A DNA stretch of 47,044 nucleotides. It comes from an uncultured Candidatus Saccharibacteria bacterium. Its GTDB lineage: Bacteria > Patescibacteriota > Minisyncoccia > Phycocordibacterales > JAACPR01. The notes beneath the pieces are model-generated. The model ran no database searches and was not told the DNA's origin. It saw only the letters and a list, made by a program, of their open reading frames with translations. Below are positions 1 to 47,044 of this stretch, in pieces. The stretch covers positions 1-47,044 of the forward strand of contig CAZNOT010000002.1 of assembly GCA_964574865.1 (NCBI GenBank), read 5' to 3'. Within the stretch, counting starts at the first letter, position 1. Each line of letters starts with the position of its first letter. The translations under genes and the position numbers were made by a program.

Positions 1-73
1 CGCGAGGCGGGGTCGCGACCGAGGCGAGCGACGGCGAGCCGAGAGTTGTGACCGAATCCCTCCCGCCCCGCGC

Positions 74-79
74 TACAAT
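74..79 (+). promoter_or_regulatory. -10 box TACAAT, 7 nt before ATG 87
   Basis: Consensus-like hexamer in GC-rich DNA. No SD in the gap. Confidence 0.5.
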
Positions 80-86
80 TCCCCCC

Positions 87-494
87 ATGACGCAAACAAT
101 TCTCGCCTACCTCGCCTCGCTCGCCTCGCTCGTCGCCGTCGACTCCGTCTGGCTCAAGCTCGCCTACCGCGCCCTCTACCAGCCGCGCCTGGGGCACCTC
201 TTCGCCGCCGCGCCGTCGTGGCTGCCGATCGTCCTCTTCTACCTCCTCTACGCCGGCGGCGTGACGCTCTTCGCCGCGATGCCCGCGCTCCGCGAGAACG
301 CGCCGCTCCAGCGCGCGTTCCTCCTCGGCGCCGCGCTCGGGCTCGTCGCCTACGGCACCTACGACCTCACCAACCAGGCGACGATGAAGGCCTGGCCGGC
401 GATCGTCACCGTCATCGACCTCGCCTGGGGCGCGCTCCTGACCGGCCTCGCCGCCACCGCCGCCGTCTGGGTCGCCCGCCGCCTCGGCCGCTAG
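87..494 (+). CDS. DUF2177-family integral membrane protein
   Basis: The ORF opens at GTG 48. The in-frame ATG at 87 lies 7 nt after TACAAT. The translation (DSVWLKLAYRALYQPRLGHL ... GTYDLTNQATMKAWP ... DLAWGALLTG) fits the remembered DUF2177 pattern and shows 4 TM helices. Confidence 0.8.
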   Translation: MTQTILAYLASLASLVAVDSVWLKLAYRALYQPRLGHLFAAAPSWLPIVLFYLLYAGGVTLFAAMPALRENAPLQRAFLLGAALGLVAYGTYDLTNQATMKAWPAIVTVIDLAWGALLTGLAATAAVWVARRLGR

Positions 495-498
495 CCGT

Positions 499-1287
499 AT
501 GCTGAGCCTCCTCCTGCCGGCCTTCTCCGCCGCCGCGCTCGCGGTCGGGGCGTACATGCTCGCCTGGTACGCCGTCTCGCTCGCGATCCGCCGCGCCGAC
601 GTGGCCGACACCGCGTGGGGCCTCGGGTTCGCGCTCGCCGCCGGCGCGGCGATCCTCGCGACGGGCGGCTTCGCGCCGGACCGCGCGTCGCTCCTCTTCG
701 CGCTCGTCGCGGTCTGGGGCCTGCGCCTCTCGTGGCACATCTCGTCCCGTAACCGGCGCAAGCCCGAGGACGCCCGCTACCGCGCCTGGCGCGAGTCGTG
801 GGGCAAGACGTTCTGGTGGCGCTCGCTGCTCCAGATTTTCACGCTGCAGGGCGCGCTCCTCCTCGCGGTGGTCTCGCCGGTGATCGTCGTCGCCGCCGCC
901 CGCGGCGGCGCGCTCGGCTGGCTCGACGCGGCCGGCGCCCTCGTGTGGCTCGTCGGGTTCCTGTTCGAGTCTGTCGGCGACGCGCAGCTCCGCGCGTACC
1001 TGCGGCAGGATCCGGCCACCCGGCCGCCCGTCCTCGACCGCGGCCTCTGGCGCTACACCCGCCACCCGAACTACTTCGGCGAGGTGACGCAGTGGTGGGG
1101 GGTCTGGCTCGTGGCGCTCGCCGTGCCCGGCGGCTGGCTGGGCGTCCTCGGGCCGCTCGCCATCTCGTTCCTCATCCTCAAGGTCTCCGGCATCCCGATG
1201 CTCGAGCGCGCCTTCGCCGGCAACCCCGCCTTCGAGGAGTACAAGAAGAGAACCAGCGCGTTCTTCCCGCTGCCGCCGCGGGGGTAA
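499..1287 (+). CDS. DUF1295 / steroid 5-alpha-reductase-like polytopic membrane protein
   Basis: 262 aa with multiple TM helices. The C-terminal RYTRHPNYFGE..QWWG motif is typical of this family. Confidence 0.75.
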   Translation: MLSLLLPAFSAAALAVGAYMLAWYAVSLAIRRADVADTAWGLGFALAAGAAILATGGFAPDRASLLFALVAVWGLRLSWHISSRNRRKPEDARYRAWRESWGKTFWWRSLLQIFTLQGALLLAVVSPVIVVAAARGGALGWLDAAGALVWLVGFLFESVGDAQLRAYLRQDPATRPPVLDRGLWRYTRHPNYFGEVTQWWGVWLVALAVPGGWLGVLGPLAISFLILKVSGIPMLERAFAGNPAFEEYKKRTSAFFPLPPRG

Positions 1288-1299
1288 GTTATTGCTCTG

Positions 1300-1566
1300 G
1301 TGGACGTCTATCTTCTCCGCTGTGCTGATGATTCCCTCTACTGCGGCATCGCGCAGGATTTAAAGAAACGGGTGGGGGAGCACAACGGAGACGTAGGATC
1401 GAAGCGCGGGGCGAAGTACACGCGGAGCCGGCGGCCGGTAGAGTTGGTGTGGTCGAAGCGGTTCAGGACGAAGTCGGCGGCGATGCGGGTGGAGGCGGCG
1501 ATGAAAAAACTGTCGCGGGCCGAGAAGCTCGCGCTGATCGCCAAATCTCGAGGCGAGAAAAAATGA
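1300..1566 (+). CDS. GIY-YIG nuclease-family small protein
   Basis: 88 aa with a GTG start. VYLLRCADDSLYCGIAQDLKKRVGEHN matches the GIY..YIG..R..H/N core. Confidence 0.8.
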   Translation: MDVYLLRCADDSLYCGIAQDLKKRVGEHNGDVGSKRGAKYTRSRRPVELVWSKRFRTKSAAMRVEAAMKKLSRAEKLALIAKSRGEKK

Positions 1567-1666
1567 GACGCTCGCCGGAACTTCCGCCGGGCGTGGTCGG
1601 CGTGGTGACGGCGCCGGTTTCCACAGGGGTGGCGCCCGAGCTCGCGAGGCGAGCGTGGGCCGGTGC

Positions 1667-1672
1667 TAGAAT
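1667..1672 (+). promoter_or_regulatory. extended -10 TGcTAGAAT upstream of the 50-aa gene
   Basis: 36 nt before ATG 1709. Confidence 0.5.
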
Positions 1673-1708
1673 TTCCGACGACCGTATTTCTAAAACAAAA
1701 CGCACGCA

Positions 1709-1861
1709 ATGAAACCTTCCGTCTGGCTCCTTTTCGCGGCCGTCGTCTCGCTCGGCATCTCGGTCTACTTCTGGAACGCCGGGAACCTCCAGCTCGCCAC
1801 CTTCATCGGCCTCTGGGTTCCGTCTCTGCTCTCGCTCGCGACCTACGCCAAGACCCGCTAG
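1709..1861 (+). CDS. small (50 aa) two-helix membrane protein, hypothetical
   Basis: Hand-translated; not in the ORF track because it is under 60 aa. Sequence: MKPSVWLLFAAVVSLGISVYFWNAGNLQLATFIGLWVPSLLSLATYAKTR. GC3-rich codons, a TGcTAGAAT promoter upstream, and a strong terminator directly downstream. Confidence 0.55.
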   Translation: MKPSVWLLFAAVVSLGISVYFWNAGNLQLATFIGLWVPSLLSLATYAKTR

Positions 1862-1881
1862 CTCGATTCGCCCGACTCACG

Positions 1882-1910
1882 AAAACCGCCGCGAGGCGGT
1901 TTTCGCTTTT
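1882..1910 (+). terminator. rho-independent terminator
   Basis: AAAACCGCC-GCGA-GGCGGTTTT 9-bp stem followed by CGCTTTT. Confidence 0.8.
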
Positions 1911-1918
1911 CGGCGCGC

Positions 1919-1924
1919 TAAAAT
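1919..1924 (+). promoter_or_regulatory. -10 box TAAAAT, 6 nt before GTG 1931
   Basis: Immediately downstream of the terminator. Confidence 0.5.
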
Positions 1925-1930
1925 CTCCGC

Positions 1931-2470
1931 GTGCCATTTGCCCACACGGTTCGCCGGTCGGCGCGGGCGCGGAACCTGCGCCTCACCGTCTACCCGGACG
2001 GGCGCGTCGTGCTGACGGTGCCGCGCCGCGCGAGCGAGCGCGCCGCGCAGAAATTTCTCGCGGCGAAGTCTCCCTGGGTCGAGGCGACAATCGAGCGGCT
2101 CGCGAAGCTCCCGCCGCCCCTGGTGCCGAAAGGTGGGCGCCGCGAGTACCTGGCGCGAAAGGGAGAGGCGCGAGCGCTCGCGGCGCGGCTCCTCGCAGAG
2201 TGGAACAAAATTTACGGCTTCACGTGGAGCCGCGTCGCGATTCGCAACCAGAAGAGCCGCTGGGGCTCCTGCTCGCGGCGGGGGAACCTCAACTTCAACT
2301 ACCGCATTGTGCACCTGCCGCCGCGCCTCGCGGACTACCTCGTCGTGCACGAGCTGTGCCACCTGGCGCACATGAACCACGGCCCGCGGTTCTGGGCCGA
2401 GGTCGCGCGGGCGCTGCCGGACTACCGCGAGCTCCGCGCGGCTCTCCGGATTGGCCGGCGGATCGATTAG
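1931..2470 (+). CDS. YgjP/DUF45-type (M48-like) zinc metallopeptidase
   Basis: 179 aa. HELCHLAHMNHGPRFW is an HExxH motif in the usual C-terminal position. The GTG start lies 6 nt after TAAAAT. Confidence 0.75.
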   Translation: MPFAHTVRRSARARNLRLTVYPDGRVVLTVPRRASERAAQKFLAAKSPWVEATIERLAKLPPPLVPKGGRREYLARKGEARALAARLLAEWNKIYGFTWSRVAIRNQKSRWGSCSRRGNLNFNYRIVHLPPRLADYLVVHELCHLAHMNHGPRFWAEVARALPDYRELRAALRIGRRID

Positions 2471-2598
2471 CGACCGCTGGAGGCGGGCGTAAAATTCCGG
2501 GCGCGGGTACTCGCGTCCGAAAGGCTGTTTTCGCCGCCGCGCGATTTTCGCGCTTAGCGGCCGGCGCCTGTTTCTGGTAGAAAACGCAGGCCCCGCGC

Positions 2599-2670
2599 GC
2601 TCCCATCGTTCAATGGATAGGACACTGGCCTCCGAAGCTGGAGATGTAGGTTCGATTCCTACTGGGAGCA
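2599..2670 (+). tRNA. tRNA-Arg (anticodon CCG)
   Basis: Hand-folded cloverleaf. Acceptor GCTCCCA/TGGGAGC, D arm GTTC/GGAC, anticodon loop CT-CCG-AA, T arm GTAGG-TTCGATT-CCTAC. No encoded CCA. Confidence 0.9.
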
Positions 2671-2677
2671 CAAAAAA

Positions 2678-2710
2678 GAAACCCCGCCTCAAGCGGGCGG
2701 TTTCTTTTTG
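2678..2710 (+). terminator. terminator-like hairpin after tRNA-Arg
   Basis: GAAACC(CC)GCC ... GGCGGTTTC stem with a 2-nt bulge, running into TTTCTTTTTGG. Confidence 0.6.
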
Positions 2711-2880
2711 GCGCTCCCAGGGAAGGTGCCCGCGCACCTTCCGGGTAGGAATCGAAAGCCGCAGCGATGTTCGGCCCGCGGCTCTGCCGGGACGAACCGC
2801 GAGGCGGGGTCGCGGGTACTTTGCCGTTTGGGATCCGTTCGAGAGTTAGAGGATTCCAAACGGCTCAGTAACCCGTGACT

Positions 2881-2898
2881 GATTCCTGCTGGGAGCAC
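2881..2898 (+). repeat. direct repeat of the tRNA-Arg 3' end (att-like)
   Basis: GATTCCTgCTGGGAGCAC at 2881..2898 versus GATTCCTaCTGGGAGCAC at 2654..2671. That is 17 of 18 identical, 227 bp apart. Confidence 0.7.
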
Positions 2899-3016
2899 GC
2901 CAAATCGACCCAATGATCCGTGGCCGATTCCCAAACCAATCAAACGGCCTCCGGCCCCACTCGTAATTTTCGCAATTGCGACCTGGGCTGACGGTAAGGA
3001 ACCAATAATTTTCTGC

Positions 3017-3022
3017 TAAACT
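3017..3022 (+). promoter_or_regulatory. -10 box TAAACT, 9 nt before ATG 3032
   Basis: TGc-extended form (CTGCTAAACT). Confidence 0.45.
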
Positions 3023-3031
3023 TGTCCCGCC

Positions 3032-3496
3032 ATGAAGAAAATCCTTTCCGCCCTCGCCGCCGCCGCGCTGCTCGTCCCGTCGGTATCGTTCGCCGCGCCG
3101 GCGTTTCGGCTCATCGATTCGTCCGTCGTCGCGGCTAAACCCGAGATCGTCTCGTTCGTCGCCGCTGAAGATTCCCACGACCTCAGCTGGGAGGCGGCCG
3201 GCGCTGGCCTGCTCGAACTCTCGGTCCGCTGCAGGGGCGGCGCGCGGATGAGCGTCGACCACGAGGACGGCACCGTCTCCTACGTGCAGTGCGACGGGAA
3301 GCTCCACCCAGCCTACCGGTTCGAATCCGAGGTTGGCCAGACGGCCGACGTGGCGCTCCAGGTCACCGGCGACAAGGCGGTGAAGGTCTACACGATTCTG
3401 AAGATCTACCAGGACAAGGACGGCAAGAAGGGGAAGCTCGCGGATAAGGCGAAGGTCAACCTGACCGTCGCGCCGGAAACGGAGGACGAAGAGTAG
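3032..3496 (+). CDS. secreted hypothetical protein
   Basis: 154 aa. Signal peptide MKKILSALAAAALLVPSVSFA|AP, GC3-rich coding, and TAAACT 9 nt upstream of the ATG. No family recognised. Confidence 0.6.
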   Translation: MKKILSALAAAALLVPSVSFAAPAFRLIDSSVVAAKPEIVSFVAAEDSHDLSWEAAGAGLLELSVRCRGGARMSVDHEDGTVSYVQCDGKLHPAYRFESEVGQTADVALQVTGDKAVKVYTILKIYQDKDGKKGKLADKAKVNLTVAPETEDEE

Positions 3497-3599
3497 CGGC
3501 CGGGTAGGGCGAGCTGTGAGAATTTGCCCGCTCGGTCTAGCGGGTTCCGAAAATGTGCCGCCAGCCGCGCGCTCTAGCCGCGCCTGCGGCTTTCCTCTT

Positions 3600-4277
3600 T
3601 CACGCGCGCGCCATCGAGAACATTCCGACGGCCACCGCGCCGGCCTTCCGCAGCGCCGCGCGGCACGCGCGCAGCGTGGCGCCCGTCGTCGCCACGTCGT
3701 CGACGAGCGCAACGGCGTGGCCGCGCACGATCGATTCATCAGCCGCGAACGCGTCGCGTAGGTTACCGAGCCGCGCCGCGCGGGCGAGCTTGGCCTGCTT
3801 CGGCGTCTCGCGTACTTTGCGCAGGGCGCCTGGCGCGTACCGGGCGACATTCGGCGCGAGCGCCGCGAGAACCCCTTCGCAGAGGAGCTCCGTCTGGCTG
3901 TACCCGCGCTCGCGCCGGCTGGCAGGGGAGAGCGGCACCGGCACGATTAATGTCTCGGCGCGCCGCCCGGCTTCTTCCCGCTCTCCGATCCAGGCGAGAA
4001 CGCCTTCGGCTAGAAGCGCGCCGACGCCGGCAGCCGCCCCGCGGCTCCGCGATTCCTTCACGAGGAGCGTGAGCCGGGCCGCCAGAGGGTCGTCGTACGC
4101 GAAGAGCGCGTGTATCGGGAGCGCTGGGTCGGGGAGCGGCGCGCGAATTGCCGCGCGGAGCGCTTCGGGCGGGCACCGCTCGAGCAGCCGGTCGATCTCC
4201 GCGCGCGGAAAAAACGCATCGGCGACGGCGCGCCCCGCGCCTCTCTTCGGCCCGATTGTCGCCGCCGTCGTTCTCAC
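3600..4277 (-). CDS. comF: ComF-family phosphoribosyltransferase-like competence protein
   Basis: 225 aa with a GTG start. The C-terminal PRPP-binding loop VALVDDVATTGATLRA is typical of ComF/PRTases. The N-terminal Zn-finger is absent. Confidence 0.7.
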   Translation of the reverse strand: MRTTAATIGPKRGAGRAVADAFFPRAEIDRLLERCPPEALRAAIRAPLPDPALPIHALFAYDDPLAARLTLLVKESRSRGAAAGVGALLAEGVLAWIGEREEAGRRAETLIVPVPLSPASRRERGYSQTELLCEGVLAALAPNVARYAPGALRKVRETPKQAKLARAARLGNLRDAFAADESIVRGHAVALVDDVATTGATLRACRAALRKAGAVAVGMFSMARA

Positions 4278-4361
4278 CGGCGCACCGTACCGCGCCGCGA
4301 ATCACGCCGCGGTAAGCCCGCCGCGAGCTGTGAATAAAGGTCGTCGTGGAACCTCGCGTGA

Positions 4362-4367
4362 TATACT
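4362..4367 (+). promoter_or_regulatory. -10 box TATACT, 12 nt before pilM ATG
   Basis: GTGATATACT context. No SD. Confidence 0.5.
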
Positions 4368-4379
4368 CGCGGCGCTCCG

Positions 4380-5483
4380 ATGCTCGAGAGAATCAGCGAA
4401 TTCGCGAAGGGAATCTTTGGCGAGAAACGTCAGAGCGTTCTCGGCGTGGACATAGGATCGTCCTCCGCGAAGGTCGTGCAGCTCCGCAAGGAGCGCGGCC
4501 GCGCAATCCTCGAAACCTACGGCGAGCTCGCCCTCGGACCTTACGGCCAGGTCGAGGTTGGTCGCGCGGTGAAGCTCTCGCCCGAGAAGGTTGCCGAGGC
4601 GGTCAAGGATTTGCTCAAGGAAGCCAGCGTCTCGACCGCCGACTCCGCGCTCACCGTGCCAATGCGCTCGTCGATGACGACGGTCATTACCGTGCCGACC
4701 TACGACGACGATCGCCTCAAGATGATGGTGCCGCTCGAGGCCCGCAAGTACATCCCCGTGCCGATGTCGCAGGTGACCCTCGACTGGTTCAAGATCCCGA
4801 AGCCCGAAATCGAGGAGGCCGACGCGGCGCGGCGCGGCCAGACCGAGGTGATGGTTGTCGCCATTCACAACGAGGCGCTCGACTCGCTCTCGCGCGTCGT
4901 CGAGGACGCGCAGCTCAACGCGTCCTTCTTCGAGATCGAGATGTTCTCGACTATCCGCGCGATCATCGACCCGTCAGAGGCGGCCGCCACGATGATTTTA
5001 GACATCGGCGCGAGCGCCACGAAGGCGTACATCGTCGAGCGCGGCGTCGTCCGCGAGTCGCACTCTATCCCGCGCGGCTCGCAGGAAATCACCCTCAGTT
5101 TCTCGAAAGCGATCGGCGTCACGGTCGACTACGCCGAGAAGCTCAAGCGGAACGCTGGCCGAAACGAGCTCCAGCAGGACCAGAAACTCAAGGAGATTGC
5201 CGATCTCGTGTTCCAGCCAATCTGGAGCGAGGCGATGACGCTCCTCCTGAGCTACCAGAAGCGCGCGCGGGCGGTCGTCTCGCGCGTCATTCTCGTCGGC
5301 GGCGGCGCGATGTTCCCAGGTCTCGCGGCCGTGGCGCAGCAGAAGCTCGGCGTCGAGGTGATCCGCGCTGACCCGTTCGCGAAGGTGTCTGCGCCGGCGT
5401 TCCTCCAGGGCGTGCTGCGCGAGAACGGCATGGCGTTTGCCGGCGCGATTGGCATCGCGCTGCGCAAGCTAGAGCTGCTTTGA
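4380..5483 (+). CDS. pilM: type IV pilus assembly protein PilM (actin-like ATPase)
   Basis: 367 aa. VLGVDIGSSSAKVVQL is an N-terminal actin-fold phosphate-1 motif. Length and operon context with pilN/O-like genes and pilB/T/C also fit. Confidence 0.85.
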   Translation: MLERISEFAKGIFGEKRQSVLGVDIGSSSAKVVQLRKERGRAILETYGELALGPYGQVEVGRAVKLSPEKVAEAVKDLLKEASVSTADSALTVPMRSSMTTVITVPTYDDDRLKMMVPLEARKYIPVPMSQVTLDWFKIPKPEIEEADAARRGQTEVMVVAIHNEALDSLSRVVEDAQLNASFFEIEMFSTIRAIIDPSEAAATMILDIGASATKAYIVERGVVRESHSIPRGSQEITLSFSKAIGVTVDYAEKLKRNAGRNELQQDQKLKEIADLVFQPIWSEAMTLLLSYQKRARAVVSRVILVGGGAMFPGLAAVAQQKLGVEVIRADPFAKVSAPAFLQGVLRENGMAFAGAIGIALRKLELL

Positions 5484-5590
5484 GGTTTCGTCGGCGCGCG
5501 GCGTCCCCGCGATCCCGCGCGGGATCGCCCGTGTTCGCGGCGGCCGCTCCCTGTGGATAGCTCTGGCGCGGCGAACGGGCGGGGAGAGCG

Positions 5591-5596
5591 TATAAT
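5591..5596 (+). promoter_or_regulatory. -10 box TATAAT, 12 nt before ATG 5609
   Basis: Perfect consensus, in the 125-nt pilM/pilN-like spacer. Confidence 0.55.
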
Positions 5597-5608
5597 TCGT
5601 GCAAGCTA

Positions 5609-6349
5609 ATGAGCGAGGTGCAAACAACTTTCGTCCCGCGCCGCCCGCAGCTCGCGACGCCCCGCGTCGCGGCCCCGCGCGGACCAGATTTCATCGTGCT
5701 CATCGCCACGGTTTTGTTCTTCGCGTCTGCCGCCGCCGCGGGTGGCGTCTACGCGTGGCGTTGGAACCTCAACCGTGAGATCGAGAGCCAGGCCGACCAG
5801 CTCGAGAAAGTGCGCGACTCCTTCGACCCAAAGTTCATCGAGCAGGCGTCGCTCCTCAACGACCGCATCGTCGCGGCGAACAAGATTCTCGATGGCCACC
5901 TCGCGCCGACCGAGCTGTTCGACATATTCGAACAGTTCACCCTCCGCACGGTAGCTTTTCAATCTTTCACCGCGGTGCGCGGCGCGAACGGTTCGGTGGC
6001 GCTCACCGCGACCGGTGTCGGCAAGAACTTCGAGGCGGTGGTGCTCCAGTCTGACTGGTTCGGCGACGGTCCCGACGGCGACGGAGCCCGGCTCAAGGAC
6101 GTCGTATTCTCGCGCCTCGGCGAGACCGACCGCCGCGAGGCGACGTTCAATTTCTCGGCGACTATCCCCGCCGAGCGCATCCTCTTCACCCGATCCATCA
6201 CGCAGGTGCCCGCGCCGATCCAGGCCCCGGCGCAGCGCGGGGCGGCCGCTTCCTCGACCTCAACCTCGCTCGCGGCCACGTCGACTGCGCCCGCCGTGTC
6301 TACTCCGGGCGGAGTGCGCACGCCGCCGCCGGGCTCCACGACTATCTGA
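5609..6349 (+). CDS. PilN-like bitopic pilus alignment protein (tentative)
   Basis: 246 aa. Short N-terminal tail, one TM helix (FIVLIATVLFFASAAAAGGVYAW), a coiled segment and a low-complexity A/S/T/P tail. The position after pilM supports the call. The canonical INLLP motif is absent. Confidence 0.5.
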   Translation: MSEVQTTFVPRRPQLATPRVAAPRGPDFIVLIATVLFFASAAAAGGVYAWRWNLNREIESQADQLEKVRDSFDPKFIEQASLLNDRIVAANKILDGHLAPTELFDIFEQFTLRTVAFQSFTAVRGANGSVALTATGVGKNFEAVVLQSDWFGDGPDGDGARLKDVVFSRLGETDRREATFNFSATIPAERILFTRSITQVPAPIQAPAQRGAAASSTSTSLAATSTAPAVSTPGGVRTPPPGSTTI

Positions 6350-6352
6350 CAT

Positions 6353-6928
6353 ATGAAATCTCGAACCGTACCCTTCCTGATGCTCGTGCTCGCCATCGCG
6401 CTCTTCGTCGCGGTGACCTACCCCGCGTACACCGACGAGAAGGAGGGCGTGAAGGCGCTCCAGGCGAAGTTCGAGGAGAACGAGCAGACGCTCGATCTCG
6501 CCGCGCAGCTCGCCGAGAAGCGCGACGATCTGCGTAAGCGCTACTCGAAGATTAAGGACGAGGAGCGGGCGCTCCTCGCCAAGCTCCTGCCGTCGACGGT
6601 CGACAACGTTCGCTTGGTCAACGAGGTGTACGCCATGGCGCGCAAGCACGGCGTTCAGATTGGCAACGTTTCGGTCGGCGACGAGGCTTCGACCGACGCG
6701 GATAAGGGGCGACGAACCGCGGCGGCCGACGTCGCGAGCCAGTCGAGGAGCTACGGCGTCCTGCCGGTTTCCTTCGGCGCGAAGGCGTCCTACGGTAACT
6801 TCGAATCGTTCCTCCGCGACCTCGAGCTCTCGCTCCGCCTCGTCGACGTCCAATCGCTCTCGCTGAAGTCGGGGGCGACGGGCGAGTACGACTGGACGGT
6901 CAAGCTCGACACCTACTGGCTGCGCTGA
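6353..6928 (+). CDS. PilO-like bitopic pilus alignment protein (tentative)
   Basis: 191 aa. N-terminal TM helix, a long coiled coil (KALQAKFEENEQTLDLAAQLAEKRDDL) and a C-terminal alpha/beta domain. Position in the operon also fits. Confidence 0.55.
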   Translation: MKSRTVPFLMLVLAIALFVAVTYPAYTDEKEGVKALQAKFEENEQTLDLAAQLAEKRDDLRKRYSKIKDEERALLAKLLPSTVDNVRLVNEVYAMARKHGVQIGNVSVGDEASTDADKGRRTAAADVASQSRSYGVLPVSFGAKASYGNFESFLRDLELSLRLVDVQSLSLKSGATGEYDWTVKLDTYWLR

Positions 6929-6938
6929 CGACAAAAAC

Positions 6939-7385
6939 ATGGGAAAGAAACGAGCAATCCTGATCGTCGCCCTCCTCGCCGTCGTCGGCGGGGGCGCCGC
7001 GGCGTACCTCACGCGCGGGTCGTCCGACGGAGCCGCCGAGTCGGTGCGCACGGTCAACGACGGACGGGCATCGTCTCGCACCGCGTCATCGACCGACTCG
7101 CTCGTCGCGGAGATTACCGCCACTATCTACCAGATGGACCGCCTCCAGCTCGATCCCTCCATCTTTAACTCGGCGGCCTTCCGCATCCTCCAAGATCGCA
7201 CGCAGACCATCGCGCCCCAGGAGCCTGGCCGCGAGAATCCTTTCGCGCCGCTCGATTCTGACGCCGCCCCCTCGACCGGCGGGACTCGGACGCGTGCCCC
7301 CTCGACCGGCGGCGGCCTGATCAACGCGAACCGAACGTCGACCGGCGGCACCGCCGGTACCCCTCCCGCGCTGCCTGTCCGTTAG
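6939..7385 (+). CDS. small membrane-anchored pilus-operon protein with GRENPFAPL motif
   Basis: 148 aa. N-terminal TM helix, then GRENPF (a motif seen at the end of PilP/PilO-type accessory proteins), then a G/T/S-rich tail. Confidence 0.45.
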   Translation: MGKKRAILIVALLAVVGGGAAAYLTRGSSDGAAESVRTVNDGRASSRTASSTDSLVAEITATIYQMDRLQLDPSIFNSAAFRILQDRTQTIAPQEPGRENPFAPLDSDAAPSTGGTRTRAPSTGGGLINANRTSTGGTAGTPPALPVR

Positions 7386-7397
7386 TGAATCTCTAGG

Positions 7398-9110
7398 ATG
7401 ACCTTCCTCGAGTTTCTGGCAGACAAGAAGCTGCTCGACGCGAAGCAGCTCCCGCGTATTTTCGCCGAGTCCGAGGCATCGGCCGAGCCGCTCGATAGGC
7501 ACCTCCAACGTCACGGCCTCACGCCGGAAAAAATTCTCGAGGCTAAGAGCGAGTACTACGGGATTCCGATCCACGAGATCGGCTCTGGCACGGGCGCGGT
7601 GCCCTTCGAGGTGCTCCGCTACGTGCCGGAGGAGTCCGCGCTCCACTACGGCTTCGCGCCGGTCGCTATTCAGGACGGGTTCCTCGTGGTCGGCGTGCTG
7701 AATCCTGAGGACATCGAAGCTCGCGAAGCGCTCAACTTCATCTCGGCGAAGGAGGACATCCCGTACAAGCTCACGCTGCTCTCGGAGAAAGACTTCGAGC
7801 GCATCCTCGGCGCGTATAAGGGTCTCTCGGGGCAGGTGACCCAGGCGCTCGAGGAGCTCGAGACGGAGGACATCTCGCTCGAGGATGACGCCGTCGTCAG
7901 CACGACGCAGAAGGGGAGCGTCCGAATCATAGAGGACGCGCCGGTCACCAAAATTGTCTCGACCATCATTCGCTACGCGGTCGAGGGCAACGCTTCGGAC
8001 ATTCACGTCGAGCCGATCCGCGAGCGCATTCGCGTGCGCTTCCGCGTCGACGGCGACCTCAAGACCTCGCTCATGCTGCCGTCGAAGGTGCACTCGGCGC
8101 TGGTGGCGCGCATTAAGGTTCAGGCGAAGCTGAAGCTCGACGAGAAGCGCAAGCCGCAGGACGGGCGCTTCCAGGTGCGCATCCAGAGCCGCCAGGTCGA
8201 CTTCCGCGTGTCGACCTTCCCGACCTACTACGGCGAGAAGGTGGTGATGCGCATCCTCGACCAGGAGCGCGGCGTCCGTAACGTCGACCAGATTGGCCTG
8301 ATGGCGAACCAGAAGGAGATGCTGCTGCGCGCGGTCAGTCGGCCCTACGGCATGATCCTCATCTCGGGGCCGACGGGGTCCGGAAAAACCACGACGCTCT
8401 ACTCCGTGCTCGATCTCGTCGACAAGGAGAAGTTCAACGTGCTCTCGCTCGAGGATCCGGTGGAGTACGCCATCGAGGGCGTGTCGCAGTCGCAGGTGTT
8501 CCCGGAGATCGGCTACACCTTCGCGACCGGCCTCCGCACGACCCTGCGCCAGGACCCGGACATCATCATGGTCGGCGAGATCCGTGACGGCGAGACGGCC
8601 AAGCTCGCCATTCAGGCGGCGCTCACCGGTCACCTCGTGTTCTCGACGATTCACACCAACACCTCGTGCGGCATTGTGCCGCGCCTCATCGACATGGGGG
8701 TCGACCCGTACCTGATTGCGCCGACTCTGGTGCTCGGCGTCGCGCAGCGACTCGTGCGCAAGAGCTGCCCCGGCGCAGGTGAGGAGGAGAAGGTCGAGGG
8801 CGCGCTCAAGGCGATGATCGACGACCAGTTCTCGGATCTGCCCACGGAGTTTCACGCCCAGCTACCGCCCATGAACTCGGTGATGCGGCTGAAACCCTCG
8901 CCCGAGTGCCCGATGGGTACCCGCGGCCGCGAGGCTGTGTTCGAGATGTACGAGATGAGCCGCGACATCGAGTCCGTCATTCTCTCGAACCCGACCGAGA
9001 ACGCGCTGTACGACACCGTCCGCAAGAAGGGGATGATCACCATGCGCGAGCACGCGATCGTGAAGGCCCTCGAGCACAGCGTGCCGTGGGAGGAGGTCGG
9101 CAAGCTCTAG
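7398..9110 (+). CDS. pilB: type IV pilus extension ATPase PilB (GspE family)
   Basis: 570 aa. N-terminal GSPII_E-type domain, Walker A GPTGSGKTTT, Asp box, Walker B DPDIIMVGEIRD and a His box. Confidence 0.9.
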   Translation: MTFLEFLADKKLLDAKQLPRIFAESEASAEPLDRHLQRHGLTPEKILEAKSEYYGIPIHEIGSGTGAVPFEVLRYVPEESALHYGFAPVAIQDGFLVVGVLNPEDIEAREALNFISAKEDIPYKLTLLSEKDFERILGAYKGLSGQVTQALEELETEDISLEDDAVVSTTQKGSVRIIEDAPVTKIVSTIIRYAVEGNASDIHVEPIRERIRVRFRVDGDLKTSLMLPSKVHSALVARIKVQAKLKLDEKRKPQDGRFQVRIQSRQVDFRVSTFPTYYGEKVVMRILDQERGVRNVDQIGLMANQKEMLLRAVSRPYGMILISGPTGSGKTTTLYSVLDLVDKEKFNVLSLEDPVEYAIEGVSQSQVFPEIGYTFATGLRTTLRQDPDIIMVGEIRDGETAKLAIQAALTGHLVFSTIHTNTSCGIVPRLIDMGVDPYLIAPTLVLGVAQRLVRKSCPGAGEEEKVEGALKAMIDDQFSDLPTEFHAQLPPMNSVMRLKPSPECPMGTRGREAVFEMYEMSRDIESVILSNPTENALYDTVRKKGMITMREHAIVKALEHSVPWEEVGKL

Positions 9111-9171
9111 GCCGCGCCGGAATCCCCAGCCGGGGAAGCGGCGACGCGCGATTGCGGCCGGCGCGGCGTGC

Positions 9172-9177
9172 TAGAAT
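9172..9177 (+). promoter_or_regulatory. extended -10 TGcTAGAAT upstream of the receiver gene
   Basis: 23 nt before ATG 9201. Confidence 0.5.
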
Positions 9178-9200
9178 TTTGAGGCTAAAGAACGGGCAAC

Positions 9201-9638
9201 ATGGCTGAAAACGAAAACAACGCCGCGGAGAAGAAGGACCTAGACCTCAGCGGTTTGAAGGTGCTCCTCATCGATGACGACACCTTTCTCTTGGATATGT
9301 ACGCGCTCAAATTCAAGCGCTTCGGCGCGGAGCCGGTCGCCGCGAGCGGCGCCGAGGAGGCGCTCGACAAGCTCGCCGAGGGCTACTCGCCGGACGTCGT
9401 TCTCTGCGACATTATTATGCCGAAGCTCGACGGGTTCGATTTCCTGCGCGCCATGCGCGGGAAGGGCTACGCGCCGAACGCCACCGTCATCGTGCTCTCG
9501 AACCAGGGGCAGGAAACCGACCAGGAGCAGGCGGCTGAGTTCAAGGTGGACGACTACATTATCAAGGCGCTCCTCACGCCCTCCGAGGTTGTGGCCCGCG
9601 TGGCTGCGGCCGTCTTCAAGCGGCGCGGCGCTAAGTAG
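9201..9638 (+). CDS. stand-alone CheY-like response-regulator receiver
   Basis: 145 aa. Contains LLIDDD, VVLCDIIMPKLDG (the phospho-acceptor Asp) and a conserved Lys in DYIIKA. No output domain. Confidence 0.85.
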   Translation: MAENENNAAEKKDLDLSGLKVLLIDDDTFLLDMYALKFKRFGAEPVAASGAEEALDKLAEGYSPDVVLCDIIMPKLDGFDFLRAMRGKGYAPNATVIVLSNQGQETDQEQAAEFKVDDYIIKALLTPSEVVARVAAAVFKRRGAK

Positions 9639-9655
9639 CGGACGAACAGCGAACT

Positions 9656-10717
9656 ATGGACTACCAGAAGATGCTCGACTCCCTGATCGAAACGGTCGTC
9701 AGCCGCGACGCCTCCGACCTGCACCTCTCGCAGGGTCGCCACCCGACGCTGCGCGTCATGGGCGATCTCATTCCGATTTCTACGCACCCGGTGCTCTCCA
9801 AGGAAGACCTCGACGGTCTCCTGGCCGCGATGATCGGCGCGACCCGCGTCGCCGACTTTCGCGGCAAGACGCAGTTCGACTTCGCGTACTCGTTCCGCGA
9901 TAAGTTCCGCTTCCGCGGAAACGCCTTCATTCAGCAGGGTCACGTCTCGATCGTCATGCGTCTCATCCCGCGCCAGATTCGCACGCTCGCCGAGCTCAAC
10001 GTTCCGCCGATCCTCGAGACCTTCGCCCGCAAGCAGCAGGGCTTTTTCCTCGTGGTCGGCCCGGTTGGCCAGGGCAAGACGACCACGCTCGCCGCGATGA
10101 TCGACCTCATCAACCACGAGCGTCCGGAGCACATCGTGACCATCGAGGACCCAATCGAGTACGTCTACGAGCAGGACAAAGCCATCATCGACCAGCGCGA
10201 GGTGAAGATCGACGTGCCGAGCTTCCACGAGGCGCTGACGGCCGCGTTCCGCCAGGACGTCGACGTAATCCTCGTGGGCGAGATGCGCGACCCTGACACG
10301 ATTTCCGCCGCGGTGACCGCCGCCGAGACCGGCCACCTCGTGCTCTCGACGCTCCACACCAACAACGCGTCCCAGACGGTCGATCGCATCATCGACTCCT
10401 TCCCGGCGGCGCAGCAGGACCAGATCCGCCTCCAGCTCGCGAGCTCGCTCATCGGCATCTTCTCGCAGCGCCTCGTGCCGCGCATCTCCGGCGGCCAGAT
10501 TCCGGCTTACGAGCTCCTGCTCAACAACTCGGCGGTCTCGAACCTCATCCGCGAGCGCCGCACGCACGAGATCGACACTGTCATCGAGACCGGCTCAGAG
10601 ATCGGCATGATCGACATGAACCGCTGCCTAGCCGAGCTCGTGCAGAGGGGGGAGATCACGATCGAGACCGCCTACCAGTTCACGTTGCGGCCGCAGGTGC
10701 TCGAGCGTTTCCTGTGA
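9656..10717 (+). CDS. pilT: type IV pilus retraction ATPase PilT
   Basis: 353 aa. Walker A GPVGQGKTTT, Walker B DVILVGEMRD, and the PilT-type length. Confidence 0.9.
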   Translation: MDYQKMLDSLIETVVSRDASDLHLSQGRHPTLRVMGDLIPISTHPVLSKEDLDGLLAAMIGATRVADFRGKTQFDFAYSFRDKFRFRGNAFIQQGHVSIVMRLIPRQIRTLAELNVPPILETFARKQQGFFLVVGPVGQGKTTTLAAMIDLINHERPEHIVTIEDPIEYVYEQDKAIIDQREVKIDVPSFHEALTAAFRQDVDVILVGEMRDPDTISAAVTAAETGHLVLSTLHTNNASQTVDRIIDSFPAAQQDQIRLQLASSLIGIFSQRLVPRISGGQIPAYELLLNNSAVSNLIRERRTHEIDTVIETGSEIGMIDMNRCLAELVQRGEITIETAYQFTLRPQVLERFL

Positions 10718-10737
10718 CCACGATGCGAGACTAAGCC

Positions 10738-11946
10738 ATGCTGTACCGATACCGAGTAGTCGAGACCGGCGGCGCCGAGCGCGAGGGCACCATCGAGGCC
10801 GTCACGGTTGACGTGGCTATTTCCGCGCTCCAGCGGCGCGGCTTCGTCATCGTCGAAATCAACGAAGCCGACAAGGCTGGCTCTATCTGGGAACGAAACC
10901 TCGGCTTCCTCGAGCGCATCAGCAACCGCGACGTCGTCATTCTCTCGCGCCAAATCTCGACGCTCTTCGAGGCGCAGGTCTCGGCGCTGCGCGTCTTCAA
11001 GCTGCTCGCGGGCGAGACCGAGAACCCGAAGCTCGGCCGCGTCCTCGCCGAGGTCGTCGAGGACCTCCAGGGCGGCTCGTCGATCGGCGGCGCGATGGGG
11101 AAGCACCCTGAGGTCTTCTCGACCTTCTACGCGAACATGGTTCGCGCCGGCGAGGAGTCCGGCAAGCTCCAGGAAACGTTCGTTTTCCTCGCGGACTACC
11201 TCGACCGTAACTACGAGGTGACGCAGAAGGCGAAGAACGCGCTCGTGTACCCGGCGTTCGTCATCTTCACGTTCTTCGCGGTGATGACGTTGATGATGAC
11301 CATGGTGATCCCGAAGATCTCCGCGGTGCTCCTCGAGTCCGGCCAGGAGCTGCCGCTCTACACCCGCATGGTCATCGGCTTCTCAGAGTTCCTGGTGGAC
11401 TTCCGCTACTTCATCGTGGCCGGCATCGCGTTCGGCGCCGCCGGGCTCTGGGCGTTCCGCCGGTCGATTATGGGCGCTGACTCGTTCGACCGTTTCAAAA
11501 TTTCTACCCCGTACATCGGCGATCTCTACCGCAAGCTCTACCTGTCTCGCATCTCGGACAACATGAACACGCTCCTCACCGCGGGCATCCCGATGGTGAA
11601 GTCGCTGGAGCTCACCGCGACCGTCGTCGAGAACCGCGTCTACGAGCACGCCGTGCTCGACGCGCTCGAGGCGGTGAAGGGGGGCGTCGCGCTCTCGGAC
11701 TCCTTTGGGCGGAACCCCGAGTTTCCGGGCATCCTCGTGCAGATGATCAAGGTCGGCGAAGAGACCGGTAACCTCGGCCGCGTGCTCTCGACGCTCGCGA
11801 CCTTCTACCGCCGCGAGGTGGGGAACGCCGTCGACACGCTCGTCGGCATGATCGAGCCGCTGATGATCATCCTGCTCGGCTTGGGCGTCGGCGTCGTGCT
11901 CGCCTCTGTCCTTATCCCCATCTACAACCTGTCTTCGGCGCTGTAG
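10738..11946 (+). CDS. pilC: type IV pilus platform protein PilC (GspF family)
   Basis: 402 aa with a duplicated T2SS-F domain architecture and 3 TM segments. Confidence 0.85.
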   Translation: MLYRYRVVETGGAEREGTIEAVTVDVAISALQRRGFVIVEINEADKAGSIWERNLGFLERISNRDVVILSRQISTLFEAQVSALRVFKLLAGETENPKLGRVLAEVVEDLQGGSSIGGAMGKHPEVFSTFYANMVRAGEESGKLQETFVFLADYLDRNYEVTQKAKNALVYPAFVIFTFFAVMTLMMTMVIPKISAVLLESGQELPLYTRMVIGFSEFLVDFRYFIVAGIAFGAAGLWAFRRSIMGADSFDRFKISTPYIGDLYRKLYLSRISDNMNTLLTAGIPMVKSLELTATVVENRVYEHAVLDALEAVKGGVALSDSFGRNPEFPGILVQMIKVGEETGNLGRVLSTLATFYRREVGNAVDTLVGMIEPLMIILLGLGVGVVLASVLIPIYNLSSAL

Positions 11947-12140
11947 GGCGGGAAACTCCATTCGGCGCGCAAAACGGTCTTTTGCGCCTCGGGGTACACG
12001 CGTGCACCGTCGGCTAGAAAGAACCGGTTTTTCGCACCCGGATGCCGCCCCCCGTGCCGCGGGGGGCAAAATACAGGTTCGCCCTTGATTTTTTGGGAGA
12101 GAAAGACGTCCGGAAAACTGTGCTAACCTCTGCCTCACCT

Positions 12141-13565
12141 ATGCCGGGCAAGTACCATCTGACCGTCGGCCTCGAAATTCACGCCGAGCTCAAGACGGCG
12201 ACGAAGGCGTTCGGCCGCGCGAAGAACGACCCGTTCGGCGCGGCGCTCCCGAATTCGAACGTCGACGAGATCGACCTGGGGCACCCCGGAACGCTGCCCG
12301 CGCTCAACGCCGAGGCGGTGCGCCAGGTCGTGCGCGTCGGCCTCGCGATCGGCGGCAAAATCGCCGAGTTCGCCGAGTTCGACCGCAAGCACTACTTCTA
12401 CCCGGACATCCCGAAGGGCTACCAGATCAGCCAGTACGAGCACCCGCTGGTGACGGGCGGGCAAATTGGCGCGGTCAAGATTACGCGTATCCACCTCGAG
12501 GAGGACACCGCGACCTCGAAGCACGACCGCGGCGATTTCTCGCTCGTCGATTTCAACCGCGCGGGCGTGCCGCTCATGGAGCTCGTCACGGAGGCGTGCA
12601 TTCACTCGGCGGAAGAGGCCGTCGCCTTCGCGTCCGATCTCCAGCTCCTCCTCCGCTACCTCGGCGCCTCCGAGGCGAACATGGAGCGCGGCGAGATGCG
12701 CGTCGAGGCGAACATTTCCATTTCGGATACGGCGGGGAAGCTCGGCACGAAGGTCGAGGTGAAAAACCTCAACTCGTTCCGCGCGGTTGCCGGCGCGATC
12801 GCCTACGAGGCGGCGCGCATGGAGAAACTTTTGGAATCGGGGAAGGGCGACGAAATTGTCCAGGAGACGCGCGGTTGGGACGAGGTGGGCGAGAGGACCG
12901 TGCCCCAGCGGCGCAAGGAGACCGCGGACGACTACCGCTACTTCCCGGAGCCGGATCTGCCGAAGCTGCGCCCGCACGAGCTGTTCGATCTGGGCGCGCT
13001 CCGGGCCGAGCTCCCCGAGCTGCCGTGGGCGAGGCGAGCGCGCTACCGCGCGCTCGGGCTCTCCGAGAAAGAGGCCGAGGTGCTCGTCGGCGACCTCGAT
13101 CTCGCGGTCTACTACGAGGCCGTCGCCGGCGCGCTGCCGTCCGAGAAGGCGAAGAAGCTGGCCGCGAACTACATCCTTTCCGACATCCTCGGCCTCGCGA
13201 AGAAGGCGGGCGAACCGGCGTCTAAAATCCCGGTCGCCGCGCTCGTTGAAATCATCGGGATGGTGGACTCCGCGGCCATCAACTCGCGCGTCGCCAAAGA
13301 CCTCGTCGCGTTCTATTGGGCCGACCCCGCCGCGGCCGAGCTGCCGAAGGCTAAGGTCGAGCGCGAGGGGCTCGGCATGATGGGGGAGGCCGCGCTCGCG
13401 CCGATCGTCTCGGCCGTCGTTGCCGCGCAGCCGCAGGTCGTCGCCGACTACAAAACTGGCAAGGTCGCGCTCCTCGAGTTTCTCGTGGGGCAAGCAATGA
13501 AGGAGACGAAGGGGCGCGCCGACGCGGCGGTTCTGCGCGACCTGTTCCGCGCCGCCCTCGGGTAG
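12141..13565 (+). CDS. gatB: Asp/Glu-tRNA amidotransferase subunit B
   Basis: The ORF opens at 12042, but the conserved N-terminus YHLTVGLEIHAELKT starts at ATG 12141. The GatB/YqeY tail is present. Confidence 0.9.
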   Translation: MPGKYHLTVGLEIHAELKTATKAFGRAKNDPFGAALPNSNVDEIDLGHPGTLPALNAEAVRQVVRVGLAIGGKIAEFAEFDRKHYFYPDIPKGYQISQYEHPLVTGGQIGAVKITRIHLEEDTATSKHDRGDFSLVDFNRAGVPLMELVTEACIHSAEEAVAFASDLQLLLRYLGASEANMERGEMRVEANISISDTAGKLGTKVEVKNLNSFRAVAGAIAYEAARMEKLLESGKGDEIVQETRGWDEVGERTVPQRRKETADDYRYFPEPDLPKLRPHELFDLGALRAELPELPWARRARYRALGLSEKEAEVLVGDLDLAVYYEAVAGALPSEKAKKLAANYILSDILGLAKKAGEPASKIPVAALVEIIGMVDSAAINSRVAKDLVAFYWADPAAAELPKAKVEREGLGMMGEAALAPIVSAVVAAQPQVVADYKTGKVALLEFLVGQAMKETKGRADAAVLRDLFRAALG

Positions 13566-13583
13566 CAATCTTTTCCCCAGTTC

Positions 13584-13617
13584 TGAGAATTCTCACCGCC
13601 GAAATTCGGTCTTTTTT
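13584..13617 (+). terminator. weak terminator-like structures after gatB
   Basis: TGAGAATTCTCA palindrome, then a short CCGAA/TTCGG stem, then CTTTTTTG. Confidence 0.4.
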
Positions 13618-13619
13618 GT

Positions 13620-13625
13620 TAAGAT
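13620..13625 (+). promoter_or_regulatory. -10 box TAAGAT, 8 nt before ATG 13634
   Basis: Follows the gatB terminator-like T-tract. Confidence 0.5.
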
Positions 13626-13633
13626 TTCTCCGA

Positions 13634-16600
13634 ATGAGCCAGGCGTCGAAAAGACGAATCATCTTAGCGCTCACCCTCGCCGCGATCGGTTTGATCGGGC
13701 TCTTGCCTGTGGACGTTGAGGCCCGCCGTGGCTTTCCGCACTTCGTCCAGAGCGAGATTTCTGTGGGAGAAAACCTCGCGCGCATTGGCGGGGCAATCTT
13801 TGGCTCGCCCGAGCGCGGCGTCGCATCGGCCGGATCGGTCACGTCGCCCGAATGCGGCTGGTGGGACTGGCTCGTCTCTGGCTGCTCGTCCGATCCGGTC
13901 GAGCTCGTGCCCTCGGCCGCGGTCTCTGAGACCGGCGCGCCCGCGGTGAGCCGCGCCGTGGGCGGAGCCGCTCCGTCTGCCGCGCGCCCCGGCGACTACT
14001 ACGTCACCGAGAACGTCATTGAGCGCGTCGTCGTTCGCGACGAGACTGAATCTTCGGGGGCCCGCGCGCTCCTGGAGCGCCTCGGCGTCCTCGAGGCGCA
14101 GGTCGCTCGCTTCGACGGCCGCATCGACGCGATCAACGGCTACTCGCCGAGGTCGACGCGCCGCTCGCGCGCGGCCGAGCGCGAAGACACGAGCGCCTCT
14201 ATCGCCGCCGCCGTCTCGGGCGGCTCGTCCGACGCCTCGTTCGGCACGCTCTCCGTCTCCGGCGCGGCGACCTCTACCTTCGGCAACGGGCTAGACATCG
14301 CGGACGGCTGCTTTGCGATCGACGGCGTGTGCCTCGATCTCGGCGACGCCGCGGACGGAACCTTCTCGACTACTTCGGCCGCGTACTGGGAGTCGACCCA
14401 GGCGCGCTGGGCCACGACGTCATCCGACTACTGGGAGTCGACCCAGGCGCGCTGGGCCACGACGTCATCTGCGTACTGGCTCACGACGAAAACGACGGCT
14501 GACCTCGCGGAGAGCGGCAGCCTCTACTACACCGACGCGCGCGTCGCGGCCTACGTTTCCGCCTCCTCGACCATTCCGCACATCGGCGGCTCTGCCTACG
14601 GTGACGTTCTCTACTGGACTGGGACCGCGTGGTCCCAAATGGCCACCTCCACCCTCGGCATTGACGGTTCGAAGTGGGACGATGCGACGGGCGGCATCAA
14701 CTACTCGGGCGGGAACGTCGCAATCGGTAATTCAGCACCTTCAGAATTACTGACTCTTGGTTCAGCAACAGAAACTTCGGGGAACAGAAAGGCACTGAGA
14801 TTTAATGCTGGCGGCTACGCAGCTCCAGGGGTATTCAATACAAACTCTAATGGCGATAAAATTATTTTTTATCAGGGATCTGACTTTGACGGACGATTCG
14901 GCGCTTCTTCGGGCGGTGAGATTTGGTTGAAGGCGCTTTCTACTAATACCAGCAATACTGGATTTGGATCCCTTAGTTTTTACACTGGCCAAGGAGTTAC
15001 TCCGTCTCCGAATCTCAGAATGCATCTAGGTGCGACTGGCGGAGTCGCTCTCGGCGGCACGATTACTAGTGCAACAAACTACACAGGAGCTACTTTGGTG
15101 CTTAGTACAGGGGGAAATGTGGGGATAGGAGCAAGCAGCCCAGTAACAGGTTTGGAAGTAGCTAATAATGGGGTAAATATATCGGGGAATTTCAATTACA
15201 ACATGTATGTTCATAATGCTGGAGGCAACAAGGGTTTTGCATTTGGATACGATACTAGTTCGCAAACAGGTATCATTGCTCCATCGGGCGGTACTGCTGA
15301 CCTTGCGTTTTGGACGCCAAATAGCAGTGTTTGGAGTGAAAAAATACGGTTTACCGCTGCGGGTAATGTGGGAATAGGTAGCACTACCCCAACAAATAAA
15401 TTAGTGGTCCAGGCGACAAACGGCGATGTAAGTATTGGAACATTCCAATCTTCTTATCCCGGTATTGCCATCAATAACACCAATGCCGGCTCATCGTACG
15501 GAGGATTCATGCGATGGCAGAAAAATGGAACAAACCAATGGGGATACGGAATGGATTACGTGGGTAACGGAGGTCAAGATTTCTGGCTCTATAACTACGC
15601 TTCCTCTAAAGACGCACTTTATTTCTCTTCGGCAAATGGGTACACGACCGTTGCCGGGCATTCAAACGCCGCCTCACCTCTTGCGGTCAACGGTGGCGCT
15701 GCGATCGGCGCAGGGTACGTTACAACCGCCGCGCCGTCTAACGGTTTGTTGGTGCAGGGGAGTGTGGGCGTCGGCACGTCGACCCCCTGGAAAGCCTTTT
15801 CGGTCACGGGCGCCGTTGCCTTCGACGGGCTCTCCTCGATGGGCGCTTCGGACCAGTACGTCTGTATCAACCCAACGACGAAAGAGGTTACGTTCGGCGC
15901 CGTTTGCACCGCGTCCTCCGAGCGCTTCAAGCACGACATTGAGGTCCTCGGGGATTCGGACGGGCTCGCGCTCGTGCGCCAGCTCCGCCCGGTATCGTTC
16001 GCCTACAACGAGACCGGCCAGACGCGCCTCGGCTTCATCGCCGAGGACATCGACCGCATCGACCCGCGCCTCGTGTTCTACGAGTCTGACGGTACGACTC
16101 CCAAAGGCGTGCTCTACCAAGACTTCACACCCATCCTCGCGAAATCTGTTCAGGAGCTCGACGTGCGCATCGAAGGCTTGGCCGAAATGGAGCCGTGGTC
16201 AGGTGACGCCGAGCCAGACTCGTTTGCCGCGCGCGTCGTGGCGCGGATCGCCGCGTGGCTCGGCGACGCCGGGAACGGCCTCGCCGCAGTCTTCGCCGGG
16301 AAGGTTCAAACAAACGAGCTCTGCCTCGCGGGCGCGAACGGCTCGACCACCTGCATCACCCGAGATCAGCTCGAGGAGCTGCTAGGCACAGACGTGCCGC
16401 TCCCGGTGCCGGGCAATGGCCCCGACGACGGCCCGGCTCCTTCTGCGGCCGAACTTCACGGCGCGGTCGGCGAGACCGCGGCGGACTTCGAGGCTGGCGG
16501 CGCTGGCGCACCCACTGCCGACGGGTCGGACGGTGTTCCTGTCGACGTTGCGGCGGTCGGCGAATCGGCTGACGGCGCCCCAGACAGTCCCACGGCCGAG

Positions 16601-16765
16601 GGAGGCGAAAATTCTGATGAACCTACCGGCGATACCTCCGACGTTTCGGCGCCGAGCGAAAGCTCTTCCGAAAATTCGGGCGCCCATTCCTCGGGCGAAT
16701 CGTCAGAAAGTCTGTCCGAATCTTCCGGCGGAGGCGACTCATCGGACGTCGCGTCGGGCGAGTAG
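13634..16765 (+). CDS. giant secreted tail-fibre-like protein with C-terminal Peptidase_S74-type intramolecular chaperone domain and acidic Ser-rich tail
   Basis: The ORF opens at TTG 13616; ATG 13634 lies 8 nt after TAAGAT. N-terminal signal/anchor RRIILALTLAAIGLIGLLP. Repeated NVGIG..P...L.V fibre motifs. SSERFKHDIEVL...LRPVSFAYN...GFIAEDI...VLYQDF fits the endosialidase-chaperone (S74) pattern. Confidence 0.8.
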   Translation: MSQASKRRIILALTLAAIGLIGLLPVDVEARRGFPHFVQSEISVGENLARIGGAIFGSPERGVASAGSVTSPECGWWDWLVSGCSSDPVELVPSAAVSETGAPAVSRAVGGAAPSAARPGDYYVTENVIERVVVRDETESSGARALLERLGVLEAQVARFDGRIDAINGYSPRSTRRSRAAEREDTSASIAAAVSGGSSDASFGTLSVSGAATSTFGNGLDIADGCFAIDGVCLDLGDAADGTFSTTSAAYWESTQARWATTSSDYWESTQARWATTSSAYWLTTKTTADLAESGSLYYTDARVAAYVSASSTIPHIGGSAYGDVLYWTGTAWSQMATSTLGIDGSKWDDATGGINYSGGNVAIGNSAPSELLTLGSATETSGNRKALRFNAGGYAAPGVFNTNSNGDKIIFYQGSDFDGRFGASSGGEIWLKALSTNTSNTGFGSLSFYTGQGVTPSPNLRMHLGATGGVALGGTITSATNYTGATLVLSTGGNVGIGASSPVTGLEVANNGVNISGNFNYNMYVHNAGGNKGFAFGYDTSSQTGIIAPSGGTADLAFWTPNSSVWSEKIRFTAAGNVGIGSTTPTNKLVVQATNGDVSIGTFQSSYPGIAINNTNAGSSYGGFMRWQKNGTNQWGYGMDYVGNGGQDFWLYNYASSKDALYFSSANGYTTVAGHSNAASPLAVNGGAAIGAGYVTTAAPSNGLLVQGSVGVGTSTPWKAFSVTGAVAFDGLSSMGASDQYVCINPTTKEVTFGAVCTASSERFKHDIEVLGDSDGLALVRQLRPVSFAYNETGQTRLGFIAEDIDRIDPRLVFYESDGTTPKGVLYQDFTPILAKSVQELDVRIEGLAEMEPWSGDAEPDSFAARVVARIAAWLGDAGNGLAAVFAGKVQTNELCLAGANGSTTCITRDQLEELLGTDVPLPVPGNGPDDGPAPSAAELHGAVGETAADFEAGGAGAPTADGSDGVPVDVAAVGESADGAPDSPTAEGGENSDEPTGDTSDVSAPSESSSENSGAHSSGESSESLSESSGGGDSSDVASGE
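14384..14479 (+). repeat. 45-bp in-frame tandem duplication (2 copies plus the start of a third)
   Basis: TACTGGGAGTCGACCCAGGCGCGCTGGGCCACGACGTCATC(C/T)G.. repeats at 14384 and 14429, and TACTGG recurs at 14474. It encodes YWESTQARWATTSS(D/A). Confidence 0.9.
14725..15660 (+). other. low-GC cassette inside the giant gene (compositional island, in frame)
   Basis: Hand counts of G+C per 60 nt: 21 at 14821-14880 and 27 at 15121-15180. Flanking lines give 39 (14281-14340) and 40 (16021-16080). Boundaries are approximate. Confidence 0.8.
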
Positions 16766-16803
16766 GTAAACTTTATCCACAGGCAACGAGCAACGATTCG
16801 AGT

Positions 16804-16809
16804 TACAAT
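16804..16809 (+). promoter_or_regulatory. -10 box TACAAT, 12 nt before ATG 16822
   Basis: Head of the four-gene surface module. Confidence 0.55.
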
Positions 16810-16821
16810 TCGGACGCACAC

Positions 16822-17460
16822 ATGAGAAACAAACAGTACGTTCTGCCGCTCGCGCTCTCGGCGCTCGTCCTGCTATCGCCTGTCGCGTACCCGCTCGTGG
16901 AGGCGGCGCAGGCGCAGGCGGTGACCGACGAGGTCATCGTAACCCTCAATGTCGACGCGGGAATTTCCATCACCAGCCCGGCTGACGCTTCGATGAGCCA
17001 GAACCTTGGCGTCTCGGCCAACACAGCGGTTGCGTCGACCGTTTGGAACGTTAAGACGAACAACGCGGCCGGCTACACCATCGCCGTCAAGGCAACCACC
17101 TCTCCCGCGCTCCGCAATGCTACGAACAACATTGCCGACTACACGCCGGCCGTCGCTGCCACGCCTGAGACGTGGGACGTTTCCAACACCGCCGAGTTCG
17201 GATTCTCGGCTTTCGGGACCGACATCTCTACCGGCACCTGGGGCACCGACTCCGACTGCATCGCCGGCGCAAACGTGCCGAGCGCCGGTCTCAAGTATCG
17301 CGATTTTGACACCAGCGACATTCAGATTGGTTCGCGTTCCGCCACTACCACCACTACCGGAATCGATACAACCGTCTGCTACGCGGTCGAGCAGGACGGC
17401 TTCTACGTCCCCTCTGGCACCTACGTCGCCACGGTTGTCGCCACGGCCGCGACGCAGTAG
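16822..17460 (+). CDS. secreted beta-rich surface subunit A (WxL/spore-coat-U-like pattern, paralog of 18438..19166)
   Basis: 212 aa. Signal peptide ...LVEAAQAQA|V. Motif block STVWNVKTNNAAGYTIAVKATTSPAL, a Cys pair, and the terminal strand SGTYVATVVATAATQ. Confidence 0.6.
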   Translation: MRNKQYVLPLALSALVLLSPVAYPLVEAAQAQAVTDEVIVTLNVDAGISITSPADASMSQNLGVSANTAVASTVWNVKTNNAAGYTIAVKATTSPALRNATNNIADYTPAVAATPETWDVSNTAEFGFSAFGTDISTGTWGTDSDCIAGANVPSAGLKYRDFDTSDIQIGSRSATTTTTGIDTTVCYAVEQDGFYVPSGTYVATVVATAATQ

Positions 17461-17463
17461 TAT
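17458..17463 (+). promoter_or_regulatory. -10-like TAGTAT, 6 nt before ATG 17470
   Basis: Overlaps the upstream TAG stop. It could equally be coincidental. Confidence 0.3.
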
Positions 17464-17469
17464 CCGGCA

Positions 17470-18438
17470 ATGCCTAGGGTTCGAACGGGGAAGCTCCGGC
17501 GAGTAATCGCGGCAGCAACGTTCCTTTTCGCTGCCTTTTCCCCGAGCCTCGCGTCCGCGTTCTCCGTCTCCCAGGTCACCGTCGAGCCCGTCGGCGATTT
17601 TGTTGTCGAGCCCGCGAAAATCGAGCTCACGCTCGAGCCGGGCGAGACGGTCACCAAGACGGTCACGGTGACCAGTCGCATCTCGGGCGAGACCGATTTC
17701 TCCATCTCTCTCGAAGACTTCCTCGGCACGGATAACGGCAGCTACGCGGTCCGGCTGCTCGGCGACCAGGTGAGCCCCTACTCATTCCGGTCGGCCATCC
17801 GCCCCGACGCGAGCAGCTTCTCGCTCGGCTTCGGCGAGCGCGCGGTCGTCTCGATCGAGATCGCCGCGCCGGCTGCCGCCGCGCCCGGCGGCTACTACAC
17901 GTCGGTGGTCGTCGCCGGCGACCCGCGCGGCGACACGCTCGACGGCGGCGGCGCGAAGGTGGTGTCGCGCGTCGCGCAGCTCCTCTTCGTGCGGGTCGAC
18001 GGCGAGGTCGAGGAGAGCGGCGCGCTGCTCGACTTCCGCCTCTCGCCGCCCGGCTTCTTCCGGAGCGGCGGCCCGTTCCAGTTCGAGGCGCTCTTCCAGA
18101 ACACCGGCAACGTGCACCTCGCGCCCTACGGCAGCGTGACCGTTCGCAATCTGATCGGCTCGACCGTGGCCGAGATTCCCGTCGACGCGTACTACGCGAT
18201 GCCTAAATCGATGCGCTACCGCACCGTCGAGTGGCCGGGCAAGCCGATGATGCTCGGCTACTACACCGCCGAAATTGAGCTCTACAAGGGTTACGGCGAC
18301 GAGGGCGATACCTCGAAGGCGACGGTGTCCTTCCTGGTAATCCCGTGGCTCTACCTCGGAATCGCCGCCGTGGCGCTGCTCCTCTCGTGGCTCGCCACGC
18401 GCTACGTCCGACGTAACTTCGAGCTGAAGCGACGCTGA
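17470..18438 (+). CDS. membrane-anchored two-beta-sandwich protein, DUF916/DUF3324-like
   Basis: 322 aa with a signal peptide. FSVSQVTVEPVGDFVVEPAKIELTLEPGETVTKTVTV fits the DUF916-like pattern. The second domain FQNTGNVHLAPYGSVTVRN...YYTAEIELYKG fits the DUF3324-like pattern. C-terminal TM helix plus an RRNFELKRR tail. Confidence 0.6.
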   Translation: MPRVRTGKLRRVIAAATFLFAAFSPSLASAFSVSQVTVEPVGDFVVEPAKIELTLEPGETVTKTVTVTSRISGETDFSISLEDFLGTDNGSYAVRLLGDQVSPYSFRSAIRPDASSFSLGFGERAVVSIEIAAPAAAAPGGYYTSVVVAGDPRGDTLDGGGAKVVSRVAQLLFVRVDGEVEESGALLDFRLSPPGFFRSGGPFQFEALFQNTGNVHLAPYGSVTVRNLIGSTVAEIPVDAYYAMPKSMRYRTVEWPGKPMMLGYYTAEIELYKGYGDEGDTSKATVSFLVIPWLYLGIAAVALLLSWLATRYVRRNFELKRR

Positions 18439-19166
18439 TGCGGGCACGGTTCGCGGCAATCGTCTCCCTCGCGCTCGCCCTCCCCGTGGGGGCGCTCGCC
18501 GCCGCGCGAACCGGTACGGCCTACCAGATTCTCTACGACAGCGTGAACTCGGGAGGCCTCCTCTCGACCAGTACCTCGTACGGGCTCGAGGACACGATCG
18601 GCGAGGCGGCGGTCGGCACCTCGAGCTCCGCGACGTACCAGGTCTCGGCCGGCTACCAGCGGGAGCTCACCGGCGGCTCGCTCTCCATTTCCGCGCCGGG
18701 TAACGGGGCCATCCCGAACATCTCGGGGCTCACGGGCGGCACGGAGGCGACGACCGTCTCCTGGACGGTGACGTCGAGCGGTGGCTACCAGCTCGCGGCT
18801 AAGGCGTCCGCGTCGCCCGCGCTCACGGGTCCCGGCGGCGCGTTCTTCTCGGACTACCAGACCGGCACGCCCGATTTCGTTTTCACGTACGGGACGTCGG
18901 ACGCGCTCTTCGGGTACTCGCCGGAGGGCAGCCACGTGGTGCAGCGGTTCAAGGACAACGGCTCGGCGTGCAACGTGAACAGCGGCGAGACGTCGGACCG
19001 CTGCTACGTTGGCTTCACCACGTCTGACGTGGCGGTGGCGTCGAGCGGCTCGGGTACGGGTGGCACGGCGACGACGCTGCGGCTGCGCGCGGGCATCGGT
19101 TCAGCTAGAATCCAGGACAGTGGCAGCTACCAGGCGACAATCACGGTCACGGCTGTTCCGCTCTAG
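18438..19166 (+). CDS. secreted beta-rich surface subunit C (paralog of 16822..17460 with an extra N-terminal SxY..G repeat region)
   Basis: 242 aa; its start overlaps the previous stop (TGATG). Signal peptide present. TVSWTVTSSGGYQLAAKASASPAL, the Cys pair SACNV..DRCYVG, and the terminal strand SGSYQATITVTAVPL. Confidence 0.6.
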   Translation: MRARFAAIVSLALALPVGALAAARTGTAYQILYDSVNSGGLLSTSTSYGLEDTIGEAAVGTSSSATYQVSAGYQRELTGGSLSISAPGNGAIPNISGLTGGTEATTVSWTVTSSGGYQLAAKASASPALTGPGGAFFSDYQTGTPDFVFTYGTSDALFGYSPEGSHVVQRFKDNGSACNVNSGETSDRCYVGFTTSDVAVASSGSGTGGTATTLRLRAGIGSARIQDSGSYQATITVTAVPL

Positions 19167-19887
19167 CGCGGCGGCCGTCATCCTTGCGCTCGCGCCGCTC
19201 GTCGTCGGCGCCGCGGGAGACGGCGTGAACGTCAGCGTCTCGGCCGAATTCTGCAACCTCGACCTGGTGTGCGATTCGATCGAGAACCACATCGTGTGCC
19301 CGAGCGATTGCGAGGCGCCGCCCGAGCCGGTGGCCGAACCCGAGCGCGACGAGGAGGGCAGGCGACGTTCCTCGAGCGGCCGGAGCGGCGGCGGGGGCGG
19401 TGGGGGAGACGTCGTGGCGCCTGACGTCGTCTTCGCTCCCGAGCAGGGGAGCGCCTCGAGCGTCTGGTCTAGCCCGGAAGACGCGGCGTTCTCTGGGCGC
19501 TTTTCCGTCTCGATCAACGGTCGCGGCGCGGTCGAGTTCTCGTGGCCGCAGCTCGGCGGCAGCGTGCGGGTGCTGCGCGCCGAGGGCGAGTCATTTCCAA
19601 CCTCGCCCTACGACGGCGGGCTGGTGGTCTACGAGGGCGACGCCAAAGGTTTCGAGGATCGAACGGTAGAGCCGAACCAAACGTACCGCTACGCGGTTTT
19701 CTACGATTCCGGCGGCGGCACCTACGGCGTTCGCAACCTCGTCGTCGCCGAGACCGGCTCGGCGTTCTCGGTCATCTCTCTCTTCGACCGCGCGGCCGAG
19801 CTGCCGCCGGAAGCGTACGCCGGCGCGCTCGCGCTCGCGGGGTTCGGGTTCGTTCCGCTCGTGCGCATCGCGCTCGCGCGGCTCTAG
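19120..19887 (+). CDS. Cys-knot / Gly-run / FN3-like protein with C-terminal hydrophobic anchor
   Basis: The ORF opens at 19009 and overlaps the upstream gene. GTG 19120 gives a plausible signal peptide (RRQSRSRLFRSSAAAVILALAPLVVGAAG). FSWPQLGGSVRVLRAEG...YRYAVF is FN3-like. The start is uncertain. Confidence 0.5.
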   Translation: MAATRRQSRSRLFRSSAAAVILALAPLVVGAAGDGVNVSVSAEFCNLDLVCDSIENHIVCPSDCEAPPEPVAEPERDEEGRRRSSSGRSGGGGGGGDVVAPDVVFAPEQGSASSVWSSPEDAAFSGRFSVSINGRGAVEFSWPQLGGSVRVLRAEGESFPTSPYDGGLVVYEGDAKGFEDRTVEPNQTYRYAVFYDSGGGTYGVRNLVVAETGSAFSVISLFDRAAELPPEAYAGALALAGFGFVPLVRIALARL

Positions 19888-19925
19888 GGAGGAAGAAAAA
19901 CTAATTGGGGAAAAGAAAACAGGTG

Positions 19926-19949
19926 GCCACGGTACAATTGTACCGTGGC
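19926..19949. promoter_or_regulatory. 24-bp perfect palindrome (candidate operator) spanning the -10 box and start codon of the 1261-aa gene
   Basis: GCCACGGTACAA|TTGTACCGTGGC, verified base by base. It contains TACAAT (19933..19938) and GTG 19945. Confidence 0.6.
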
Positions 19950-22900
19950 GTATTTTGGGTTTTTTCTGAGAAGGCGCGCGCGCGTTCTCGTCGCGGCGTG
20001 CCTCGCCGCGCTCTCTTTTGTCTCGCCCGCTCGCGCGGCGTTCTCTCAGGCGATTAGCTACCAAGGCAAGCTCGCCGACTCGAGCGGCATCGCGGTCGCC
20101 GACGGCGACTACAACATGGAGTTCAAGCTCTACGACGCGGTTTCGAACGGCAACCTCCTGTGGACCGAGACGCGGAGCGGCGCGAACAAGGTGACCGTGA
20201 CCGACGGTCTTTTCAGCGTGCAACTCGGCTCGATCGCCGCGCTCTCGAGCGTCAATTTCAATCAGCCGTTGTGGCTCTCGGTGAACATTGGCGGCACCGG
20301 CACCCCGAGCTGGGACGGCGAGATGACGCCGAGGAAGCCTATGGGTTCGGTGCCCGCCGCGTTCGTGGCCGGCGTGGCCTACGGCCTCGACGCGACCTAC
20401 GCCACGTCGACCTACGCCACATCGACGCGCATCTACGCGGGAGCCTCGCTCAACGTCGCCACCACATCGTCCGCCGCCGCGCTCGCCGTGCAGGGGAGCG
20501 CGCTCCTCTCGGGCAACCTCGGTCTCGCGAACCTGACCGCGACCGGCACGGCGACCGTCGGCGCGCTCTCGGTCGGCGCGCTCTCGGGGCCGCTGCAGGC
20601 GATTGCCGGCGTCGTATCGGCTACGTCCACGATGTCCGTCGGCTACGGCGGCACCGGCCTCTCGACGGCACCGACCTACGGGCAGGTGCTCGTGGGTAAC
20701 GCCTCGGGAGGCTACACGCTCACCGCGACCTCCTCCCTCGGCATCGGCGGCGGGAGCGTGACGGCAGACTCGCTCAACTTCACGGACATGAGCGACACGA
20801 TGGCGCTCGACGCCGGCACGTCGATCGGCTTCGGCGCGAGCAGCTACGGTCTCACGTTCACGAACGACGGCAGCGGCAACGAGACGCACAACTTGTCTTC
20901 GACGGGCGACTTCGTGATCCAGGACAACGGCTCGACGGTGTTCTCGGTGGACGATACGGGGAAGATTACCGCGGACAACCACCTGTTCATTGGAGCGCAG
21001 GCCGACTCCGCGTCGACCGGCGATGCCGCGTACACGATCTTGAACTCGGCTGCGGGCACCTTCGGCGCGCAGACCGCGCGCGACAAAATCTCGTCGATCG
21101 CCGTGTACGAGGGCAAGCTCTTCGTCGCCGTCGCCGAGACGGACGCAGCTGGCATCTACCGCTGGGATGGGGGCACGACCTGGACTTTGGTGACCTCGAG
21201 CACGCTGGGGCGCGTCATCTCGGGCGACGCGACGGACGCTGACGCGTTCGTGATGACCGTTTTCAACGGCGAGCTGTGGGTCGGCAGCCAGAACGGCGCC
21301 GCGACGGCTGGCGTGTACAAGAGTTCGACCGTCGATACGGCGTCCGCGGGCGACAACTTCACGTTGGTCAACTCTGCGCGCGGCACGATCAACGCCGCTG
21401 CGCAGACCGGCATTTCGGACATGGTTGTCTACAACGGCCAGCTCATCGTCGCGACGCAGAAGGCGAACGCGGCCGAAATTGCCCGCTACGAGGGCGGCAC
21501 GACGTTCACCCGCATCAACGCGACCGTCGGTAAATCAGCGGCCGAGACCACCGCCGACAAGGACGCGTTCGTCCTAGCCATCTGCAACAACGTCCTGTGG
21601 TCGGGGTCGATTTCCGGGGCGGCGACCGCGATCGTGGCGAGCTACCAAGGTAACGGGACCACCTGGATCAACACCACGGTCACGGCGACGGGCGGCAGTT
21701 TTGGCGCGGAGACGTCCATATCTGACATCGACAGCCTAGCCTGCTACAACGGCTCGCTGTACATGACGGCCTCGAAGACAGCCGGCAACGCCGCGGCCGT
21801 CTACTACTACAAGGCGTCAGCGGCGCCGGTCGCGAACGTCGCGGCCAACTGGGTGCGCGTGAACCCGGCGGTCGGCAAAATGCTGGCGGCCGACTCGGCG
21901 GTCATCGACAAGTTCATCCTGAAGACGTACCGCGGTCGCCTCTACGCTGGCTCGCAGACTGCGACCGGCGACGGTGCGGGCGCGCTCTTCGAATACTCGG
22001 GCGTGCCGCTCGCGGACTGGCCGCTCATGACGACCGGCGCGCGCGGCACGTTCGGGTCCCAGACTGCCGTCGACAGTATTTCTGCCCTCCAGGACTTCAA
22101 CGGCACTCTCTACGTCGGTACCGACGATCTCACCGCGGGCGTCGGCTCGGTCTACACGTGGGGCAAACTCTTCCAAAACTCGTTCGGGCTGAAGTTCGAG
22201 GCGACCGACGGCGCGTACGGCACGATGAGCTTCGTGGGGAACGTGCAGACTGGCGATTCTGGCCGTGGCGGCAGCTTCCTCTTGAGTAACTCAATCATGA
22301 TGACCTCTGGCGCTTACGACGTCGCCGAGGACTACCCGACGCGCGACGAGGCGCTCGCGCCGATGGACCTCGTGAGCCTCGACGCCCTCGAGCAGGGCAT
22401 GGTCCGCCGCTCTTCTGGGCGAGGGGACAAGGGCGTCATTGGCATCTACTCCGAGGCCCCAGCCCTACGGCTGGCGCAGCCCGGGGAGGCAATCGATGGC
22501 ACTCGGGCGATTCCGGTCGCTCTCGCCGGCCGCGTGCCGGTGCGCGTCACGCTCGACGGCGGGCCGATCGCGATCGGCGACTACCTCACCGCGTCGCCTG
22601 AACCTGGCGCGGCGATGCGCGCGTCGCGGCCAGGGCGCGTCGTCGGCCGCGCGATTTCCGGCTACAGTGGCGCCGAGGGTGAAGAGGCGAAGGTGACCGT
22701 CTTCGTCGGCACCGAGACAATCGGCTGGGACGAGATTGCTATCGCCGAGGTGCAGTCGGCCGAGGCCGCGGCCGTCGATTCCGTCTCGCGGTTCTTCGCC
22801 GACGTATCGACCGCGACCGAAGACCTCGCGCTCGCCTCGATCGCCGGGGCGGACGACCTGAGTCAAGTCATCGCCGAGAAGCTCGTCGCCGTGACCGCGA

Positions 22901-23730
22901 GCGTAAAAAAGATGTTCGTGGAGGCGCTGACCGTGCTGCCTGGCGGTAGCCTCGCGGTGCCGAGTGGCGAGAATCAGATTTCTGGCAGCGCCGTGCTGCC
23001 CGCGGGTGCGATCGGGCTCGACGTGGGCAACGAGGCCGTGCGCCTCACCTCGAAGGTTTTTGTGACGCCGATTTCCTCGCTCTCCGCGCCGCTCGTGGTG
23101 ACGCAGAAGACCGATGGTATCGGCTTCCGCGTAGAAATTGCGACGCCGCAGCCGGCGGATGTTTCGTTCGATTGGCTCATCGTGCAGACGTACCGTCCGG
23201 CGGGCGGAGCCGAAACCGTCGCCGCGCCGATCTTCGCGAGCACGTCGATCGCGTCGGAAGAGGGCGTCACCGTGCTCGACGCCGGCGAGGACGTGGTCGT
23301 CGCGCCCGCGGATGAGCCTGCTGGCGAGCCCGCCAATGACGCGCCGGCCACGGGCGGCGCGGCCGAAGATTCTGCCGGAGGGAGTACGGGCGACTCCGGA
23401 TCGGGCGCGACAGAACCTGAGCCTGAATCTGATTCCGCCGGCTCTGGCGAGGAAGCTGGTTCCGGAGATTCTGCCGGTGACAGCTCCGGCGGAGAGGCCG
23501 ACGCCGGATCGGCTGCCGCGTCGGACGACGGATCTTCGTCCGGTGACGGTGGCGGCGACGATGGCTCTTCTTCGGGCGATTCGGGCGGGAGTGATTCCGG
23601 CGGTAGCTCGGCGGGAGATTCCGGCGGCGGGGGAGATTCTTCCTCCGGCGATTCGGGCGGCGGATCATCGGGCGACTCCGGCGGCGGCGACTCCGGCGGC
23701 GGCGATTCCGGATCGTCGTCCGGTGAGTAG
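19945..23730 (+). CDS. giant secreted protein: N-terminal fibre module, 7-bladed beta-propeller-like repeats, C-terminal beta domains, Asp/Ser/Gly tail
   Basis: 1261 aa with a GTG start. Signal peptide ...SPARA|AF. Seven spaced motifs: YEGKLFVAV, FNGELWVGS, YNGQLIVAT, CNNVLWSGS, YNGSLYMTA, YRGRLYAGS, FNGTLYVGT. The tail is (SGDSGGG)n. Confidence 0.75.
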   Translation: MAYFGFFLRRRARVLVAACLAALSFVSPARAAFSQAISYQGKLADSSGIAVADGDYNMEFKLYDAVSNGNLLWTETRSGANKVTVTDGLFSVQLGSIAALSSVNFNQPLWLSVNIGGTGTPSWDGEMTPRKPMGSVPAAFVAGVAYGLDATYATSTYATSTRIYAGASLNVATTSSAAALAVQGSALLSGNLGLANLTATGTATVGALSVGALSGPLQAIAGVVSATSTMSVGYGGTGLSTAPTYGQVLVGNASGGYTLTATSSLGIGGGSVTADSLNFTDMSDTMALDAGTSIGFGASSYGLTFTNDGSGNETHNLSSTGDFVIQDNGSTVFSVDDTGKITADNHLFIGAQADSASTGDAAYTILNSAAGTFGAQTARDKISSIAVYEGKLFVAVAETDAAGIYRWDGGTTWTLVTSSTLGRVISGDATDADAFVMTVFNGELWVGSQNGAATAGVYKSSTVDTASAGDNFTLVNSARGTINAAAQTGISDMVVYNGQLIVATQKANAAEIARYEGGTTFTRINATVGKSAAETTADKDAFVLAICNNVLWSGSISGAATAIVASYQGNGTTWINTTVTATGGSFGAETSISDIDSLACYNGSLYMTASKTAGNAAAVYYYKASAAPVANVAANWVRVNPAVGKMLAADSAVIDKFILKTYRGRLYAGSQTATGDGAGALFEYSGVPLADWPLMTTGARGTFGSQTAVDSISALQDFNGTLYVGTDDLTAGVGSVYTWGKLFQNSFGLKFEATDGAYGTMSFVGNVQTGDSGRGGSFLLSNSIMMTSGAYDVAEDYPTRDEALAPMDLVSLDALEQGMVRRSSGRGDKGVIGIYSEAPALRLAQPGEAIDGTRAIPVALAGRVPVRVTLDGGPIAIGDYLTASPEPGAAMRASRPGRVVGRAISGYSGAEGEEAKVTVFVGTETIGWDEIAIAEVQSAEAAAVDSVSRFFADVSTATEDLALASIAGADDLSQVIAEKLVAVTASVKKMFVEALTVLPGGSLAVPSGENQISGSAVLPAGAIGLDVGNEAVRLTSKVFVTPISSLSAPLVVTQKTDGIGFRVEIATPQPADVSFDWLIVQTYRPAGGAETVAAPIFASTSIASEEGVTVLDAGEDVVVAPADEPAGEPANDAPATGGAAEDSAGGSTGDSGSGATEPEPESDSAGSGEEAGSGDSAGDSSGGEADAGSAAASDDGSSSGDGGGDDGSSSGDSGGSDSGGSSAGDSGGGGDSSSGDSGGGSSGDSGGGDSGGGDSGSSSGE
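23560..23727 (+). repeat. coding low-complexity repeat (GGC GGC GA(C/T) TCC GG-type units)
   Basis: Imperfect reiteration encoding SGDSGGSDSGGSSAGDSGGGGDSSSGDSGGGSSGDSGGGDSGGGDSGSSSGE. Confidence 0.8.
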
Positions 23731-23773
23731 CGCACGTGGGGAGAGCGGCCGCGCGATTCGCGTGGCCGCGTAC

Positions 23774-23779
23774 TAGAAT
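23774..23779 (+). promoter_or_regulatory. -10 box TAGAAT, 9 nt before ATG 23789
   Basis: GTACTAGAAT context. Confidence 0.5.
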
Positions 23780-23788
23780 GTCGCCGAC

Positions 23789-25753
23789 ATGAACCGGGTG
23801 ACAGCATCGGCGGCGACGATAAAAACGCGACTCAAGTCGCGGCTGCTCCGCGCGTCTGCCGCGCTCGCCGCGCTCGCGGTCGGGTGGTGGATTCTCGTTG
23901 CCGCGGGGGTCGGCGAACTGCCCGGAAATTTTCGCTACAGCGCGACCACCGTCTCCTACGATGACTGGTTCGACGAGGCGAGCGGCACGTTCGCCGGCCC
24001 AGTTAAGTCGAGCGGAGAGCTGGTCTTTGAGCGGGTGAGTTCCGGCGGTTCGGGCGCCGGGCAGGGCGTCCCGGTCCGCGCCGTTTTCCGGCTCCTCAGC
24101 GCCGACACGAAGCAGCCGTCGCTCGTCATTGAGCGACGCTACGCCATCGACCCTGAGACGTGGGGGCACGTCTCGTCCGTCGAGGCCGACCGCAACCGCG
24201 ACGGGCACCTCTTCGCGCCGCCGGGCATCCGGGCGGGGGAGAGCTTCACCTACTGGCACCCGAACTACGACGCGCCCGCGCGGATGGACTTCGCGGGCAC
24301 GGAGAACGTTCTGGGCCTCGAGACCTACCGCTACGTCGCGGCCTTCCCCGACGGGAAGGTCGATCAGACCGCGGCTCTCGGGCACGTTTCCGGCGTCGGA
24401 AAAACTCGGGGCGTCGTGCTCGAGCCGCACCTCGAAATTTGGATTGAGCCCCAGACCGGCTGGCTCATCAAGTACGAGGATCACGCCCTCGCGTCGTTCT
24501 ACGATCTCGAGACCGGCGAGGTGCAGTCGCCGTGGAACCGCTTCCGGAACCGCTACACCGCGACCGCGGTCGAGGGCCACGTAGAGGCAGCTAGGCTGGA
24601 GGCGCTCAGGCGCGCCGCGCTCTGCTGGGGCATCCCGCTCGCGCTCCTCCTCGCCGCGCTCCTCCTCGCCGCGCTCCACGTCGTTTCGCGCCGCCCCGAT
24701 CGTCGGGCGCTGGTGGCTCGCTGGCTCCCGCGGGGCGTGGTCGCGGTTATCCTCGGCGGCACCGTCTTTTCCTGGATCGCCCTCCAGGGTTCGCTCGACC
24801 GGCGCTCTCAGATTCACCTTGCGGCTGACGCCGCGCGGATCTCGGATGCTCTCGCGAACCGAATGTCCGTCTACTCGAACACGCTGCTCTCGGCGCGCGG
24901 ACTGCTCTACTCGTCCGAGGAGGTGACCCGCGAGGAGTGGCACGCCTTCACGGAGAGCCTGAACATTCGGCGCAGCTACCCGGGGCTGCAGGCGATCAAC
25001 TGCCTGCAAATTGTCTCGGGGAGCCGCCTGGGCGCGTTCGAGGCGTCCGTGCGCGCCGGGGGTGTTCCCGATTACTCCGTGTCCCCGGCTAAACCCGCGC
25101 GAGAAATTTACGCGCCGATTGTCTTCACCGCACCGGCGGACGAGCGGAACCTCCGGGGTTTGGGGTACGACGGCCTCTCCGATCCCGTCCGGCGCGAGTT
25201 CCTCGAGCGCGCGCGGGACACCGACGCTGTGGCGCTCTCGGCCAAGATCCAGCTCGTCACGGAGAACGGGCGCGACGTGCAGCCCGGGTTCGCCGCGTGC
25301 CTTCCCACGTATGAAGCCGGCGACACGTCGACGGTCGAGGGTCGCCGTGACGCCCTCGCGGGCTACGTCTGCGCGATATTCCGCGGCCGCAACTTCGGCG
25401 AGGACGTCATCTCCGCCGGCGACTACGAGCTCCGGTTCGAAATTTTTGACGGCGACAACGCGACGTCTGAAACATCTAAAATCTTCGATAGCGAGGACGG
25501 CGCCCCGCTCGCCTCGGGTGTCTCGATCACCCAGACGGTCGATGTCTTCGGTCGCCCGTGGACGCTACGGTTTTCGGGGCCGTCCGGGTACGGGCTCTCG
25601 CTGTTCGAGCGGGTCGCGCCGTCGGGGCTGCTCGGCTTCGGCCTCTTCTCGGGGTTCTTGGTGTACGGGGCGCTGACCGCGCTGTCGGGCTTCCGACCCA
25701 GGCGAGAGGAGGACTTTTTGGACGCACCGGCGCTCCTCGCCCCCGGAGACTGA
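23789..25753 (+). CDS. four-TM membrane protein with DUF3068(PorA)-like and CHASE extracytoplasmic domains, no cytoplasmic output domain
   Basis: 654 aa. TM helices near residues 20-45, 275-297, 310-330 and 612-632. The CHASE pattern is EEWHAFTESLNIRRSYPGLQAI...IYAPIVFTAPADERNLRGLGYDGLSDPVRREFLERARDT. The C-terminal tail is only about 22 aa. Confidence 0.6.
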   Translation: MNRVTASAATIKTRLKSRLLRASAALAALAVGWWILVAAGVGELPGNFRYSATTVSYDDWFDEASGTFAGPVKSSGELVFERVSSGGSGAGQGVPVRAVFRLLSADTKQPSLVIERRYAIDPETWGHVSSVEADRNRDGHLFAPPGIRAGESFTYWHPNYDAPARMDFAGTENVLGLETYRYVAAFPDGKVDQTAALGHVSGVGKTRGVVLEPHLEIWIEPQTGWLIKYEDHALASFYDLETGEVQSPWNRFRNRYTATAVEGHVEAARLEALRRAALCWGIPLALLLAALLLAALHVVSRRPDRRALVARWLPRGVVAVILGGTVFSWIALQGSLDRRSQIHLAADAARISDALANRMSVYSNTLLSARGLLYSSEEVTREEWHAFTESLNIRRSYPGLQAINCLQIVSGSRLGAFEASVRAGGVPDYSVSPAKPAREIYAPIVFTAPADERNLRGLGYDGLSDPVRREFLERARDTDAVALSAKIQLVTENGRDVQPGFAACLPTYEAGDTSTVEGRRDALAGYVCAIFRGRNFGEDVISAGDYELRFEIFDGDNATSETSKIFDSEDGAPLASGVSITQTVDVFGRPWTLRFSGPSGYGLSLFERVAPSGLLGFGLFSGFLVYGALTALSGFRPRREEDFLDAPALLAPGD

Positions 25754-25783
25754 TTGCCGGGCGCGGCTCTTCTTGCGGGGTGG

Positions 25784-25789
25784 TAAGAT
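25784..25789 (+). promoter_or_regulatory. -10 box TAAGAT upstream of gap
   Basis: TGgTAAGAT, 28 nt before ATG 25818. Confidence 0.45.
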
Positions 25790-25817
25790 TCCTGCGTTAG
25801 CCGGCTTAATTTTCTGT

Positions 25818-26840
25818 ATGGCAATCAAGGTGGGAATCAACGGGTGCGGCCGAATCGGGCGGGCGTTCGCGAAGCTCGCGGCGCAGGACCCGGAGGTCGA
25901 GGTGGTGGCGGTGAACGACCTCGCCGACATCGGCAATATCGCGTACCTGCTCAACTACGACTCAGCCTACGGGCGGAGCGGCCTGAACGCGTCGGCGGAT
26001 AAAGCTGCGGGCACGCTCTCGATTGCCGGCAAGACGGTGAGGTACCTGTCCGAGAAGGAGCCCGAGAAGCTGCCGTGGGGCGCGCTCGGCGTCGACGTCG
26101 TCGTCGAGTCGACCGGCCGCTTCACCAGCCGCGCGGCGGCCGAGGCGCACATCAAGGCGGGTGCCAAGCGCGTCGTCATTTCCGCGCCGGCGAAGGATGC
26201 GGAGGGCGCCGCCAAAGCTGCGACCGCGCTCATCGGCGTGAACGAGGAGGCGATCGCGACCTGCCCGGTCACGTCGAACGCTTCCTGCACGACGAACGCG
26301 GCCTCGCCGCTGATCGCCATTCTCGACGCCGCCATCGGCATCGAGCGCGCGATTCTCAACACCGTCCACGGCTACACCGCCTCGCAGTCCCTGGTCGACG
26401 GCCCCAACGCGAAGGACTGGCGCGAGGGCCGCGCGGCGGCGATGAACATCGTGCCGTCCTCTACCGGCGCCGCGATCGCGGTGACCCAGGCGTACCCGTC
26501 GCTCTCGGGCAAGTTCGACGGCATCTCGGTGCGCGTGCCGGTCGTCACCGGCTCGATCGTGGACATCACCTTCGTCGCGAAGCGCGCGACCTCGGCCGAG
26601 GAGGTGAACTCGATTCTCCGCGCCGCCGCGGCCGAGTCGCGCTGGGCCGGCACTTTCGCCGCCACCGACGAGGAGCTCGTCTCGCGCGACATCGTCGGCG
26701 CCCCCCACGCTTCCATCGCCGACCTCAAGATGACCCGCGTCGTCGACGGCGTGCTCGTGAAGGTCCTCGCCTGGTACGACAACGAGATGGGGTACACCCA
26801 CACGCTGCTGCGGCACGTGAAGCTCGCGGCGAAGAGCTAG
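25818..26840 (+). CDS. gap: type I glyceraldehyde-3-phosphate dehydrogenase
   Basis: The conserved start MAIKVGINGCGRIGR is at ATG 25818 (the ORF opens at 25773). The active-site SNASCTTN motif is present. Confidence 0.92.
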   Translation: MAIKVGINGCGRIGRAFAKLAAQDPEVEVVAVNDLADIGNIAYLLNYDSAYGRSGLNASADKAAGTLSIAGKTVRYLSEKEPEKLPWGALGVDVVVESTGRFTSRAAAEAHIKAGAKRVVISAPAKDAEGAAKAATALIGVNEEAIATCPVTSNASCTTNAASPLIAILDAAIGIERAILNTVHGYTASQSLVDGPNAKDWREGRAAAMNIVPSSTGAAIAVTQAYPSLSGKFDGISVRVPVVTGSIVDITFVAKRATSAEEVNSILRAAAAESRWAGTFAATDEELVSRDIVGAPHASIADLKMTRVVDGVLVKVLAWYDNEMGYTHTLLRHVKLAAKS

Positions 26841-26848
26841 CGATTCCC

Positions 26849-27301
26849 ATGCGCGTCGCCATCGCCGCGGATCACGCCGGGTACGAGCTAAAAGAGGCGA
26901 TTGAAGCGCGCCTCCTGTCGCTCGGCCACGAGGTCGAGGACTGCGGCGCGCGCGCCTTCGAGCCGGACGACGACTACGTCGGCTTCTGCGCCGCGGCCGC
27001 GCGGATGGTGTCGCGCGGCGACGCGGACCGCGCCGTCGTCATCGGCGGCTCGGGGCAGGGTGAGGCGATGGTCGCGAACCGCTTCCGCGGCGTCCGCTGC
27101 GCGGTGTGGTACGGCGGCGACCCGGCGCTAGTGCGCCTCTCGCGCGAGCACAACGACGCGAACGCGCTCTCGCTCGGCGCTCGGTTCGTGGGTGTGGCCG
27201 AGGCAATTCAGGCCGTCGAAATGTGGCTCGCGGTGCCGTTCTCGGGCGAGTCGCGCCACGCGCGCCGCATCGGGCGATTAGAAGAAGAGGCTGGCGCGTA
27301 G
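26849..27301 (+). CDS. rpiB: ribose-5-phosphate isomerase B
   Basis: 150 aa, read from ATG 26849 inside the longer ORF 26075..27301. MRVAIAADHAGYELK...VIGGSGQGEAMVANR is the RpiB/LacAB pattern. Confidence 0.88.
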   Translation: MRVAIAADHAGYELKEAIEARLLSLGHEVEDCGARAFEPDDDYVGFCAAAARMVSRGDADRAVVIGGSGQGEAMVANRFRGVRCAVWYGGDPALVRLSREHNDANALSLGARFVGVAEAIQAVEMWLAVPFSGESRHARRIGRLEEEAGA

Positions 27302-27314
27302 TAAGTTCTACCCC

Positions 27315-28001
27315 ATGAGCCTACAGGTGGTGCCGGCCGTGATTCCCGAGAGCCGTGATGACCTCGCGGAAAAATTGGCGCGCCTGCGGGGCGTCTCGCC
27401 GGTCGTTCACGTCGACGTCTGCGACGGGAAGTTCGTGCCGAGCCGGTCGTGGCCGGTGTCGGGGGACGGCGGCGAGTGGGCGGCAATTGCGGCGCAGGAG
27501 GAGGGTCTCCCGATGTGGGAGAGCTTCGAGTTCGAGTTCGACATCATGGCCGAGAACCCGCTCGCGCTCGCGAACGAGGCGATCGAGGCCGGCGCGGCGC
27601 GCGTCTTCTTGCACCTCGAAGCGCCGGGCGCGACCGACGCGTTCGGGGCGCTGATCGCCGACGGCCGCGCCGAGATTTGGCTCGCGGGCGGCGCGGGCCT
27701 CGACCTCGCGCCGCACCTCGAGAAAATTGGCCGCGCGGCCGGGTTCCTGCAGATGGGTATCGAGAAGATCGGCTTCCAGGGGCAGACGTTCTCGCCGCGG
27801 GCGCTCGAGAACGTCCGCGCTGTCCGCGAGGCGTTCCCCGAGCTGCCGATCGCGTTCGATGGCGCCGTATCGGCCGAGACCGCGGCGGCAATCGTGGGGG
27901 CAGGCGCGACGCGGCTCATCGCCGGATCGGCGATCGTGGGAGCGGAGAACCCGCGGGAGGCTGCGGAAGACATCGAGGTAGCGGCGGGAGGGGAAATGTA
28001 G
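27315..28001 (+). CDS. divergent ribulose-phosphate 3-epimerase-family TIM-barrel protein
   Basis: 228 aa. HVDVCDGKFVP resembles the Rpe HxDxMDGxFVP motif. The pentose-phosphate gene context also fits. Confidence 0.6.
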   Translation: MSLQVVPAVIPESRDDLAEKLARLRGVSPVVHVDVCDGKFVPSRSWPVSGDGGEWAAIAAQEEGLPMWESFEFEFDIMAENPLALANEAIEAGAARVFLHLEAPGATDAFGALIADGRAEIWLAGGAGLDLAPHLEKIGRAAGFLQMGIEKIGFQGQTFSPRALENVRAVREAFPELPIAFDGAVSAETAAAIVGAGATRLIAGSAIVGAENPREAAEDIEVAAGGEM

Positions 28002-28019
28002 CCGAGGGCGTTTTCAAAA

Positions 28020-28052
28020 AGAGAAGCCGCGCCCGGAGGGCGCGGCTTCTCT
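28020..28052. terminator. bidirectional terminator hairpin between convergent genes
   Basis: AGAGAAGCCGCGCCC / GGGCGCGGCTTCTCT stem of about 15 bp. The T-tract (TTTTTG) is on the minus-strand side. Confidence 0.8.
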
Positions 28053-28068
28053 CGCGGGTTCGGCTGAA

Positions 28069-28602
28069 CTAAATTTCTTCTTCGGCTGCCGTTTCCTCTT
28101 CCGGCTCGGATTCGTCCTGCGCCGCGCCGGTCGGGACCTGCTCCTGCTCGGGATTCACCACGAGCACGCCCGCGTTCACGAGAATCTTGCGGCTCGGGCT
28201 GTAGATGAAGGCCTGCTGCGTCGAGCGGTACACGACCAGGAGGTCGCCGTTCTGCGCGTTCTTGAAGAACGGCTCGGTCGCCTGGGTCTTGTCGATGGGG
28301 AAGACGCCCGGCACCTCGTCCTCCGGTAGGAGGATGTGGTCCCTCATTGCCGCGACGATGCGTCGCGCCTGCGCCTCGGGATCGCGGAGCTCCTTGTTTT
28401 CCTGGTGGAGCGTGTACGCCCAGTACGACACGCCGGCGAGCGCGAGGAGTAGAACCCAGAACATGAGGCCGCGACGCTTTTTCGGGCGCGGCGGCAGCGC
28501 GGCGACGGTCGACTTCACGGTTTCGGCGACAGGCGGTTGGGTAGCCATCGGTGCTTCTTTTTTTAGATCGACTTGCTCAGTCTGTTTTTTGCTGCGGGCC
28601 AT
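28069..28602 (-). CDS. bitopic membrane protein with acidic C-terminal tail, hypothetical
   Basis: The ORF runs to 28755, but ATG 28602 (MARSKKQ) lies 6 nt after an extended -10 (TGCTACGAT). TM helix LMFWVLLLALAGVSYWAY. Tail DESEPEEETAAEEEI. Confidence 0.55.
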   Translation of the reverse strand: MARSKKQTEQVDLKKEAPMATQPPVAETVKSTVAALPPRPKKRRGLMFWVLLLALAGVSYWAYTLHQENKELRDPEAQARRIVAAMRDHILLPEDEVPGVFPIDKTQATEPFFKNAQNGDLLVVYRSTQQAFIYSPSRKILVNAGVLVVNPEQEQVPTGAAQDESEPEEETAAEEEI

Positions 28603-28608
28603 GCGCGA

Positions 28609-28614
28609 ATCGTA
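28609..28614 (-). promoter_or_regulatory. extended -10 TGcTACGAT (minus strand), 6 nt before ATG 28602
   Basis: The plus strand reads ATCGTAGCA. Confidence 0.45.
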
Positions 28615-28734
28615 GCACCGCGCCGCCCGGGCGCCACGTAATTTCGCCGGTGAGCGGTGGAAAACTTTCGCGCCGTGGCAGCGTGGCTCGGCCTTGCGGT
28701 GAGGTCGAGCCCTGATACCGCGGCGCGAACTTGA

Positions 28735-28740
28735 TACAAT
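28735..28740 (+). promoter_or_regulatory. -10 box TACAAT, 8 nt before tkt ATG 28749
   Basis: TTGATACAAT context. Confidence 0.55.
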
Positions 28741-28748
28741 TGCCGGGC

Positions 28749-29621
28749 ATGCCACTCACCGATGAACGGATCTGCGGGCTCGAGGCGCACGCGACGAGCA
28801 TTCGTCGCTCGATAATCGAGATGCTCGTCGAGGCCGGTTCGGGTCACACGGCCGGGCCGCTCGGCATGTCCGATGTTTTCACCTACCTCTACGCGGAAGG
28901 TTTGCGCCACAAGCCGAAAGATCCCGAATGGGAAGACCGCGACCGCCTCGTGCTGTCCAACGGCCACATTTGCCCGGTCCTGTACGCGGCGATGGCCGAA
29001 GTCGGCTACTTCCCGCACGCCGAGCTCGAGACTCTGCGGAAGTTCGGCTCGCGTCTCCAGGGTCACCCGCACCGCGAGTACCTGCCGGGCCTCGAGACCT
29101 CGTCTGGCCCGCTCGGTGCGGGCCTCGCGCAAGCGGCCGGCATGGCGCTCGCCGATCGCCTCGACCGCGGCGCCTCTTCCGAGCGCTGGTTCTACTGCCT
29201 CCTCGGCGACGGCGAGCTCGACGAGGGTTCGAACTGGGAGGCGGCGATGTTCGCCGCCAAAGAGAAGCTGCACCGCCTCATCGCGATCGTCGACCGTAAC
29301 CACATTCAGATTGACGGCTTCACCGAAGACGTCATGCCGCTCGACGAGCTCGCCGCCAAGTGGCGCGCGTTCAACTGGCACGTTCAGGAAATCGACGGCC
29401 ACAGCTTCGAGGCTATCGACGCCGCAATCTCTGAGGCGAAGGCCGACTTCAACCGCCCGTCCGTCATCATCGCCAAGACCGTGCCCGGCAAGGGCGTGCC
29501 CGAGTTCGAGCGCCGCCCCGAGTGGCACGGCAAGCCGCCGAAGTCTAAAGAGGAGGTCGCGGCTGCCATGAAGGCGCTGCGCACCCTCGAGGGCCGAGTC
29601 TGCTGCGCCGATCACGAGTAA
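28749..29621 (+). CDS. transketolase, N-terminal (TPP-binding) subunit
   Basis: SGHTAGPLG, the GDGELDEGSNWEA TPP motif, and split-gene organisation with the next ORF. ATG 28749 lies 8 nt after TACAAT. Confidence 0.9.
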   Translation: MPLTDERICGLEAHATSIRRSIIEMLVEAGSGHTAGPLGMSDVFTYLYAEGLRHKPKDPEWEDRDRLVLSNGHICPVLYAAMAEVGYFPHAELETLRKFGSRLQGHPHREYLPGLETSSGPLGAGLAQAAGMALADRLDRGASSERWFYCLLGDGELDEGSNWEAAMFAAKEKLHRLIAIVDRNHIQIDGFTEDVMPLDELAAKWRAFNWHVQEIDGHSFEAIDAAISEAKADFNRPSVIIAKTVPGKGVPEFERRPEWHGKPPKSKEEVAAAMKALRTLEGRVCCADHE

Positions 29622-29625
29622 ATTT

Positions 29626-30621
29626 ATGATGAACGAAGACGCCAAACTCAACCCCAACCTCGCCGAGGTTGACTGCGAGCAGCAGCCGATCCGCAAAGGG
29701 TTCGGCGAAGGTCTCCTCACGGCGGGCGGGAAAGACGAGCGGGTGGTAGCGCTCTGCGCCGACCTCACCGAGTCGACGCAGATGCACCTGTTCCGCGACG
29801 CGTTCCCCGAACGCTTCGTCCAGGTTGGCGTGGCCGAGCAGAACCTCGTCGGCGTCGCTTCGGGCATGGCCGCGATGGGGAAGACCCCTTTTTGCTCGAG
29901 CTACGCAATGTTTAGCCCCGGCCGCAGCTGGGAGCAGATTCGCACTACCGTCGCCTACAACAATCAGCCGGTGATCATTGTCGGCTCGCACGCGGGCGTA
30001 TCAGTTGGCCCCGACGGCGGCACCCACCAGGCGATCGAGGACATCGCCATCACGCGGGTCATCCCGCGTATGGTCATCGTCTCTCCTTGTGACGCGATCG
30101 AGGCCAAGAAGGCGACGCTCGCGCTCGCGGCGCTGCGCCAGCCGAGCTACCTGCGCCTCGCGCGCGAGAAGACCCCGGTCATCACGACCGAGGAGACCCC
30201 GTTCGAAATTGGGAAGGCGCAGATTTTCTGGCAGCCGGAAGAGGGGAAGCCGCAGGTGGGTATCATCGCGACCGGCGCACTCGTGGCGAAGGCGCTCGAG
30301 GCGGCGCGTTCGCTGGAGGAGGACGGCATCGCGGCGACCGTGCTCAACGTGCACACCGTCAAGCCGCTCGACGAAGATGCGGTGCTTTCGCTCGCGGAGG
30401 ATGCCGGCTGCCTGGTGACGGTCGAGGAGCATCAGGTCGCGGGCGGCCTCGGCTCGGCCGTTGCGGAGCTCCTCGCGGCGCAGCTCCCGACGCCGATTGA
30501 ATTCGTCGGCGTGGCAGACCGCTTCGGCCAGTCCGGTAAGCCGGATGAGCTGATCGAGGCGTACGGGATGGGCACGAACTCAATTTTAGAAGCTTGCACC
30601 CGCGCTATCGCCCGAAAATAG
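29626..30621 (+). CDS. transketolase, C-terminal (pyrimidine-binding) subunit
   Basis: 331 aa. FVQVGVAEQNLVGVASGMA and GPDGGTHQAIEDIA motifs. Confidence 0.9.
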   Translation: MMNEDAKLNPNLAEVDCEQQPIRKGFGEGLLTAGGKDERVVALCADLTESTQMHLFRDAFPERFVQVGVAEQNLVGVASGMAAMGKTPFCSSYAMFSPGRSWEQIRTTVAYNNQPVIIVGSHAGVSVGPDGGTHQAIEDIAITRVIPRMVIVSPCDAIEAKKATLALAALRQPSYLRLAREKTPVITTEETPFEIGKAQIFWQPEEGKPQVGIIATGALVAKALEAARSLEEDGIAATVLNVHTVKPLDEDAVLSLAEDAGCLVTVEEHQVAGGLGSAVAELLAAQLPTPIEFVGVADRFGQSGKPDELIEAYGMGTNSILEACTRAIARK

Positions 30622-30732
30622 TTTCCAAATAACGGCGAACGCCGAGCGCTTGGCCTCTGAAAAATTATCGCCGCCCGGTCTCGGGATTCTCAGGAATTGA
30701 AATCTAGGCCTGAATCTGGGCGCGGGGAACAG

Positions 30733-30750
30733 AAAAGCCCCAAAGGGGCT
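30733..30750 (-). terminator. rho-independent terminator (minus strand)
   Basis: AGCCCC-AAA-GGGGCT hairpin, followed on the minus strand by TTTTCTGTT. Confidence 0.65.
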
Positions 30751-30770
30751 CTGTGGGGGGTGAGGGCCGG

Positions 30771-31010
30771 TTAGCCCTCAAAGAACTCTGTTAGCTGGGC
30801 GGTGAGCTGGGCGATTCGCTCCACAACGTTCTTCGTTTCGGCCGGACCGGCGTCTCTGCCCTCGAGTTGCTGGAGCTCGATGATTGCGGCCGATAGCTGC
30901 TGAATCTTCTCGCGGCGCACGAGCTTAATCGCCTCGTCGTTCTCCGGGGTGAACGCGGTTCCCGGTGAGACGGTCGAGACCCTTTTCGCGTCGTAATCCT
31001 CTTTTTCCAT
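30771..31010 (-). CDS. small coiled-coil hypothetical protein
   Basis: 79 aa with ordinary, non-shadow composition. TAGAAT lies 12 nt upstream and a terminator lies downstream. Confidence 0.5.
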   Translation of the reverse strand: MEKEDYDAKRVSTVSPGTAFTPENDEAIKLVRREKIQQLSAAIIELQQLEGRDAGPAETKNVVERIAQLTAQLTEFFEG

Positions 31011-31022
31011 AGTTTGGAATTT

Positions 31023-31028
31023 ATTCTA
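31023..31028 (-). promoter_or_regulatory. -10 box TAGAAT (minus strand), 12 nt before ATG 31010
   Basis: The plus strand reads ATTCTA. Confidence 0.5.
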
Positions 31029-31038
31029 ACCTTCGCCG

Positions 31039-32043
31039 CTACGCTTGGGAAACGGCGTAGCTTTCGGGTGCTGTCGCGAGCCGGGCCTCCAGCTCTGCCC
31101 GCGGCAAAAGGCCTGCCTGCGCGCCAACCTTCTCGACGACGGACGCCGAGTTCACCGGGCCCCAGCGGAGCGCCTCGGCCAGGGGGAGCCCCAGCGCGAG
31201 CGCGGCGGTGATGGTCGAGGCGGTCGCATCGCCCGCGCCAGTACGATCGACGGGCGGGACGCGGTCGGGGAACATTGGGGTGCGCAGGATGAGGCCGTCC
31301 TCACCTTGAGCGTACGCGCCGTTCGGCCCGTCGGTGATGACCGCAATCTTGGGACCGAGCGCGCGCACCTGCGGCAGGAGCTCGGGAATCGAAAGAGGCG
31401 CAATGCCCAGAATCCTCTCGGCTTCTTCCTTGTTGCAGAAGAAGATATCGCTGCGGGCGTAGATTCGCGAGAGCTTCTCCTTGCCGAGCTTCATCTGGAA
31501 GGTTCCCGGCTGGAAGGCGAGCTTGGTCTCGGGGTGCCGCTCGAGGTAGTCGGCGATCTCGCCGTGGTACGCCTCCGAGTTTTCGGCCAGCGACGAGAGG
31601 TAGAGCCACTTCGGCGCGGGCGTTACCTCGGGAAACTTGTACGGCCACGGCGCGTGCTTCACCAGGATGGTGCGCTCGGCGCCGAACTGCAGGACGTAGT
31701 GGTAGTTGGTGGGGAAGTTCGCGTCCGTCGAGACGTGCTCGTCCGAGACGCCGTTCCCTTTGAGCGTCTCCCGGCACTTCGCGCCCTCCTCGTCGTTCCC
31801 GACCCACGCCACGAGCCCCGCTTTCAGGCCGAGGCGCGCCGCCGACACCGCCGCGTTCGCGCTGTTGCCGACCGCGCGCACGACCTCCACCGACTCGAAC
31901 GGCACCTTGTCGCCGAACACGACGCAGAGACCCTGACCCTTCGTGGCCGACGTGCCGTCCTTGTCCACCCACGCGTCGCCGAGCTTGATAAACGCGTCTG
32001 TCACGATGTCGCCGATGGCGAGGAAGTCCAGTTGTTCTTTCAT
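31039..32043 (-). CDS. PfkB-family carbohydrate/sugar-phosphate kinase
   Basis: 334 aa from ATG 32043 (the ORF extends to 32460). N-terminal LAIGDIVTDAF, GNSANAAV, and the C-terminal DRTGAGDATASTI signature. Substrate unknown. Confidence 0.8.
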   Translation of the reverse strand: MKEQLDFLAIGDIVTDAFIKLGDAWVDKDGTSATKGQGLCVVFGDKVPFESVEVVRAVGNSANAAVSAARLGLKAGLVAWVGNDEEGAKCRETLKGNGVSDEHVSTDANFPTNYHYVLQFGAERTILVKHAPWPYKFPEVTPAPKWLYLSSLAENSEAYHGEIADYLERHPETKLAFQPGTFQMKLGKEKLSRIYARSDIFFCNKEEAERILGIAPLSIPELLPQVRALGPKIAVITDGPNGAYAQGEDGLILRTPMFPDRVPPVDRTGAGDATASTITAALALGLPLAEALRWGPVNSASVVEKVGAQAGLLPRAELEARLATAPESYAVSQA

Positions 32044-32052
32044 TGCCCGCGG

Positions 32053-32058
32053 ATTATA
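32053..32058 (-). promoter_or_regulatory. -10 box TATAAT (minus strand), 9 nt before pfkB-type ATG 32043
   Basis: GCTATAATCCGC on the minus strand. It is the twin of the fba promoter. Confidence 0.6.
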
Positions 32059-32108
32059 GCTTTCCAAAAGAAAAGCCGCTCGGTCGGGGCGCCGGATTGC
32101 CCGGCTGC

Positions 32109-32114
32109 TATAAT
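32109..32114 (+). promoter_or_regulatory. -10 box TATAAT, 8 nt before fba ATG 32123
   Basis: GCTATAATCCGC on the plus strand. Confidence 0.6.
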
Positions 32115-32122
32115 CCGCCCAC

Positions 32123-33127
32123 ATGAACCCAAAAGAAATCATTGCCGCGCTGTTTGCGCCCGGGAAAGGAATTCTGGCCGCCGACGAATCGAGCGACACC
32201 GCGACCAAGCGGCTCGCGTCGGTCGGCGTCGAGTCGACCGTCGAGGCGCGCCGCCTGTACCGCGAGCTCTTCCTCGAGTGCCCAGGCTTCAACGAGTACG
32301 TCTCGGGCGTCATCTTCTTCGACGAGACCTGGTGGCAGAAAGCGTCCTCCGGCGAGACGTACCCCGAGTACCTCGCCGCGCGCGGCGTGCTCCCCGGCAT
32401 CAAGGTCGACCAGGGCCTCTCGGCGTTCGGGAGCTCCGGAGAGACGGTGACTTTGGGCATCGAGGGGCTCGCCGAGCGCCTAGACGGCTACGCGGCAGGG
32501 GGCGCACGTTTCACCAAGTGGCGCGCGGCGATCGTCGTCGATTCGGTCAGGCAGACGCCGACCGCGGAGTGCCTGAAGGAGAACGCCCGCCGCATGGCCG
32601 CGTACGCCAAGCTCGTCACGGAGCGCGGCATGGTCGCTATCTGTGAGCCGGAAGTTTTGATGGACGGCGACCACACGTCGGCGCAGGCCGAGGCCGCGAT
32701 CGGTCAGGCTCTGGATGCCCTCTTCGCCGAGCTCGCCGCGGCCGGTGTGCCCCTCGCGCAGGTCGTGCTCAAGACCTCGATGGCGCTCCCCGGCAAGGAT
32801 TCGGATGAGGTCGAGCCCGCGCGCGAGGTGGCCGCGGTGACGGTCCGCGCGCTCAAGGCGCACTGCCCGGCTGAGCTCGCCGGCGTCGTGTTCCTCTCGG
32901 GCGGGCAGGGGCCACGTCTCGCCACGGCGCACCTCGACGCGATCGCGGCGCACGAGCCGCTGCCGTGGCCGATCGCCTACTCCTACGCCCGCGCCATCCA
33001 GGAGGAAGCGCTCAAGGCGTGGGCCGGCCGGCCGGAGAACATCGACGGGGCGCGGGCTGCGCTACTCCACCGTCTGAAGCTTCTCGCGGCAGCTGACGGT
33101 GGAAAGTACGACGCGTCTCAGGATTAA
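32123..33127 (+). CDS. fba: class I fructose-bisphosphate aldolase
   Basis: 334 aa. GKGILAADES N-terminal signature and class I length. Confidence 0.85.
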   Translation: MNPKEIIAALFAPGKGILAADESSDTATKRLASVGVESTVEARRLYRELFLECPGFNEYVSGVIFFDETWWQKASSGETYPEYLAARGVLPGIKVDQGLSAFGSSGETVTLGIEGLAERLDGYAAGGARFTKWRAAIVVDSVRQTPTAECLKENARRMAAYAKLVTERGMVAICEPEVLMDGDHTSAQAEAAIGQALDALFAELAAAGVPLAQVVLKTSMALPGKDSDEVEPAREVAAVTVRALKAHCPAELAGVVFLSGGQGPRLATAHLDAIAAHEPLPWPIAYSYARAIQEEALKAWAGRPENIDGARAALLHRLKLLAAADGGKYDASQD

Positions 33128-33134
33128 TTTAGGC

Positions 33135-34784
33135 ATGGATTGTCTTCGCGCTCTCACGGGCGTCATCAAGGGTGAGGTTCACACCGACGAGGCCGCCCTC
33201 GCGGAGGCGACGCGCGACGCGTCTCTCTTCGCCGTGCGCCCGCGGGCGGTCGTCGCGCCGAAGGACGCCGACGATCTCAGGCGCATCGTGCGCTGGGTGC
33301 AGGAGAAGCGCGACGAGTGCCCGGGGCTCTCGCTCACCGGCCGCGCTGCGGGCACCTGCATGTCCGGTGGGCCGCTCAACGAGGGCGTGATCGTCGCGTC
33401 GGCGCCGCACCTGAACGCCTTCGAGATTGCCGCGGACGGCAAAACCGCGCGCGTCGAGCCGGGCGTCTACTACCGTGACTTCGAGAAGGCCGCCCAGACG
33501 AAGGGCGTGCTGATGCCGATTTACCCGGCGTCGAAGGCACTCGCGGCGTTCGGCGGCATGCTCATGAACAACTGCGGCGGCGAGAAGACGCTGCGCTACG
33601 GGCAGATCCGCGAGTGGGTCGAGTCGATTCGCGTGGTGCTCGCGGACGGCGGGCAGTACGAGTTCGGGCCGCTCACGATGGAGCAGCTCGCCGCGAAACG
33701 CGCGCAGAAAAATTTCGAGGGCTACGTGTACGAGAAGACGTTCCAGCTCCTCGACAGGAACTACGACCTCGTGAAGGCCGCGCAGCCGCAGACCACCAAG
33801 AACTCGTCTGGCTACGCGCTCTGGCGCGTGTACGACCGCGAGAAGGGTATTTTCGATCTCTCGCACCTGTTCGTCGGCTCGCAGGGGACGCTCGGCCTCC
33901 TCGCGGACGCGACGGTGCGCCTCATGCCGATTCACACGCGCCGCCGCGTGGTCGCGCTCTTCTTCAAGAGCTGGGACGACCTGCCGGACGCCGTCGCGCG
34001 CATCCTGCCGTTCGGACCCGAGACGATGGAGGCGTTTGACGACACGACGCTCAAGCTGGGGCTGCGCTTCATGCCGGAAATCGCGAAGAAGGTGGGCGAG
34101 CCGCTGTGGCGCTTCGCGCTGCGCTTCTGGCCCGAGGTCGTCATCGGCGCGAAGATGCTCGGCCTGCCGAAGCTCATCCTGCTCGTCGAGCTCGCCGAGG
34201 ACGAGGACGCGACCGCGGCTAGGAAGGCCGAGGGCGTCGCGGCTGCCGCGCGCGGCATGGGGCTCACCGCGCGCATCCTGAGGGGCGACGCCGAGGCCGA
34301 GAAGTACTTCACCGTGCGCCGCGAGAGCTTCGCGCTCCTCCGGAAATCGGTGGGGGACAAGCGCACCGTGCCGTTCGTTGACGACTTCTGCGTGAAGCCG
34401 TCCGAGCTGCCGAAGTTCCTACCGGAACTGCTCGCGCTCCTCAAGAAGAATCACATCACGGCGAACATCGCCGGGCACGCGGGCGACGGCAACTTCCACG
34501 TCATTCCGCTGATGGACCTGCGCGACCCGAAGGAGCGCGCCAAGATTGTGCCGGTGCTCGACGAGTACACCCGCCTAGTGATCTCGCACGGCGGCACCAT
34601 GACCGCTGAGCACAACGACGGCATTCTCCGCACCCCCTACCTGACCCAGCAGTTCGGGCCTGAAATCGTCGCGCTGTTCAAGGAGGTGAAGGAGATTTTT
34701 GACCCGCTCAACATTTTCAACCCGGGTAAAAAAGTTGGCGGCACCAAGGAGTACCTGGAGGCCCACCTGTCGCCGAAAGCGTAG
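33135..34784 (+). CDS. FAD-linked oxidase (GlcD / D-lactate dehydrogenase-like)
   Basis: FAD_binding_4-type N-domain (LTGRAAGTCMSGG), a C-terminal FAD-oxidase domain (GGTMTAEHNDG), and the ending IFNPGK. ATG 33135 is preferred over 33099. Confidence 0.8.
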   Translation: MDCLRALTGVIKGEVHTDEAALAEATRDASLFAVRPRAVVAPKDADDLRRIVRWVQEKRDECPGLSLTGRAAGTCMSGGPLNEGVIVASAPHLNAFEIAADGKTARVEPGVYYRDFEKAAQTKGVLMPIYPASKALAAFGGMLMNNCGGEKTLRYGQIREWVESIRVVLADGGQYEFGPLTMEQLAAKRAQKNFEGYVYEKTFQLLDRNYDLVKAAQPQTTKNSSGYALWRVYDREKGIFDLSHLFVGSQGTLGLLADATVRLMPIHTRRRVVALFFKSWDDLPDAVARILPFGPETMEAFDDTTLKLGLRFMPEIAKKVGEPLWRFALRFWPEVVIGAKMLGLPKLILLVELAEDEDATAARKAEGVAAAARGMGLTARILRGDAEAEKYFTVRRESFALLRKSVGDKRTVPFVDDFCVKPSELPKFLPELLALLKKNHITANIAGHAGDGNFHVIPLMDLRDPKERAKIVPVLDEYTRLVISHGGTMTAEHNDGILRTPYLTQQFGPEIVALFKEVKEIFDPLNIFNPGKKVGGTKEYLEAHLSPKA

Positions 34785-34815
34785 GGCGCGTCCGGAGCGG
34801 TCTCTGTTCGCCGCT

Positions 34816-34885
34816 AAAAACCGCCTCCCGCCCTTCGCCGCGCGGGGCGTGCGGTGTCGGGAGCGGTCGGGGCGGTTTTCGTCTG
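34816..34885 (+). terminator. long compound hairpin with T-tract
   Basis: AAAACCGCCTCCCG ... CGGGAGCGGTCGGGGCGGTTTTCG. Confidence 0.5.
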
Positions 34886-34950
34886 GCGGCTACCGCTTCC
34901 GCGGCATGTCGGCGGGGTGAGAGGATGTTGCGCCCCTCTGGGGCACGTGT

Positions 34951-34956
34951 TAATGT
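34951..34956 (+). promoter_or_regulatory. -10-like TAATGT, 10 nt before rplY ATG
   Basis: GTGTTAATGT context. Confidence 0.4.
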
Positions 34957-34966
34957 CCCGCGCGCT

Positions 34967-35620
34967 ATGGTTAAACTCGCATACGAAGCCCGCGACGCGA
35001 AGGCGTCCCTTGCCGCCCTCCGTAAGGGTGGCAAGATTCCCGTGGTCCTATACGGCCGCAAGCACGAGGCCGAGATGGGTCAGGTTGACCTGAAGGCCTT
35101 CGGCAAGGTCTTCGCCAAGGTGGGCGAGTCTCAGATTGTCTCGCTCGAGGGTCCTTCGGGCGAGCACGAGGCGCTCGTTCACGAGCTCCAGCTCGACCCG
35201 GTCCGCGATTTTCCTGTCCACGTCGACTTCCTCGTCATCGAGAAGGGGCGCAAGGTGGAGGTGTCCGTGCCTCTCAATTTCATCGGTTCCGCGCCGGCCG
35301 AGAAAGACCTCCACGGCAACATCATTAAGACCATGCACGAGGTCGAGATTGAGGCTATGCCGAAGGATTTGCCGGCGCACCTCGACGTCGACCTCTCGCT
35401 CCTCGTCGATTTCAACTCGCAGATCCACGCTCGCGACATCGCGCTCCCGGCCGGCGTCGTCCTCAAGACCGATCCGGACGAGGTCGTCGCAACCGCCGAA
35501 GAGGCTGTCGAGGAGGATCTCTCGGTTCCGGTCGAGGGTCCGGACCTCGCCGCCATCGCCGTCGAAGAGAAGGGCAAAAAGGAGGAGGAGGGCGCCGCGT
35601 CCGCCGAGCCGGCCGCCTAA
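34967..35620 (+). CDS. rplY: ribosomal protein L25 / Ctc form
   Basis: The ATG 34967 N-terminus RKGGKIPVVLYG, plus the Ctc-type C-terminal extension with an acidic tail. Confidence 0.85.
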   Translation: MVKLAYEARDAKASLAALRKGGKIPVVLYGRKHEAEMGQVDLKAFGKVFAKVGESQIVSLEGPSGEHEALVHELQLDPVRDFPVHVDFLVIEKGRKVEVSVPLNFIGSAPAEKDLHGNIIKTMHEVEIEAMPKDLPAHLDVDLSLLVDFNSQIHARDIALPAGVVLKTDPDEVVATAEEAVEEDLSVPVEGPDLAAIAVEEKGKKEEEGAASAEPAA

Positions 35621-35640
35621 GCCGATCTGCGTTTTCTTTC

Positions 35641-35675
35641 GAGGGCCGCGGCGCGAGCCGCGGCCCTCTTTTTTG
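35641..35675 (+). terminator. rho-independent terminator
   Basis: GAGGGCCGCGGC-GCGA-GCCGCGGCCCTC perfect stem followed by TTTTTTG. Confidence 0.9.
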
Positions 35676-35715
35676 CTCGGGCAGAGCGACATCGGATCCG
35701 CTGATCGCTCTTTGG

Positions 35716-35721
35716 TACAAT
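35716..35721 (+). promoter_or_regulatory. -10 box TACAAT, 8 nt before ATG 35730
   Basis: TGgTACAAT, extended form. Confidence 0.55.
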
Positions 35722-35729
35722 GCCCCGGC

Positions 35730-37073
35730 ATGCGCATCCTCGGTTTCTTTTTTGCCGCGCTGGTTCTCGCGGCGGTCGTGGCGCCGCTCCCGGGGGCGCT
35801 CGCCGCGACCGATCTCGAGGCGCGCGAGAAGGAGCTTCGCCAGGAGCTCGAGCGAATCGAGCGTGAGCAGAAGGAGCTCCAGGCTCAGCTCGACGCGCAG
35901 CGCGGCGAGACGGCGTCGTACCAGCGTGACGTCAACATCCTGACCGCCGAGATCAAGCAGGCGCAGCTGAAAATCGATGCGAAGAACATCGAGATCAAGC
36001 GCCTCGGCAAGGATATCGACCTCAAGTCGGCGACGGTGGCCGAGCTCTCGCAGAAGCTCGCTCAGAGTCAGGCCGACATCGGGCAGCTCGTGCGCAAGAT
36101 GAGCCAAATGGACGACCTATCGCTCGCGGAGATGGTTGCCTCGGACGACGCCGTCTCCGATTTCCTCGGCGAGTACGACTCCTACGTATCCATCCAGTCC
36201 TCCCTCGGCGAGCTCATCGACGAGGTGCGCTCGGTGCGCGGCGAGACCGAAGAGGAGAAGGCTGCGCTCACCGAGCGCCAGCAGAGGGAGCTCGACCTGA
36301 AGGCCGAAATTGAGGCCGAGCGTCGCGTCATTGCCGGCAAGGAGGCTGAGAAGAGGCAGCTCCTCGCGGGCTCGAAGGCAACCGAGGCCACGTACCAGAG
36401 CGCTGTGGCCGAAAAGCAGCGCGAGGCCGCGGCTATCCGCGCGGCGCTCTTCCAGCTGCGGGACTCGAAGGGGATCTCGTTCGGCGACGCCGTCGAGTAC
36501 GCCGAGGCGGCTTCCGAGGTTACCGGCGTGCGGCCCGCCTTCATCCTCGCGATCCTCAAGCAGGAGACCGATCTCGGCAAGAACGTCGGTACCTGCAATC
36601 GCGAGGGCGATCCTGAAGAGAAGAGCTGGCGGAGCATTATGCCGGGCCCGGGCGATAACTCGTCCCGCGATGACCAGACCATTTTCCTTCAAATTACCGA
36701 AGATCTCGGGCTCGATCCTGACACGACGCCGCTCTCGTGCCCGTGGGGCAACGGCTGGGGCGGGGCGATGGGGCCGTCGCAGTTCATTCCGACCACGTGG
36801 GCTTCCTACGCGGGCCGCATTGCGGCCGCGGTCGGCGTGAAGACGGCGAACCCCTGGAACCCGCAGCACGCCTTCATGGCGACGGCGATTTACATGTCCG
36901 ACCTCGGCGCCGGCGCCCAGACCTACACCGCCGAGCGCACCGCGGCGCTGCGCTACTACGCCGGTGGCAACTGGAGCCTCCCGCAGAACGCGTTCTACGG
37001 GAACTCGGTGATGGCGCACGCGGAGGGTTTCCAGTCTCAGCTCGACTTCCTCGACGATGCGGACGCCGATTGA
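35730..37073 (+). CDS. secreted coiled-coil protein with C-terminal lytic murein transglycosylase (SLT_2/MltB-like) domain
   Basis: Starts at ATG 35730, with the signal peptide MRILGFFFAALVLAAVVAPLPGALA. A coiled coil of about 230 aa. ILKQETDLG...GAMGPSQFIPTTW...RYYAG is the transglycosylase pattern. Confidence 0.75.
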   Translation: MRILGFFFAALVLAAVVAPLPGALAATDLEAREKELRQELERIEREQKELQAQLDAQRGETASYQRDVNILTAEIKQAQLKIDAKNIEIKRLGKDIDLKSATVAELSQKLAQSQADIGQLVRKMSQMDDLSLAEMVASDDAVSDFLGEYDSYVSIQSSLGELIDEVRSVRGETEEEKAALTERQQRELDLKAEIEAERRVIAGKEAEKRQLLAGSKATEATYQSAVAEKQREAAAIRAALFQLRDSKGISFGDAVEYAEAASEVTGVRPAFILAILKQETDLGKNVGTCNREGDPEEKSWRSIMPGPGDNSSRDDQTIFLQITEDLGLDPDTTPLSCPWGNGWGGAMGPSQFIPTTWASYAGRIAAAVGVKTANPWNPQHAFMATAIYMSDLGAGAQTYTAERTAALRYYAGGNWSLPQNAFYGNSVMAHAEGFQSQLDFLDDADAD

Positions 37074-37292
37074 TCCGCCCCGAAATTCTTCGGCGGCGTC
37101 TCTCTACCGACTCCCCGGCTTAAAAATCCGCCCCGCCGCCGAATTCGCGGCGTCCGCCTCGAATTCGTCGGACGGGTTGTGGCCGGGGTTAGGCGCGGAG
37201 CCAGGGACTGGCCGATGAATGGGGATAACGGCGCCGGCGGAAGGGTCGCCGGCTTGGCGACCACGATCCTTGCCGAGGTGATTTTGGTCTGG

Positions 37293-37298
37293 TAGTCT
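37293..37298 (+). promoter_or_regulatory. -10-like TAGTCT, 11 nt before rpmE ATG
   Basis: TGgTAGTCT, extended form. Confidence 0.45.
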
Positions 37299-37309
37299 GC
37301 CGCGCACCT

Positions 37310-37537
37310 ATGAAGAGCGACACCCACCCGACCGTCTACGACGCCAAGGTTACCTGCGCCTGCGGGAACTCTCTCGTCGTGCCGTCCACGAAAGAGTCGA
37401 TCGATATCGAAATCTGCAGCGTCTGCCACCCGTTCTGGACGGGTAACGACCGCTCGGTCGACACCGCCGGCCGCGTCGAGCGCTTCAAGGCTCGCGCCGC
37501 CAAGAAGGACGACAAGAAGCCGGCCAAGAAGGCCTAG
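37310..37537 (+). CDS. rpmE: ribosomal protein L31 (Zn-ribbon form)
   Basis: MKSDTHP...CACG...[10 protein letters not shown]. Confidence 0.92.
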
Positions 37538-37545
37538 GCTCCGAA

Positions 37546-37574
37546 ATCTGCCCCGCCGGAACGGCGGGGCAGAT
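37546..37574 (+). terminator. strong hairpin after rpmE (no clear U-tract)
   Basis: ATCTGCCCCGCC / GGCGGGGCAGAT 12-bp perfect stem with a 5-nt loop. Confidence 0.6.
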
Positions 37575-37576
37575 GC

Positions 37577-37582
37577 TATACA
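37577..37582 (+). promoter_or_regulatory. -10-like TATACA, 12 nt before prfA ATG
   Basis: TGcTATACA, extended form. Confidence 0.45.
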
Positions 37583-37594
37583 CTGCTACCACCT

Positions 37595-38569
<975 letters not shown>

Positions 38570-38594
38570 GCTTGCCGAATCTCCGGCCCTCTGG

Positions 38595-38600
38595 TAGATT
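38595..38600 (+). promoter_or_regulatory. -10 box TAGATT, 10 nt before rpsB ATG 38611
   Basis: TGgTAGATT, extended form. Confidence 0.5.
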
Positions 38601-38610
38601 TCGCCCCCGC

Positions 38611-39372
38611 ATGACTAACACCGCCCACACCCCGGCCACCCCGGCCATTGAGCAGCTTTTCGAGGTTGGCCTCCACTACGGCTACAGCCGTTCTCGCCGC
38701 CACCCGTCCTCTCGCCCGTACCTCTTCGGCATGAAGGACGGTGGCGACATTTTCGACCTCGAGGCGACCCGGAAGGCGCTCGAGGCTGCCGCTGCGTTCG
38801 TTTCCTCTGTCACCGCCGCCGGCAAACAGGTCCTCTTCGTCTCGGGTAAGACCGAAATTGCCCGCCTCGTACGCGAGGCCGCCGAGCGCGCCGAGATGCC
38901 GTTCGTCGTCGGTCGCTGGATCGGTGGCACCCTCACGAACTTCGAGCAGGTGCAGGCTCGCATCTCTCGCCTCATTCAGCTCCGCGACGAGCGCGAGAAG
39001 GGCGAGCTCGCCAAGTACACCAAGCGCGAGCGCCTCACCATCGACCGTGAGATTGACGCGCTCGAGAGCCGTTTCGGGGGTATCGTCACCATGCGCAGCC
39101 GCCCGGGCGCCATCGTCGTCATCGATCCGAAGCGCGAGCACATCGCCGTCGCCGAGGCTGCCGCGACCAAGGTTCCGGTCGTCGCCCTCGCGAACGCGGA
39201 CTGCGACATGACCCTCGTCTCGCACCCGATCCCCGGCAACGATGCTTCCGTCGCGTCGGCCGAGCTGGTGCTCAAGTTTCTCGCGGACGCCGCTGTTGCC
39301 GGCCGCGCTCTTGCCGCCAAAACCGCCGCCGCGAAGCCGGCCGAGGTCATTCCGGTCGTCGCGCAGGCCTAA
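38611..39372 (+). CDS. rpsB: ribosomal protein S2
   Basis: LFEVGLHYGYSRSRRHPS from ATG 38611 (the ORF opens at TTG 38572). The remainder is S2-like. Confidence 0.9.
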   Translation: MTNTAHTPATPAIEQLFEVGLHYGYSRSRRHPSSRPYLFGMKDGGDIFDLEATRKALEAAAAFVSSVTAAGKQVLFVSGKTEIARLVREAAERAEMPFVVGRWIGGTLTNFEQVQARISRLIQLRDEREKGELAKYTKRERLTIDREIDALESRFGGIVTMRSRPGAIVVIDPKREHIAVAEAAATKVPVVALANADCDMTLVSHPIPGNDASVASAELVLKFLADAAVAGRALAAKTAAAKPAEVIPVVAQA

Positions 39373-39381
39373 GTGCCTGGA

Positions 39382-39416
39382 GGCCGCGCCCCGAAGGGCG
39401 CGGCCGAATTCTTTTC
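39382..39416 (+). terminator. rho-independent terminator after rpsB
   Basis: GGCCGCGCCC-CGAA-GGGCGCGGCC 10-bp stem, then GAATTCTTTTC. Confidence 0.8.
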
Positions 39417-39425
39417 GCTAAGCTC

Positions 39426-39620
39426 AGAACCTACCGCAAAAATGGACGCACCTAGGTACGTGCTCTTTGGTTTTTCGCTCAGTGGCTGCGCAGCCGCCGG
39501 GCCGGCTGCGCGCCTTCTGCGGCGGCCTCACCGTGCCGCGGGCACGCCGTCGGCCGCCGCATCGGACGCTCGCTCGGCCCGGCGGTCGCTCGCTACGCTG
39601 CCATTTTTGCGGTAGGTTCT
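39426..39620. repeat. 195-nt element bounded by perfect 20-bp inverted repeats (MITE-like or structured RNA)
   Basis: AGAACCTACCGCAAAAATGG (39426..39445) and CCATTTTTGCGGTAGGTTCT (39601..39620). The 155-nt GC-rich core has at least two perfect internal hairpins of 9-10 bp. Confidence 0.7.
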
Positions 39621-39647
39621 ACACGCACCTCAAACTTTACGACTACC

Positions 39648-40229
39648 ATGGAAATCACCACCGACCAGATCAAGCAGCTCCGCGACGAGACCGGCGTCTC
39701 GATCGGCCAGTGCAAGCAGGCGCTCACCGACGCGGCCGGCGACATGGGTAAGGCCCGCGAGCTCCTCCGCGAGAAGAGCGCCGCCTCCGCCGCCAAGAAG
39801 GCCGACCGCACCCTCGGCGCGGGCGCCATCGCCGCCTACGTTCACGCGACCGGCACCGTCGGCGCCATGGTCGAGCTCCGCTCCGAGACCGACTTCGTCT
39901 CCAAGAACGAGGACTTCCGCAAGTTGGCCTACGAGATCGCGATGCACGCCGCCGCGATGTCACCGAGCTACCTCTCGCCCGAGTCGATCCCCGAGGCCGA
40001 CCTCGCCGCCGCCAAGGCCGAGCTCTCCGCTGACCTCGCGGGTAAGCCTGCGGAGATTGCCGCGCCGCTCCTCGAGGAGAAGCTAGCCACCTTTTACGCC
40101 GAGCGCTGCCTCACCGCGCAGCCGTTCTTCAAGAGCCCCGAGCGCACCGTCGGCCAGCTCGTCGAGCAGGCGATTCAGAAGTTCGGCGAGAAGGTCGAGA
40201 TTGGCCGCTTCGAGCGCCTCTCGGTCTAA
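39648..40229 (+). CDS. tsf: elongation factor Ts (short form)
   Basis: N-terminal UBA-like IKQLRDETGVSIGQCKQAL and the VELRSETDFVSKNEDF motif. 193 aa. Confidence 0.9.
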   Translation: MEITTDQIKQLRDETGVSIGQCKQALTDAAGDMGKARELLREKSAASAAKKADRTLGAGAIAAYVHATGTVGAMVELRSETDFVSKNEDFRKLAYEIAMHAAAMSPSYLSPESIPEADLAAAKAELSADLAGKPAEIAAPLLEEKLATFYAERCLTAQPFFKSPERTVGQLVEQAIQKFGEKVEIGRFERLSV

Positions 40230-40233
40230 CCCC

Positions 40234-40641
40234 ATGCTCACCCTCGCCGTCATTTTTGGCACGTCTACCATCTTGGCGCTCGGTTTCTTCTGGCTACGCG
40301 CCGCCGAGATTCGCGCCGAGCGCCGCTTCGTGCTCGCGGCGGCTCGCTGTTCGGCCGACGCTCGGGTCGAAGGTTGGGCGCGCGGCGTGGGCGCGCGCTT
40401 CCTCGCGGTCGAGCACCGTCTCGCGGCGTGGCTACGCGCGACCCCGCACCGTCTCGCCGACCTGGCCGCCTTCGCGCTCCGCATCGTCGCCACCCGCGCG
40501 CTCCGCATGCTCCGCTGGATCCACGAGCGCCGCGCTCGCGGCCACGCGCCCGCCGGCGACAGCTCGAAAGGTTCCGTCTCCTTCTTCGTCTCCGCCCTCG
40601 GGGAGGCGCGCCCAGAGTCCACGTCGCGTGGTAGCTTCTAG
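40234..40641 (+). CDS. hypothetical membrane protein
   Basis: 135 aa from ATG 40234, 5 nt after the tsf stop. One N-terminal TM helix; Arg/Ala-rich. Weakly supported. Confidence 0.4.
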   Translation: MLTLAVIFGTSTILALGFFWLRAAEIRAERRFVLAAARCSADARVEGWARGVGARFLAVEHRLAAWLRATPHRLADLAAFALRIVATRALRMLRWIHERRARGHAPAGDSSKGSVSFFVSALGEARPESTSRGSF

Positions 40642-40779
40642 TAGAGGACGCTAAAATTCTCGCCGGCTTCGTTGCCATCGTCGCGCAAACCCTCACCGTA
40701 CAGCGTACGCATCAGGTTTTCGCTCCTCGGCGCCTCGCCGATCGTGGGTTTTAGCGCCCTCTAGGCAATCTTAGGTTAC

Positions 40780-40852
40780 GCCGCCTTAGCTCAGTTGGTA
40801 GAGCAGCTGTTTTGTAAACAGCAGGTCCTCGGTTCGAGCCCGAGAGGCGGCT
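40780..40852 (+). tRNA. tRNA-Thr (anticodon UGU)
   Basis: Hand-folded. Acceptor GCCGCCT/AGGCGGC, D arm GCTC/GAGC, anticodon loop TT-TGT-AA, T arm CTCGG-TTCGAGC-CCGAG. Confidence 0.92.
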
Positions 40853-40854
40853 CA

Positions 40855-40886
40855 GGAAAAGAAAAACCGGCGCCGAGAGGCGCCGG
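40855..40886 (-). terminator. rho-independent terminator (minus strand) for the AAA-CYTH gene
   Basis: CCGGCGCC-GAGA-GGCGCCGG, followed on the minus strand by TTTTTCTTTTCC. Confidence 0.8.
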
Positions 40887-40894
40887 ACGCGCGG

Positions 40895-41980
40895 TCATGG
40901 GTACCGCGCCAGGAACGCGTTGCTCCAGCGGGCATCCTCGGTGACCTCGCGCTTGACCGTGATGAAGCTCGGCGTGACGACCTCGTCGCCGCGGGCGGGC
41001 GTCTCGGCCTCGAGCTTGATGATCCCGGTCGGCTTGAGGAACCGGTCGAGCTCCCACCGCTGGCCGCCCTCGTCGAACACGAACCGAACCTTTTTCACGA
41101 ACGGCGCGTCTCGGTGGGCGTCTCTGGCCTCTCCGAACTCGAACGGGGTGACCACGGCCGACACCTCGGCGCGGACGCCGCTCTCGCCGACCTCGCGCTT
41201 CCACGTGCGGCTGTGCGTGAGGCTGCCGTCCGGGAGCCTCCGACGGCGGTAGCGGCTGCCGTCCGGGAGGTAGAACTGGAAGATCTCTACCTTGACGGGG
41301 CGCCGCTCGGCGAGCGCCGCCTCGTCGTAGGACGTAACCTCGAACCAGCGCTCGATTTCGAGCGGCTCAGGGGTTCCCGTGAACCGGCACGCCGCTTCGA
41401 CCGCCCGCCGCACCTTCTCGGCGAAGGTGCCCCGGTTGTCGATTGGGTAGCGGTGCTCGATGTGCTGGTAGGCGTCGACGAGCAGTTTGTCCCGGCGGCG
41501 CGCTTCCTCTGCTGTCTCGAAGCGTGCCTGGTTGTTCTCTAGGGTGTAGAACGCTTCGGCGCCGTCGGCGGCGGTCGTCAGGTGGATGACGCCCCAGTCG
41601 TCCATCTTGGTGCTCTCAGCTGGACTGAGCGCGGCCATAAGCTTGGCCCAGTCGGCTGGGTCTGTGTAGGCCTTCGCGTCGAGCCAGGTACGGTCGTAAA
41701 TGATCACGACCGGCTGCCCGGCCTCTTCGGCGAGTGACTCGGCGGTCCGCTCGAGCCAGAGAGACTTAACGACCTCGAAGTCGAAAAGGCTCCGCTGGAA
41801 GAGCGAGGTGCCCAGCTTGGGCGGCGACATTCGGTTCAGGATGAGCGCGGTAGCGCCTTCGAAACCGATGATCACCTTGAACCCAGCTTCTTCCAGGCGT
41901 TCGGCGATGGCGATGAGGGCGGTCGTTTTGCCGCCGCAGGGTCCTCCGGTGAGGACAATTCGGTGTATTTTTGTGCTCAT
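40895..41980 (-). CDS. P-loop ATPase (AAA_28/NadR-kinase-like) fused to a CYTH (triphosphate tunnel) domain
   Basis: 361 aa. Walker A LTGGPCGGKTT at the N-terminus. The C-terminal half starts with EIERWFEV (the CYTH ExExK-type motif) and continues with beta-strand repeats up to IIKLEAE. Confidence 0.65.
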   Translation of the reverse strand: MSTKIHRIVLTGGPCGGKTTALIAIAERLEEAGFKVIIGFEGATALILNRMSPPKLGTSLFQRSLFDFEVVKSLWLERTAESLAEEAGQPVVIIYDRTWLDAKAYTDPADWAKLMAALSPAESTKMDDWGVIHLTTAADGAEAFYTLENNQARFETAEEARRRDKLLVDAYQHIEHRYPIDNRGTFAEKVRRAVEAACRFTGTPEPLEIERWFEVTSYDEAALAERRPVKVEIFQFYLPDGSRYRRRRLPDGSLTHSRTWKREVGESGVRAEVSAVVTPFEFGEARDAHRDAPFVKKVRFVFDEGGQRWELDRFLKPTGIIKLEAETPARGDEVVTPSFITVKREVTEDARWSNAFLARYP

Positions 41981-42034
41981 GTGTTGGGAAGGGTTGTTCC
42001 ACTGGCGAAGCTAGCACGCGCCCTGACCCTCTGC

Positions 42035-42040
42035 TAGATT
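42035..42040 (+). promoter_or_regulatory. -10 box TAGATT, 9 nt before GT2 ATG 42050
   Basis: TGcTAGATT, extended form. Confidence 0.5.
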
Positions 42041-42049
42041 CGTTGGGCT

Positions 42050-43651
42050 ATGCCCGAAAACGCCGAAAACGGCGCAGCCGCAGGCTCCCGCGCGGAGCCG
42101 CTCTACCTCCCGGAATCCCTCAAGGCCGGGCGCGCCTCCGACCTGCCGGCCGGGAAAGAACGCCGGCTGTACCGCGCGCTCGAGATTCTGCCGGGGGCGC
42201 TCTCCTGGGGGACGCTCGTCGGGGCGGTCGTGGTCTCGGCGTGGGCGCCGGTCCTCGCGAGCTACCTCATCATCGCCTTCGACCTCTACTGGCTGCTGAA
42301 GACGGTCAACCTGTCGCTGCACCACTACCACAACTGGCGGCGCATGAGGTCGAACGTGGCGCTCGATTGGCAGGCTAAGCTTGCCGCTGATTTTGGCGCG
42401 CGCGCGGCCGACGTGTGGCACCTCGTCCTCCTGCCGTACTACCGGGAAGACGAGGTCGTCGTGCGCGGCACGCTCGAGGCTCTGGCTGGGGCGCGCTACG
42501 ACCTTTCAAAAATTCTCGTCGTCCTGGCGGCCGAGGCGCGCGCCGGCGCGGCGGCCGAAGCTCTTGGCCGGAAGATGGCGGCCGATTTCGGCGGCTGCTT
42601 CGGCGGCTTCTTGCTCTCGGTACACCCGGCCGATCGAGCCGGCGAGATGCCGGGCAAGGGCTCGAACATCTCGTACGCCGCCGAGCGGGCGCGCGCGGAA
42701 ATTCTCTCGCCGCGCGGCCTCGACGAGGCGAAGGTTCTGGTCTCGGCCTTCGACGTCGATACCGTCGCCGGCCCCGACTACTTCAGCTGCCTCACCTGGC
42801 ACTACCTGGGCGACCCGGACCCGAGCACGGCCTCGTTCCAGCCGGTGCCGCTCTACAACAACAACATCTGGCACGTACCGTCCTTCTCTCGGGTGGCGGC
42901 GCTCTCGTCGACGTACTGGCAGATGATCGAGCAGGAACGTCCCGAGCGCCTCGTGACGTTCTCGTCGCACGCGGTGCCGTTCGCGACGCTGCGGAAGGTG
43001 AACTACTGGCAGCGCAACATGGTGTCCGAGGATTCGCGTATTTTCTGGAACCTCTTCTTCGCGCACGGCGGGAACTACCGCGTCGTGCCGATCGCGTACC
43101 CGGTCTCGATGGACGCGAACCTGGGCGCCAACATTTGGCAGACGGCGGTGAACACCTACAAGCAGCACCGCCGGTGGTGCTGGGGATCGGAGAACGTGCC
43201 GTACCTCCTGTACCACCTGCTGCGCCACCCGACGATACCGCTCCGCCGGCGTTTGCGCACCGCGCTCACGCAGCTCGAGGGGTACTGGTCGCTCGCCACG
43301 AACCCGCTCATCATCATGCTCCTCGGCTGGCTGCCTGTAATCCTCGGCGGACGGCGCTTCAACGATTCGGTGCTCGCGTACAATCTGCCGTTCGTGACGA
43401 GCGCGATTATGACCGTCGCGATGGGCGGCCTCGTGCTGTCGGCGGTTATCGGCCTCTCGCTCCTGCCGCCGTACCCGGCGAACATGCCCGGCAAGTTGCG
43501 GCGCTACGCGATGATGACGGTGCAGTGGATTCTCGTGCCGCTCCACATTGTCATCTTCGGGTCTGTCCCGGGGCTCGACGCGCAGACCCGCCTTATGCTG
43601 GGGCGGTACATGGGGTTCTGGGTGACGCCGAAGACGCGGAGCGATAGGTAA
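42050..43651 (+). CDS. membrane-embedded family 2 glycosyltransferase (processive, cellulose-synthase-like)
   Basis: 533 aa. N- and C-terminal TM bundles, the GT-A core (LLPYYRED, FDVDT) and QHRRWCWG (Q-x-x-R-W). Confidence 0.75.
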   Translation: MPENAENGAAAGSRAEPLYLPESLKAGRASDLPAGKERRLYRALEILPGALSWGTLVGAVVVSAWAPVLASYLIIAFDLYWLLKTVNLSLHHYHNWRRMRSNVALDWQAKLAADFGARAADVWHLVLLPYYREDEVVVRGTLEALAGARYDLSKILVVLAAEARAGAAAEALGRKMAADFGGCFGGFLLSVHPADRAGEMPGKGSNISYAAERARAEILSPRGLDEAKVLVSAFDVDTVAGPDYFSCLTWHYLGDPDPSTASFQPVPLYNNNIWHVPSFSRVAALSSTYWQMIEQERPERLVTFSSHAVPFATLRKVNYWQRNMVSEDSRIFWNLFFAHGGNYRVVPIAYPVSMDANLGANIWQTAVNTYKQHRRWCWGSENVPYLLYHLLRHPTIPLRRRLRTALTQLEGYWSLATNPLIIMLLGWLPVILGGRRFNDSVLAYNLPFVTSAIMTVAMGGLVLSAVIGLSLLPPYPANMPGKLRRYAMMTVQWILVPLHIVIFGSVPGLDAQTRLMLGRYMGFWVTPKTRSDR

Positions 43652-43714
43652 AAAGTAGCAGGTAAAAAGTTCGGGCCTGGTTTTACTTGTCAGTTTTTAC
43701 CTGTTACTTTTTAC
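43648..43714. repeat. AT-rich 21-nt inverted repeat with reiterated GTAAAAA motifs
   Basis: GTAAAAAGTAGCAGGTAAAAA (43648..43668) versus the reverse complement of TTTTTACCTGTTACTTTTTAC (43694..43714). One mismatch and a 25-nt spacer. It fills the GT2-PEGA intergenic gap. Confidence 0.75.
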
Positions 43715-43721
43715 TTCGCCA

Positions 43722-44699
43722 ATGACCCCGCTCTCCCGCGCCCGCCGCAACCTCTACCTCGCCGCGCTCGTGGCGATTTTCGCCGCGCTCACCCCGGTCC
43801 TCATCGGCTACGCGCAGGGCTACCGTTTCTCGGACCTCGGCGACGTGCTGCGCCTCATCAAGACCGGCGGCGTCTACGTCTCGCTCGGCGAGTCTGGCGT
43901 CACCGTCTCGGTCGACGGCGACGAGCGCGAGACGACCTCGTTCATCTCTCGGAACGCGCTCGTGCAGAACCTCTTCGCGGGTAGCTACCGCGTCGCCGTC
44001 TCGAAGCCCGGCTACCAGACGTGGGAGAAGGAGCTCCAGGTGTACCCCGAGCTCGTGACCGAGTGGCGCCCGGCGCTCGTGCCGGACCCGGTGCCGCTCG
44101 TCGAGATCGCGAAGACGCTCCCGGTCGCCACGTCGACCCGCGCCACGGGCACCGTTCCAGCCAAGCCGGCCACGAACCCCGCGTACGCGCCGGCGGCCGC
44201 GCTCTTCGCGCCCGCCGCGACGACCAAGCCGGCGGGGAAGGCGACCACCACGCCCGAGCGCCTCGCCGTCATCGCGACGCTCGCCGAGGCGGGCCGACGC
44301 GACCTCGAGAAGGAGCCGACGCTCAAGGTTTCGGGCGAGACGGGCGCGTGGCTGCGCGGCGGGAGCCTGCGCTTCGCGTGGCTCGGCGACGCCGACGCGA
44401 CGCCGTACTACCTCTGCTCGCCCGAGACGGGCGACGGCCCCGAGGCGGCCTCGGCCGAGAGCTGCGTCGACGAGTCGATCGTCTCGCTCCCGAATCCCGT
44501 CCTCTGGTTCGACTTCGCGCCCGGTCGCGACGACCTCTTCCTCGTCGTCACGAAGACCGGCCTGTGGCTCGTCGAGGCCGACGGCCGCGGCGGCCGCAAC
44601 GCCGCGCTCCTCAAGTCGGGCGACGGCATCGAGGCGCGCGTCTCGGGTTCCGCCGTCGTGCTGCGCCAGGGCGGCCGCTACTGGGAGGTGGAAATTTAG
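43722..44699 (+). CDS. PEGA-domain membrane-anchored protein
   Basis: 325 aa. N-terminal TM helix. GSYRVAVSKPGYQTWEKELQV is a PEGA-type motif. An Ala/Pro/Thr linker and a C-terminal beta domain follow. Confidence 0.6.
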   Translation: MTPLSRARRNLYLAALVAIFAALTPVLIGYAQGYRFSDLGDVLRLIKTGGVYVSLGESGVTVSVDGDERETTSFISRNALVQNLFAGSYRVAVSKPGYQTWEKELQVYPELVTEWRPALVPDPVPLVEIAKTLPVATSTRATGTVPAKPATNPAYAPAAALFAPAATTKPAGKATTTPERLAVIATLAEAGRRDLEKEPTLKVSGETGAWLRGGSLRFAWLGDADATPYYLCSPETGDGPEAASAESCVDESIVSLPNPVLWFDFAPGRDDLFLVVTKTGLWLVEADGRGGRNAALLKSGDGIEARVSGSAVVLRQGGRYWEVEI

Positions 44700-44711
44700 C
44701 CGCGCGGGGGC

Positions 44712-44717
44712 TAGTAT
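44712..44717 (+). promoter_or_regulatory. -10 box TAGTAT, 9 nt before pheS ATG 44727
   Basis: GGCTAGTAT context. Confidence 0.5.
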
Positions 44718-44726
44718 TCGCCGCGC

Positions 44727-45530
44727 ATGAGCGAGACGACTCACCCCGGGCACCCGCACCCCGTCTCGCGCGTCCTGGACGAGCTCGTCTCCATTTTCGA
44801 GAGCCTCGGCTTCTCGGTCGCCTCGGGGCCGGAGCTCGAGAACGGCTTCCACAACTTTGACGCGCTCAACGTGCCGAAGGACCACCCGTCCCGCGACATG
44901 CAGGACACCTTCTGGCTCAAGAAGCCCGAGGGGGCGTCGCCGTTCTCGGGCGACCCAGCCGACGCGCCCGCCGAGCTCCTCCGCACGCACACCTCGAGCG
45001 TGCAGGTTCGCTACATGCGGCAGCTCGTCGCCGAGTGCCGCGCGGCGGGGAAGGAGGTGCCACCGTTCCGTATCGTGGCGCCCGGCAAGGTGTACCGCAA
45101 CGAGGCCACCGACCGGACGCACGAGGTGCAGTTCCACCAGCTAGAGGGTCTGTGCGTCGGCCCCGGCGTCTCGCTCGCGAACCTGAAGTGGACTTTGGCC
45201 CGGTTCGCCGAGGGGCTCTTCGGCTCGGGCACCGCGGTGCGCCTGCGCCCGGCGTTCTTCCCGTTCGTCGAGCCGGGTGTGGAGGTAGACGCCTCGTGCG
45301 TTGCCTGCGCCCAGGCGGGCTGCCCGACCTGCAAGGGTACCGGCTGGGTCGAGATTCTGGGCGCCGGCATGGTGCACCCGAAGGTGCTCTCGGCGGTTGG
45401 CATCGACCCGCGGAAGTGCTCGGGCTTCGCGTTCGGCATGGGCGTCGACCGTGTGGCGATGATGCGGTACGGCGTCGACGACGTGCGCCACTTCTACTCG
45501 GGCGATCTGCGCGTGGTCGACCAGTTTTAA
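44727..45530 (+). CDS. pheS: phenylalanine-tRNA ligase alpha subunit (lacks the N-terminal coiled-coil arm)
   Basis: [30 protein letters not shown], the FPFVEP motif, the Cys4 cluster [22 protein letters not shown], and the ending DLRVVDQF. Confidence 0.92.
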
Positions 45531-45533
45531 TTT

Positions 45534-47044
45534 ATGAGAATCCCGTACTCCTGGCTCTCAGAAATGTTCGCGGCGCCGCTCCCGGCTCCGAAGGACTTGG
45601 CGCACCTCCTCACGATGCGCTCTTTCGAGATTGAGGGCATCGAGGGCGAGGGTGATGCCTCAGTCATCGAAGCCGACGTGCTGCCGAACCGCGCGCACGA
45701 CTGTCTGGGCCTCCGCTACGTCGCGCGCGAGGTGTCCGCGATTACCGGCGTGGCCCTCAAGAACGAGCCGGAGCCGGCGCTGCCCGAGGGCGCCGCGCCG
45801 TCCGTTTCTATCTCCGTCGAAGACGCGCGCTGCCGCCGCTACGTGATGGTTGAGGTCTCCGGCGTCTCCGTGTCCGAGTCCCCGGTGTGGCTCAAGGAGA
45901 AAATCGCCGCGATGGGGCAGCGCTCGATCAACTCGGTCGTGGACGCCTCGAACTTGGTGCTCTTCCTCGAGAACCAGCCGACGCACGCGTTCGACGCGGA
46001 CAAGGTGAAGGGGGCGATCCGCGTGCGTGCCTCGGCGGAGGGCGAGCGGATGACGACGCTCGACGGCCGCGACCTCGCGCTCGATCCGGGCACGCTCGTC
46101 ATCGCCGACGACGAGGGGCCGCTCGCGATCGCCGGCGTGAAGGGCGGCAACCGCTCGGGCGTCTCGGCCTCGACGACGCGCGTCTACCTCGAGTCCGCGA
46201 ACTTCGATCCGGTCACCGTCCGCAAGGCCGGCCAGCGCTACGACCTGCGCACCGATTCCTCGAAGCGCTTCGAGGTCGAGATTACGCCCGAGCTCGCCGC
46301 GCGCGGCATGGCCCGCCTGGTGGACACGCTGCGCGAGGTGGCGGCGGGGGACGGGTTCGCCGTCTCCGGCGCCCTCGATCACTACCCGCGCCGCGCGCAT
46401 CCGTACCGGACGGGCGTTTCGGCCTCGGAGGCCTCCGCGCTCCTCGGCCGCCCGGTCACCTTGGCCGAGGCGAAGCGCGCGCTCGAATCTTTGGGCTGCG
46501 AGACCCGCGAGCTCGCGAACCCGGCCGCCCGCATCCTCGAGGTCGCCGCCGCGGCGGTCGGCAAGCCGTACAGGTACGGCGCCTCGGTGCTCTACGACGC
46601 GCCGAGCGCGTTCGACTGCTCGTCGCTCGCGGCCTACGCGTGCGCCGAGGCGGGGCTCTCCGCGCCGCGCATCACGGTCGACCAGTTCGCGTGGGGCCGC
46701 GAGGTTTCTGAAGCCGAGCTCCAGCCGGGCGACCTCGTCTTCTCGTGCGTCGGCGGCGCGGTGCGGCGCGCGCCGCAGCGTGCGACCTTGGAGTACGCGC
46801 GCGGCTCGAAAGTTGCGACGCCGGACGACTGCGGCGTAGACCACTGCGGCGTTTACGCCGGCGACGGCGAGGTGATTCACGCTACTTCGAACGGTGGCGA
46901 CATTGTGAAGCGCGAGAAACTCGCCGAGAGCGGGCAGTTCAAGAAGGTTGTCGGCTACCGCCGCGCCGCGCTCCGCGACGAGCCGCGGCTGGTGGCGACC
47001 GTGCCGCCCGAGCGCCTCGACCTGCGCGCGCCGGAAGATTTGAT
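45534..47044 (+). CDS. pheT: phenylalanine-tRNA ligase beta subunit, 3'-truncated by the window edge; lacks the B2 OB domain and carries an inserted NlpC/P60 domain
   Basis: Not in the ORF track because there is no stop in the window; hand-translated and open to 47044. MRIPYSWLSEMF, LPNRAHDCLGLRYVAREV, B3/B4 (QRSINSVVDASNLVLF), B5 (LLGRPVTLAEAKRALESLGCE), and VPPERLDLRAPEDL at the end. Confidence 0.88.
   Translation, partial: MRIPYSWLSEMFAAPLPAPKDLAHLLTMRSFEIEGIEGEGDASVIEADVLPNRAHDCLGLRYVAREVSAITGVALKNEPEPALPEGAAPSVSISVEDARCRRYVMVEVSGVSVSESPVWLKEKIAAMGQRSINSVVDASNLVLFLENQPTHAFDADKVKGAIRVRASAEGERMTTLDGRDLALDPGTLVIADDEGPLAIAGVKGGNRSGVSASTTRVYLESANFDPVTVRKAGQRYDLRTDSSKRFEVEITPELAARGMARLVDTLREVAAGDGFAVSGALDHYPRRAHPYRTGVSASEASALLGRPVTLAEAKRALESLGCETRELANPAARILEVAAAAVGKPYRYGASVLYDAPSAFDCSSLAAYACAEAGLSAPRITVDQFAWGREVSEAELQPGDLVFSCVGGAVRRAPQRATLEYARGSKVATPDDCGVDHCGVYAGDGEVIHATSNGGDIVKREKLAESGQFKKVVGYRRAALRDEPRLVATVPPERLDLRAPEDL

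Follow-up and report, generated by a model that had tools for sequence, protein, structure and literature searches.

A GC-poor block of modules in the phage-tail-fibre-like gene of a GC-rich Patescibacterium as a likely lateral replacement

Results

The gatB-linked fibre locus

Most Patescibacteria (CPR bacteria) are uncultured, and a life attached to other microbes is assumed for them. The window, a stretch of 47,044 nucleotides, belongs to the metagenome-assembled genome (MAG) of an uncultured member of the Paceibacteria within this group. The MAG comprises 615,742 bp, is 91% complete and is scaffolded with N gaps; its GC content is 66%, while the rest of the family is GC-poor. The features described below are all on the forward strand.

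The conserved housekeeping gene gatB (12042..13565; Pfam GatB_N, 4.4e-99, and GatB_Yqey, 2.4e-27) lies directly 5' of a fibre gene and serves as the synteny anchor for the locus. Its product shares 88% amino acid identity with the ORF 5' of the fibre gene in G002, a relative from the same genus. The other flank of the fibre gene is formed by a pilus-like operon, and the neighbourhood contains no phage genes. We found a single copy of the fibre-type gene in the genome, and a motif scan of the genome detected recA.

The fibre gene (13616..16765) was delimited from the ORF list and its translation and encodes 1049 aa from a TTG at 13616 or 1043 aa from an ATG at 13634; the NCBI record of the protein is the 1043-aa form. 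The original prediction called the gene giant, which at 1049 aa it is not for its family. The protein matches Pfam Peptidase_S74 (3.7e-9) and the tail fibre family PHROG 1980 (9.3e-16). Judged by its sequence, the gene product is a surface protein that resembles phage tail fibres, is anchored in the membrane and has a self-cleaving Peptidase_S74 chaperone, and the surface fibre is probably trimeric.

The native N-terminal part (13634..14485) consists of a hydrophobic signal/anchor segment (RRIILALTLAAIGLIGLLPV) and a genus-conserved domain (aa 7-290), with a GC3 of 0.7-0.97. A repeat search revealed a 45-bp tandem duplication of about 2.4 copies (14369..14479) with a 41-nt exact repeat inside and repeated 31-mers at 14384-14394 and 14429-14439; it is of native composition and lies 5' of the low-GC segment.

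The low-GC segment (14720-15682, codons 369-689) is made up of three consecutive modules. Module A1 (aa 369-480, 14720..15055) is 58-59% identical to modules in the proteins P0125, P0002, P0003, P0128 and P0141 and carries the motif NRKAL..GGY..PG.F.T.SNGDKIIFY.G.D.DGRFG...W.K. Module A2 (aa 481-575, 15056..15340) is a generic GNVGIG-type repeat with 40-46% identity to many fibre proteins. Module B (aa 576-689, 15341..15682), with the core SSYPGIAINNT..SYGGFMRWQKNGTNQWGYGMDYVGNGGQDFWLYNY, is 69% identical to P0124. The two peptides originally singled out as fibre-like, GNVGIGASSP and AGNVGIGSTTPTNKLVV, are both present in the translation. When searched alone against Pfam, the segment has no match; against the PDB, the module A1 profile gave only a non-significant match to a metzincin (E 0.033). 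The sole PDB sequence match is that of aa 425-624 to the Bdellovibrio Bd2133 fibre (8OND_A, E 9.9e-5).

Downstream of the modules, the pre-cleavage stretch (aa 690-766, 15683..15913), defined by its position relative to the S74 domain, returns to native composition (GC3 0.73-0.83). By analogy with the S74 mechanism it is presumed to form the extreme tip of the mature fibre. The segment itself consists of shaft-type GNVGIG repeat modules ending about 80 residues before the cleavage site. The Peptidase_S74 intramolecular chaperone domain (aa 767-820, 15914..16075) was recognized by Pfam PF13884 with 37.2 bits at a cut-off of 22. The catalytic Ser and Lys are kept five residues apart in the sequence SSERFK (aa 767-772), whose second residue is Ser rather than Asp; the canonical SDxxxK motif is found in G002, in P0124 and on the Logan contig L028. 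The translation ends with a C-terminal extension (WLGDAGNG...CITRDQLEELL) and an acidic Ser-rich tail (16076..16765). Homologous C-terminal extensions occur in G002 and P0124, and the extension is presumably released after cleavage.

AlphaFold2 models of aa 349-766 (9 sequences, pLDDT 41.5) and of module A1 (7 sequences, pLDDT 40.0) were unusable. As both predictions were of such low confidence (pLDDT 40-41), the role of the modules is argued from analogy between sequences; receptor binding would be a plausible function of the segment modules.

Composition and codon usage

The segment has a GC content of 46.5%, compared with 67.0% in the rest of the ORF, and its GC3 is 0.386 against 0.805 elsewhere in the ORF, so that the drop is found at synonymous sites; GC1 is slightly lower too. 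In 300-bp windows GC is 0.63-0.72, but from about 14600 to 15650 it is only 0.45-0.51, and a two-state GC3 model is better than a uniform one (2*dlnL = 173). The line counts on which the original prediction was built, 21/60 at 14821-14880 and 27/60 at 15121-15180, are exact, with 37-39/60 in flanking lines. Across the whole genome (5500 sliding windows of 900 bp, mean 0.662, sd 0.036), the four windows of lowest GC all fall in this segment, whose minimum of 0.466 lies 5.4 sd under the genome mean. Other lower-GC patches were found in the dnaA-dnaN intergenic region, an IS200-like transposase gene and two small unannotated ORFs, which have no Pfam match; the GC of all these patches is above that of the fibre-gene segment.

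The reading frame of the segment is free of stops over 321 codons, which bears out the proposed in-frame cassette of about 0.9 kb. Each of the other five frames contains 9-25 stops, whereas the same five frames in flanks of equal length hold about 30 altogether; the shadow ORFs therefore vanish in the segment, as had been noticed. Its synonymous codons fit the housekeeping genes of Minisyncoccia loci of 41% GC, by -0.67 to -1.0 ln units per codon (A1, -0.84; A2, -1.00; B, -0.67), whereas codon choice outside the segment fits the host by +0.45 to +0.63 ln units per codon.

Breakpoints and junctions

The left breakpoint is sharp. Its 2-lnL support interval spans 14714..14729 (codons 367-372), which resolves the edge to 16 nt, and it falls within the codons for GNVAIG|NSAP (GGG AAC GTC GCA ATC GGT | AAT TCA GCA CCT). 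A run of ten GC3 codons gives way to mostly AT3 codons there, so that the change in composition takes up about 6 nt. The right breakpoint (15628..15727, codons 671-704, 2-lnL support) is a graded return to high GC3. Both joins are situated at or close to motifs that the fibre family conserves, and at both the frame stays open and the module register is kept. A repeat search of the segment flanks gave no inverted or direct repeats, and there are no mobile-element genes at the joins.

The Logan contig L026, built from run SRR8893621 by a different assembler (k=31), is collinear with 15235-19984, with 3 SNPs elsewhere, and the right junction is therefore crossed without branching in an independent assembly. 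L026 ends at 15235, inside the segment, and the genome has no repeated 31-mer that would explain the break. The right junction is thus seen in two assemblies and the left junction in one. For the left junction, a 32-nt pattern had 0 matches in metagenome contigs, exact look-up of the full-length fibre protein returned no independent record, a look-up of the N-terminal 533 aa returned no near-identical fragment containing it, and exact look-up of aa 276-549, a guessed Logan fragment, gave no match.

Relatives of the locus and donor search

Three gatB-fibre loci were compared, those of this genome (G000), G002 and L028. In G002 the fibre gene is directly 3' of gatB, and in L028 gatB lies 5' of the fibre gene. 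Shared low GC in relatives would have spoken for an ancient feature; both fibre genes are instead uniformly GC-rich, including module B of G002. Over about 260-285 aa, the N-terminal part of the fibre is 46-51% identical to that of G002 and 63% identical to that of L028. The likeness to L028 stops after aa 245-269, and the three proteins have only the N-terminal anchor in common. In the fibre protein of G002, module A1 was not detected and nothing close to A2 occurs; module B is homologous to a G002 module at the equivalent position. The genes downstream of the fibre in G002 and L028 differ from those in G000.

Homology from the low-GC side begins where the composition changes. The alignments to P0003 (41% GC), P0124 (41% GC) and P0002 (40.5% GC) start at aa 361-368, that is, at the left breakpoint, as does the alignment to P0125, for which the source GC is not known. 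The two loci P0003 and P0124 of the low-GC lineage have flanks that are 84% identical in nucleotides and distal modules that are different. In such sequence comparisons, module shuffling is the rule at these fibre loci.

Module B is 67-69% identical to P0124, from a locus of 41% GC, against 54-55% to the congener G002; in one alignment 76/114 positions are identical to P0124 versus 62/114 to G002. In the tree module B joins P0124 at 93/90 support, and a clade with the congener is not rejected by the AU test (p = 0.08). Synonymous sites are saturated in all module comparisons.

Donors were sought by a word-indexed search, an exhaustive HMMER search over 1.84 billion representatives, scans of genome, viral and metagenome contigs, and GenBank phages. 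Among the 1.84 billion representatives, the closest HMMER matches to a donor stop at 47-69% protein identity, and for this reason we regard the source of the segment as unsampled. DNA matches to the segment reach at best 74-79% over short cores (113-236 nt, module B), and the search of GenBank phages gave nothing at E 1e-5. When the segment was searched in its own 91%-complete genome with blastn and tblastn, the self-match was the only result, with no second copy.

Discussion

Origin of the low-GC segment

We consider it likely that the low-GC segment entered the gene by a genuine lateral replacement, in frame, with the homologous fibre gene in a GC-poor Patescibacterium, or in a phage of such bacteria, as its source. 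This explanation is supported by the composition, the codon usage, the high-GC loci of the relatives, the point at which homology starts and the right junction in L026. The higher identity of module B to P0124 than to the congener, the shuffling of modules at such loci, the open frame in register at both joins and the presence of recA also speak for it. The original prediction is borne out in part: its core, a graft from a low-GC donor, is supported, and the searches gave no close donor. A "binding domain", as the prediction has it, is a candidate role for these shaft-type modules. The word "recent" holds in a relative sense only: little amelioration has occurred, and the best relatives, as low-GC fibre proteins aligning from the left breakpoint, are just 47-69% identical in protein. 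About 960 bp, comprising modules A1, A2 and B, would have been copied into the fibre gene of the 66% GC recipient by recombination at the GNVGIG motif, the linker between one module and the next in all of this fibre family. DNA uptake or phage co-infection may have been followed by microhomology or homology-facilitated recombination; direction and mechanism are here inferred. Microhomology at the GNVGIG codons is assumed since module B is just 74-79% identical over 113-236 nt. The fibre would fold as a trimer and then release its chaperone by cleaving itself at S767, and the change of distal shaft modules might alter what the fibre binds.

The same junctions could have arisen in the computer, if the metagenome assembler had used conserved motifs to join a piece of the homologous fibre gene of a co-occurring GC-poor organism to the GC-rich contig. 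The scaffolding of the MAG and its N gaps, joins at or close to family-conserved motifs, a left junction present in this assembly only and the stop of L026 within the segment, for which no repeated 31-mer accounts, are all consistent with such an assembly chimera. It would, however, need two in-frame, in-register crossovers, and the right junction was recovered unbranched in the independent k=31 assembly of SRR8893621. An exact k-mer of at least 21 nt shared at the left join is improbable because the composition flips within about 6 nt between genes with GC3 of about 0.8 and 0.35, and the congener has a homologue of module B at the equivalent position. We therefore rate a chimera as distinctly unlikely. 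A somewhat better chance, though still a low one, is given to a variant of the lateral replacement that differs in the source alone, namely a phage tail-fibre gene in place of a cellular one. The contigs that bear the top match P0002 have 40.5% GC and also contain genes with PHROG matches to virion-structural, tail-fibre and tail proteins, and A1-type modules also occur on the IMG/VR viral contig L020. The overall identity of P0002 is just 41%, however, and GenBank phages lack a match at the threshold given above. Among the top matches compared, close module B matches (55-69%) are confined to the cellular P0124 and G002, both in chromosomal context, the next-best being 28-45% identical.

Explanations that leave the segment in its own lineage fare worse. 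An old, vertically inherited stretch could be held AT-rich by selection, for example for slow translation during folding or for an embedded regulatory signal, and the conserved frame and module structure and the congener's module B at the equivalent position would suit it. This is very improbable given that the congener's module B, like the entire fibre genes of G002 and L028, is of high GC, that A1 and a close A2 counterpart were not found in G002, and that the codon choice is that of a foreign genome class rather than of a rare-codon subset. Local hypermutation of a native segment, such as cytosine deamination, agrees with the slightly lowered GC1 but is scarcely credible. When the synonymous third positions of module B are compared with those of G002, there are about as many transversions (C>A 9, G>T 4) as transitions (C>T 11, G>A 5), the frame contains no stops, and the best relatives of A1 and A2 belong to other lineages; deaminase action was rejected for want of a strand-specific C>T or G>A excess in this comparison. 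Variation from silent cassettes (pilE/pilS-type) or a DGR was rejected as no second copy of the segment was found in the 91%-complete genome and there are no flanking repeats, and insertion of a mobile element as there are neither flanking repeats nor mobile-element genes.

Lateral replacement from a GC-poor source would make the locus an unusually clean natural case of exchange, and it backs the idea of cross-lineage exchange of modules in the style of phage tail fibres. Because the recipient genus is a high-GC outlier, the swapped-in piece is visible, with edges resolved to a few codons at the GNVGIG linker. We see it as a clear and fairly ordinary instance of mosaic adhesin evolution, not as a new kind of system. 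G000 and G002 offer an allele pair for asking whether a module swap changes binding. More tentatively, and with the balance leaning against it, the gatB-linked fibre locus may be a hot spot at which co-occurring Patescibacteria of 66% and about 41% GC and their phages share a pool of modules that re-target host attachment. If true, every incoming module would be compositionally time-stamped in the high-GC genus, and metagenomes alone could show how fast host range changes in uncultured episymbionts.

Comparison with known systems

Phage tail fibres and tailspikes with S74 chaperones, such as the L-shaped fibre of phage T5 and the K1F endosialidase, exchange distal modules between phages. The fibre described here resembles these mosaic proteins in its PF13884 chaperone, its PHROG tail-fibre match and the exchange of modules at conserved linkers. 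It differs in that the gene is cellular and in that an N-terminal membrane anchor replaces the virion attachment domain. Mosaic pbp2x and penA alleles of Streptococcus and Neisseria originate from transformation and recombination between donor and recipient DNA that is 75-95% identical. As in these alleles, a foreign block lies in frame in a native gene, with one sharp and one graded edge and no mobile-element scars; unlike in them, any donor resembling the sampled sequences would be too dissimilar in DNA for ordinary exchange by RecA.

In CPR genomes a "tail fibre-like protein" is co-localised with the Pam pilus operon, the preprint only noting the co-localisation (PMC13278184). The tail-fibre-like gene found here likewise belongs to a CPR genome and adjoins a small pilus-like operon; the genes downstream in G002 and L028 are not those found here.

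A further comparison system is the S74 subgroup of the MAT (mosaic adhesive trimer) fibres of Bdellovibrio bacteriovorus (for example Bd3182, and Bd2133 with structure 8OND; Caulton et al. 2024, PMC10769870), in a paper whose text does not contain the terms "GC content" and "horizontal". Bdellovibrio has 21 MATs (PMC10769870), against the one fibre copy found here. MATs are trimers on the cell surface that bind molecules of prey or host surfaces, properties that are putative in the present fibre. They possess a signal peptide and a conserved, beta-rich N-terminal domain of about 130 aa; the fibre here has a hydrophobic segment and an N-terminal domain conserved only within the genus, and BLASTP of aa 1-330 against the Bdellovibrio protein P0093 gave no alignment. 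Its SSERFK sequence in place of SDxxxK, and its extra C-terminal extension and acidic tail, are likewise unlike MATs. The fibre is 30% identical over 288 aa to P0093, an S74 "tail fiber domain-containing protein", and it is through this match and that to 8OND_A, at the level of sequence, that shaft repeat modules of the MAT type are recognized. MATs and the present fibre have in common that they are chromosomal, secreted and phage-fibre-like, with GNVGIG-type repeats and a C-terminal S74 chaperone, and both come from organisms that need attachment to other bacteria. On the model of the fibres with which Bdellovibrio recognizes its prey, phage-like S74 fibres are leading candidates for host recognition in Patescibacteria/CPR.

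Compositional break in the fibre gene

The fibre gene (ORF 13616-16765, plus strand) lies on contig C2 of a 58-contig MAG with an estimated completeness of 91%. Its product has 1049 aa, or 1043 aa when started at the ATG at 13634 (the form on record). Located 5' of the gene are gatB and type IV pilus genes of the PilB, PilT and PilC types. The translation has a hydrophobic N-terminal segment, repeated modules each opened by a GNVGIG..P..L.V motif, and a Peptidase_S74 domain at aa 767-820 (37.2 bits, cut-off 22), after which come a C-terminal extension and then an acidic Ser-rich tail. The S74 catalytic motif at 15914-15931 is SSERFK; the Ser-Lys pair is retained and the usual Asp is replaced, while the canonical SDxxxK is present in three relatives. 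The protein matches PHROG 1980 (tail fibre) at 9.3e-16, and in the PDB only the Bdellovibrio fibre Bd2133 matches its sequence (8OND_A, E 9.9e-5, aa 425-624). A Bdellovibrio S74 "tail fiber domain-containing protein" is 30% identical over 288 aa across the repeat modules, with no alignment at the N-terminus. From this domain content and these matches, the gene product would be a cellular, phage-fibre-like surface protein. A 45-bp tandem duplication at 14369-14479 (about 2.4 copies, with a 41-nt exact repeat inside) encodes STQARWATTSS.YWE. Between 13 and 20 kb it holds the only repeated 31-mer. This duplication would interrupt assemblies made at k = 31, and its length could vary.

The original prediction described a low-GC stretch with an open frame inside this high-GC gene, and its sampled-line counts are exact (21/60 and 27/60, against a measured 37-39/60 in the flanks). 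Windows of 300 bp show GC dropping from 0.63-0.72 to 0.45-0.51 over about 14600-15650. Third codon positions carry most of the drop, with a GC3 of 0.386 in codons 369-689 (nt 14720-15682) versus 0.805 in the remaining ORF, and a two-state GC3 model fits better than a uniform model (2*dlnL = 173). The left edge is placed within nt 14714-14729, and the right edge is graded over nt 15628-15727. Across the genome (615,742 bp, 66.1% GC), the four lowest of 5500 sliding 900-bp windows all fall at the segment, with a minimum of 0.466 against a mean of 0.662 (sd 0.036). The reading frame does stay open, with no stop in 321 codons versus 9-25 stops in each of the other five frames.

A weaker compositional outlier elsewhere in the genome is a 213-aa ORF on contig C33 (1335-1976, minus strand; GC3 0.57) with a Pfam Y1_Tnp (IS200-like transposase) match at E 5.6e-7. 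At C19 7692-8327 and C11 ~179-900 there are more small ORFs of lower GC, none of which matches Pfam.

Probable foreign origin of the segment

The segment comprises three modules and stops about 80 residues ahead of the S74 cleavage motif; aa 690-766 are native in composition. Module A1 (aa 369-480) shares 58-59% identity with modules of many proteins, including the homologous fibre proteins P0125, P0002, P0003, P0128 and P0141. Module A2 (aa 481-575), a repeat module of generic type, shares 40-46% with many proteins. Less common is module B (aa 576-689): in the top 150 of 5486 HMMER hits and the other loci compared, its only close matches are the fibre protein P0124 (69%) and the fibre of the congener G002 (55%), the next-best being 28-45%.

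Synonymous codons inside the segment fit housekeeping genes from two Minisyncoccia loci with 41% GC (-0.67 to -1.0 ln units per codon), and those outside it fit the host's own genes (+0.45 to +0.63). The proposed GC3 and codon-usage check returned both a GC3 break and a codon choice like that of 41% GC loci. Alignments to P0003, P0124, P0002 and P0125 all begin at aa 361-368, the left breakpoint. Three of these have a source of known GC: P0003 comes from a Minisyncoccia MAG (locus 41% GC, gene GC3 0.35), P0124 from a 41% GC locus (GC3 0.30) and P0002 from contigs of 40.5% GC.

A low-GC stretch shared with relatives, named in the original prediction as a refuting observation, was not seen: the fibre genes of two relatives at this locus are high in GC throughout. 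In G002, gatB is 88% identical with the fibre gene directly 3' (GC 0.59-0.72 from end to end, GC3 0.79). In the Logan contig L028 (run SRR23592395), gatB is upstream, the fibre N-terminus is 63% identical, and GC3 is 0.65-1.0 along the entire fibre gene. A single in-frame TAG (CTG TAG GTG, 4164-4166) breaks the L028 reading frame, and gene callers give products of 622 aa and 1442 aa; a pseudogene, an error in sequencing or read-through could explain it. The three fibres have only the N-terminal 245-290 aa in common, and their distal modules differ. Codon usage, the high-GC fibre genes of both relatives and homology starting at the left breakpoint support the claim that a low-GC module was grafted in. 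The segment is a compositional graft with the GNVAIG codons as its left boundary.

Module B has 76/114 positions identical to P0124 versus 62/114 to G002, and its tree places it with P0124 at 93/90, within a 97/97 clade that also includes G002. As an alternative grouping is not rejected (AU test, p = 0.08) and synonymous sites are saturated, this phylogeny is only suggestive of a foreign origin. Fibre loci are 32-43% GC in seven same-family genomes and 41-47% in three of the same order (L003-L012), versus 65-66% in the genus of the window. The same-family values make this genus a high-GC outlier with plentiful potential donors.

Alternative explanations

An assembly chimera is improbable as the origin of the segment. 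An independent Logan contig of run SRR8893621 (L026, 4750 bp) matches 15235-19984 at 99.94% identity with three SNPs, all outside the segment, and extends, from 448 nt of the segment, unbroken across the right junction to the native gene and the genes downstream. At the left junction the composition flips within about 6 nt, so a long k-mer shared by a high-GC and a low-GC fibre gene is unlikely there, and the join preserves both the frame and the module register. No second record of this junction was found with the full protein, its N-terminal 533 aa, the junction pattern in metagenome contigs or a guessed Logan fragment. L026 does stop inside the segment, and no repeat in the genome accounts for the break; low coverage, strain variation or k-mers common to another organism could. 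Its other end lies just beyond the start of a 1261-aa gene, at a 24-bp palindrome, and neither end falls on a repeated 31-mer of the genome.

Deaminase-type hypermutation was rejected, since at third positions the segment differs from G002 by transversions as often as by transitions. Programmed cassette variation was likewise rejected, with no second copy of the segment in the ~91% complete MAG, and flanking direct or inverted repeats around the segment were not found. A vertically inherited AT-rich stretch is contradicted by G002, in which module B is high in GC and the fibre lacks close A1 and A2 counterparts.

If the segment is a graft, a phage is a rather unlikely source. A1-type modules do occur on phage-like contigs, as the neighbours of P0002 match PHROG virion and tail families and the IMG/VR contig L020 carries such modules, but the close B matches sit in cellular fibre genes and GenBank phages have no match to the segment.

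Possible mechanism and comparison with known fibres

Whole-module differences separate the fibre loci of close relatives, within this genus as well as within the low-GC lineage. In the latter, the Minisyncoccia loci of P0003 and P0124 are 84% identical in nucleotide sequence over 6.4 kb of flanking genes, yet their fibres have only the first 232 aa in common (83%), with different distal modules. Foreign fibre DNA may have entered by uptake or phage co-infection and replaced the resident modules through recombination at the conserved linker; recA is present in the genome. The sharp left edge looks illegitimate. The graded right edge lies near module B and its linker, probably also present in the resident gene, since G002 carries B at the equivalent place.

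By analogy with S74 fibres, the protein is expected to form trimers, undergo cleavage at S767 and leave its distal shaft exposed. About 40% of the mature fibre, at its distal end but short of the last 80 residues, consists of the swapped modules, and these could plausibly alter binding specificity.

In phages, fibre genes are well known to exchange modules. The new element in this gene is a clean graft across lineages, visible through a difference of about 25 GC points (66% in the host versus ~41% in the segment's nearest relatives). The name of the mosaic adhesive trimer (MAT) family of Bdellovibrio itself implies module exchange (PMC10769870), and a CPR preprint describes a tail-fibre-like gene beside the Pam pilus operon (PMC13278184). 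Although the MAT N-terminal domain is missing from it, the fibre protein would work in the manner of MAT fibres of the S74 class (PMC10769870).

Follow-up and report, generated by a model that had tools for sequence, protein, structure and literature searches.

A Five-Gene Operon of a Paceibacteria-Type Bacterium That Probably Encodes a Compact, Usher-less Variant of the Pam Pilus

Introduction

The Pam pili of CPR bacteria were found by cryo-EM to assemble by donor-strand exchange, and transmembrane (TM)-anchored PapD-like chaperones, with no usher, have been proposed for their assembly (doi 10.64898/2026.03.03.709456). The parts identified in Ca. Mycosynbacter amalyticus are the pilins PamA, PamB, and PamE, the tip PamT, the chaperones PamC and PamD, and the anchor PamR. 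The observed filaments are formed by PamA and PamB, which are two-domain proteins with an N-terminal β-sandwich domain (NTD), a linker donor strand, and a truncated-Ig C-terminal domain (CTD). PamT is treated as having no donor strand, and PamR, an RbmA-like FnIII protein, has a strand at its N-terminus and ends in a TM helix. The neighborhood contains a tail-fiber-like gene and ATP synthase genes; a link to the fiber is not mentioned, and the lineages highlighted are the Saccharimonadia and Microgenomatia (doi 10.64898/2026.03.03.709456).

The Csc clusters of Firmicutes encode CscA, a WxLIP protein with the arrangement DUF916-DUF3324-TM, together with a small WxL protein (CscB), a large WxL adhesin (CscC), and an LPxTG peptide (CscD) (PDB 9i1y, 9i25). 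For the WxLIP-WxL pair, AF2 work predicts that the Ig protein inserts a strand into the WxL subunit, and the crystal entry PDB 9i25 contains WxLIP in complex with a long WxL protein. For the MAT fibers of Bdellovibrio, no cell-surface partner of the MAT N-terminal domain is known in the literature (PMC10769870).

Here, we describe a locus within a stretch of DNA of 47,044 nucleotides (the window). A previous sequence-only reading had noticed four genes, A-D, and had proposed an uncharacterized secreted and anchored module that resembles WxL loci. The description as uncharacterized is outdated, since Pam pili were described in a 2026 preprint (doi 10.64898/2026.03.03.709456). We conclude that the locus is probably a Sec-dependent, usher-less surface-assembly operon of five genes (A-B-C-D and E), a compact variant of the Pam pilus with a chaperone of the WxLIP/DUF916 superfamily, from a Paceibacteria-type Patescibacterium.

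Results

Gene Layout. The four genes and the features described for them earlier are all present in the sequence, and the open reading frames and their junctions are where they had been placed (Table 1). Genes A and B are separated by 9 nt (A stop codon TAG 17458-17460; B ATG 17470). At the TGATG overlap between B and C (ctGATGcgg), 1 nt at 18438 is common to both genes. The overlap of 47 nt between C and D depends on the start of D, which is most plausibly GTG 19120, because the alternative TTG at 19009 would add an Arg-rich leader that is absent from the D homologues and because GTG 19120 is the sole remaining in-frame start before the hydrophobic segment of D. The hairpin between D and E overlaps the GTG start of E and, from its sequence, is a possible intra-operon terminator or attenuator. 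The signal peptides of the module proteins were assigned by eye and from the N-terminal helices of the AF2 models.

Table 1. Coordinates of the Operon Genes and Flanking Features in the Window
Feature	Position	Strand	Description
gene A	16822..17460	+	212 aa, ORF call
gene B	17470..18438	+	322 aa, ORF call
gene C	18438..19166	+	242 aa, ORF call
gene D	19120..19887	+	255 aa from GTG 19120, start revised
gene E, giant secreted fiber protein	19945..23730	+	1261 aa
hairpin between D and E	19926..19949	+	perfect 10-bp stem, GCCACGGTACAATTGTACCGTGGC, then T-rich tract
upstream tail-fiber-like protein, Peptidase_S74 intramolecular chaperone domain	13616..16765	+	1049 aa

Shared Domain of A and C. Proteins A and C were found to have a common domain of ~165 aa. 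The BLASTP comparison of A with C gave E = 7e-7 (28% identity over 173 aa), that of the A/C pair from locus L001 gave E = 2.5e-20, and the profile-profile comparison aligned A 48-212 to C 82-242 with a probability of 99.9% and E = 9.8e-37. This similarity in sequence is far above chance. Both families conserve a Cys pair and an invariant C-terminal strand (Y..T.T.TA), and the family motifs are G-Y-x-L and Y-x-A-T-I-T-[VA]-T-A, which bears out the colinear blocks, Cys pair, and terminal strand that had been noticed in the two genes.

In protein A, the signal peptide is followed by a short N-terminal strand, for which the consensus is D-x-V-[VI]-V-T-L-N-V, and then by the β-sandwich domain. Its close homologues (n = 272) are all from Patescibacteria, and 696 representatives are related to it at E<=1e-3. 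The model NF058581 (CPR_Pam_pilin_C) is matched weakly by 2 of 52 A-family members. We propose that A is a minimal pilin, made of a linker strand and a Pam-CTD-like domain.

Protein C carries a signal peptide and a conserved N-terminal region of ~55 aa with three S-x-x-Y repeats ahead of the A/C-type domain (residues 77-242). It is matched by the PamT model NF058579 with E = 2.2e-6 over nearly the full length of both (residues 5-241 of 242 on model positions 8-239 of 241), and 52 of the 56 C-family members match the same model (best 2.6e-17). The score of C is 27 bits against an equivalog cutoff of 240, and C is therefore a PamT homologue only and not an equivalog. This sub-threshold homology suggests that C may serve as a PamT-like tip or adhesin-carrying subunit. 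In the AF2 model of C, the domain has a pLDDT above 90; the N-terminal region, which is highly conserved, does not fold by itself (pLDDT below 50). The fold matches of C are mostly to pilin domains of chaperone-usher systems (PapG pilin domain, FimF/G, PapA, PapE, CfaB, and CsuA/B), and these matches are weak (best Foldseek E 3.9e-3, TM <=0.51). In variants of C at the same operon position, the repeats are separated by inserted DUF2341 and Laminin_G_3 modules. The A/C-type domain also forms the very C-terminal end of large adhesins that contain DUF2341, Laminin_G_3, and cadherin-like domains, a placement like that in FimH/PapG-type tip adhesins and large WxL proteins.

The possibility that A and C are WxL domains is unsupported. 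The searches against the WxL (PF13731) and SCPU families that the sequence-only reading had suggested gave no match at E<=1 among 108 members (52 A-family, 56 C-family). The A and C profiles matched no PDB sequence, the 9i25 chains included, and none of the top 50 fold matches of C is the 9i25 WxL chain. The dual Trp-x-Leu motif was not found in either family, where the equivalent hairpin is G-Y-x-L.

Protein B. The prediction that B consists of a signal peptide, two β-sandwich halves, a C-terminal TM helix, and a basic tail was confirmed by the AF2 model (pLDDT 92.9), in which the N-terminal helix, two Ig-like β-sandwich domains, the TM helix (293-316), and the basic tail are visible. The best Foldseek match is the WxLIP chain 9i25_C (1e-12), followed by CfaA, CsuC, Caf1M, and FimC at 1e-8 to 1e-6; the structural alignment with WxLIP has 272 columns and covers both domains. 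The predicted folds are WxLIP-like for B and weakly pilin-like for C. The assignment of the two halves to DUF916 and DUF3324 was supported in part. DUF916 (PF06030) is matched in 18 of 48 B-family members (best 2e-8), and a CPR-only B profile matched E. faecium EfmWxLIP1 (DUF916) with E = 6.7e-9 over the N-terminal domain; B alone gave E = 0.15 (12.6 bits versus the Pfam cutoff of 27.3). No Pfam match to DUF3324 was found in the 48 members, and the one line of support for the second domain is the structural match to WxLIP. Relatives of B are encoded in 262 GTDB species. Neither B nor D is matched by the NCBIfam Pam models. As judged from profiles and predicted structure, B is a true remote homologue of WxLIP/DUF916 and a candidate PapD-like, membrane-anchored chaperone of this type.

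Protein D. The 4-Cys motif, Gly run, FN3-like domain, and hydrophobic anchor reported earlier for D are present and conserved in the family alignment. Protein D begins with a signal peptide and an N-terminal strand ([DN]-[SG]-I-x-V-x-L-x-V), followed by the 4-Cys motif (C..C..CP.DC), the Gly-rich linker, the FN3-like domain, and the C-terminal hydrophobic anchor. Within the FN3-like block, W142, R150, R153, Y171-E172-G173, Y191, and F194 are invariant or nearly so. One homologue has weak Pfam matches to FN3 (E = 0.0096) and to purple-acid-phosphatase-N. The family carries one or two FN3-like domains, and the D of the window is one of the short members; the majority of its relatives have 430-520 aa and carry an additional FN3 and one more domain. 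The mature N-termini of A and D have the same hydrophobic register, a likeness that is a short β-strand pattern and could be due to chance. No LPxTG motif was found in D, as had been reported, and the C-terminus is a hydrophobic TM-like tail. By analogy, we propose that D is a PamR-like membrane anchor or terminator.

These properties can also be read as those of a non-filamentous surface complex of the Csc/WxL type, in which the CscA-like B would permanently bind A and C, as CscB-like small subunits, on the membrane or cell wall and D would be a CscD-like anchor, the whole being a docking platform for large adhesins that does not polymerize. B is a true WxLIP homologue in sequence and structure, and the binding of WxLIP to WxL by strand insertion has both AF2 work and a crystal entry behind it. 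The cluster mirrors cscA-D, with a TM-anchored two-Ig (DUF916) protein of 320-380 aa, small paralogous secreted proteins of 190-280 aa, large lectin-bearing (ConA/LamG-like) adhesins that have the subunit domain at their C-terminus, and a single small protein with an anchor. The two-domain Pam pilins were not found in the window. However, A and C fail all WxL sequence tests, C is homologous to a component of the Pam pilus, and A has a donor-type N-terminal strand and, like pilin genes, frequently occurs in more than one copy. D is TM-anchored and not LPxTG-anchored as CscD is, and the actinobacterial neighbor of a DUF916 gene was found to be unrelated to A. An LPDTG peptide is present at an actinobacterial DUF916 locus. 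We consider this explanation doubtful. The unit also differs from the Csc clusters in that E uses a conserved N-terminal domain and not a C-terminal WxL domain and in that the host is a CPR bacterium. The analogy to WxL loci holds for B and for the architecture of the cluster and is unsupported for A and C.

Conservation of the Unit and Gene E. Of 80 species-level loci from Patescibacteria, about 75 have the order A-B-C-D, with ABCD in 64 and two or three copies of A (AABCD or AAABCD) in 10; D follows C in about 78. Most of the loci without the full order lie on contigs that are cut, and in three the position of A is taken by a C-type gene. Where 3 kb or more of sequence is available beyond D, which is the case for 38 loci, a giant ORF follows D in 34, and all 34 giants have the N-terminal domain of E (45-63% identity). 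The survey of related neighborhoods therefore upholds the recurrence of the four genes and enlarges the unit to five, of which E is the fifth conserved member. The surface-assembly operon is widely conserved in CPR/Patescibacteria.

In protein E, the conserved N-terminal domain (~140-190 aa) is followed by a body that varies and by an acidic Ser/Gly tail, and no A/C-type domain was found. Its residues 23-97 match positions 4-75 of 162 in the model NF053851 (Bdello_MAT_N) with E = 2.8e-5, a weak match of 24 bits against a cutoff of 60. We propose that E is the displayed adhesin.

It is quite improbable that the genes encode co-located but mechanistically unrelated secreted proteins (such as S-layer, cell-wall structural, or substrate-binding proteins) with generic Ig-like folds and no strand complementation. 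Ig-like sandwiches are common, the window proteins themselves are only sub-threshold in Pfam, and the Foldseek scores of C are weak. Against this, the gene order is fixed across the loci with the genes overlapping or tightly spaced, the homologies to PamT and WxLIP are specific, fused B+C ORFs occur, and the genomic context beyond A-E varies while the unit stays intact.

The protein encoded upstream of A (PF13884 match, E = 3.7e-9) is context outside the conserved unit; its N-terminus matches only 1 of the 34 downstream giants, and a giant upstream of A occurs in only a minority of the loci. With the S74 chaperone of this protein and the MAT_N-like N-terminus of E, the flanking giants are tail-fiber-like, as would be expected of a prophage or phage-derived cassette for tail-fiber assembly and host recognition. 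Such an origin is highly improbable, however: the neighbors are T4P, GatB, and glycolysis/pentose-phosphate genes, with no other phage genes around the unit, which is chromosomal and occurs in 262 species representatives, and all products have Sec signals and two have membrane anchors.

Comparison with a Pam-like Neighborhood. Locus L089 is a neighborhood such as the Pam preprint describes. It contains adjacent ATP synthase genes, two two-domain pilins of 372-400 aa, a TM-anchored Ig/PKD protein, a PamT-like gene in which the S-x-x-Y region of C recurs, and a giant fiber gene, which, like that of locus L091, is headed by the E-type N-terminal domain. The C-terminal domain of its pilins matches the PamT-like domain (E 3e-17), and its chaperone is a B relative in the chaperone position (A4 HMM, 4e-88). 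This B-type chaperone and the homology of C to PamT support the earlier view of a secreted and anchored CPR module with a two-Ig, membrane-anchored, chaperone-like partner. The edge-strand complementation proposed in that view would correspond to the donor-strand exchange of Pam pili. When every window ORF of 60 aa or longer was scanned with HMMs, only A and C were matched and no two-domain PamA/B pilins were found; any long filament is therefore hypothetical. No ATP synthase genes were found among the ORFs scanned, which lie in the first 37 kb of the window. An usher-like gene was likewise not found in the ABCD-E unit or the scanned ORFs, in agreement with the sequence-only reading, and the related loci hold only A-E, with no usher among them.

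Discussion

The locus shares with the Pam pilus a PamT homologue aligned over the whole model length, a chaperone of two Ig domains that ends in a TM helix, an FN3-type protein that has a TM anchor and an additional strand at its N-terminus (a likeness to PamR at the level of architecture), paired cysteines in the subunits, and a linked tail-fiber-like giant gene. In both systems, usher and sortase are absent and every part is exported by Sec. It differs in that the single-domain A, a strand and a CTD-like domain, replaces the two-domain NTD-linker-CTD major pilins, there is one chaperone and not two, the gene order is A-B-C-D, C lies far below the equivalog cutoff, and the lineage (Paceibacteria/Parcubacteria) is not named in the preprint.

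The chaperone-usher pili (Pap/Fim/Caf/Csu/CFA-I) resemble the locus in the two-domain fold of the chaperone, in the pilin domains to which C is nearest, and in a logic of tip, rod, and terminator that suits C, A, and D. Unlike in those systems, the outer membrane and usher are absent, the chaperone is membrane-tethered, the proteins do not belong by sequence to the PapD or fimbrial families of Pfam, and the fold scores of the subunit C are weak.

In the proposed mechanism, the products of all five genes would be exported by Sec, and B would be held in the membrane by its C-terminal helix. Like PapD/FimC, PamC/D, and WxLIP, B may then hold A and C as they emerge from export, placing a β-strand or hairpin in what would be an incomplete β-sandwich, beside the conserved C-terminal strand. 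The PamT-like C would be the distal subunit and an acceptor only, and its S-x-x-Y region may carry or dock an adhesin; the probable candidate at this locus is E, through its conserved N-terminal domain. In other lineages, C itself carries an inserted lectin module. A, with its donor-like strand, would add behind C by donor-strand exchange in one or many copies. D would end the chain by donating an N-terminal strand similar to that of A, and its TM anchor would tie the chain to the membrane. Indirect signs of such strand exchange are the strand pattern common to A and D and the conserved N-terminal region of C, which does not fold alone in the AF2 model.

As with the MAT fibers of Bdellovibrio, E combines a weakly MAT_N-like invariant N-terminal domain with a variable body, and the upstream fiber has an S74 chaperone, as do the S74-type MATs (PMC10769870). 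It differs in its sub-cutoff score for the MAT_N model. The ABCD module is proposed to act as the surface partner to which such an N-terminal domain attaches. To our knowledge, no ABCD homologues lie beside Bdellovibrio MAT genes. The kind of system encoded here is already known through the CPR Pam pilus, of which this locus would be a stripped-down relative.

Gene Organization of the Locus

The reading frames of genes A-D, the gap between A and B, and the overlaps at the B/C and C/D junctions were all found as the sequence-only reading had described them. The spacing between A and B is 9 nt, and the stop codon of B and the start codon of C overlap within ctGATGcgg. The longest reading frame of D begins with a TTG at 19009; alignments with homologues begin only at the hydrophobic segment. 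Judged from the sequence, the start is most plausibly the GTG at 19120, the sole sensible in-frame start, from which the protein begins MAATRRQSRSRLFRSSAAAVILALAPLVVGAAG/DGVNVSV and the gene overlaps C by 47 nt. The G+C content of the window is 64-70%, and the many antisense reading frames are therefore composition artefacts. A scan for sigma-70 promoters returned zero sites.

Features of the window and gene order of L089, a related locus from a database genome
Locus	Feature	Coordinates	Length	Description or match
Window	Type IV pilus cluster	4380-11946		PilM, PilO-like, PilB-type and PilT-type ATPases, PilC
Window	GatB	12042-13565		
Window	S74 tail-fibre-like gene	13616-16765		Upstream giant
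Window	A	16822-17460	212 aa	ORF
Window	B	17470-18438	322 aa	ORF
Window	C	18438-19166	242 aa	ORF
Window	Hairpin	19926-19949		Between D and E
Window	E	19945-23730 (+)	1261 aa	Giant fibre gene
Window	PorA/DUF3068-like and CHASE protein	23789-25753	654 aa	PF11271, 7.8e-14; CHASE, 3.4e-47
L089	Position 1			ATP synthase gamma, beta, epsilon
L089	Position 2		245 aa	PamT-like, S-x-x-Y region; C-family HMM 3e-14
L089	Position 3		400 + 372 aa	Two paralogous two-domain proteins; C-terminal domain vs PamT-like domain, E 3e-17
L089	Position 4			B-type chaperone; HMM 4e-88
L089	Position 5			TM-anchored PKD-like protein
L089	Position 6		2472 aa	Giant; N-terminal domain as in E

The hairpin between D and E is a perfect 10-bp palindrome (GCCACGGTACAATTGTACCGTGGC) followed by a T-rich tail, and its 3' arm includes the GTG start of E. 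From its sequence, it might act as a terminator or attenuator, or mask the start codon of E. The protein encoded directly after E combines a PorA/DUF3068-like N-terminal region with a CHASE sensor domain, and no output domain was recognised in it. Upstream of the unit, a type IV pilus cluster is followed by GatB, and thus the genome encodes two distinct filament systems next to each other, an arrangement that is not kept in relatives. Within the S74 tail-fibre-like gene, the G+C content falls to 47-53% at 14600-15800, relative to ~66% elsewhere, and this composition suggests a recently imported mosaic fibre segment. Both giants have long acidic Ser/Gly/Asp/Glu low-complexity tails (16400-16765 and 23300-23730) and share the final tripeptide SGE.

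Subunits A and C

Protein A was found to match C with an E-value of 7e-7 (28% identity over 173 aa; BLASTP), and the A and C proteins of the related locus L001 match each other at 2.5e-20. The A-family and C-family profiles align with a probability of 99.9% (E=9.8e-37) over 165 columns (A 48-212, C 82-242). Judged by these alignments, A and C are paralogues. The two are unlike at the N-terminus. Mature A opens with a short strand of consensus D-x-V-[VI]-V-T-L-N-V, whereas C has a region of ~55 aa with three S-x-x-Y repeats (S.NY.IQ.DS.N.GG, STSTSY.LEDT.GE, and S.S..Y...AGYQ), which is confined to C-type proteins among the proteins of the 90 loci searched. The A-family leader (16822-16920 in the window) carries a near-invariant Glu, mostly followed by Pro, ~8 residues ahead of the predicted A-x-A cleavage site, a feature uncommon in Sec signal peptides that might mark a special processing step.

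The proposal that A and C are analogues of WxL proteins was not borne out. At E<=1, neither the window proteins nor the 108 family members searched matched WxL (PF13731) or spore-coat-U (SCPU) in Pfam, the A and C profiles had no match at E<=10 to any PDB sequence, and the WxL chain of 9i25 was not in the top 50 fold matches of the C model. Comparison of the A family with a secreted protein encoded next to an actinobacterial DUF916 gene gave a probability of 0.4% (hhalign), and the apparent WxL-like C-terminal motif of that protein is not evidence of homology. A and C read A-G-Y-x-L at the place of the WxL A-G-W-x-L and have a C-terminal strand Y..T.T.T; this local resemblance offers a lead but does not test the relationship.

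The NCBIfam model NF058579, "CPR-type pilus protein PamT", aligns to C from end to end (E=2.2e-6). It is matched by 52/56 members of the C family (best 2.6e-17), with all scores far under the 240-bit equivalog cut-off. This model is derived from a 2026 preprint on Pam, the pilus system of Ca. Mycosynbacter amalyticus, in which cryo-EM of the filaments revealed the two-domain pilins PamA and PamB as donor-strand-exchange polymers (doi 10.64898/2026.03.03.709456). Using AlphaFold, the same authors proposed that the tip pilin PamT is a truncated Ig domain only, that PamC/D are PapD/FimC-like chaperones that retain a C-terminal TM helix, that PamR is an RbmA-like FnIII anchor, and that the system operates without an usher. 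Conserved neighbours are a tail-fibre-like gene and ATP synthase genes, and WxL, DUF916, and Paceibacteria are unmentioned (doi 10.64898/2026.03.03.709456).

The AF2 model of C has a pLDDT >90 at residues 77-242 and <50 in the highly conserved N-terminal region. Its fold matches in the PDB are weak (best E 3.9e-3, none <1e-3) and are mostly chaperone-usher pilin domains (PapG pilin domain, FimF/G, PapA, PapE, CS17, CfaB, and CsuA/B); TasA is also listed.

The A profile retrieved 696 representatives among 1.84 billion clusters, 486 of them at 1e-10. These include A-type (~215 aa) and C-type (~250 aa) proteins together with proteins of 387-1566 aa that carry the domain at the extreme C-terminus. 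In a C-type protein of 613 aa (P0382), which takes the place of C in an A-B-C-D-E operon (L091), DUF2341 and Laminin_G_3 (the latter from precomputed Pfam) are inserted between S-x-x-Y repeats 2 and 3; P0382 has no match among PDB sequences. Another locus (L092, 747-15182) encodes three tandem adhesins (1674, 1566, and 1447 aa; DUF2341, Laminin_G_3, cadherin-like) that each end in an A/C-type domain and are presumably an arsenal served by the same assembly system. Elsewhere, a Laminin_G_3 protein with an A/C domain (P0308) lies on contig DASSSU010000020 of GCA_035708305.1; the prefix DASSSU01 is shared with L048, an ABCD-type operon scored ABD. In the tip adhesins FimH and PapG, a lectin module precedes a C-terminal pilin-type domain. 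The CscC "large WxL" proteins, with their ConA-like lectin domains, have this design too. The lectin-plus-A/C-domain proteins thus speak for C as the distal subunit that carries the adhesin, and for the A/C domain as a putative strand-acceptor attachment module.

Candidate Chaperone B and Candidate Anchor D

The AF2 model of B (pLDDT 92.9) opens with a signal helix, continues with two beta-sandwich domains, and ends in a TM helix (293-316) followed by a basic tail. The best fold matches in the PDB are to the E. faecium WxLIP, the DUF916-type WxL-interacting protein (9i25_C, "bound to long WxL", 1e-12; 9i1y, 1.9e-12), followed at 1e-8 to 1e-6 by RbmA and the chaperones CfaA, CsuC, Caf1M, CupB2, FimC, and DraB of chaperone-usher systems. 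The sequence of the window B alone is suggestive only (PF06030, E=0.15; EfmWxLIP1, E=0.3). A B profile built solely from CPR members matches EfmWxLIP1 at 6.7e-9, PF06030 is matched by 18/48 B-family members, and the list of B homologues ends in actinobacterial DUF916 proteins. By these profile, family, and fold matches, B truly belongs to the WxLIP/DUF916 superfamily, as a remote member. Of the two halves predicted earlier, DUF916 is thus upheld, but no DUF3324 was detected in B by sequence. No NCBIfam Pam model was matched by the B family.

Published AF2 work predicts that one WxLIP hairpin turns into a strand and so completes the sandwich of WxL, which is the same principle as donor-strand complementation by chaperones. 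In the B model, a long hairpin (140-152/166-176), low in confidence at its tip, aligns with the corresponding part of WxLIP and may be the inserting element. Two database proteins, P0393 (546 aa) and P0399 (533 aa), each join a whole B, TM helix included, in frame to a whole C. Whether these are true fusions or result from read-through at the B/C overlap, they link B and C. A Csc-like cluster outside the Firmicutes is found in Microbacterium (CP151634; L005, 7298-9352), where an actinobacterial DUF916 gene (PF06030 above cut-off) is flanked by genes for a secreted protein of 207 aa and an LPDTG-anchored peptide of 107 aa, next to a RicinB/GH43 giant. In enrichments of archaea-parasitising Paceibacteria, the top-expressed secreted proteins of unknown function include some with 'peptidoglycan-binding' and Ig-like annotations (PMC10936435), and some of these could be B-family proteins (WxLIP_PGBD).

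In the alignment of the D family, the order is a signal peptide, an N-terminal strand ([DN]-[SG]-I-x-V-x-L-x-V), a Cys motif (C-N-x-N-x-x-C-E-x(3-4)-E-x(3)-C-P-x-D-C), a low-complexity linker, one or two FN3-like domains, often a further domain, and a C-terminal TM segment with a basic tail. The majority of members have 430-520 aa, and the window D and its closest relatives are a short form of 255-270 aa. Pfam gave weak matches of a D homologue to FN3 and purple-acid-phosphatase-N, and the family matched zero Pam models in NCBIfam. As described, the architecture of PamR equals that of D. The N-terminal strands of D and A have an equal hydrophobic register, a likeness that is suggestive only.

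Conservation of the Locus and Gene E

Relatives of B were found in at least 262 species representatives by a profile search of genome contigs. Every one of the best 80 among these 262 is a Patescibacteria MAG (Paceibacteria, Parcubacteria, Nomura-, Taylor-, and Yonathbacteria, and Minisyncoccia), and the automatic taxon labels of some appear unreliable. The titles of L035, L054, L068, and many 'uncultured Candidatus Saccharibacteria' records among L008-L086 clash with their Paceibacteria-type gene content; they include Burkholderiales, archaeon, Bdellovibrionales, and Saccharibacteria. These are probably mis-binned or auto-labelled MAGs, and title-based taxonomy of the family is therefore unreliable.

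HMM annotation of these best 80 loci, the window, and L001-L006 gave the patterns ABCD (64), AABCD (9), AAABCD (1), and ABCDA (1); the remaining loci are mostly on truncated contigs, and three have a C-type gene at the A position. Gene content beyond the unit varies from locus to locus. Among the loci with at least 3 kb past D, 34/38 have a reading frame of at least 600 aa after D, and all 34/34 of these share the N-terminal ~140-190 aa of the window E at 45-63% identity. This domain is more conserved than D (~20-30% identity to the window D). Since a giant with this domain follows D, the functional unit is A-B-C-D-E with a right border at 23730. The four-gene order proposed from sequence is conserved, but the unit was drawn one gene short. 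The N-terminal domain of E weakly matches that of the mosaic adhesive trimer (MAT) fibres of Bdellovibrio, whose surface partner is stated to be unknown (PMC10769870).

The L089 locus was found through P0047, a relative of B (30% identity, phmmer E 1e-23), and its layout is the neighbourhood described for Pam (doi 10.64898/2026.03.03.709456). It follows from this layout that the chaperone role in Pam-like operons falls to B-type proteins; that the invariant core is a PamT-like subunit, a B chaperone, a TM-anchored Ig protein, and a giant fibre; and that the window type has the single-domain A in place of the two-domain pilins. The A and C families did not match the L089 two-domain pilin (hhalign), and as far as sequence comparison goes the link from A/C to the C-terminal domains of Pam pilins is transitive only, via the PamT-like protein of L089. 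The D HMM did not match the TM-anchored protein of L089, and thus the anchor is not sequence-conserved across operon types. In a further CPR locus (L090, 3380-9137), four paralogous genes of ~310-365 aa accompany two that are B-like (350 and 299 aa); this may represent a third layout which, like the pam operon of M. amalyticus, has two chaperones.

Discussion

The core of the earlier proposal, that a CPR genome encodes a surface system working by strand complementation with a chaperone and without an usher, is sustained by the PamT and WxLIP homologies and by the bridge that L089 provides. The system can no longer be called uncharacterised, as its kind has since been described in the Pam preprint. 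The locus is a new, compact, and very widespread Paceibacteria-type variant of that kind. Two points did not turn up in the literature searched: that the chaperone is tied at the sequence level to WxLIP/DUF916, and that a giant fibre whose N-terminal domain is invariant is tightly conserved as the fifth gene. We infer donor-strand exchange among the subunits, with a chain order of C-A(n)-D and a contact between C and E.

A much broader reading appears doubtful to us, and it would make ABCD the missing socket for MAT-like fibres. Giant trimeric fibres of this type would be mounted on ultrasmall cells with C at the end of a short stalk of A that D anchors, and the three S-x-x-Y repeats of C would dock the invariant N-terminal domain of E, one per protomer. 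Pam pili, the Paceibacteria module, and the WxL-Csc clusters of Firmicutes and Actinobacteria would then be branches of one ancient monoderm assembly system. At their common core, a WxLIP-type chaperone tethered to the membrane would insert a strand into incomplete beta-sandwich subunits and so complete them, with no usher. If true, WxL clusters would gain a mechanism and MAT-type fibres an anchor.

Patescibacteria are obligate episymbionts, and their attachment to hosts is mostly unknown. Real sequence homology now ties a CPR system to the WxL/DUF916 clusters of lactobacilli, enterococci, and Listeria, which have long been enigmatic. If the proposed assembly is correct, Pam-type logic would reach the Paceibacteria/Parcubacteria, the largest CPR class, with a minimal set of chaperone, pilin, tip, and anchor that could be reconstituted. 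It would also provide an answer to how giant tail-fibre-like adhesins sit on the cell, a question that arises for the Bdellovibrio MAT fibres as well.

Follow-up and report, generated by a model that had tools for sequence, protein, structure and literature searches.

Bacterial phenylalanyl-tRNA synthetases (PheRS) of the (alpha-beta)2 type, such as those of T. thermophilus (1pys/2iy5) and E. coli (3pco), have a beta subunit (PheT) that includes an OB-fold domain (B2) and an editing domain (B3/4), and aminoacyl-tRNA synthetases more generally acquire accessory domains. The peptidoglycan DL-endopeptidases of the NlpC/P60 family (MEROPS C40), which include C. difficile Acd24020 (7cfl), E. coli MepS/Spr, and B. 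subtilis CwlO and LytE, are secreted or are lipoproteins, and most also carry LysM, SH3b, or coiled-coil modules. YkfC is a cytoplasmic NlpC/P60 enzyme that provides a precedent for muropeptide catabolism. A cytoplasmic thiol amidase of the papain superfamily (CHAP type) and a synthetase are present in one polypeptide in glutathionylspermidine synthetase/amidase (GspSA) and in trypanothione synthetase-amidase (PMC10318531).

Here we describe a pheT gene in which a complete, conserved cysteine peptidase domain of the NlpC/P60 family is nested within the bacterial synthetase subunit. As far as we could find this is apparently undescribed, as a search of full-text literature (most subscription journals lying outside its coverage) returned no PheT-NlpC/P60 fusion, no C39 partner of such a fusion, and no bacterial monomeric PheRS.

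An NlpC/P60 domain inside the B5 hairpin of PheT

The DNA analysed is a 47,044-nucleotide stretch of contig CAZNOT010000002.1 (the window) from a member of the Parcubacteria/Paceibacteria, and the genes for both PheRS subunits lie at its right end, on the forward (+) strand. The pheS gene (coordinates 44727–45530) encodes a short alpha subunit of 267 residues without the N-terminal coiled-coil; it matches TIGR00468 at 291.6 bits (cut-off 237.45), with only profile positions 65–322 included in the match. Three nucleotides separate the stop side of pheS at 45530 from the pheT ATG at 45534, and the same gene order is seen in two related loci (L085 and L086). The first 503 codons of pheT are present (45534–47044) without a stop codon, such that the gene exceeds the window end. 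Full-length orthologues are 772–836 residues long, and we use as a reference the closest of them, the 793-residue P0001, which is 92% identical and has the same numbering. An NCBIfam scan of the window fragment returns only PheT and NlpC/P60 endopeptidase models. Scores against TIGR00472 (pheT_bact, cut-off 402.65 bits) are 241.9 bits for the window fragment, 320.6 for P0001, and 440.9 for P0027, a full-length PheT from the same family.

The PheT N-terminus aligns from E. coli residue 6, and residue 44 of P0001 corresponds to E. coli residue 157, right after the B1-like N-terminus (HMMER alignments to 3pco_B and 7n8y_B). E. coli residues from about 42 to 156, which constitute the EMAP-like B2 domain, thus have no counterpart, and the junction lies at 45657–45668. 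A reading of this DNA made earlier from the sequence only had reported the loss of the B2 OB-fold; it is missing from all 120 orthologues, each of which has a PNR motif near residue 50. The B3/4 editing domain is present (45831–46343; PF03483, residues 100–270, E = 2.6e-56), and the canonical editing residues, counted on the alignment, are kept among the orthologues: H151 in 121/121, E220 in 113/121, and T240 in 113/121, equivalent to E. coli H265, E334, and T354, respectively. S/A242 is also conserved. P0001 and P0027, both full-length, also contain the CLM (B6/7) and FDX-ACB (B8) domains.

Between B3/4 and the window end, the B5 domain is present in two parts. The N-terminal half (46416–46511; residues 295–325, Pfam profile positions 3–33 of 67) is followed by a 161-residue insert at about 46512–46994, and the C-terminal half then starts at 46995 with VPPERLDLRAPEDL (IEEIGR...), corresponding to E. 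coli PheT from residue 446 onward, and is cut by the window end at 47044. In P0001 this segment is recognized as the second half of B5 (residues 481–510, profile positions 35–64). The sequence-only reading had proposed an in-frame NlpC/P60 domain in PheT, and this is borne out both by the open frame and by the match to Pfam NLPC_P60 (PF00877; E = 6.4e-15, 55.5 bits for the whole protein and 60 bits for the insert alone, gathering cut-off 23). It had placed the domain between B5 and the start of B6, however, and the position needs correcting: residues 326 and 488 of P0001 correspond to E. coli residues 439 and 446, which puts the insert inside the B5 beta-hairpin, and once it is removed in silico, B5 is matched as a single unbroken stretch (38 bits in P0001, 69.1 bits in P0027). 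The B6/7 module begins about 30 residues further on.

An AlphaFold2 model of the insert (pLDDT 92.1, pTM 0.88) has the two B5 strands (E2–6 and E164–168) flanking the domain. The best Foldseek match is Acd24020 (7cfl; E = 7e-12, TM 0.87–0.90), and there are 62 PDB matches at E ≤ 1e-3, with all 50 of those listed being NlpC/P60 domains. Peptidoglycan DL-endopeptidases and gamma-D-Glu-L-diamino-acid endopeptidases account for all of the top matches (7cfl, 4hpe, 2hbw, 2evr, MepS, CwlO, LytE, and the YkfC-type 3h41). The Pfam match falls in two stretches, separated by a family-specific extension of about 30 residues (46746–46838) that follows the GDLVF strand and precedes the catalytic histidine. 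Canonical NlpC/P60 domains do not have this extension, which is also present in the free-standing proteins described below, and two of its positions are well conserved (E420 in 101/121 and G424 in 116/121 orthologues).

Beyond NlpC/P60-type families, scans with the insert give only sub-threshold matches, to YaeF and to LRAT (PF04970; 15.2–16.5 bits for the window protein and 20.4 for a free-standing form, cut-off 24.3), the latter covering only the histidine-containing segment. Membership of the LRAT / H-RAS-like acyltransferases was rejected with the score below threshold, and the Pfam and NCBIfam scans gave no match of the insert to the editing and deacylase families YbaK/ProX, AlaX, or DTD. 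Neither an export signal nor a cell-wall-binding module was found in the protein, in which only PheT domains flank the insert; the host is the cytoplasmic housekeeping PheT, as had been supposed. Separate expression of the domain from an internal start is unlikely, because the start of B5 has no conserved methionine in the fused genes.

Conservation and distribution of the fusion

The codons for the putative catalytic residues are intact at exactly the positions first read from the sequence: Cys362 in the FDCSS motif (46617–46619), His437 in the DHxGxY motif (46842–46844), and His449, the third triad residue, in the IHA motif (46878–46880). Among the orthologues, Cys362 and His437 are present in 121/121 and His449 in 118/121, and other P60 motif residues are similarly retained (of 121: Y346 116, D361 117, S363 118, R379 116, D383 120, Q384 114, D400 121). 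A wider set comprises 213 proteins of at least 700 residues, of which about 205 are PheT-type; in approximately 98% of these ~205 cluster representatives the cysteine and first histidine are both kept. Cys362 is replaced by Ser in only two of them (P0206 and P0257), and His437 is changed in two wider-set proteins (to Leu in P0231 and to Tyr in P0259), with Tyr, Asn, Asp, Gln, or Gly at the third position in a few lineages. Comparison with the two closest relatives gives a dN/dS of 0.22–0.29 for the insert, which is under purifying selection. From its sequence, the NlpC/P60 domain is judged to be catalytically competent. The findings that could have overturned the sequence-only reading, namely a misassembly, a missing profile match, or catalytic residues that vary among the orthologous inserts, were not borne out.

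Homologues were clustered at 90% identity from NCBI, JGI, ENA, and Logan assemblies, with complete genomes included. The PheT::NlpC/P60 architecture is present in all 120 of the best database homologues, which come from many separate assemblies and reach as low as 41% identity, and in about 85 further cluster representatives, for a total of more than 200 PheT representatives in Parcubacteria/Paceibacteria. It is also shared by 118 GTDB species genomes, which matched one exact motif. The fusion is therefore neither a chance event nor a misassembly, and is a clade-wide trait of the Parcubacteria/Paceibacteria, which make up a large share of bacterial diversity and are almost uncultured. Some of the fusion proteins carry the database names 'C40 family peptidase' or 'PheT-related', and with P0001 scoring under the equivalog cut-off, PheRS beta can appear to be missing in metabolic reconstructions.

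Gene neighbours and free-standing forms

The window ends inside pheT, and the gene beyond it is known from the loci of relatives. Of the 71 loci with enough flanking sequence, 55 have a C39_2-like ORF downstream of pheT and on its strand, and in about 40 of these the two genes abut. Its product matches Peptidase_C39_2 (PF13529) at 51–63 bits (cut-off 24), has no signal peptide, and has a tetrad (Q8, C22, H137, D153) that is conserved in 61 sequences. The family has 269 matches, and all 120 of those listed are single-domain proteins of about 170–235 residues; the source names given among these 120 are exclusively Parcubacteria, Paceibacteria, Minisyncoccia, or Patescibacteria. Searching the PDB by sequence yielded nothing above noise, and the closest folds to the AlphaFold2 model (pLDDT 96.7) are C39 peptidase domains. 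The matches include LahT, ComA, PCAT1, papain-like toxins, a phytochelatin-synthase-like enzyme, and a pseudomurein isopeptidase, but they are weak (TM 0.5–0.8, 13–19% identity) and indicate a generic C39/papain fold without fixing a substrate. The gene is absent from 16 of the 71 loci, and from two loci (L087 and L088) with free-standing modules, and its adjacency to pheT could reflect inherited synteny instead of functional coupling.

Some lineages have, at the pheS position, a gene for a PheRS-like protein of the monomeric, mitochondrial type, and in these pheT is reduced to an ORF consisting of the B5 halves and the NlpC/P60 domain. These relic B5::NlpC/P60 ORFs encode proteins of 199–233 residues in which the triad is intact and B1, B3/4, B6/7, and B8 are all missing; both B5 half-segments are kept, with the C-terminal B5 helix degenerated. 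Seven distinct loci (L081, L087, L088, L089, L091, L070, and the P0162 contig) have the relic at the syntenic pheT position beside the monomeric PheRS-like gene, and in four of them the two reading frames overlap by 1–4 nt. At L084 the module has no adjacent PheRS gene, yet C39_2 follows it, and at L090 the module is likewise followed by C39_2. A neighbour-joining tree of the module, built without support values, has the free-standing forms branching in several places among those embedded in PheT, which hints that the relics may have arisen repeatedly.

That the B5::NlpC/P60 segment survives as its own ORF where the other parts of PheT are gone points to a selectable function that is independent of the rest of PheT, and the peptidase module very probably has its own, undescribed function. 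The usual coupling of the relic to the PheRS gene and the retention of both B5 halves would be compatible as well with a function in which PheRS still takes part.

The monomeric PheRS-like proteins, noticed in passing beside the relic ORFs, are 379–389 residues long and contain a class II core and FDX-ACB. Their best match among solved structures is human mitochondrial PheRS (E = 1.5e-62), and they score 235.7 bits against TIGR00469 (cut-off 258.35) versus 230.6 bits against the NCBIfam model for a 'PheS-related mystery ligase SrmL', a name for which a literature search returned only unrelated acronyms. A bacterial monomeric PheRS-like protein of the mitochondrial type bears on the origin of the mitochondrial enzyme, which was the only known monomeric class II case according to a 2010 review (PMC3275996).

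Candidate functions and relation to described systems

The best explanation, which we advance tentatively and by analogy, is that the module acts autonomously as a cytoplasmic thiol amidase for which PheT is only the carrier, with muropeptides as the leading candidate substrate. Its fixation probably came about through insertion at a surface hairpin that tolerates additions, in a protein that is both essential and constitutively expressed, and the module may work in one pathway with the downstream C39-like peptidase. The chemistry is most likely that of the closest structural relatives, in which case a small peptide would be attacked at its gamma-D-glutamyl-diamino-acid amide bond, or at a similar isopeptide linkage, by Cys362, with His437 as the general base and His449 orienting His437. 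The substrates may be peptidoglycan stem peptides that reach the cytoplasm, from which D-Glu and a diamino acid would be salvaged, although this muropeptide salvage role is a leading guess by analogy. If correct, it would provide these biosynthetically poor, ultrasmall bacteria with a route for recovery of D-Glu and diamino acids.

No muropeptide-recycling genes (ldcA, mpl, ampG, opp) are seen beside the locus, whose neighbouring genes are gyrB and those for a PEGA-domain protein and a glycosyltransferase of the GT2 type, and this would also suit a cysteine peptidase that acts on something other than peptidoglycan. The module, together with the C39-like enzyme, could process proteins or imported oligopeptides, for example in cleavage of leader-like peptides, removal of protein modifiers, or scavenging of amino acids. 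The two proteins are both cytoplasmic, and the closest folds to the partner include the double-glycine leader peptidases (LahT, ComA, PCAT1) along with the papain-like toxins and the phytochelatin-synthase-like enzyme; however, the partner's weak matches extend to a pseudomurein isopeptidase, and the NlpC/P60 domain itself groups with the DL-endopeptidases and keeps their motif residues. Taking all of its forms together, we consider such a peptidase unlikely.

Less likely again is chemistry linked to PheRS, in which the thiol attacks the ester of an acylated or misacylated tRNA(Phe), such as Tyr-, m-Tyr-, D-Phe-, or N-blocked Phe-tRNA, as extra hydrolytic proofreading or through LRAT-type thioester carriage and aminoacyl transfer to an acceptor. 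The domain does sit within the enzyme that makes Phe-tRNA, and the sub-threshold similarity to LRAT (15–20 bits versus 24.3) is centred around the catalytic histidine. In the seven relic loci B3/4 is lost and yet the relic adjoins a monomeric PheRS, with the 1–4 nt overlap in four, and the B5 half-segments might dock on this enzyme. But the C-terminal B5 helix is degenerated in the relics, the mitochondrial-type PheRS is not known to have a docking surface for a beta subunit, and the L084 module lies apart from any PheRS gene while still beside C39_2. Moreover, the close fold relatives are all peptidoglycan amidases, and the insert keeps the residues of the P60 substrate motif.

When the insert was first noticed, it was suggested to contribute a further deacylase or editing activity, with a moonlighting activity as the alternative. 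The fused enzymes have intact canonical B3/4 residues, such that there is no editing defect that needs compensation, and the idea that the insert makes up for a degraded editing site was rejected; the Pfam and NCBIfam scans link the insert to no deacylase or editing family, and the module outlives B1, B3/4, B6/7, and B8. An extra tRNA-editing site is thus not supported by the sequence comparisons, and of the two suggestions it is moonlighting that fits the evidence better. In its most specific form, with Cys362 taking an aminoacyl or misacylated group from the tRNA ester, which is formed a few nanometres from it, and either hydrolysing that group or passing it on as a thioester, the connection with Phe-tRNA(Phe) is more doubtful still. 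Were it true, the relic and PheRS gene coupling at the four overlapping loci would be explained, with the relic as a trans-acting partner of a monomeric PheRS that has no editing domain. Hydrolysis would then constitute a papain-fold proofreading site, of which we know of none in any synthetase, and thioester transfer to a peptide or cell-wall precursor would make this an aminoacyl-transferase inside the synthetase that produces its donor.

A non-catalytic role is improbable. The insert could provide a structural or binding surface for tRNA, protein, or a ligand, for instance in compensation for B2 and the alpha N-terminal coiled-coil, both of which are missing in the clade, with the triad kept by inertia; non-catalytic NlpC/P60 domains exist (e.g. 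RipD, whose model NF033743 is matched here), and in a few lineages the Cys is replaced by Ser or the third triad residue is altered. Inertia is nonetheless disfavoured by the retention of Cys and His in ~98% of proteins at identities down to 41%, together with the other active-site motif residues, and the module persists where no heterotetrameric PheRS remains to be stabilized. A chimeric assembly, a frameshift artefact, or a pseudogene in decay can be set aside: although the window stops inside the gene with the 3' part outside, no stop interrupts the frame within the insert, dN/dS is far lower than 1, and the same architecture recurs in the 120 best homologues and ~85 further representatives, including those from complete genomes.

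As far as we could find, a nested peptidase represents a new kind of synthetase accessory domain. The relic lineages constitute a natural deletion experiment, and provide a small, soluble, stand-alone module for experiments.

Compared with described systems, the insert and the C40 DL-endopeptidases have a common fold (TM up to 0.90), a Cys-His-His triad, and the motifs G.PY, DCS, PR..DQ, GDLVF, H.G.Y, and IHA. Unlike these enzymes, the insert has no signal peptide and is located in a synthetase, and the DL-endopeptidases lack its additional ~30 residues before the catalytic histidine. The YkfC-type gamma-D-glutamyl-L-diamino-acid endopeptidases of B. cereus (3h41) and of Anabaena and Nostoc (PCP; 2hbw, 2evr), which act on free murein peptides, have the same NlpC/P60 fold and are among the top fold matches. 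Their substrate groove is shaped by SH3b domains, whereas the partner domain of the insert is the B5 domain of PheT, and no ykfA/B/D-like neighbours are seen at the PheT loci. The editing and trans-editing deacylases (PheT B3/4, YbaK/ProX, AlaX, DTD) are unrelated to the insert both in fold and in catalytic mechanism.

In GspSA the two domains are fused end to end and their activities share one metabolite, whereas the PheT insert is nested in a hairpin and has no evident substrate relation to the synthesis of Phe-tRNA. The PheRS proteins beside the relics have the same class II core and FDX-ACB architecture as human mitochondrial PheRS (3cmq, 8p8x), but their genes are located between GT2 and gyrB genes on contigs of bacteria. 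Finally, the fusion PheT has in common with the beta subunits of the bacterial (alpha-beta)2 enzymes the B1-like, B3/4, B5, B6/7, and B8 domains and the pheS-pheT operon, and differs from them in the deletion of B2 and in a B5 domain that is split by a 161-residue enzyme domain.

An NlpC/P60 domain nested in the B5 domain of PheT

The first 503 codons of pheT lie on the forward strand from an ATG at 45534 to the end of the window, with the frame open to the last base, and pheS (267 aa, 44727..45530, same strand) terminates three bases before this ATG. Pfam identifies a B3/4 domain in PheT (aa 100-270, E 2.6e-56), the first half only of a B5 domain (aa 295-325, profile positions 3-33 of 67), and then an NlpC/P60 domain (E 6.4e-15) as an insert of ~161 residues (aa 327-487, nt 46512..46994, forward strand). 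Its 55.5 bits, relative to a gathering threshold of 23 bits, bear out the identity proposed in the sequence-only reading, and in NCBIfam the protein hits the bacterial PheT equivalog (profile positions 157-441) and several models of NlpC/P60 peptidoglycan endopeptidases. The catalytic codons, also on the forward strand, had been correctly located: Cys362 (46617..46619), His437 (46842..46844) and the third triad residue His449 (46878..46880).

The insert was placed using the closest full-length orthologue, P0001 (793 aa, 92% identical, with the same numbering as the window protein). HMMER alignment with E. coli PheT (3pco_B, 7n8y_B) pairs P0001 residues 44-326 with 157-439 and 488-570 with 446-529, such that the insert stands in place of roughly six residues of a hairpin within B5. 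The location proposed previously was between B5 and B6, but the supposed B6 start VPPERLDLRAPEDL (followed by IEEIGR... in P0001) is the second half of B5, as Pfam assigns aa 481-510 of P0001 to B5 profile positions 35-64 and starts the B6/7 CLM domain at ~aa 521. Deletion of the insert in silico yields a single contiguous B5 match of 38 bits in P0001 and 69.1 bits in P0027 (a Yonathbacteria homologue), with a Pfam cut-off of 28.6 bits. AlphaFold2 models the insert and its B5 flanks with high confidence (pLDDT 92.1, pTM 0.88), and the NlpC/P60 domain is predicted to have a B5 strand on either side (E2-6 and E164-168), the arrangement that insertion into a hairpin should give.

Absence of the 115-residue B2 OB-fold, noted previously, is evident in the same HMMER alignment, where E. 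coli residues 42-156 have no counterpart in P0001. The window PheS matches the pheS model only from profile position 65 onward and thus lacks the N-terminal coiled-coil, which touches tRNA in T. thermophilus. With both gone, two tRNA-contacting or tRNA-like-binding elements are missing.

The catalytic residues are conserved among orthologous inserts. When 120 orthologues and the window protein are aligned with MAFFT (n=121), Cys362 and His437 show no exceptions, 118 sequences have His449, and the P60 signature is similarly maintained (Y346 in 116, D361 in 117, S363 in 118, R379 in 116, D383 in 120, Q384 in 114, and G374, P378, D400 and F403 in all 121). Across a broader collection of 213 proteins of 700 aa or more, ~205 of them PheT-type, Cys is changed to Ser in just two and the first His is replaced in two; about a dozen have another residue (Y, N, D, Q, G) at the third triad position. 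The insert is under purifying selection, with dN/dS of 0.29 and 0.22 relative to its two closest relatives. Synonymous divergence between window 45534-47042 and the syntenic locus L085, its closest long relative, is uneven (0.18 over codons 1-326, 0.62 over the insert), which suggests a recombination mosaic within pheT.

The nearest solved fold is Acd24020 (7cfl; E 7e-12, TM 0.87-0.90), and also close are 4hpe, 2hbw, 2evr, Trichomonas NlpC, MepS, CwlO, LytE and the YkfC-type 3h41; all of these are peptidoglycan DL-endopeptidases or gamma-D-glutamyl-L-diamino-acid endopeptidases. The Pfam match is split by a conserved ~30-residue extension peculiar to this family, located after the GDLVF strand and ahead of the catalytic His. 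On all sequence and fold criteria a genuine NlpC/P60 domain, predicted to be competent, sits within B5 of PheT, the housekeeping subunit, in a large clade of Parcubacteria/Paceibacteria.

Distribution and a linked C39_2 gene

The survey of relatives recovered the same insertion throughout. All 120 of the best database homologues, down to 41% identity, contain B3/4, NlpC/P60 and B5, and FDX-ACB is present as well in 118, which have lengths of 753-838 aa; Yonath-, Campbell- and Lloydbacteria, Paceibacterota and Parcubacteria are among the named sources. A single motif ([YF]DAPxxFDCS), applied to one genome per GTDB species, confirmed the fusion in 118 species, including the complete genomes CP011215.1 (Campbellbacteria) and OY970290.1 and MAGs named as Terry-, Nomura-, Taylor- and Vogelbacteria and Minisyncoccia. 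An exhaustive search of 1.84 billion cluster representatives with the insert alone gave 732 matches below 1e-10, the best 150 being mostly proteins of ~780-810 aa aligned at ~residues 330-490. The fusion is characteristic of the family and no artefact. Among the matches listed, the best non-PheT proteins are P0121, a protein of 1183 aa from outside the window with ~nine tandem NlpC/P60-like domains in which the catalytic Cys is Ser, Ala or Gly, and similar multi-repeat proteins (P0126, P0140, P0169, P0200).

No publication on this architecture was found in a literature search, and it is visible so far only through inconsistent automatic names: the orthologues P0037, P0050, P0096, P0025 and P0066 are called 'C40 family peptidase' or 'PheT-related protein' at NCBI. 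As P0001 also scores 320.6 bits, under the PheT equivalog cut-off of 402.65, PheT may be reported missing in these genomes.

The PheT of L085 is 87% identical to that of the window, and the two loci are syntenic (AAA_28, GT2, PEGA-domain protein, pheS, pheT). Beyond the equivalent of the window end, L085 has a 186-aa Peptidase_C39_2 gene between pheT and gyrB (10721-11281). Of the 71 species loci (among L001-L080) with at least 700 nt past the pheT stop, 55 have a downstream C39_2-like ORF in the pheT orientation, as detected by an HMM built from four such proteins, and ~40 of these ORFs abut or overlap pheT. The C39_2 protein is ~175-200 aa with a conserved Gln-Cys-His-Asp set, and no signal peptide was found in it. 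Its AlphaFold model (pLDDT 96.7) resembles C39 double-glycine peptidase domains and, more distantly, a phytochelatin-synthase-like gamma-glutamyl peptidase and pseudomurein isopeptidase. A family search gave 269 matches; each of the 120 listed has a single domain and a length of ~170-235 aa, and wherever a source is named it is Parcubacteria, Paceibacteria, Minisyncoccia or Patescibacteria. The NlpC/P60 insert is linked to a second cytoplasmic papain-fold peptidase. What is new is the conserved nested combination of a known peptidase family with a known synthetase, together with its own partner gene.

Elsewhere, the window carries a type IV pilus gene set (4380-11946) encoding PilM-like (4380-5483), PilB-type ATPase (7398-9110), PilT-type ATPase (9656-10717) and PilC-type platform (10738-11946) proteins, with gatB next (12042-13565). 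The sole domain identified in a 1049-aa ORF (13616-16765) is a Peptidase_S74 intramolecular chaperone of the kind that occurs in tail-fibre or endosialidase-like proteins; a 1261-aa ORF (19945-23730) has no Pfam match. A CHASE sensor domain is joined to a PorA-like region in a 654-aa protein (23789-25753), and an SLT_2 lytic transglycosylase domain occurs in a protein of 645 aa (35136-37073).

Probable free-standing pheT relics and the proposed role of the module

Searches with the insert also returned complete proteins of 199-233 aa composed of the first half of B5, NlpC/P60 and a degenerate second half of B5, with the triad and the family-specific extension intact (L081 6001-6669; L084 6001-6600; L087 5001-5681; L088 4258-4938; L089 3900-4565; L090 846-1505; L091 1606-2286; L070 1211-1975). 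These appear to be pheT relics, and their loci share the gene order of the window (rpsB, tsf, GT2, ..., gyrB). The relic follows a PheRS-like gene in L081-83, L087, L088, L089, L091 and L070, with a 1-4 nt overlap between the two at four of these, and C39_2 and then gyrB are usually next. On the P0162 contig the two are adjacent but divergent; L084 has no adjacent PheRS gene, and in both L084 and L090 the relic is still followed by C39_2. The peptidase module can persist alone, and as B1, B3/4, B6/7 and B8 are all lost, its selectable function does not require the beta subunit. In a rough neighbour-joining tree the relics are scattered among PheT-embedded forms, hinting at repeated origins.

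We tentatively favour an autonomous cytoplasmic amidase for which PheT would act as carrier, the module lying outside the aminoacylation and proofreading machinery. The fold relatives and retained motif residues point to hydrolysis of small peptides at gamma-D-glutamyl-diamino-acid or similar isopeptide bonds as the likeliest chemistry, and muropeptide breakdown in the cytoplasm of organisms with very limited biosynthesis would be the most plausible role. YkfC is a precedent for such breakdown; that no recycling genes were seen neighbouring the locus counts against this reading.

Action on aminoacyl-tRNA(Phe) is an improbable alternative, though it is favoured by the way the relic ORF stays coupled to a PheRS gene and by the retention of B5 segments in relics. 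The added deacylase or editing activity entertained previously is not supported, as the B3/4 positions aligned to E. coli editing residues H265, E334 and T354 are kept (H151 in 121/121, E220 and T240 each in 113/121; position 242 is Ser or Ala), giving no sign of a native editing site that has decayed and needs replacement, and Pfam and NCBIfam scans of the insert gave no editing or deacylase family match.

Monomeric PheRS-like genes in the relic loci

On the bacterial contigs with relic loci, the position of pheS is occupied by a gene for a 379-389 aa protein with a class II PheRS core and an FDX-ACB anticodon-binding domain (L081 4862-6001; L087 3856-5004; L088 3113-4261; L089 2761-3903; L091 435-1580; L070 108-1253). 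It scores just below both the TIGR00469 pheS_mito and the NCBI 'PheS-related mystery ligase SrmL' models, and among solved structures it matches human mitochondrial PheRS best (E 1.5e-62), compared to ~1e-34 for bacterial alpha subunits. A 2010 review describes the PheRS heterotetramer as conserved in all known prokaryotes, with mitochondrial PheRS the sole monomeric class II case (PMC3275996). These genes, whose architecture is the same as that of the mitochondrial monomer, are therefore also worth attention.
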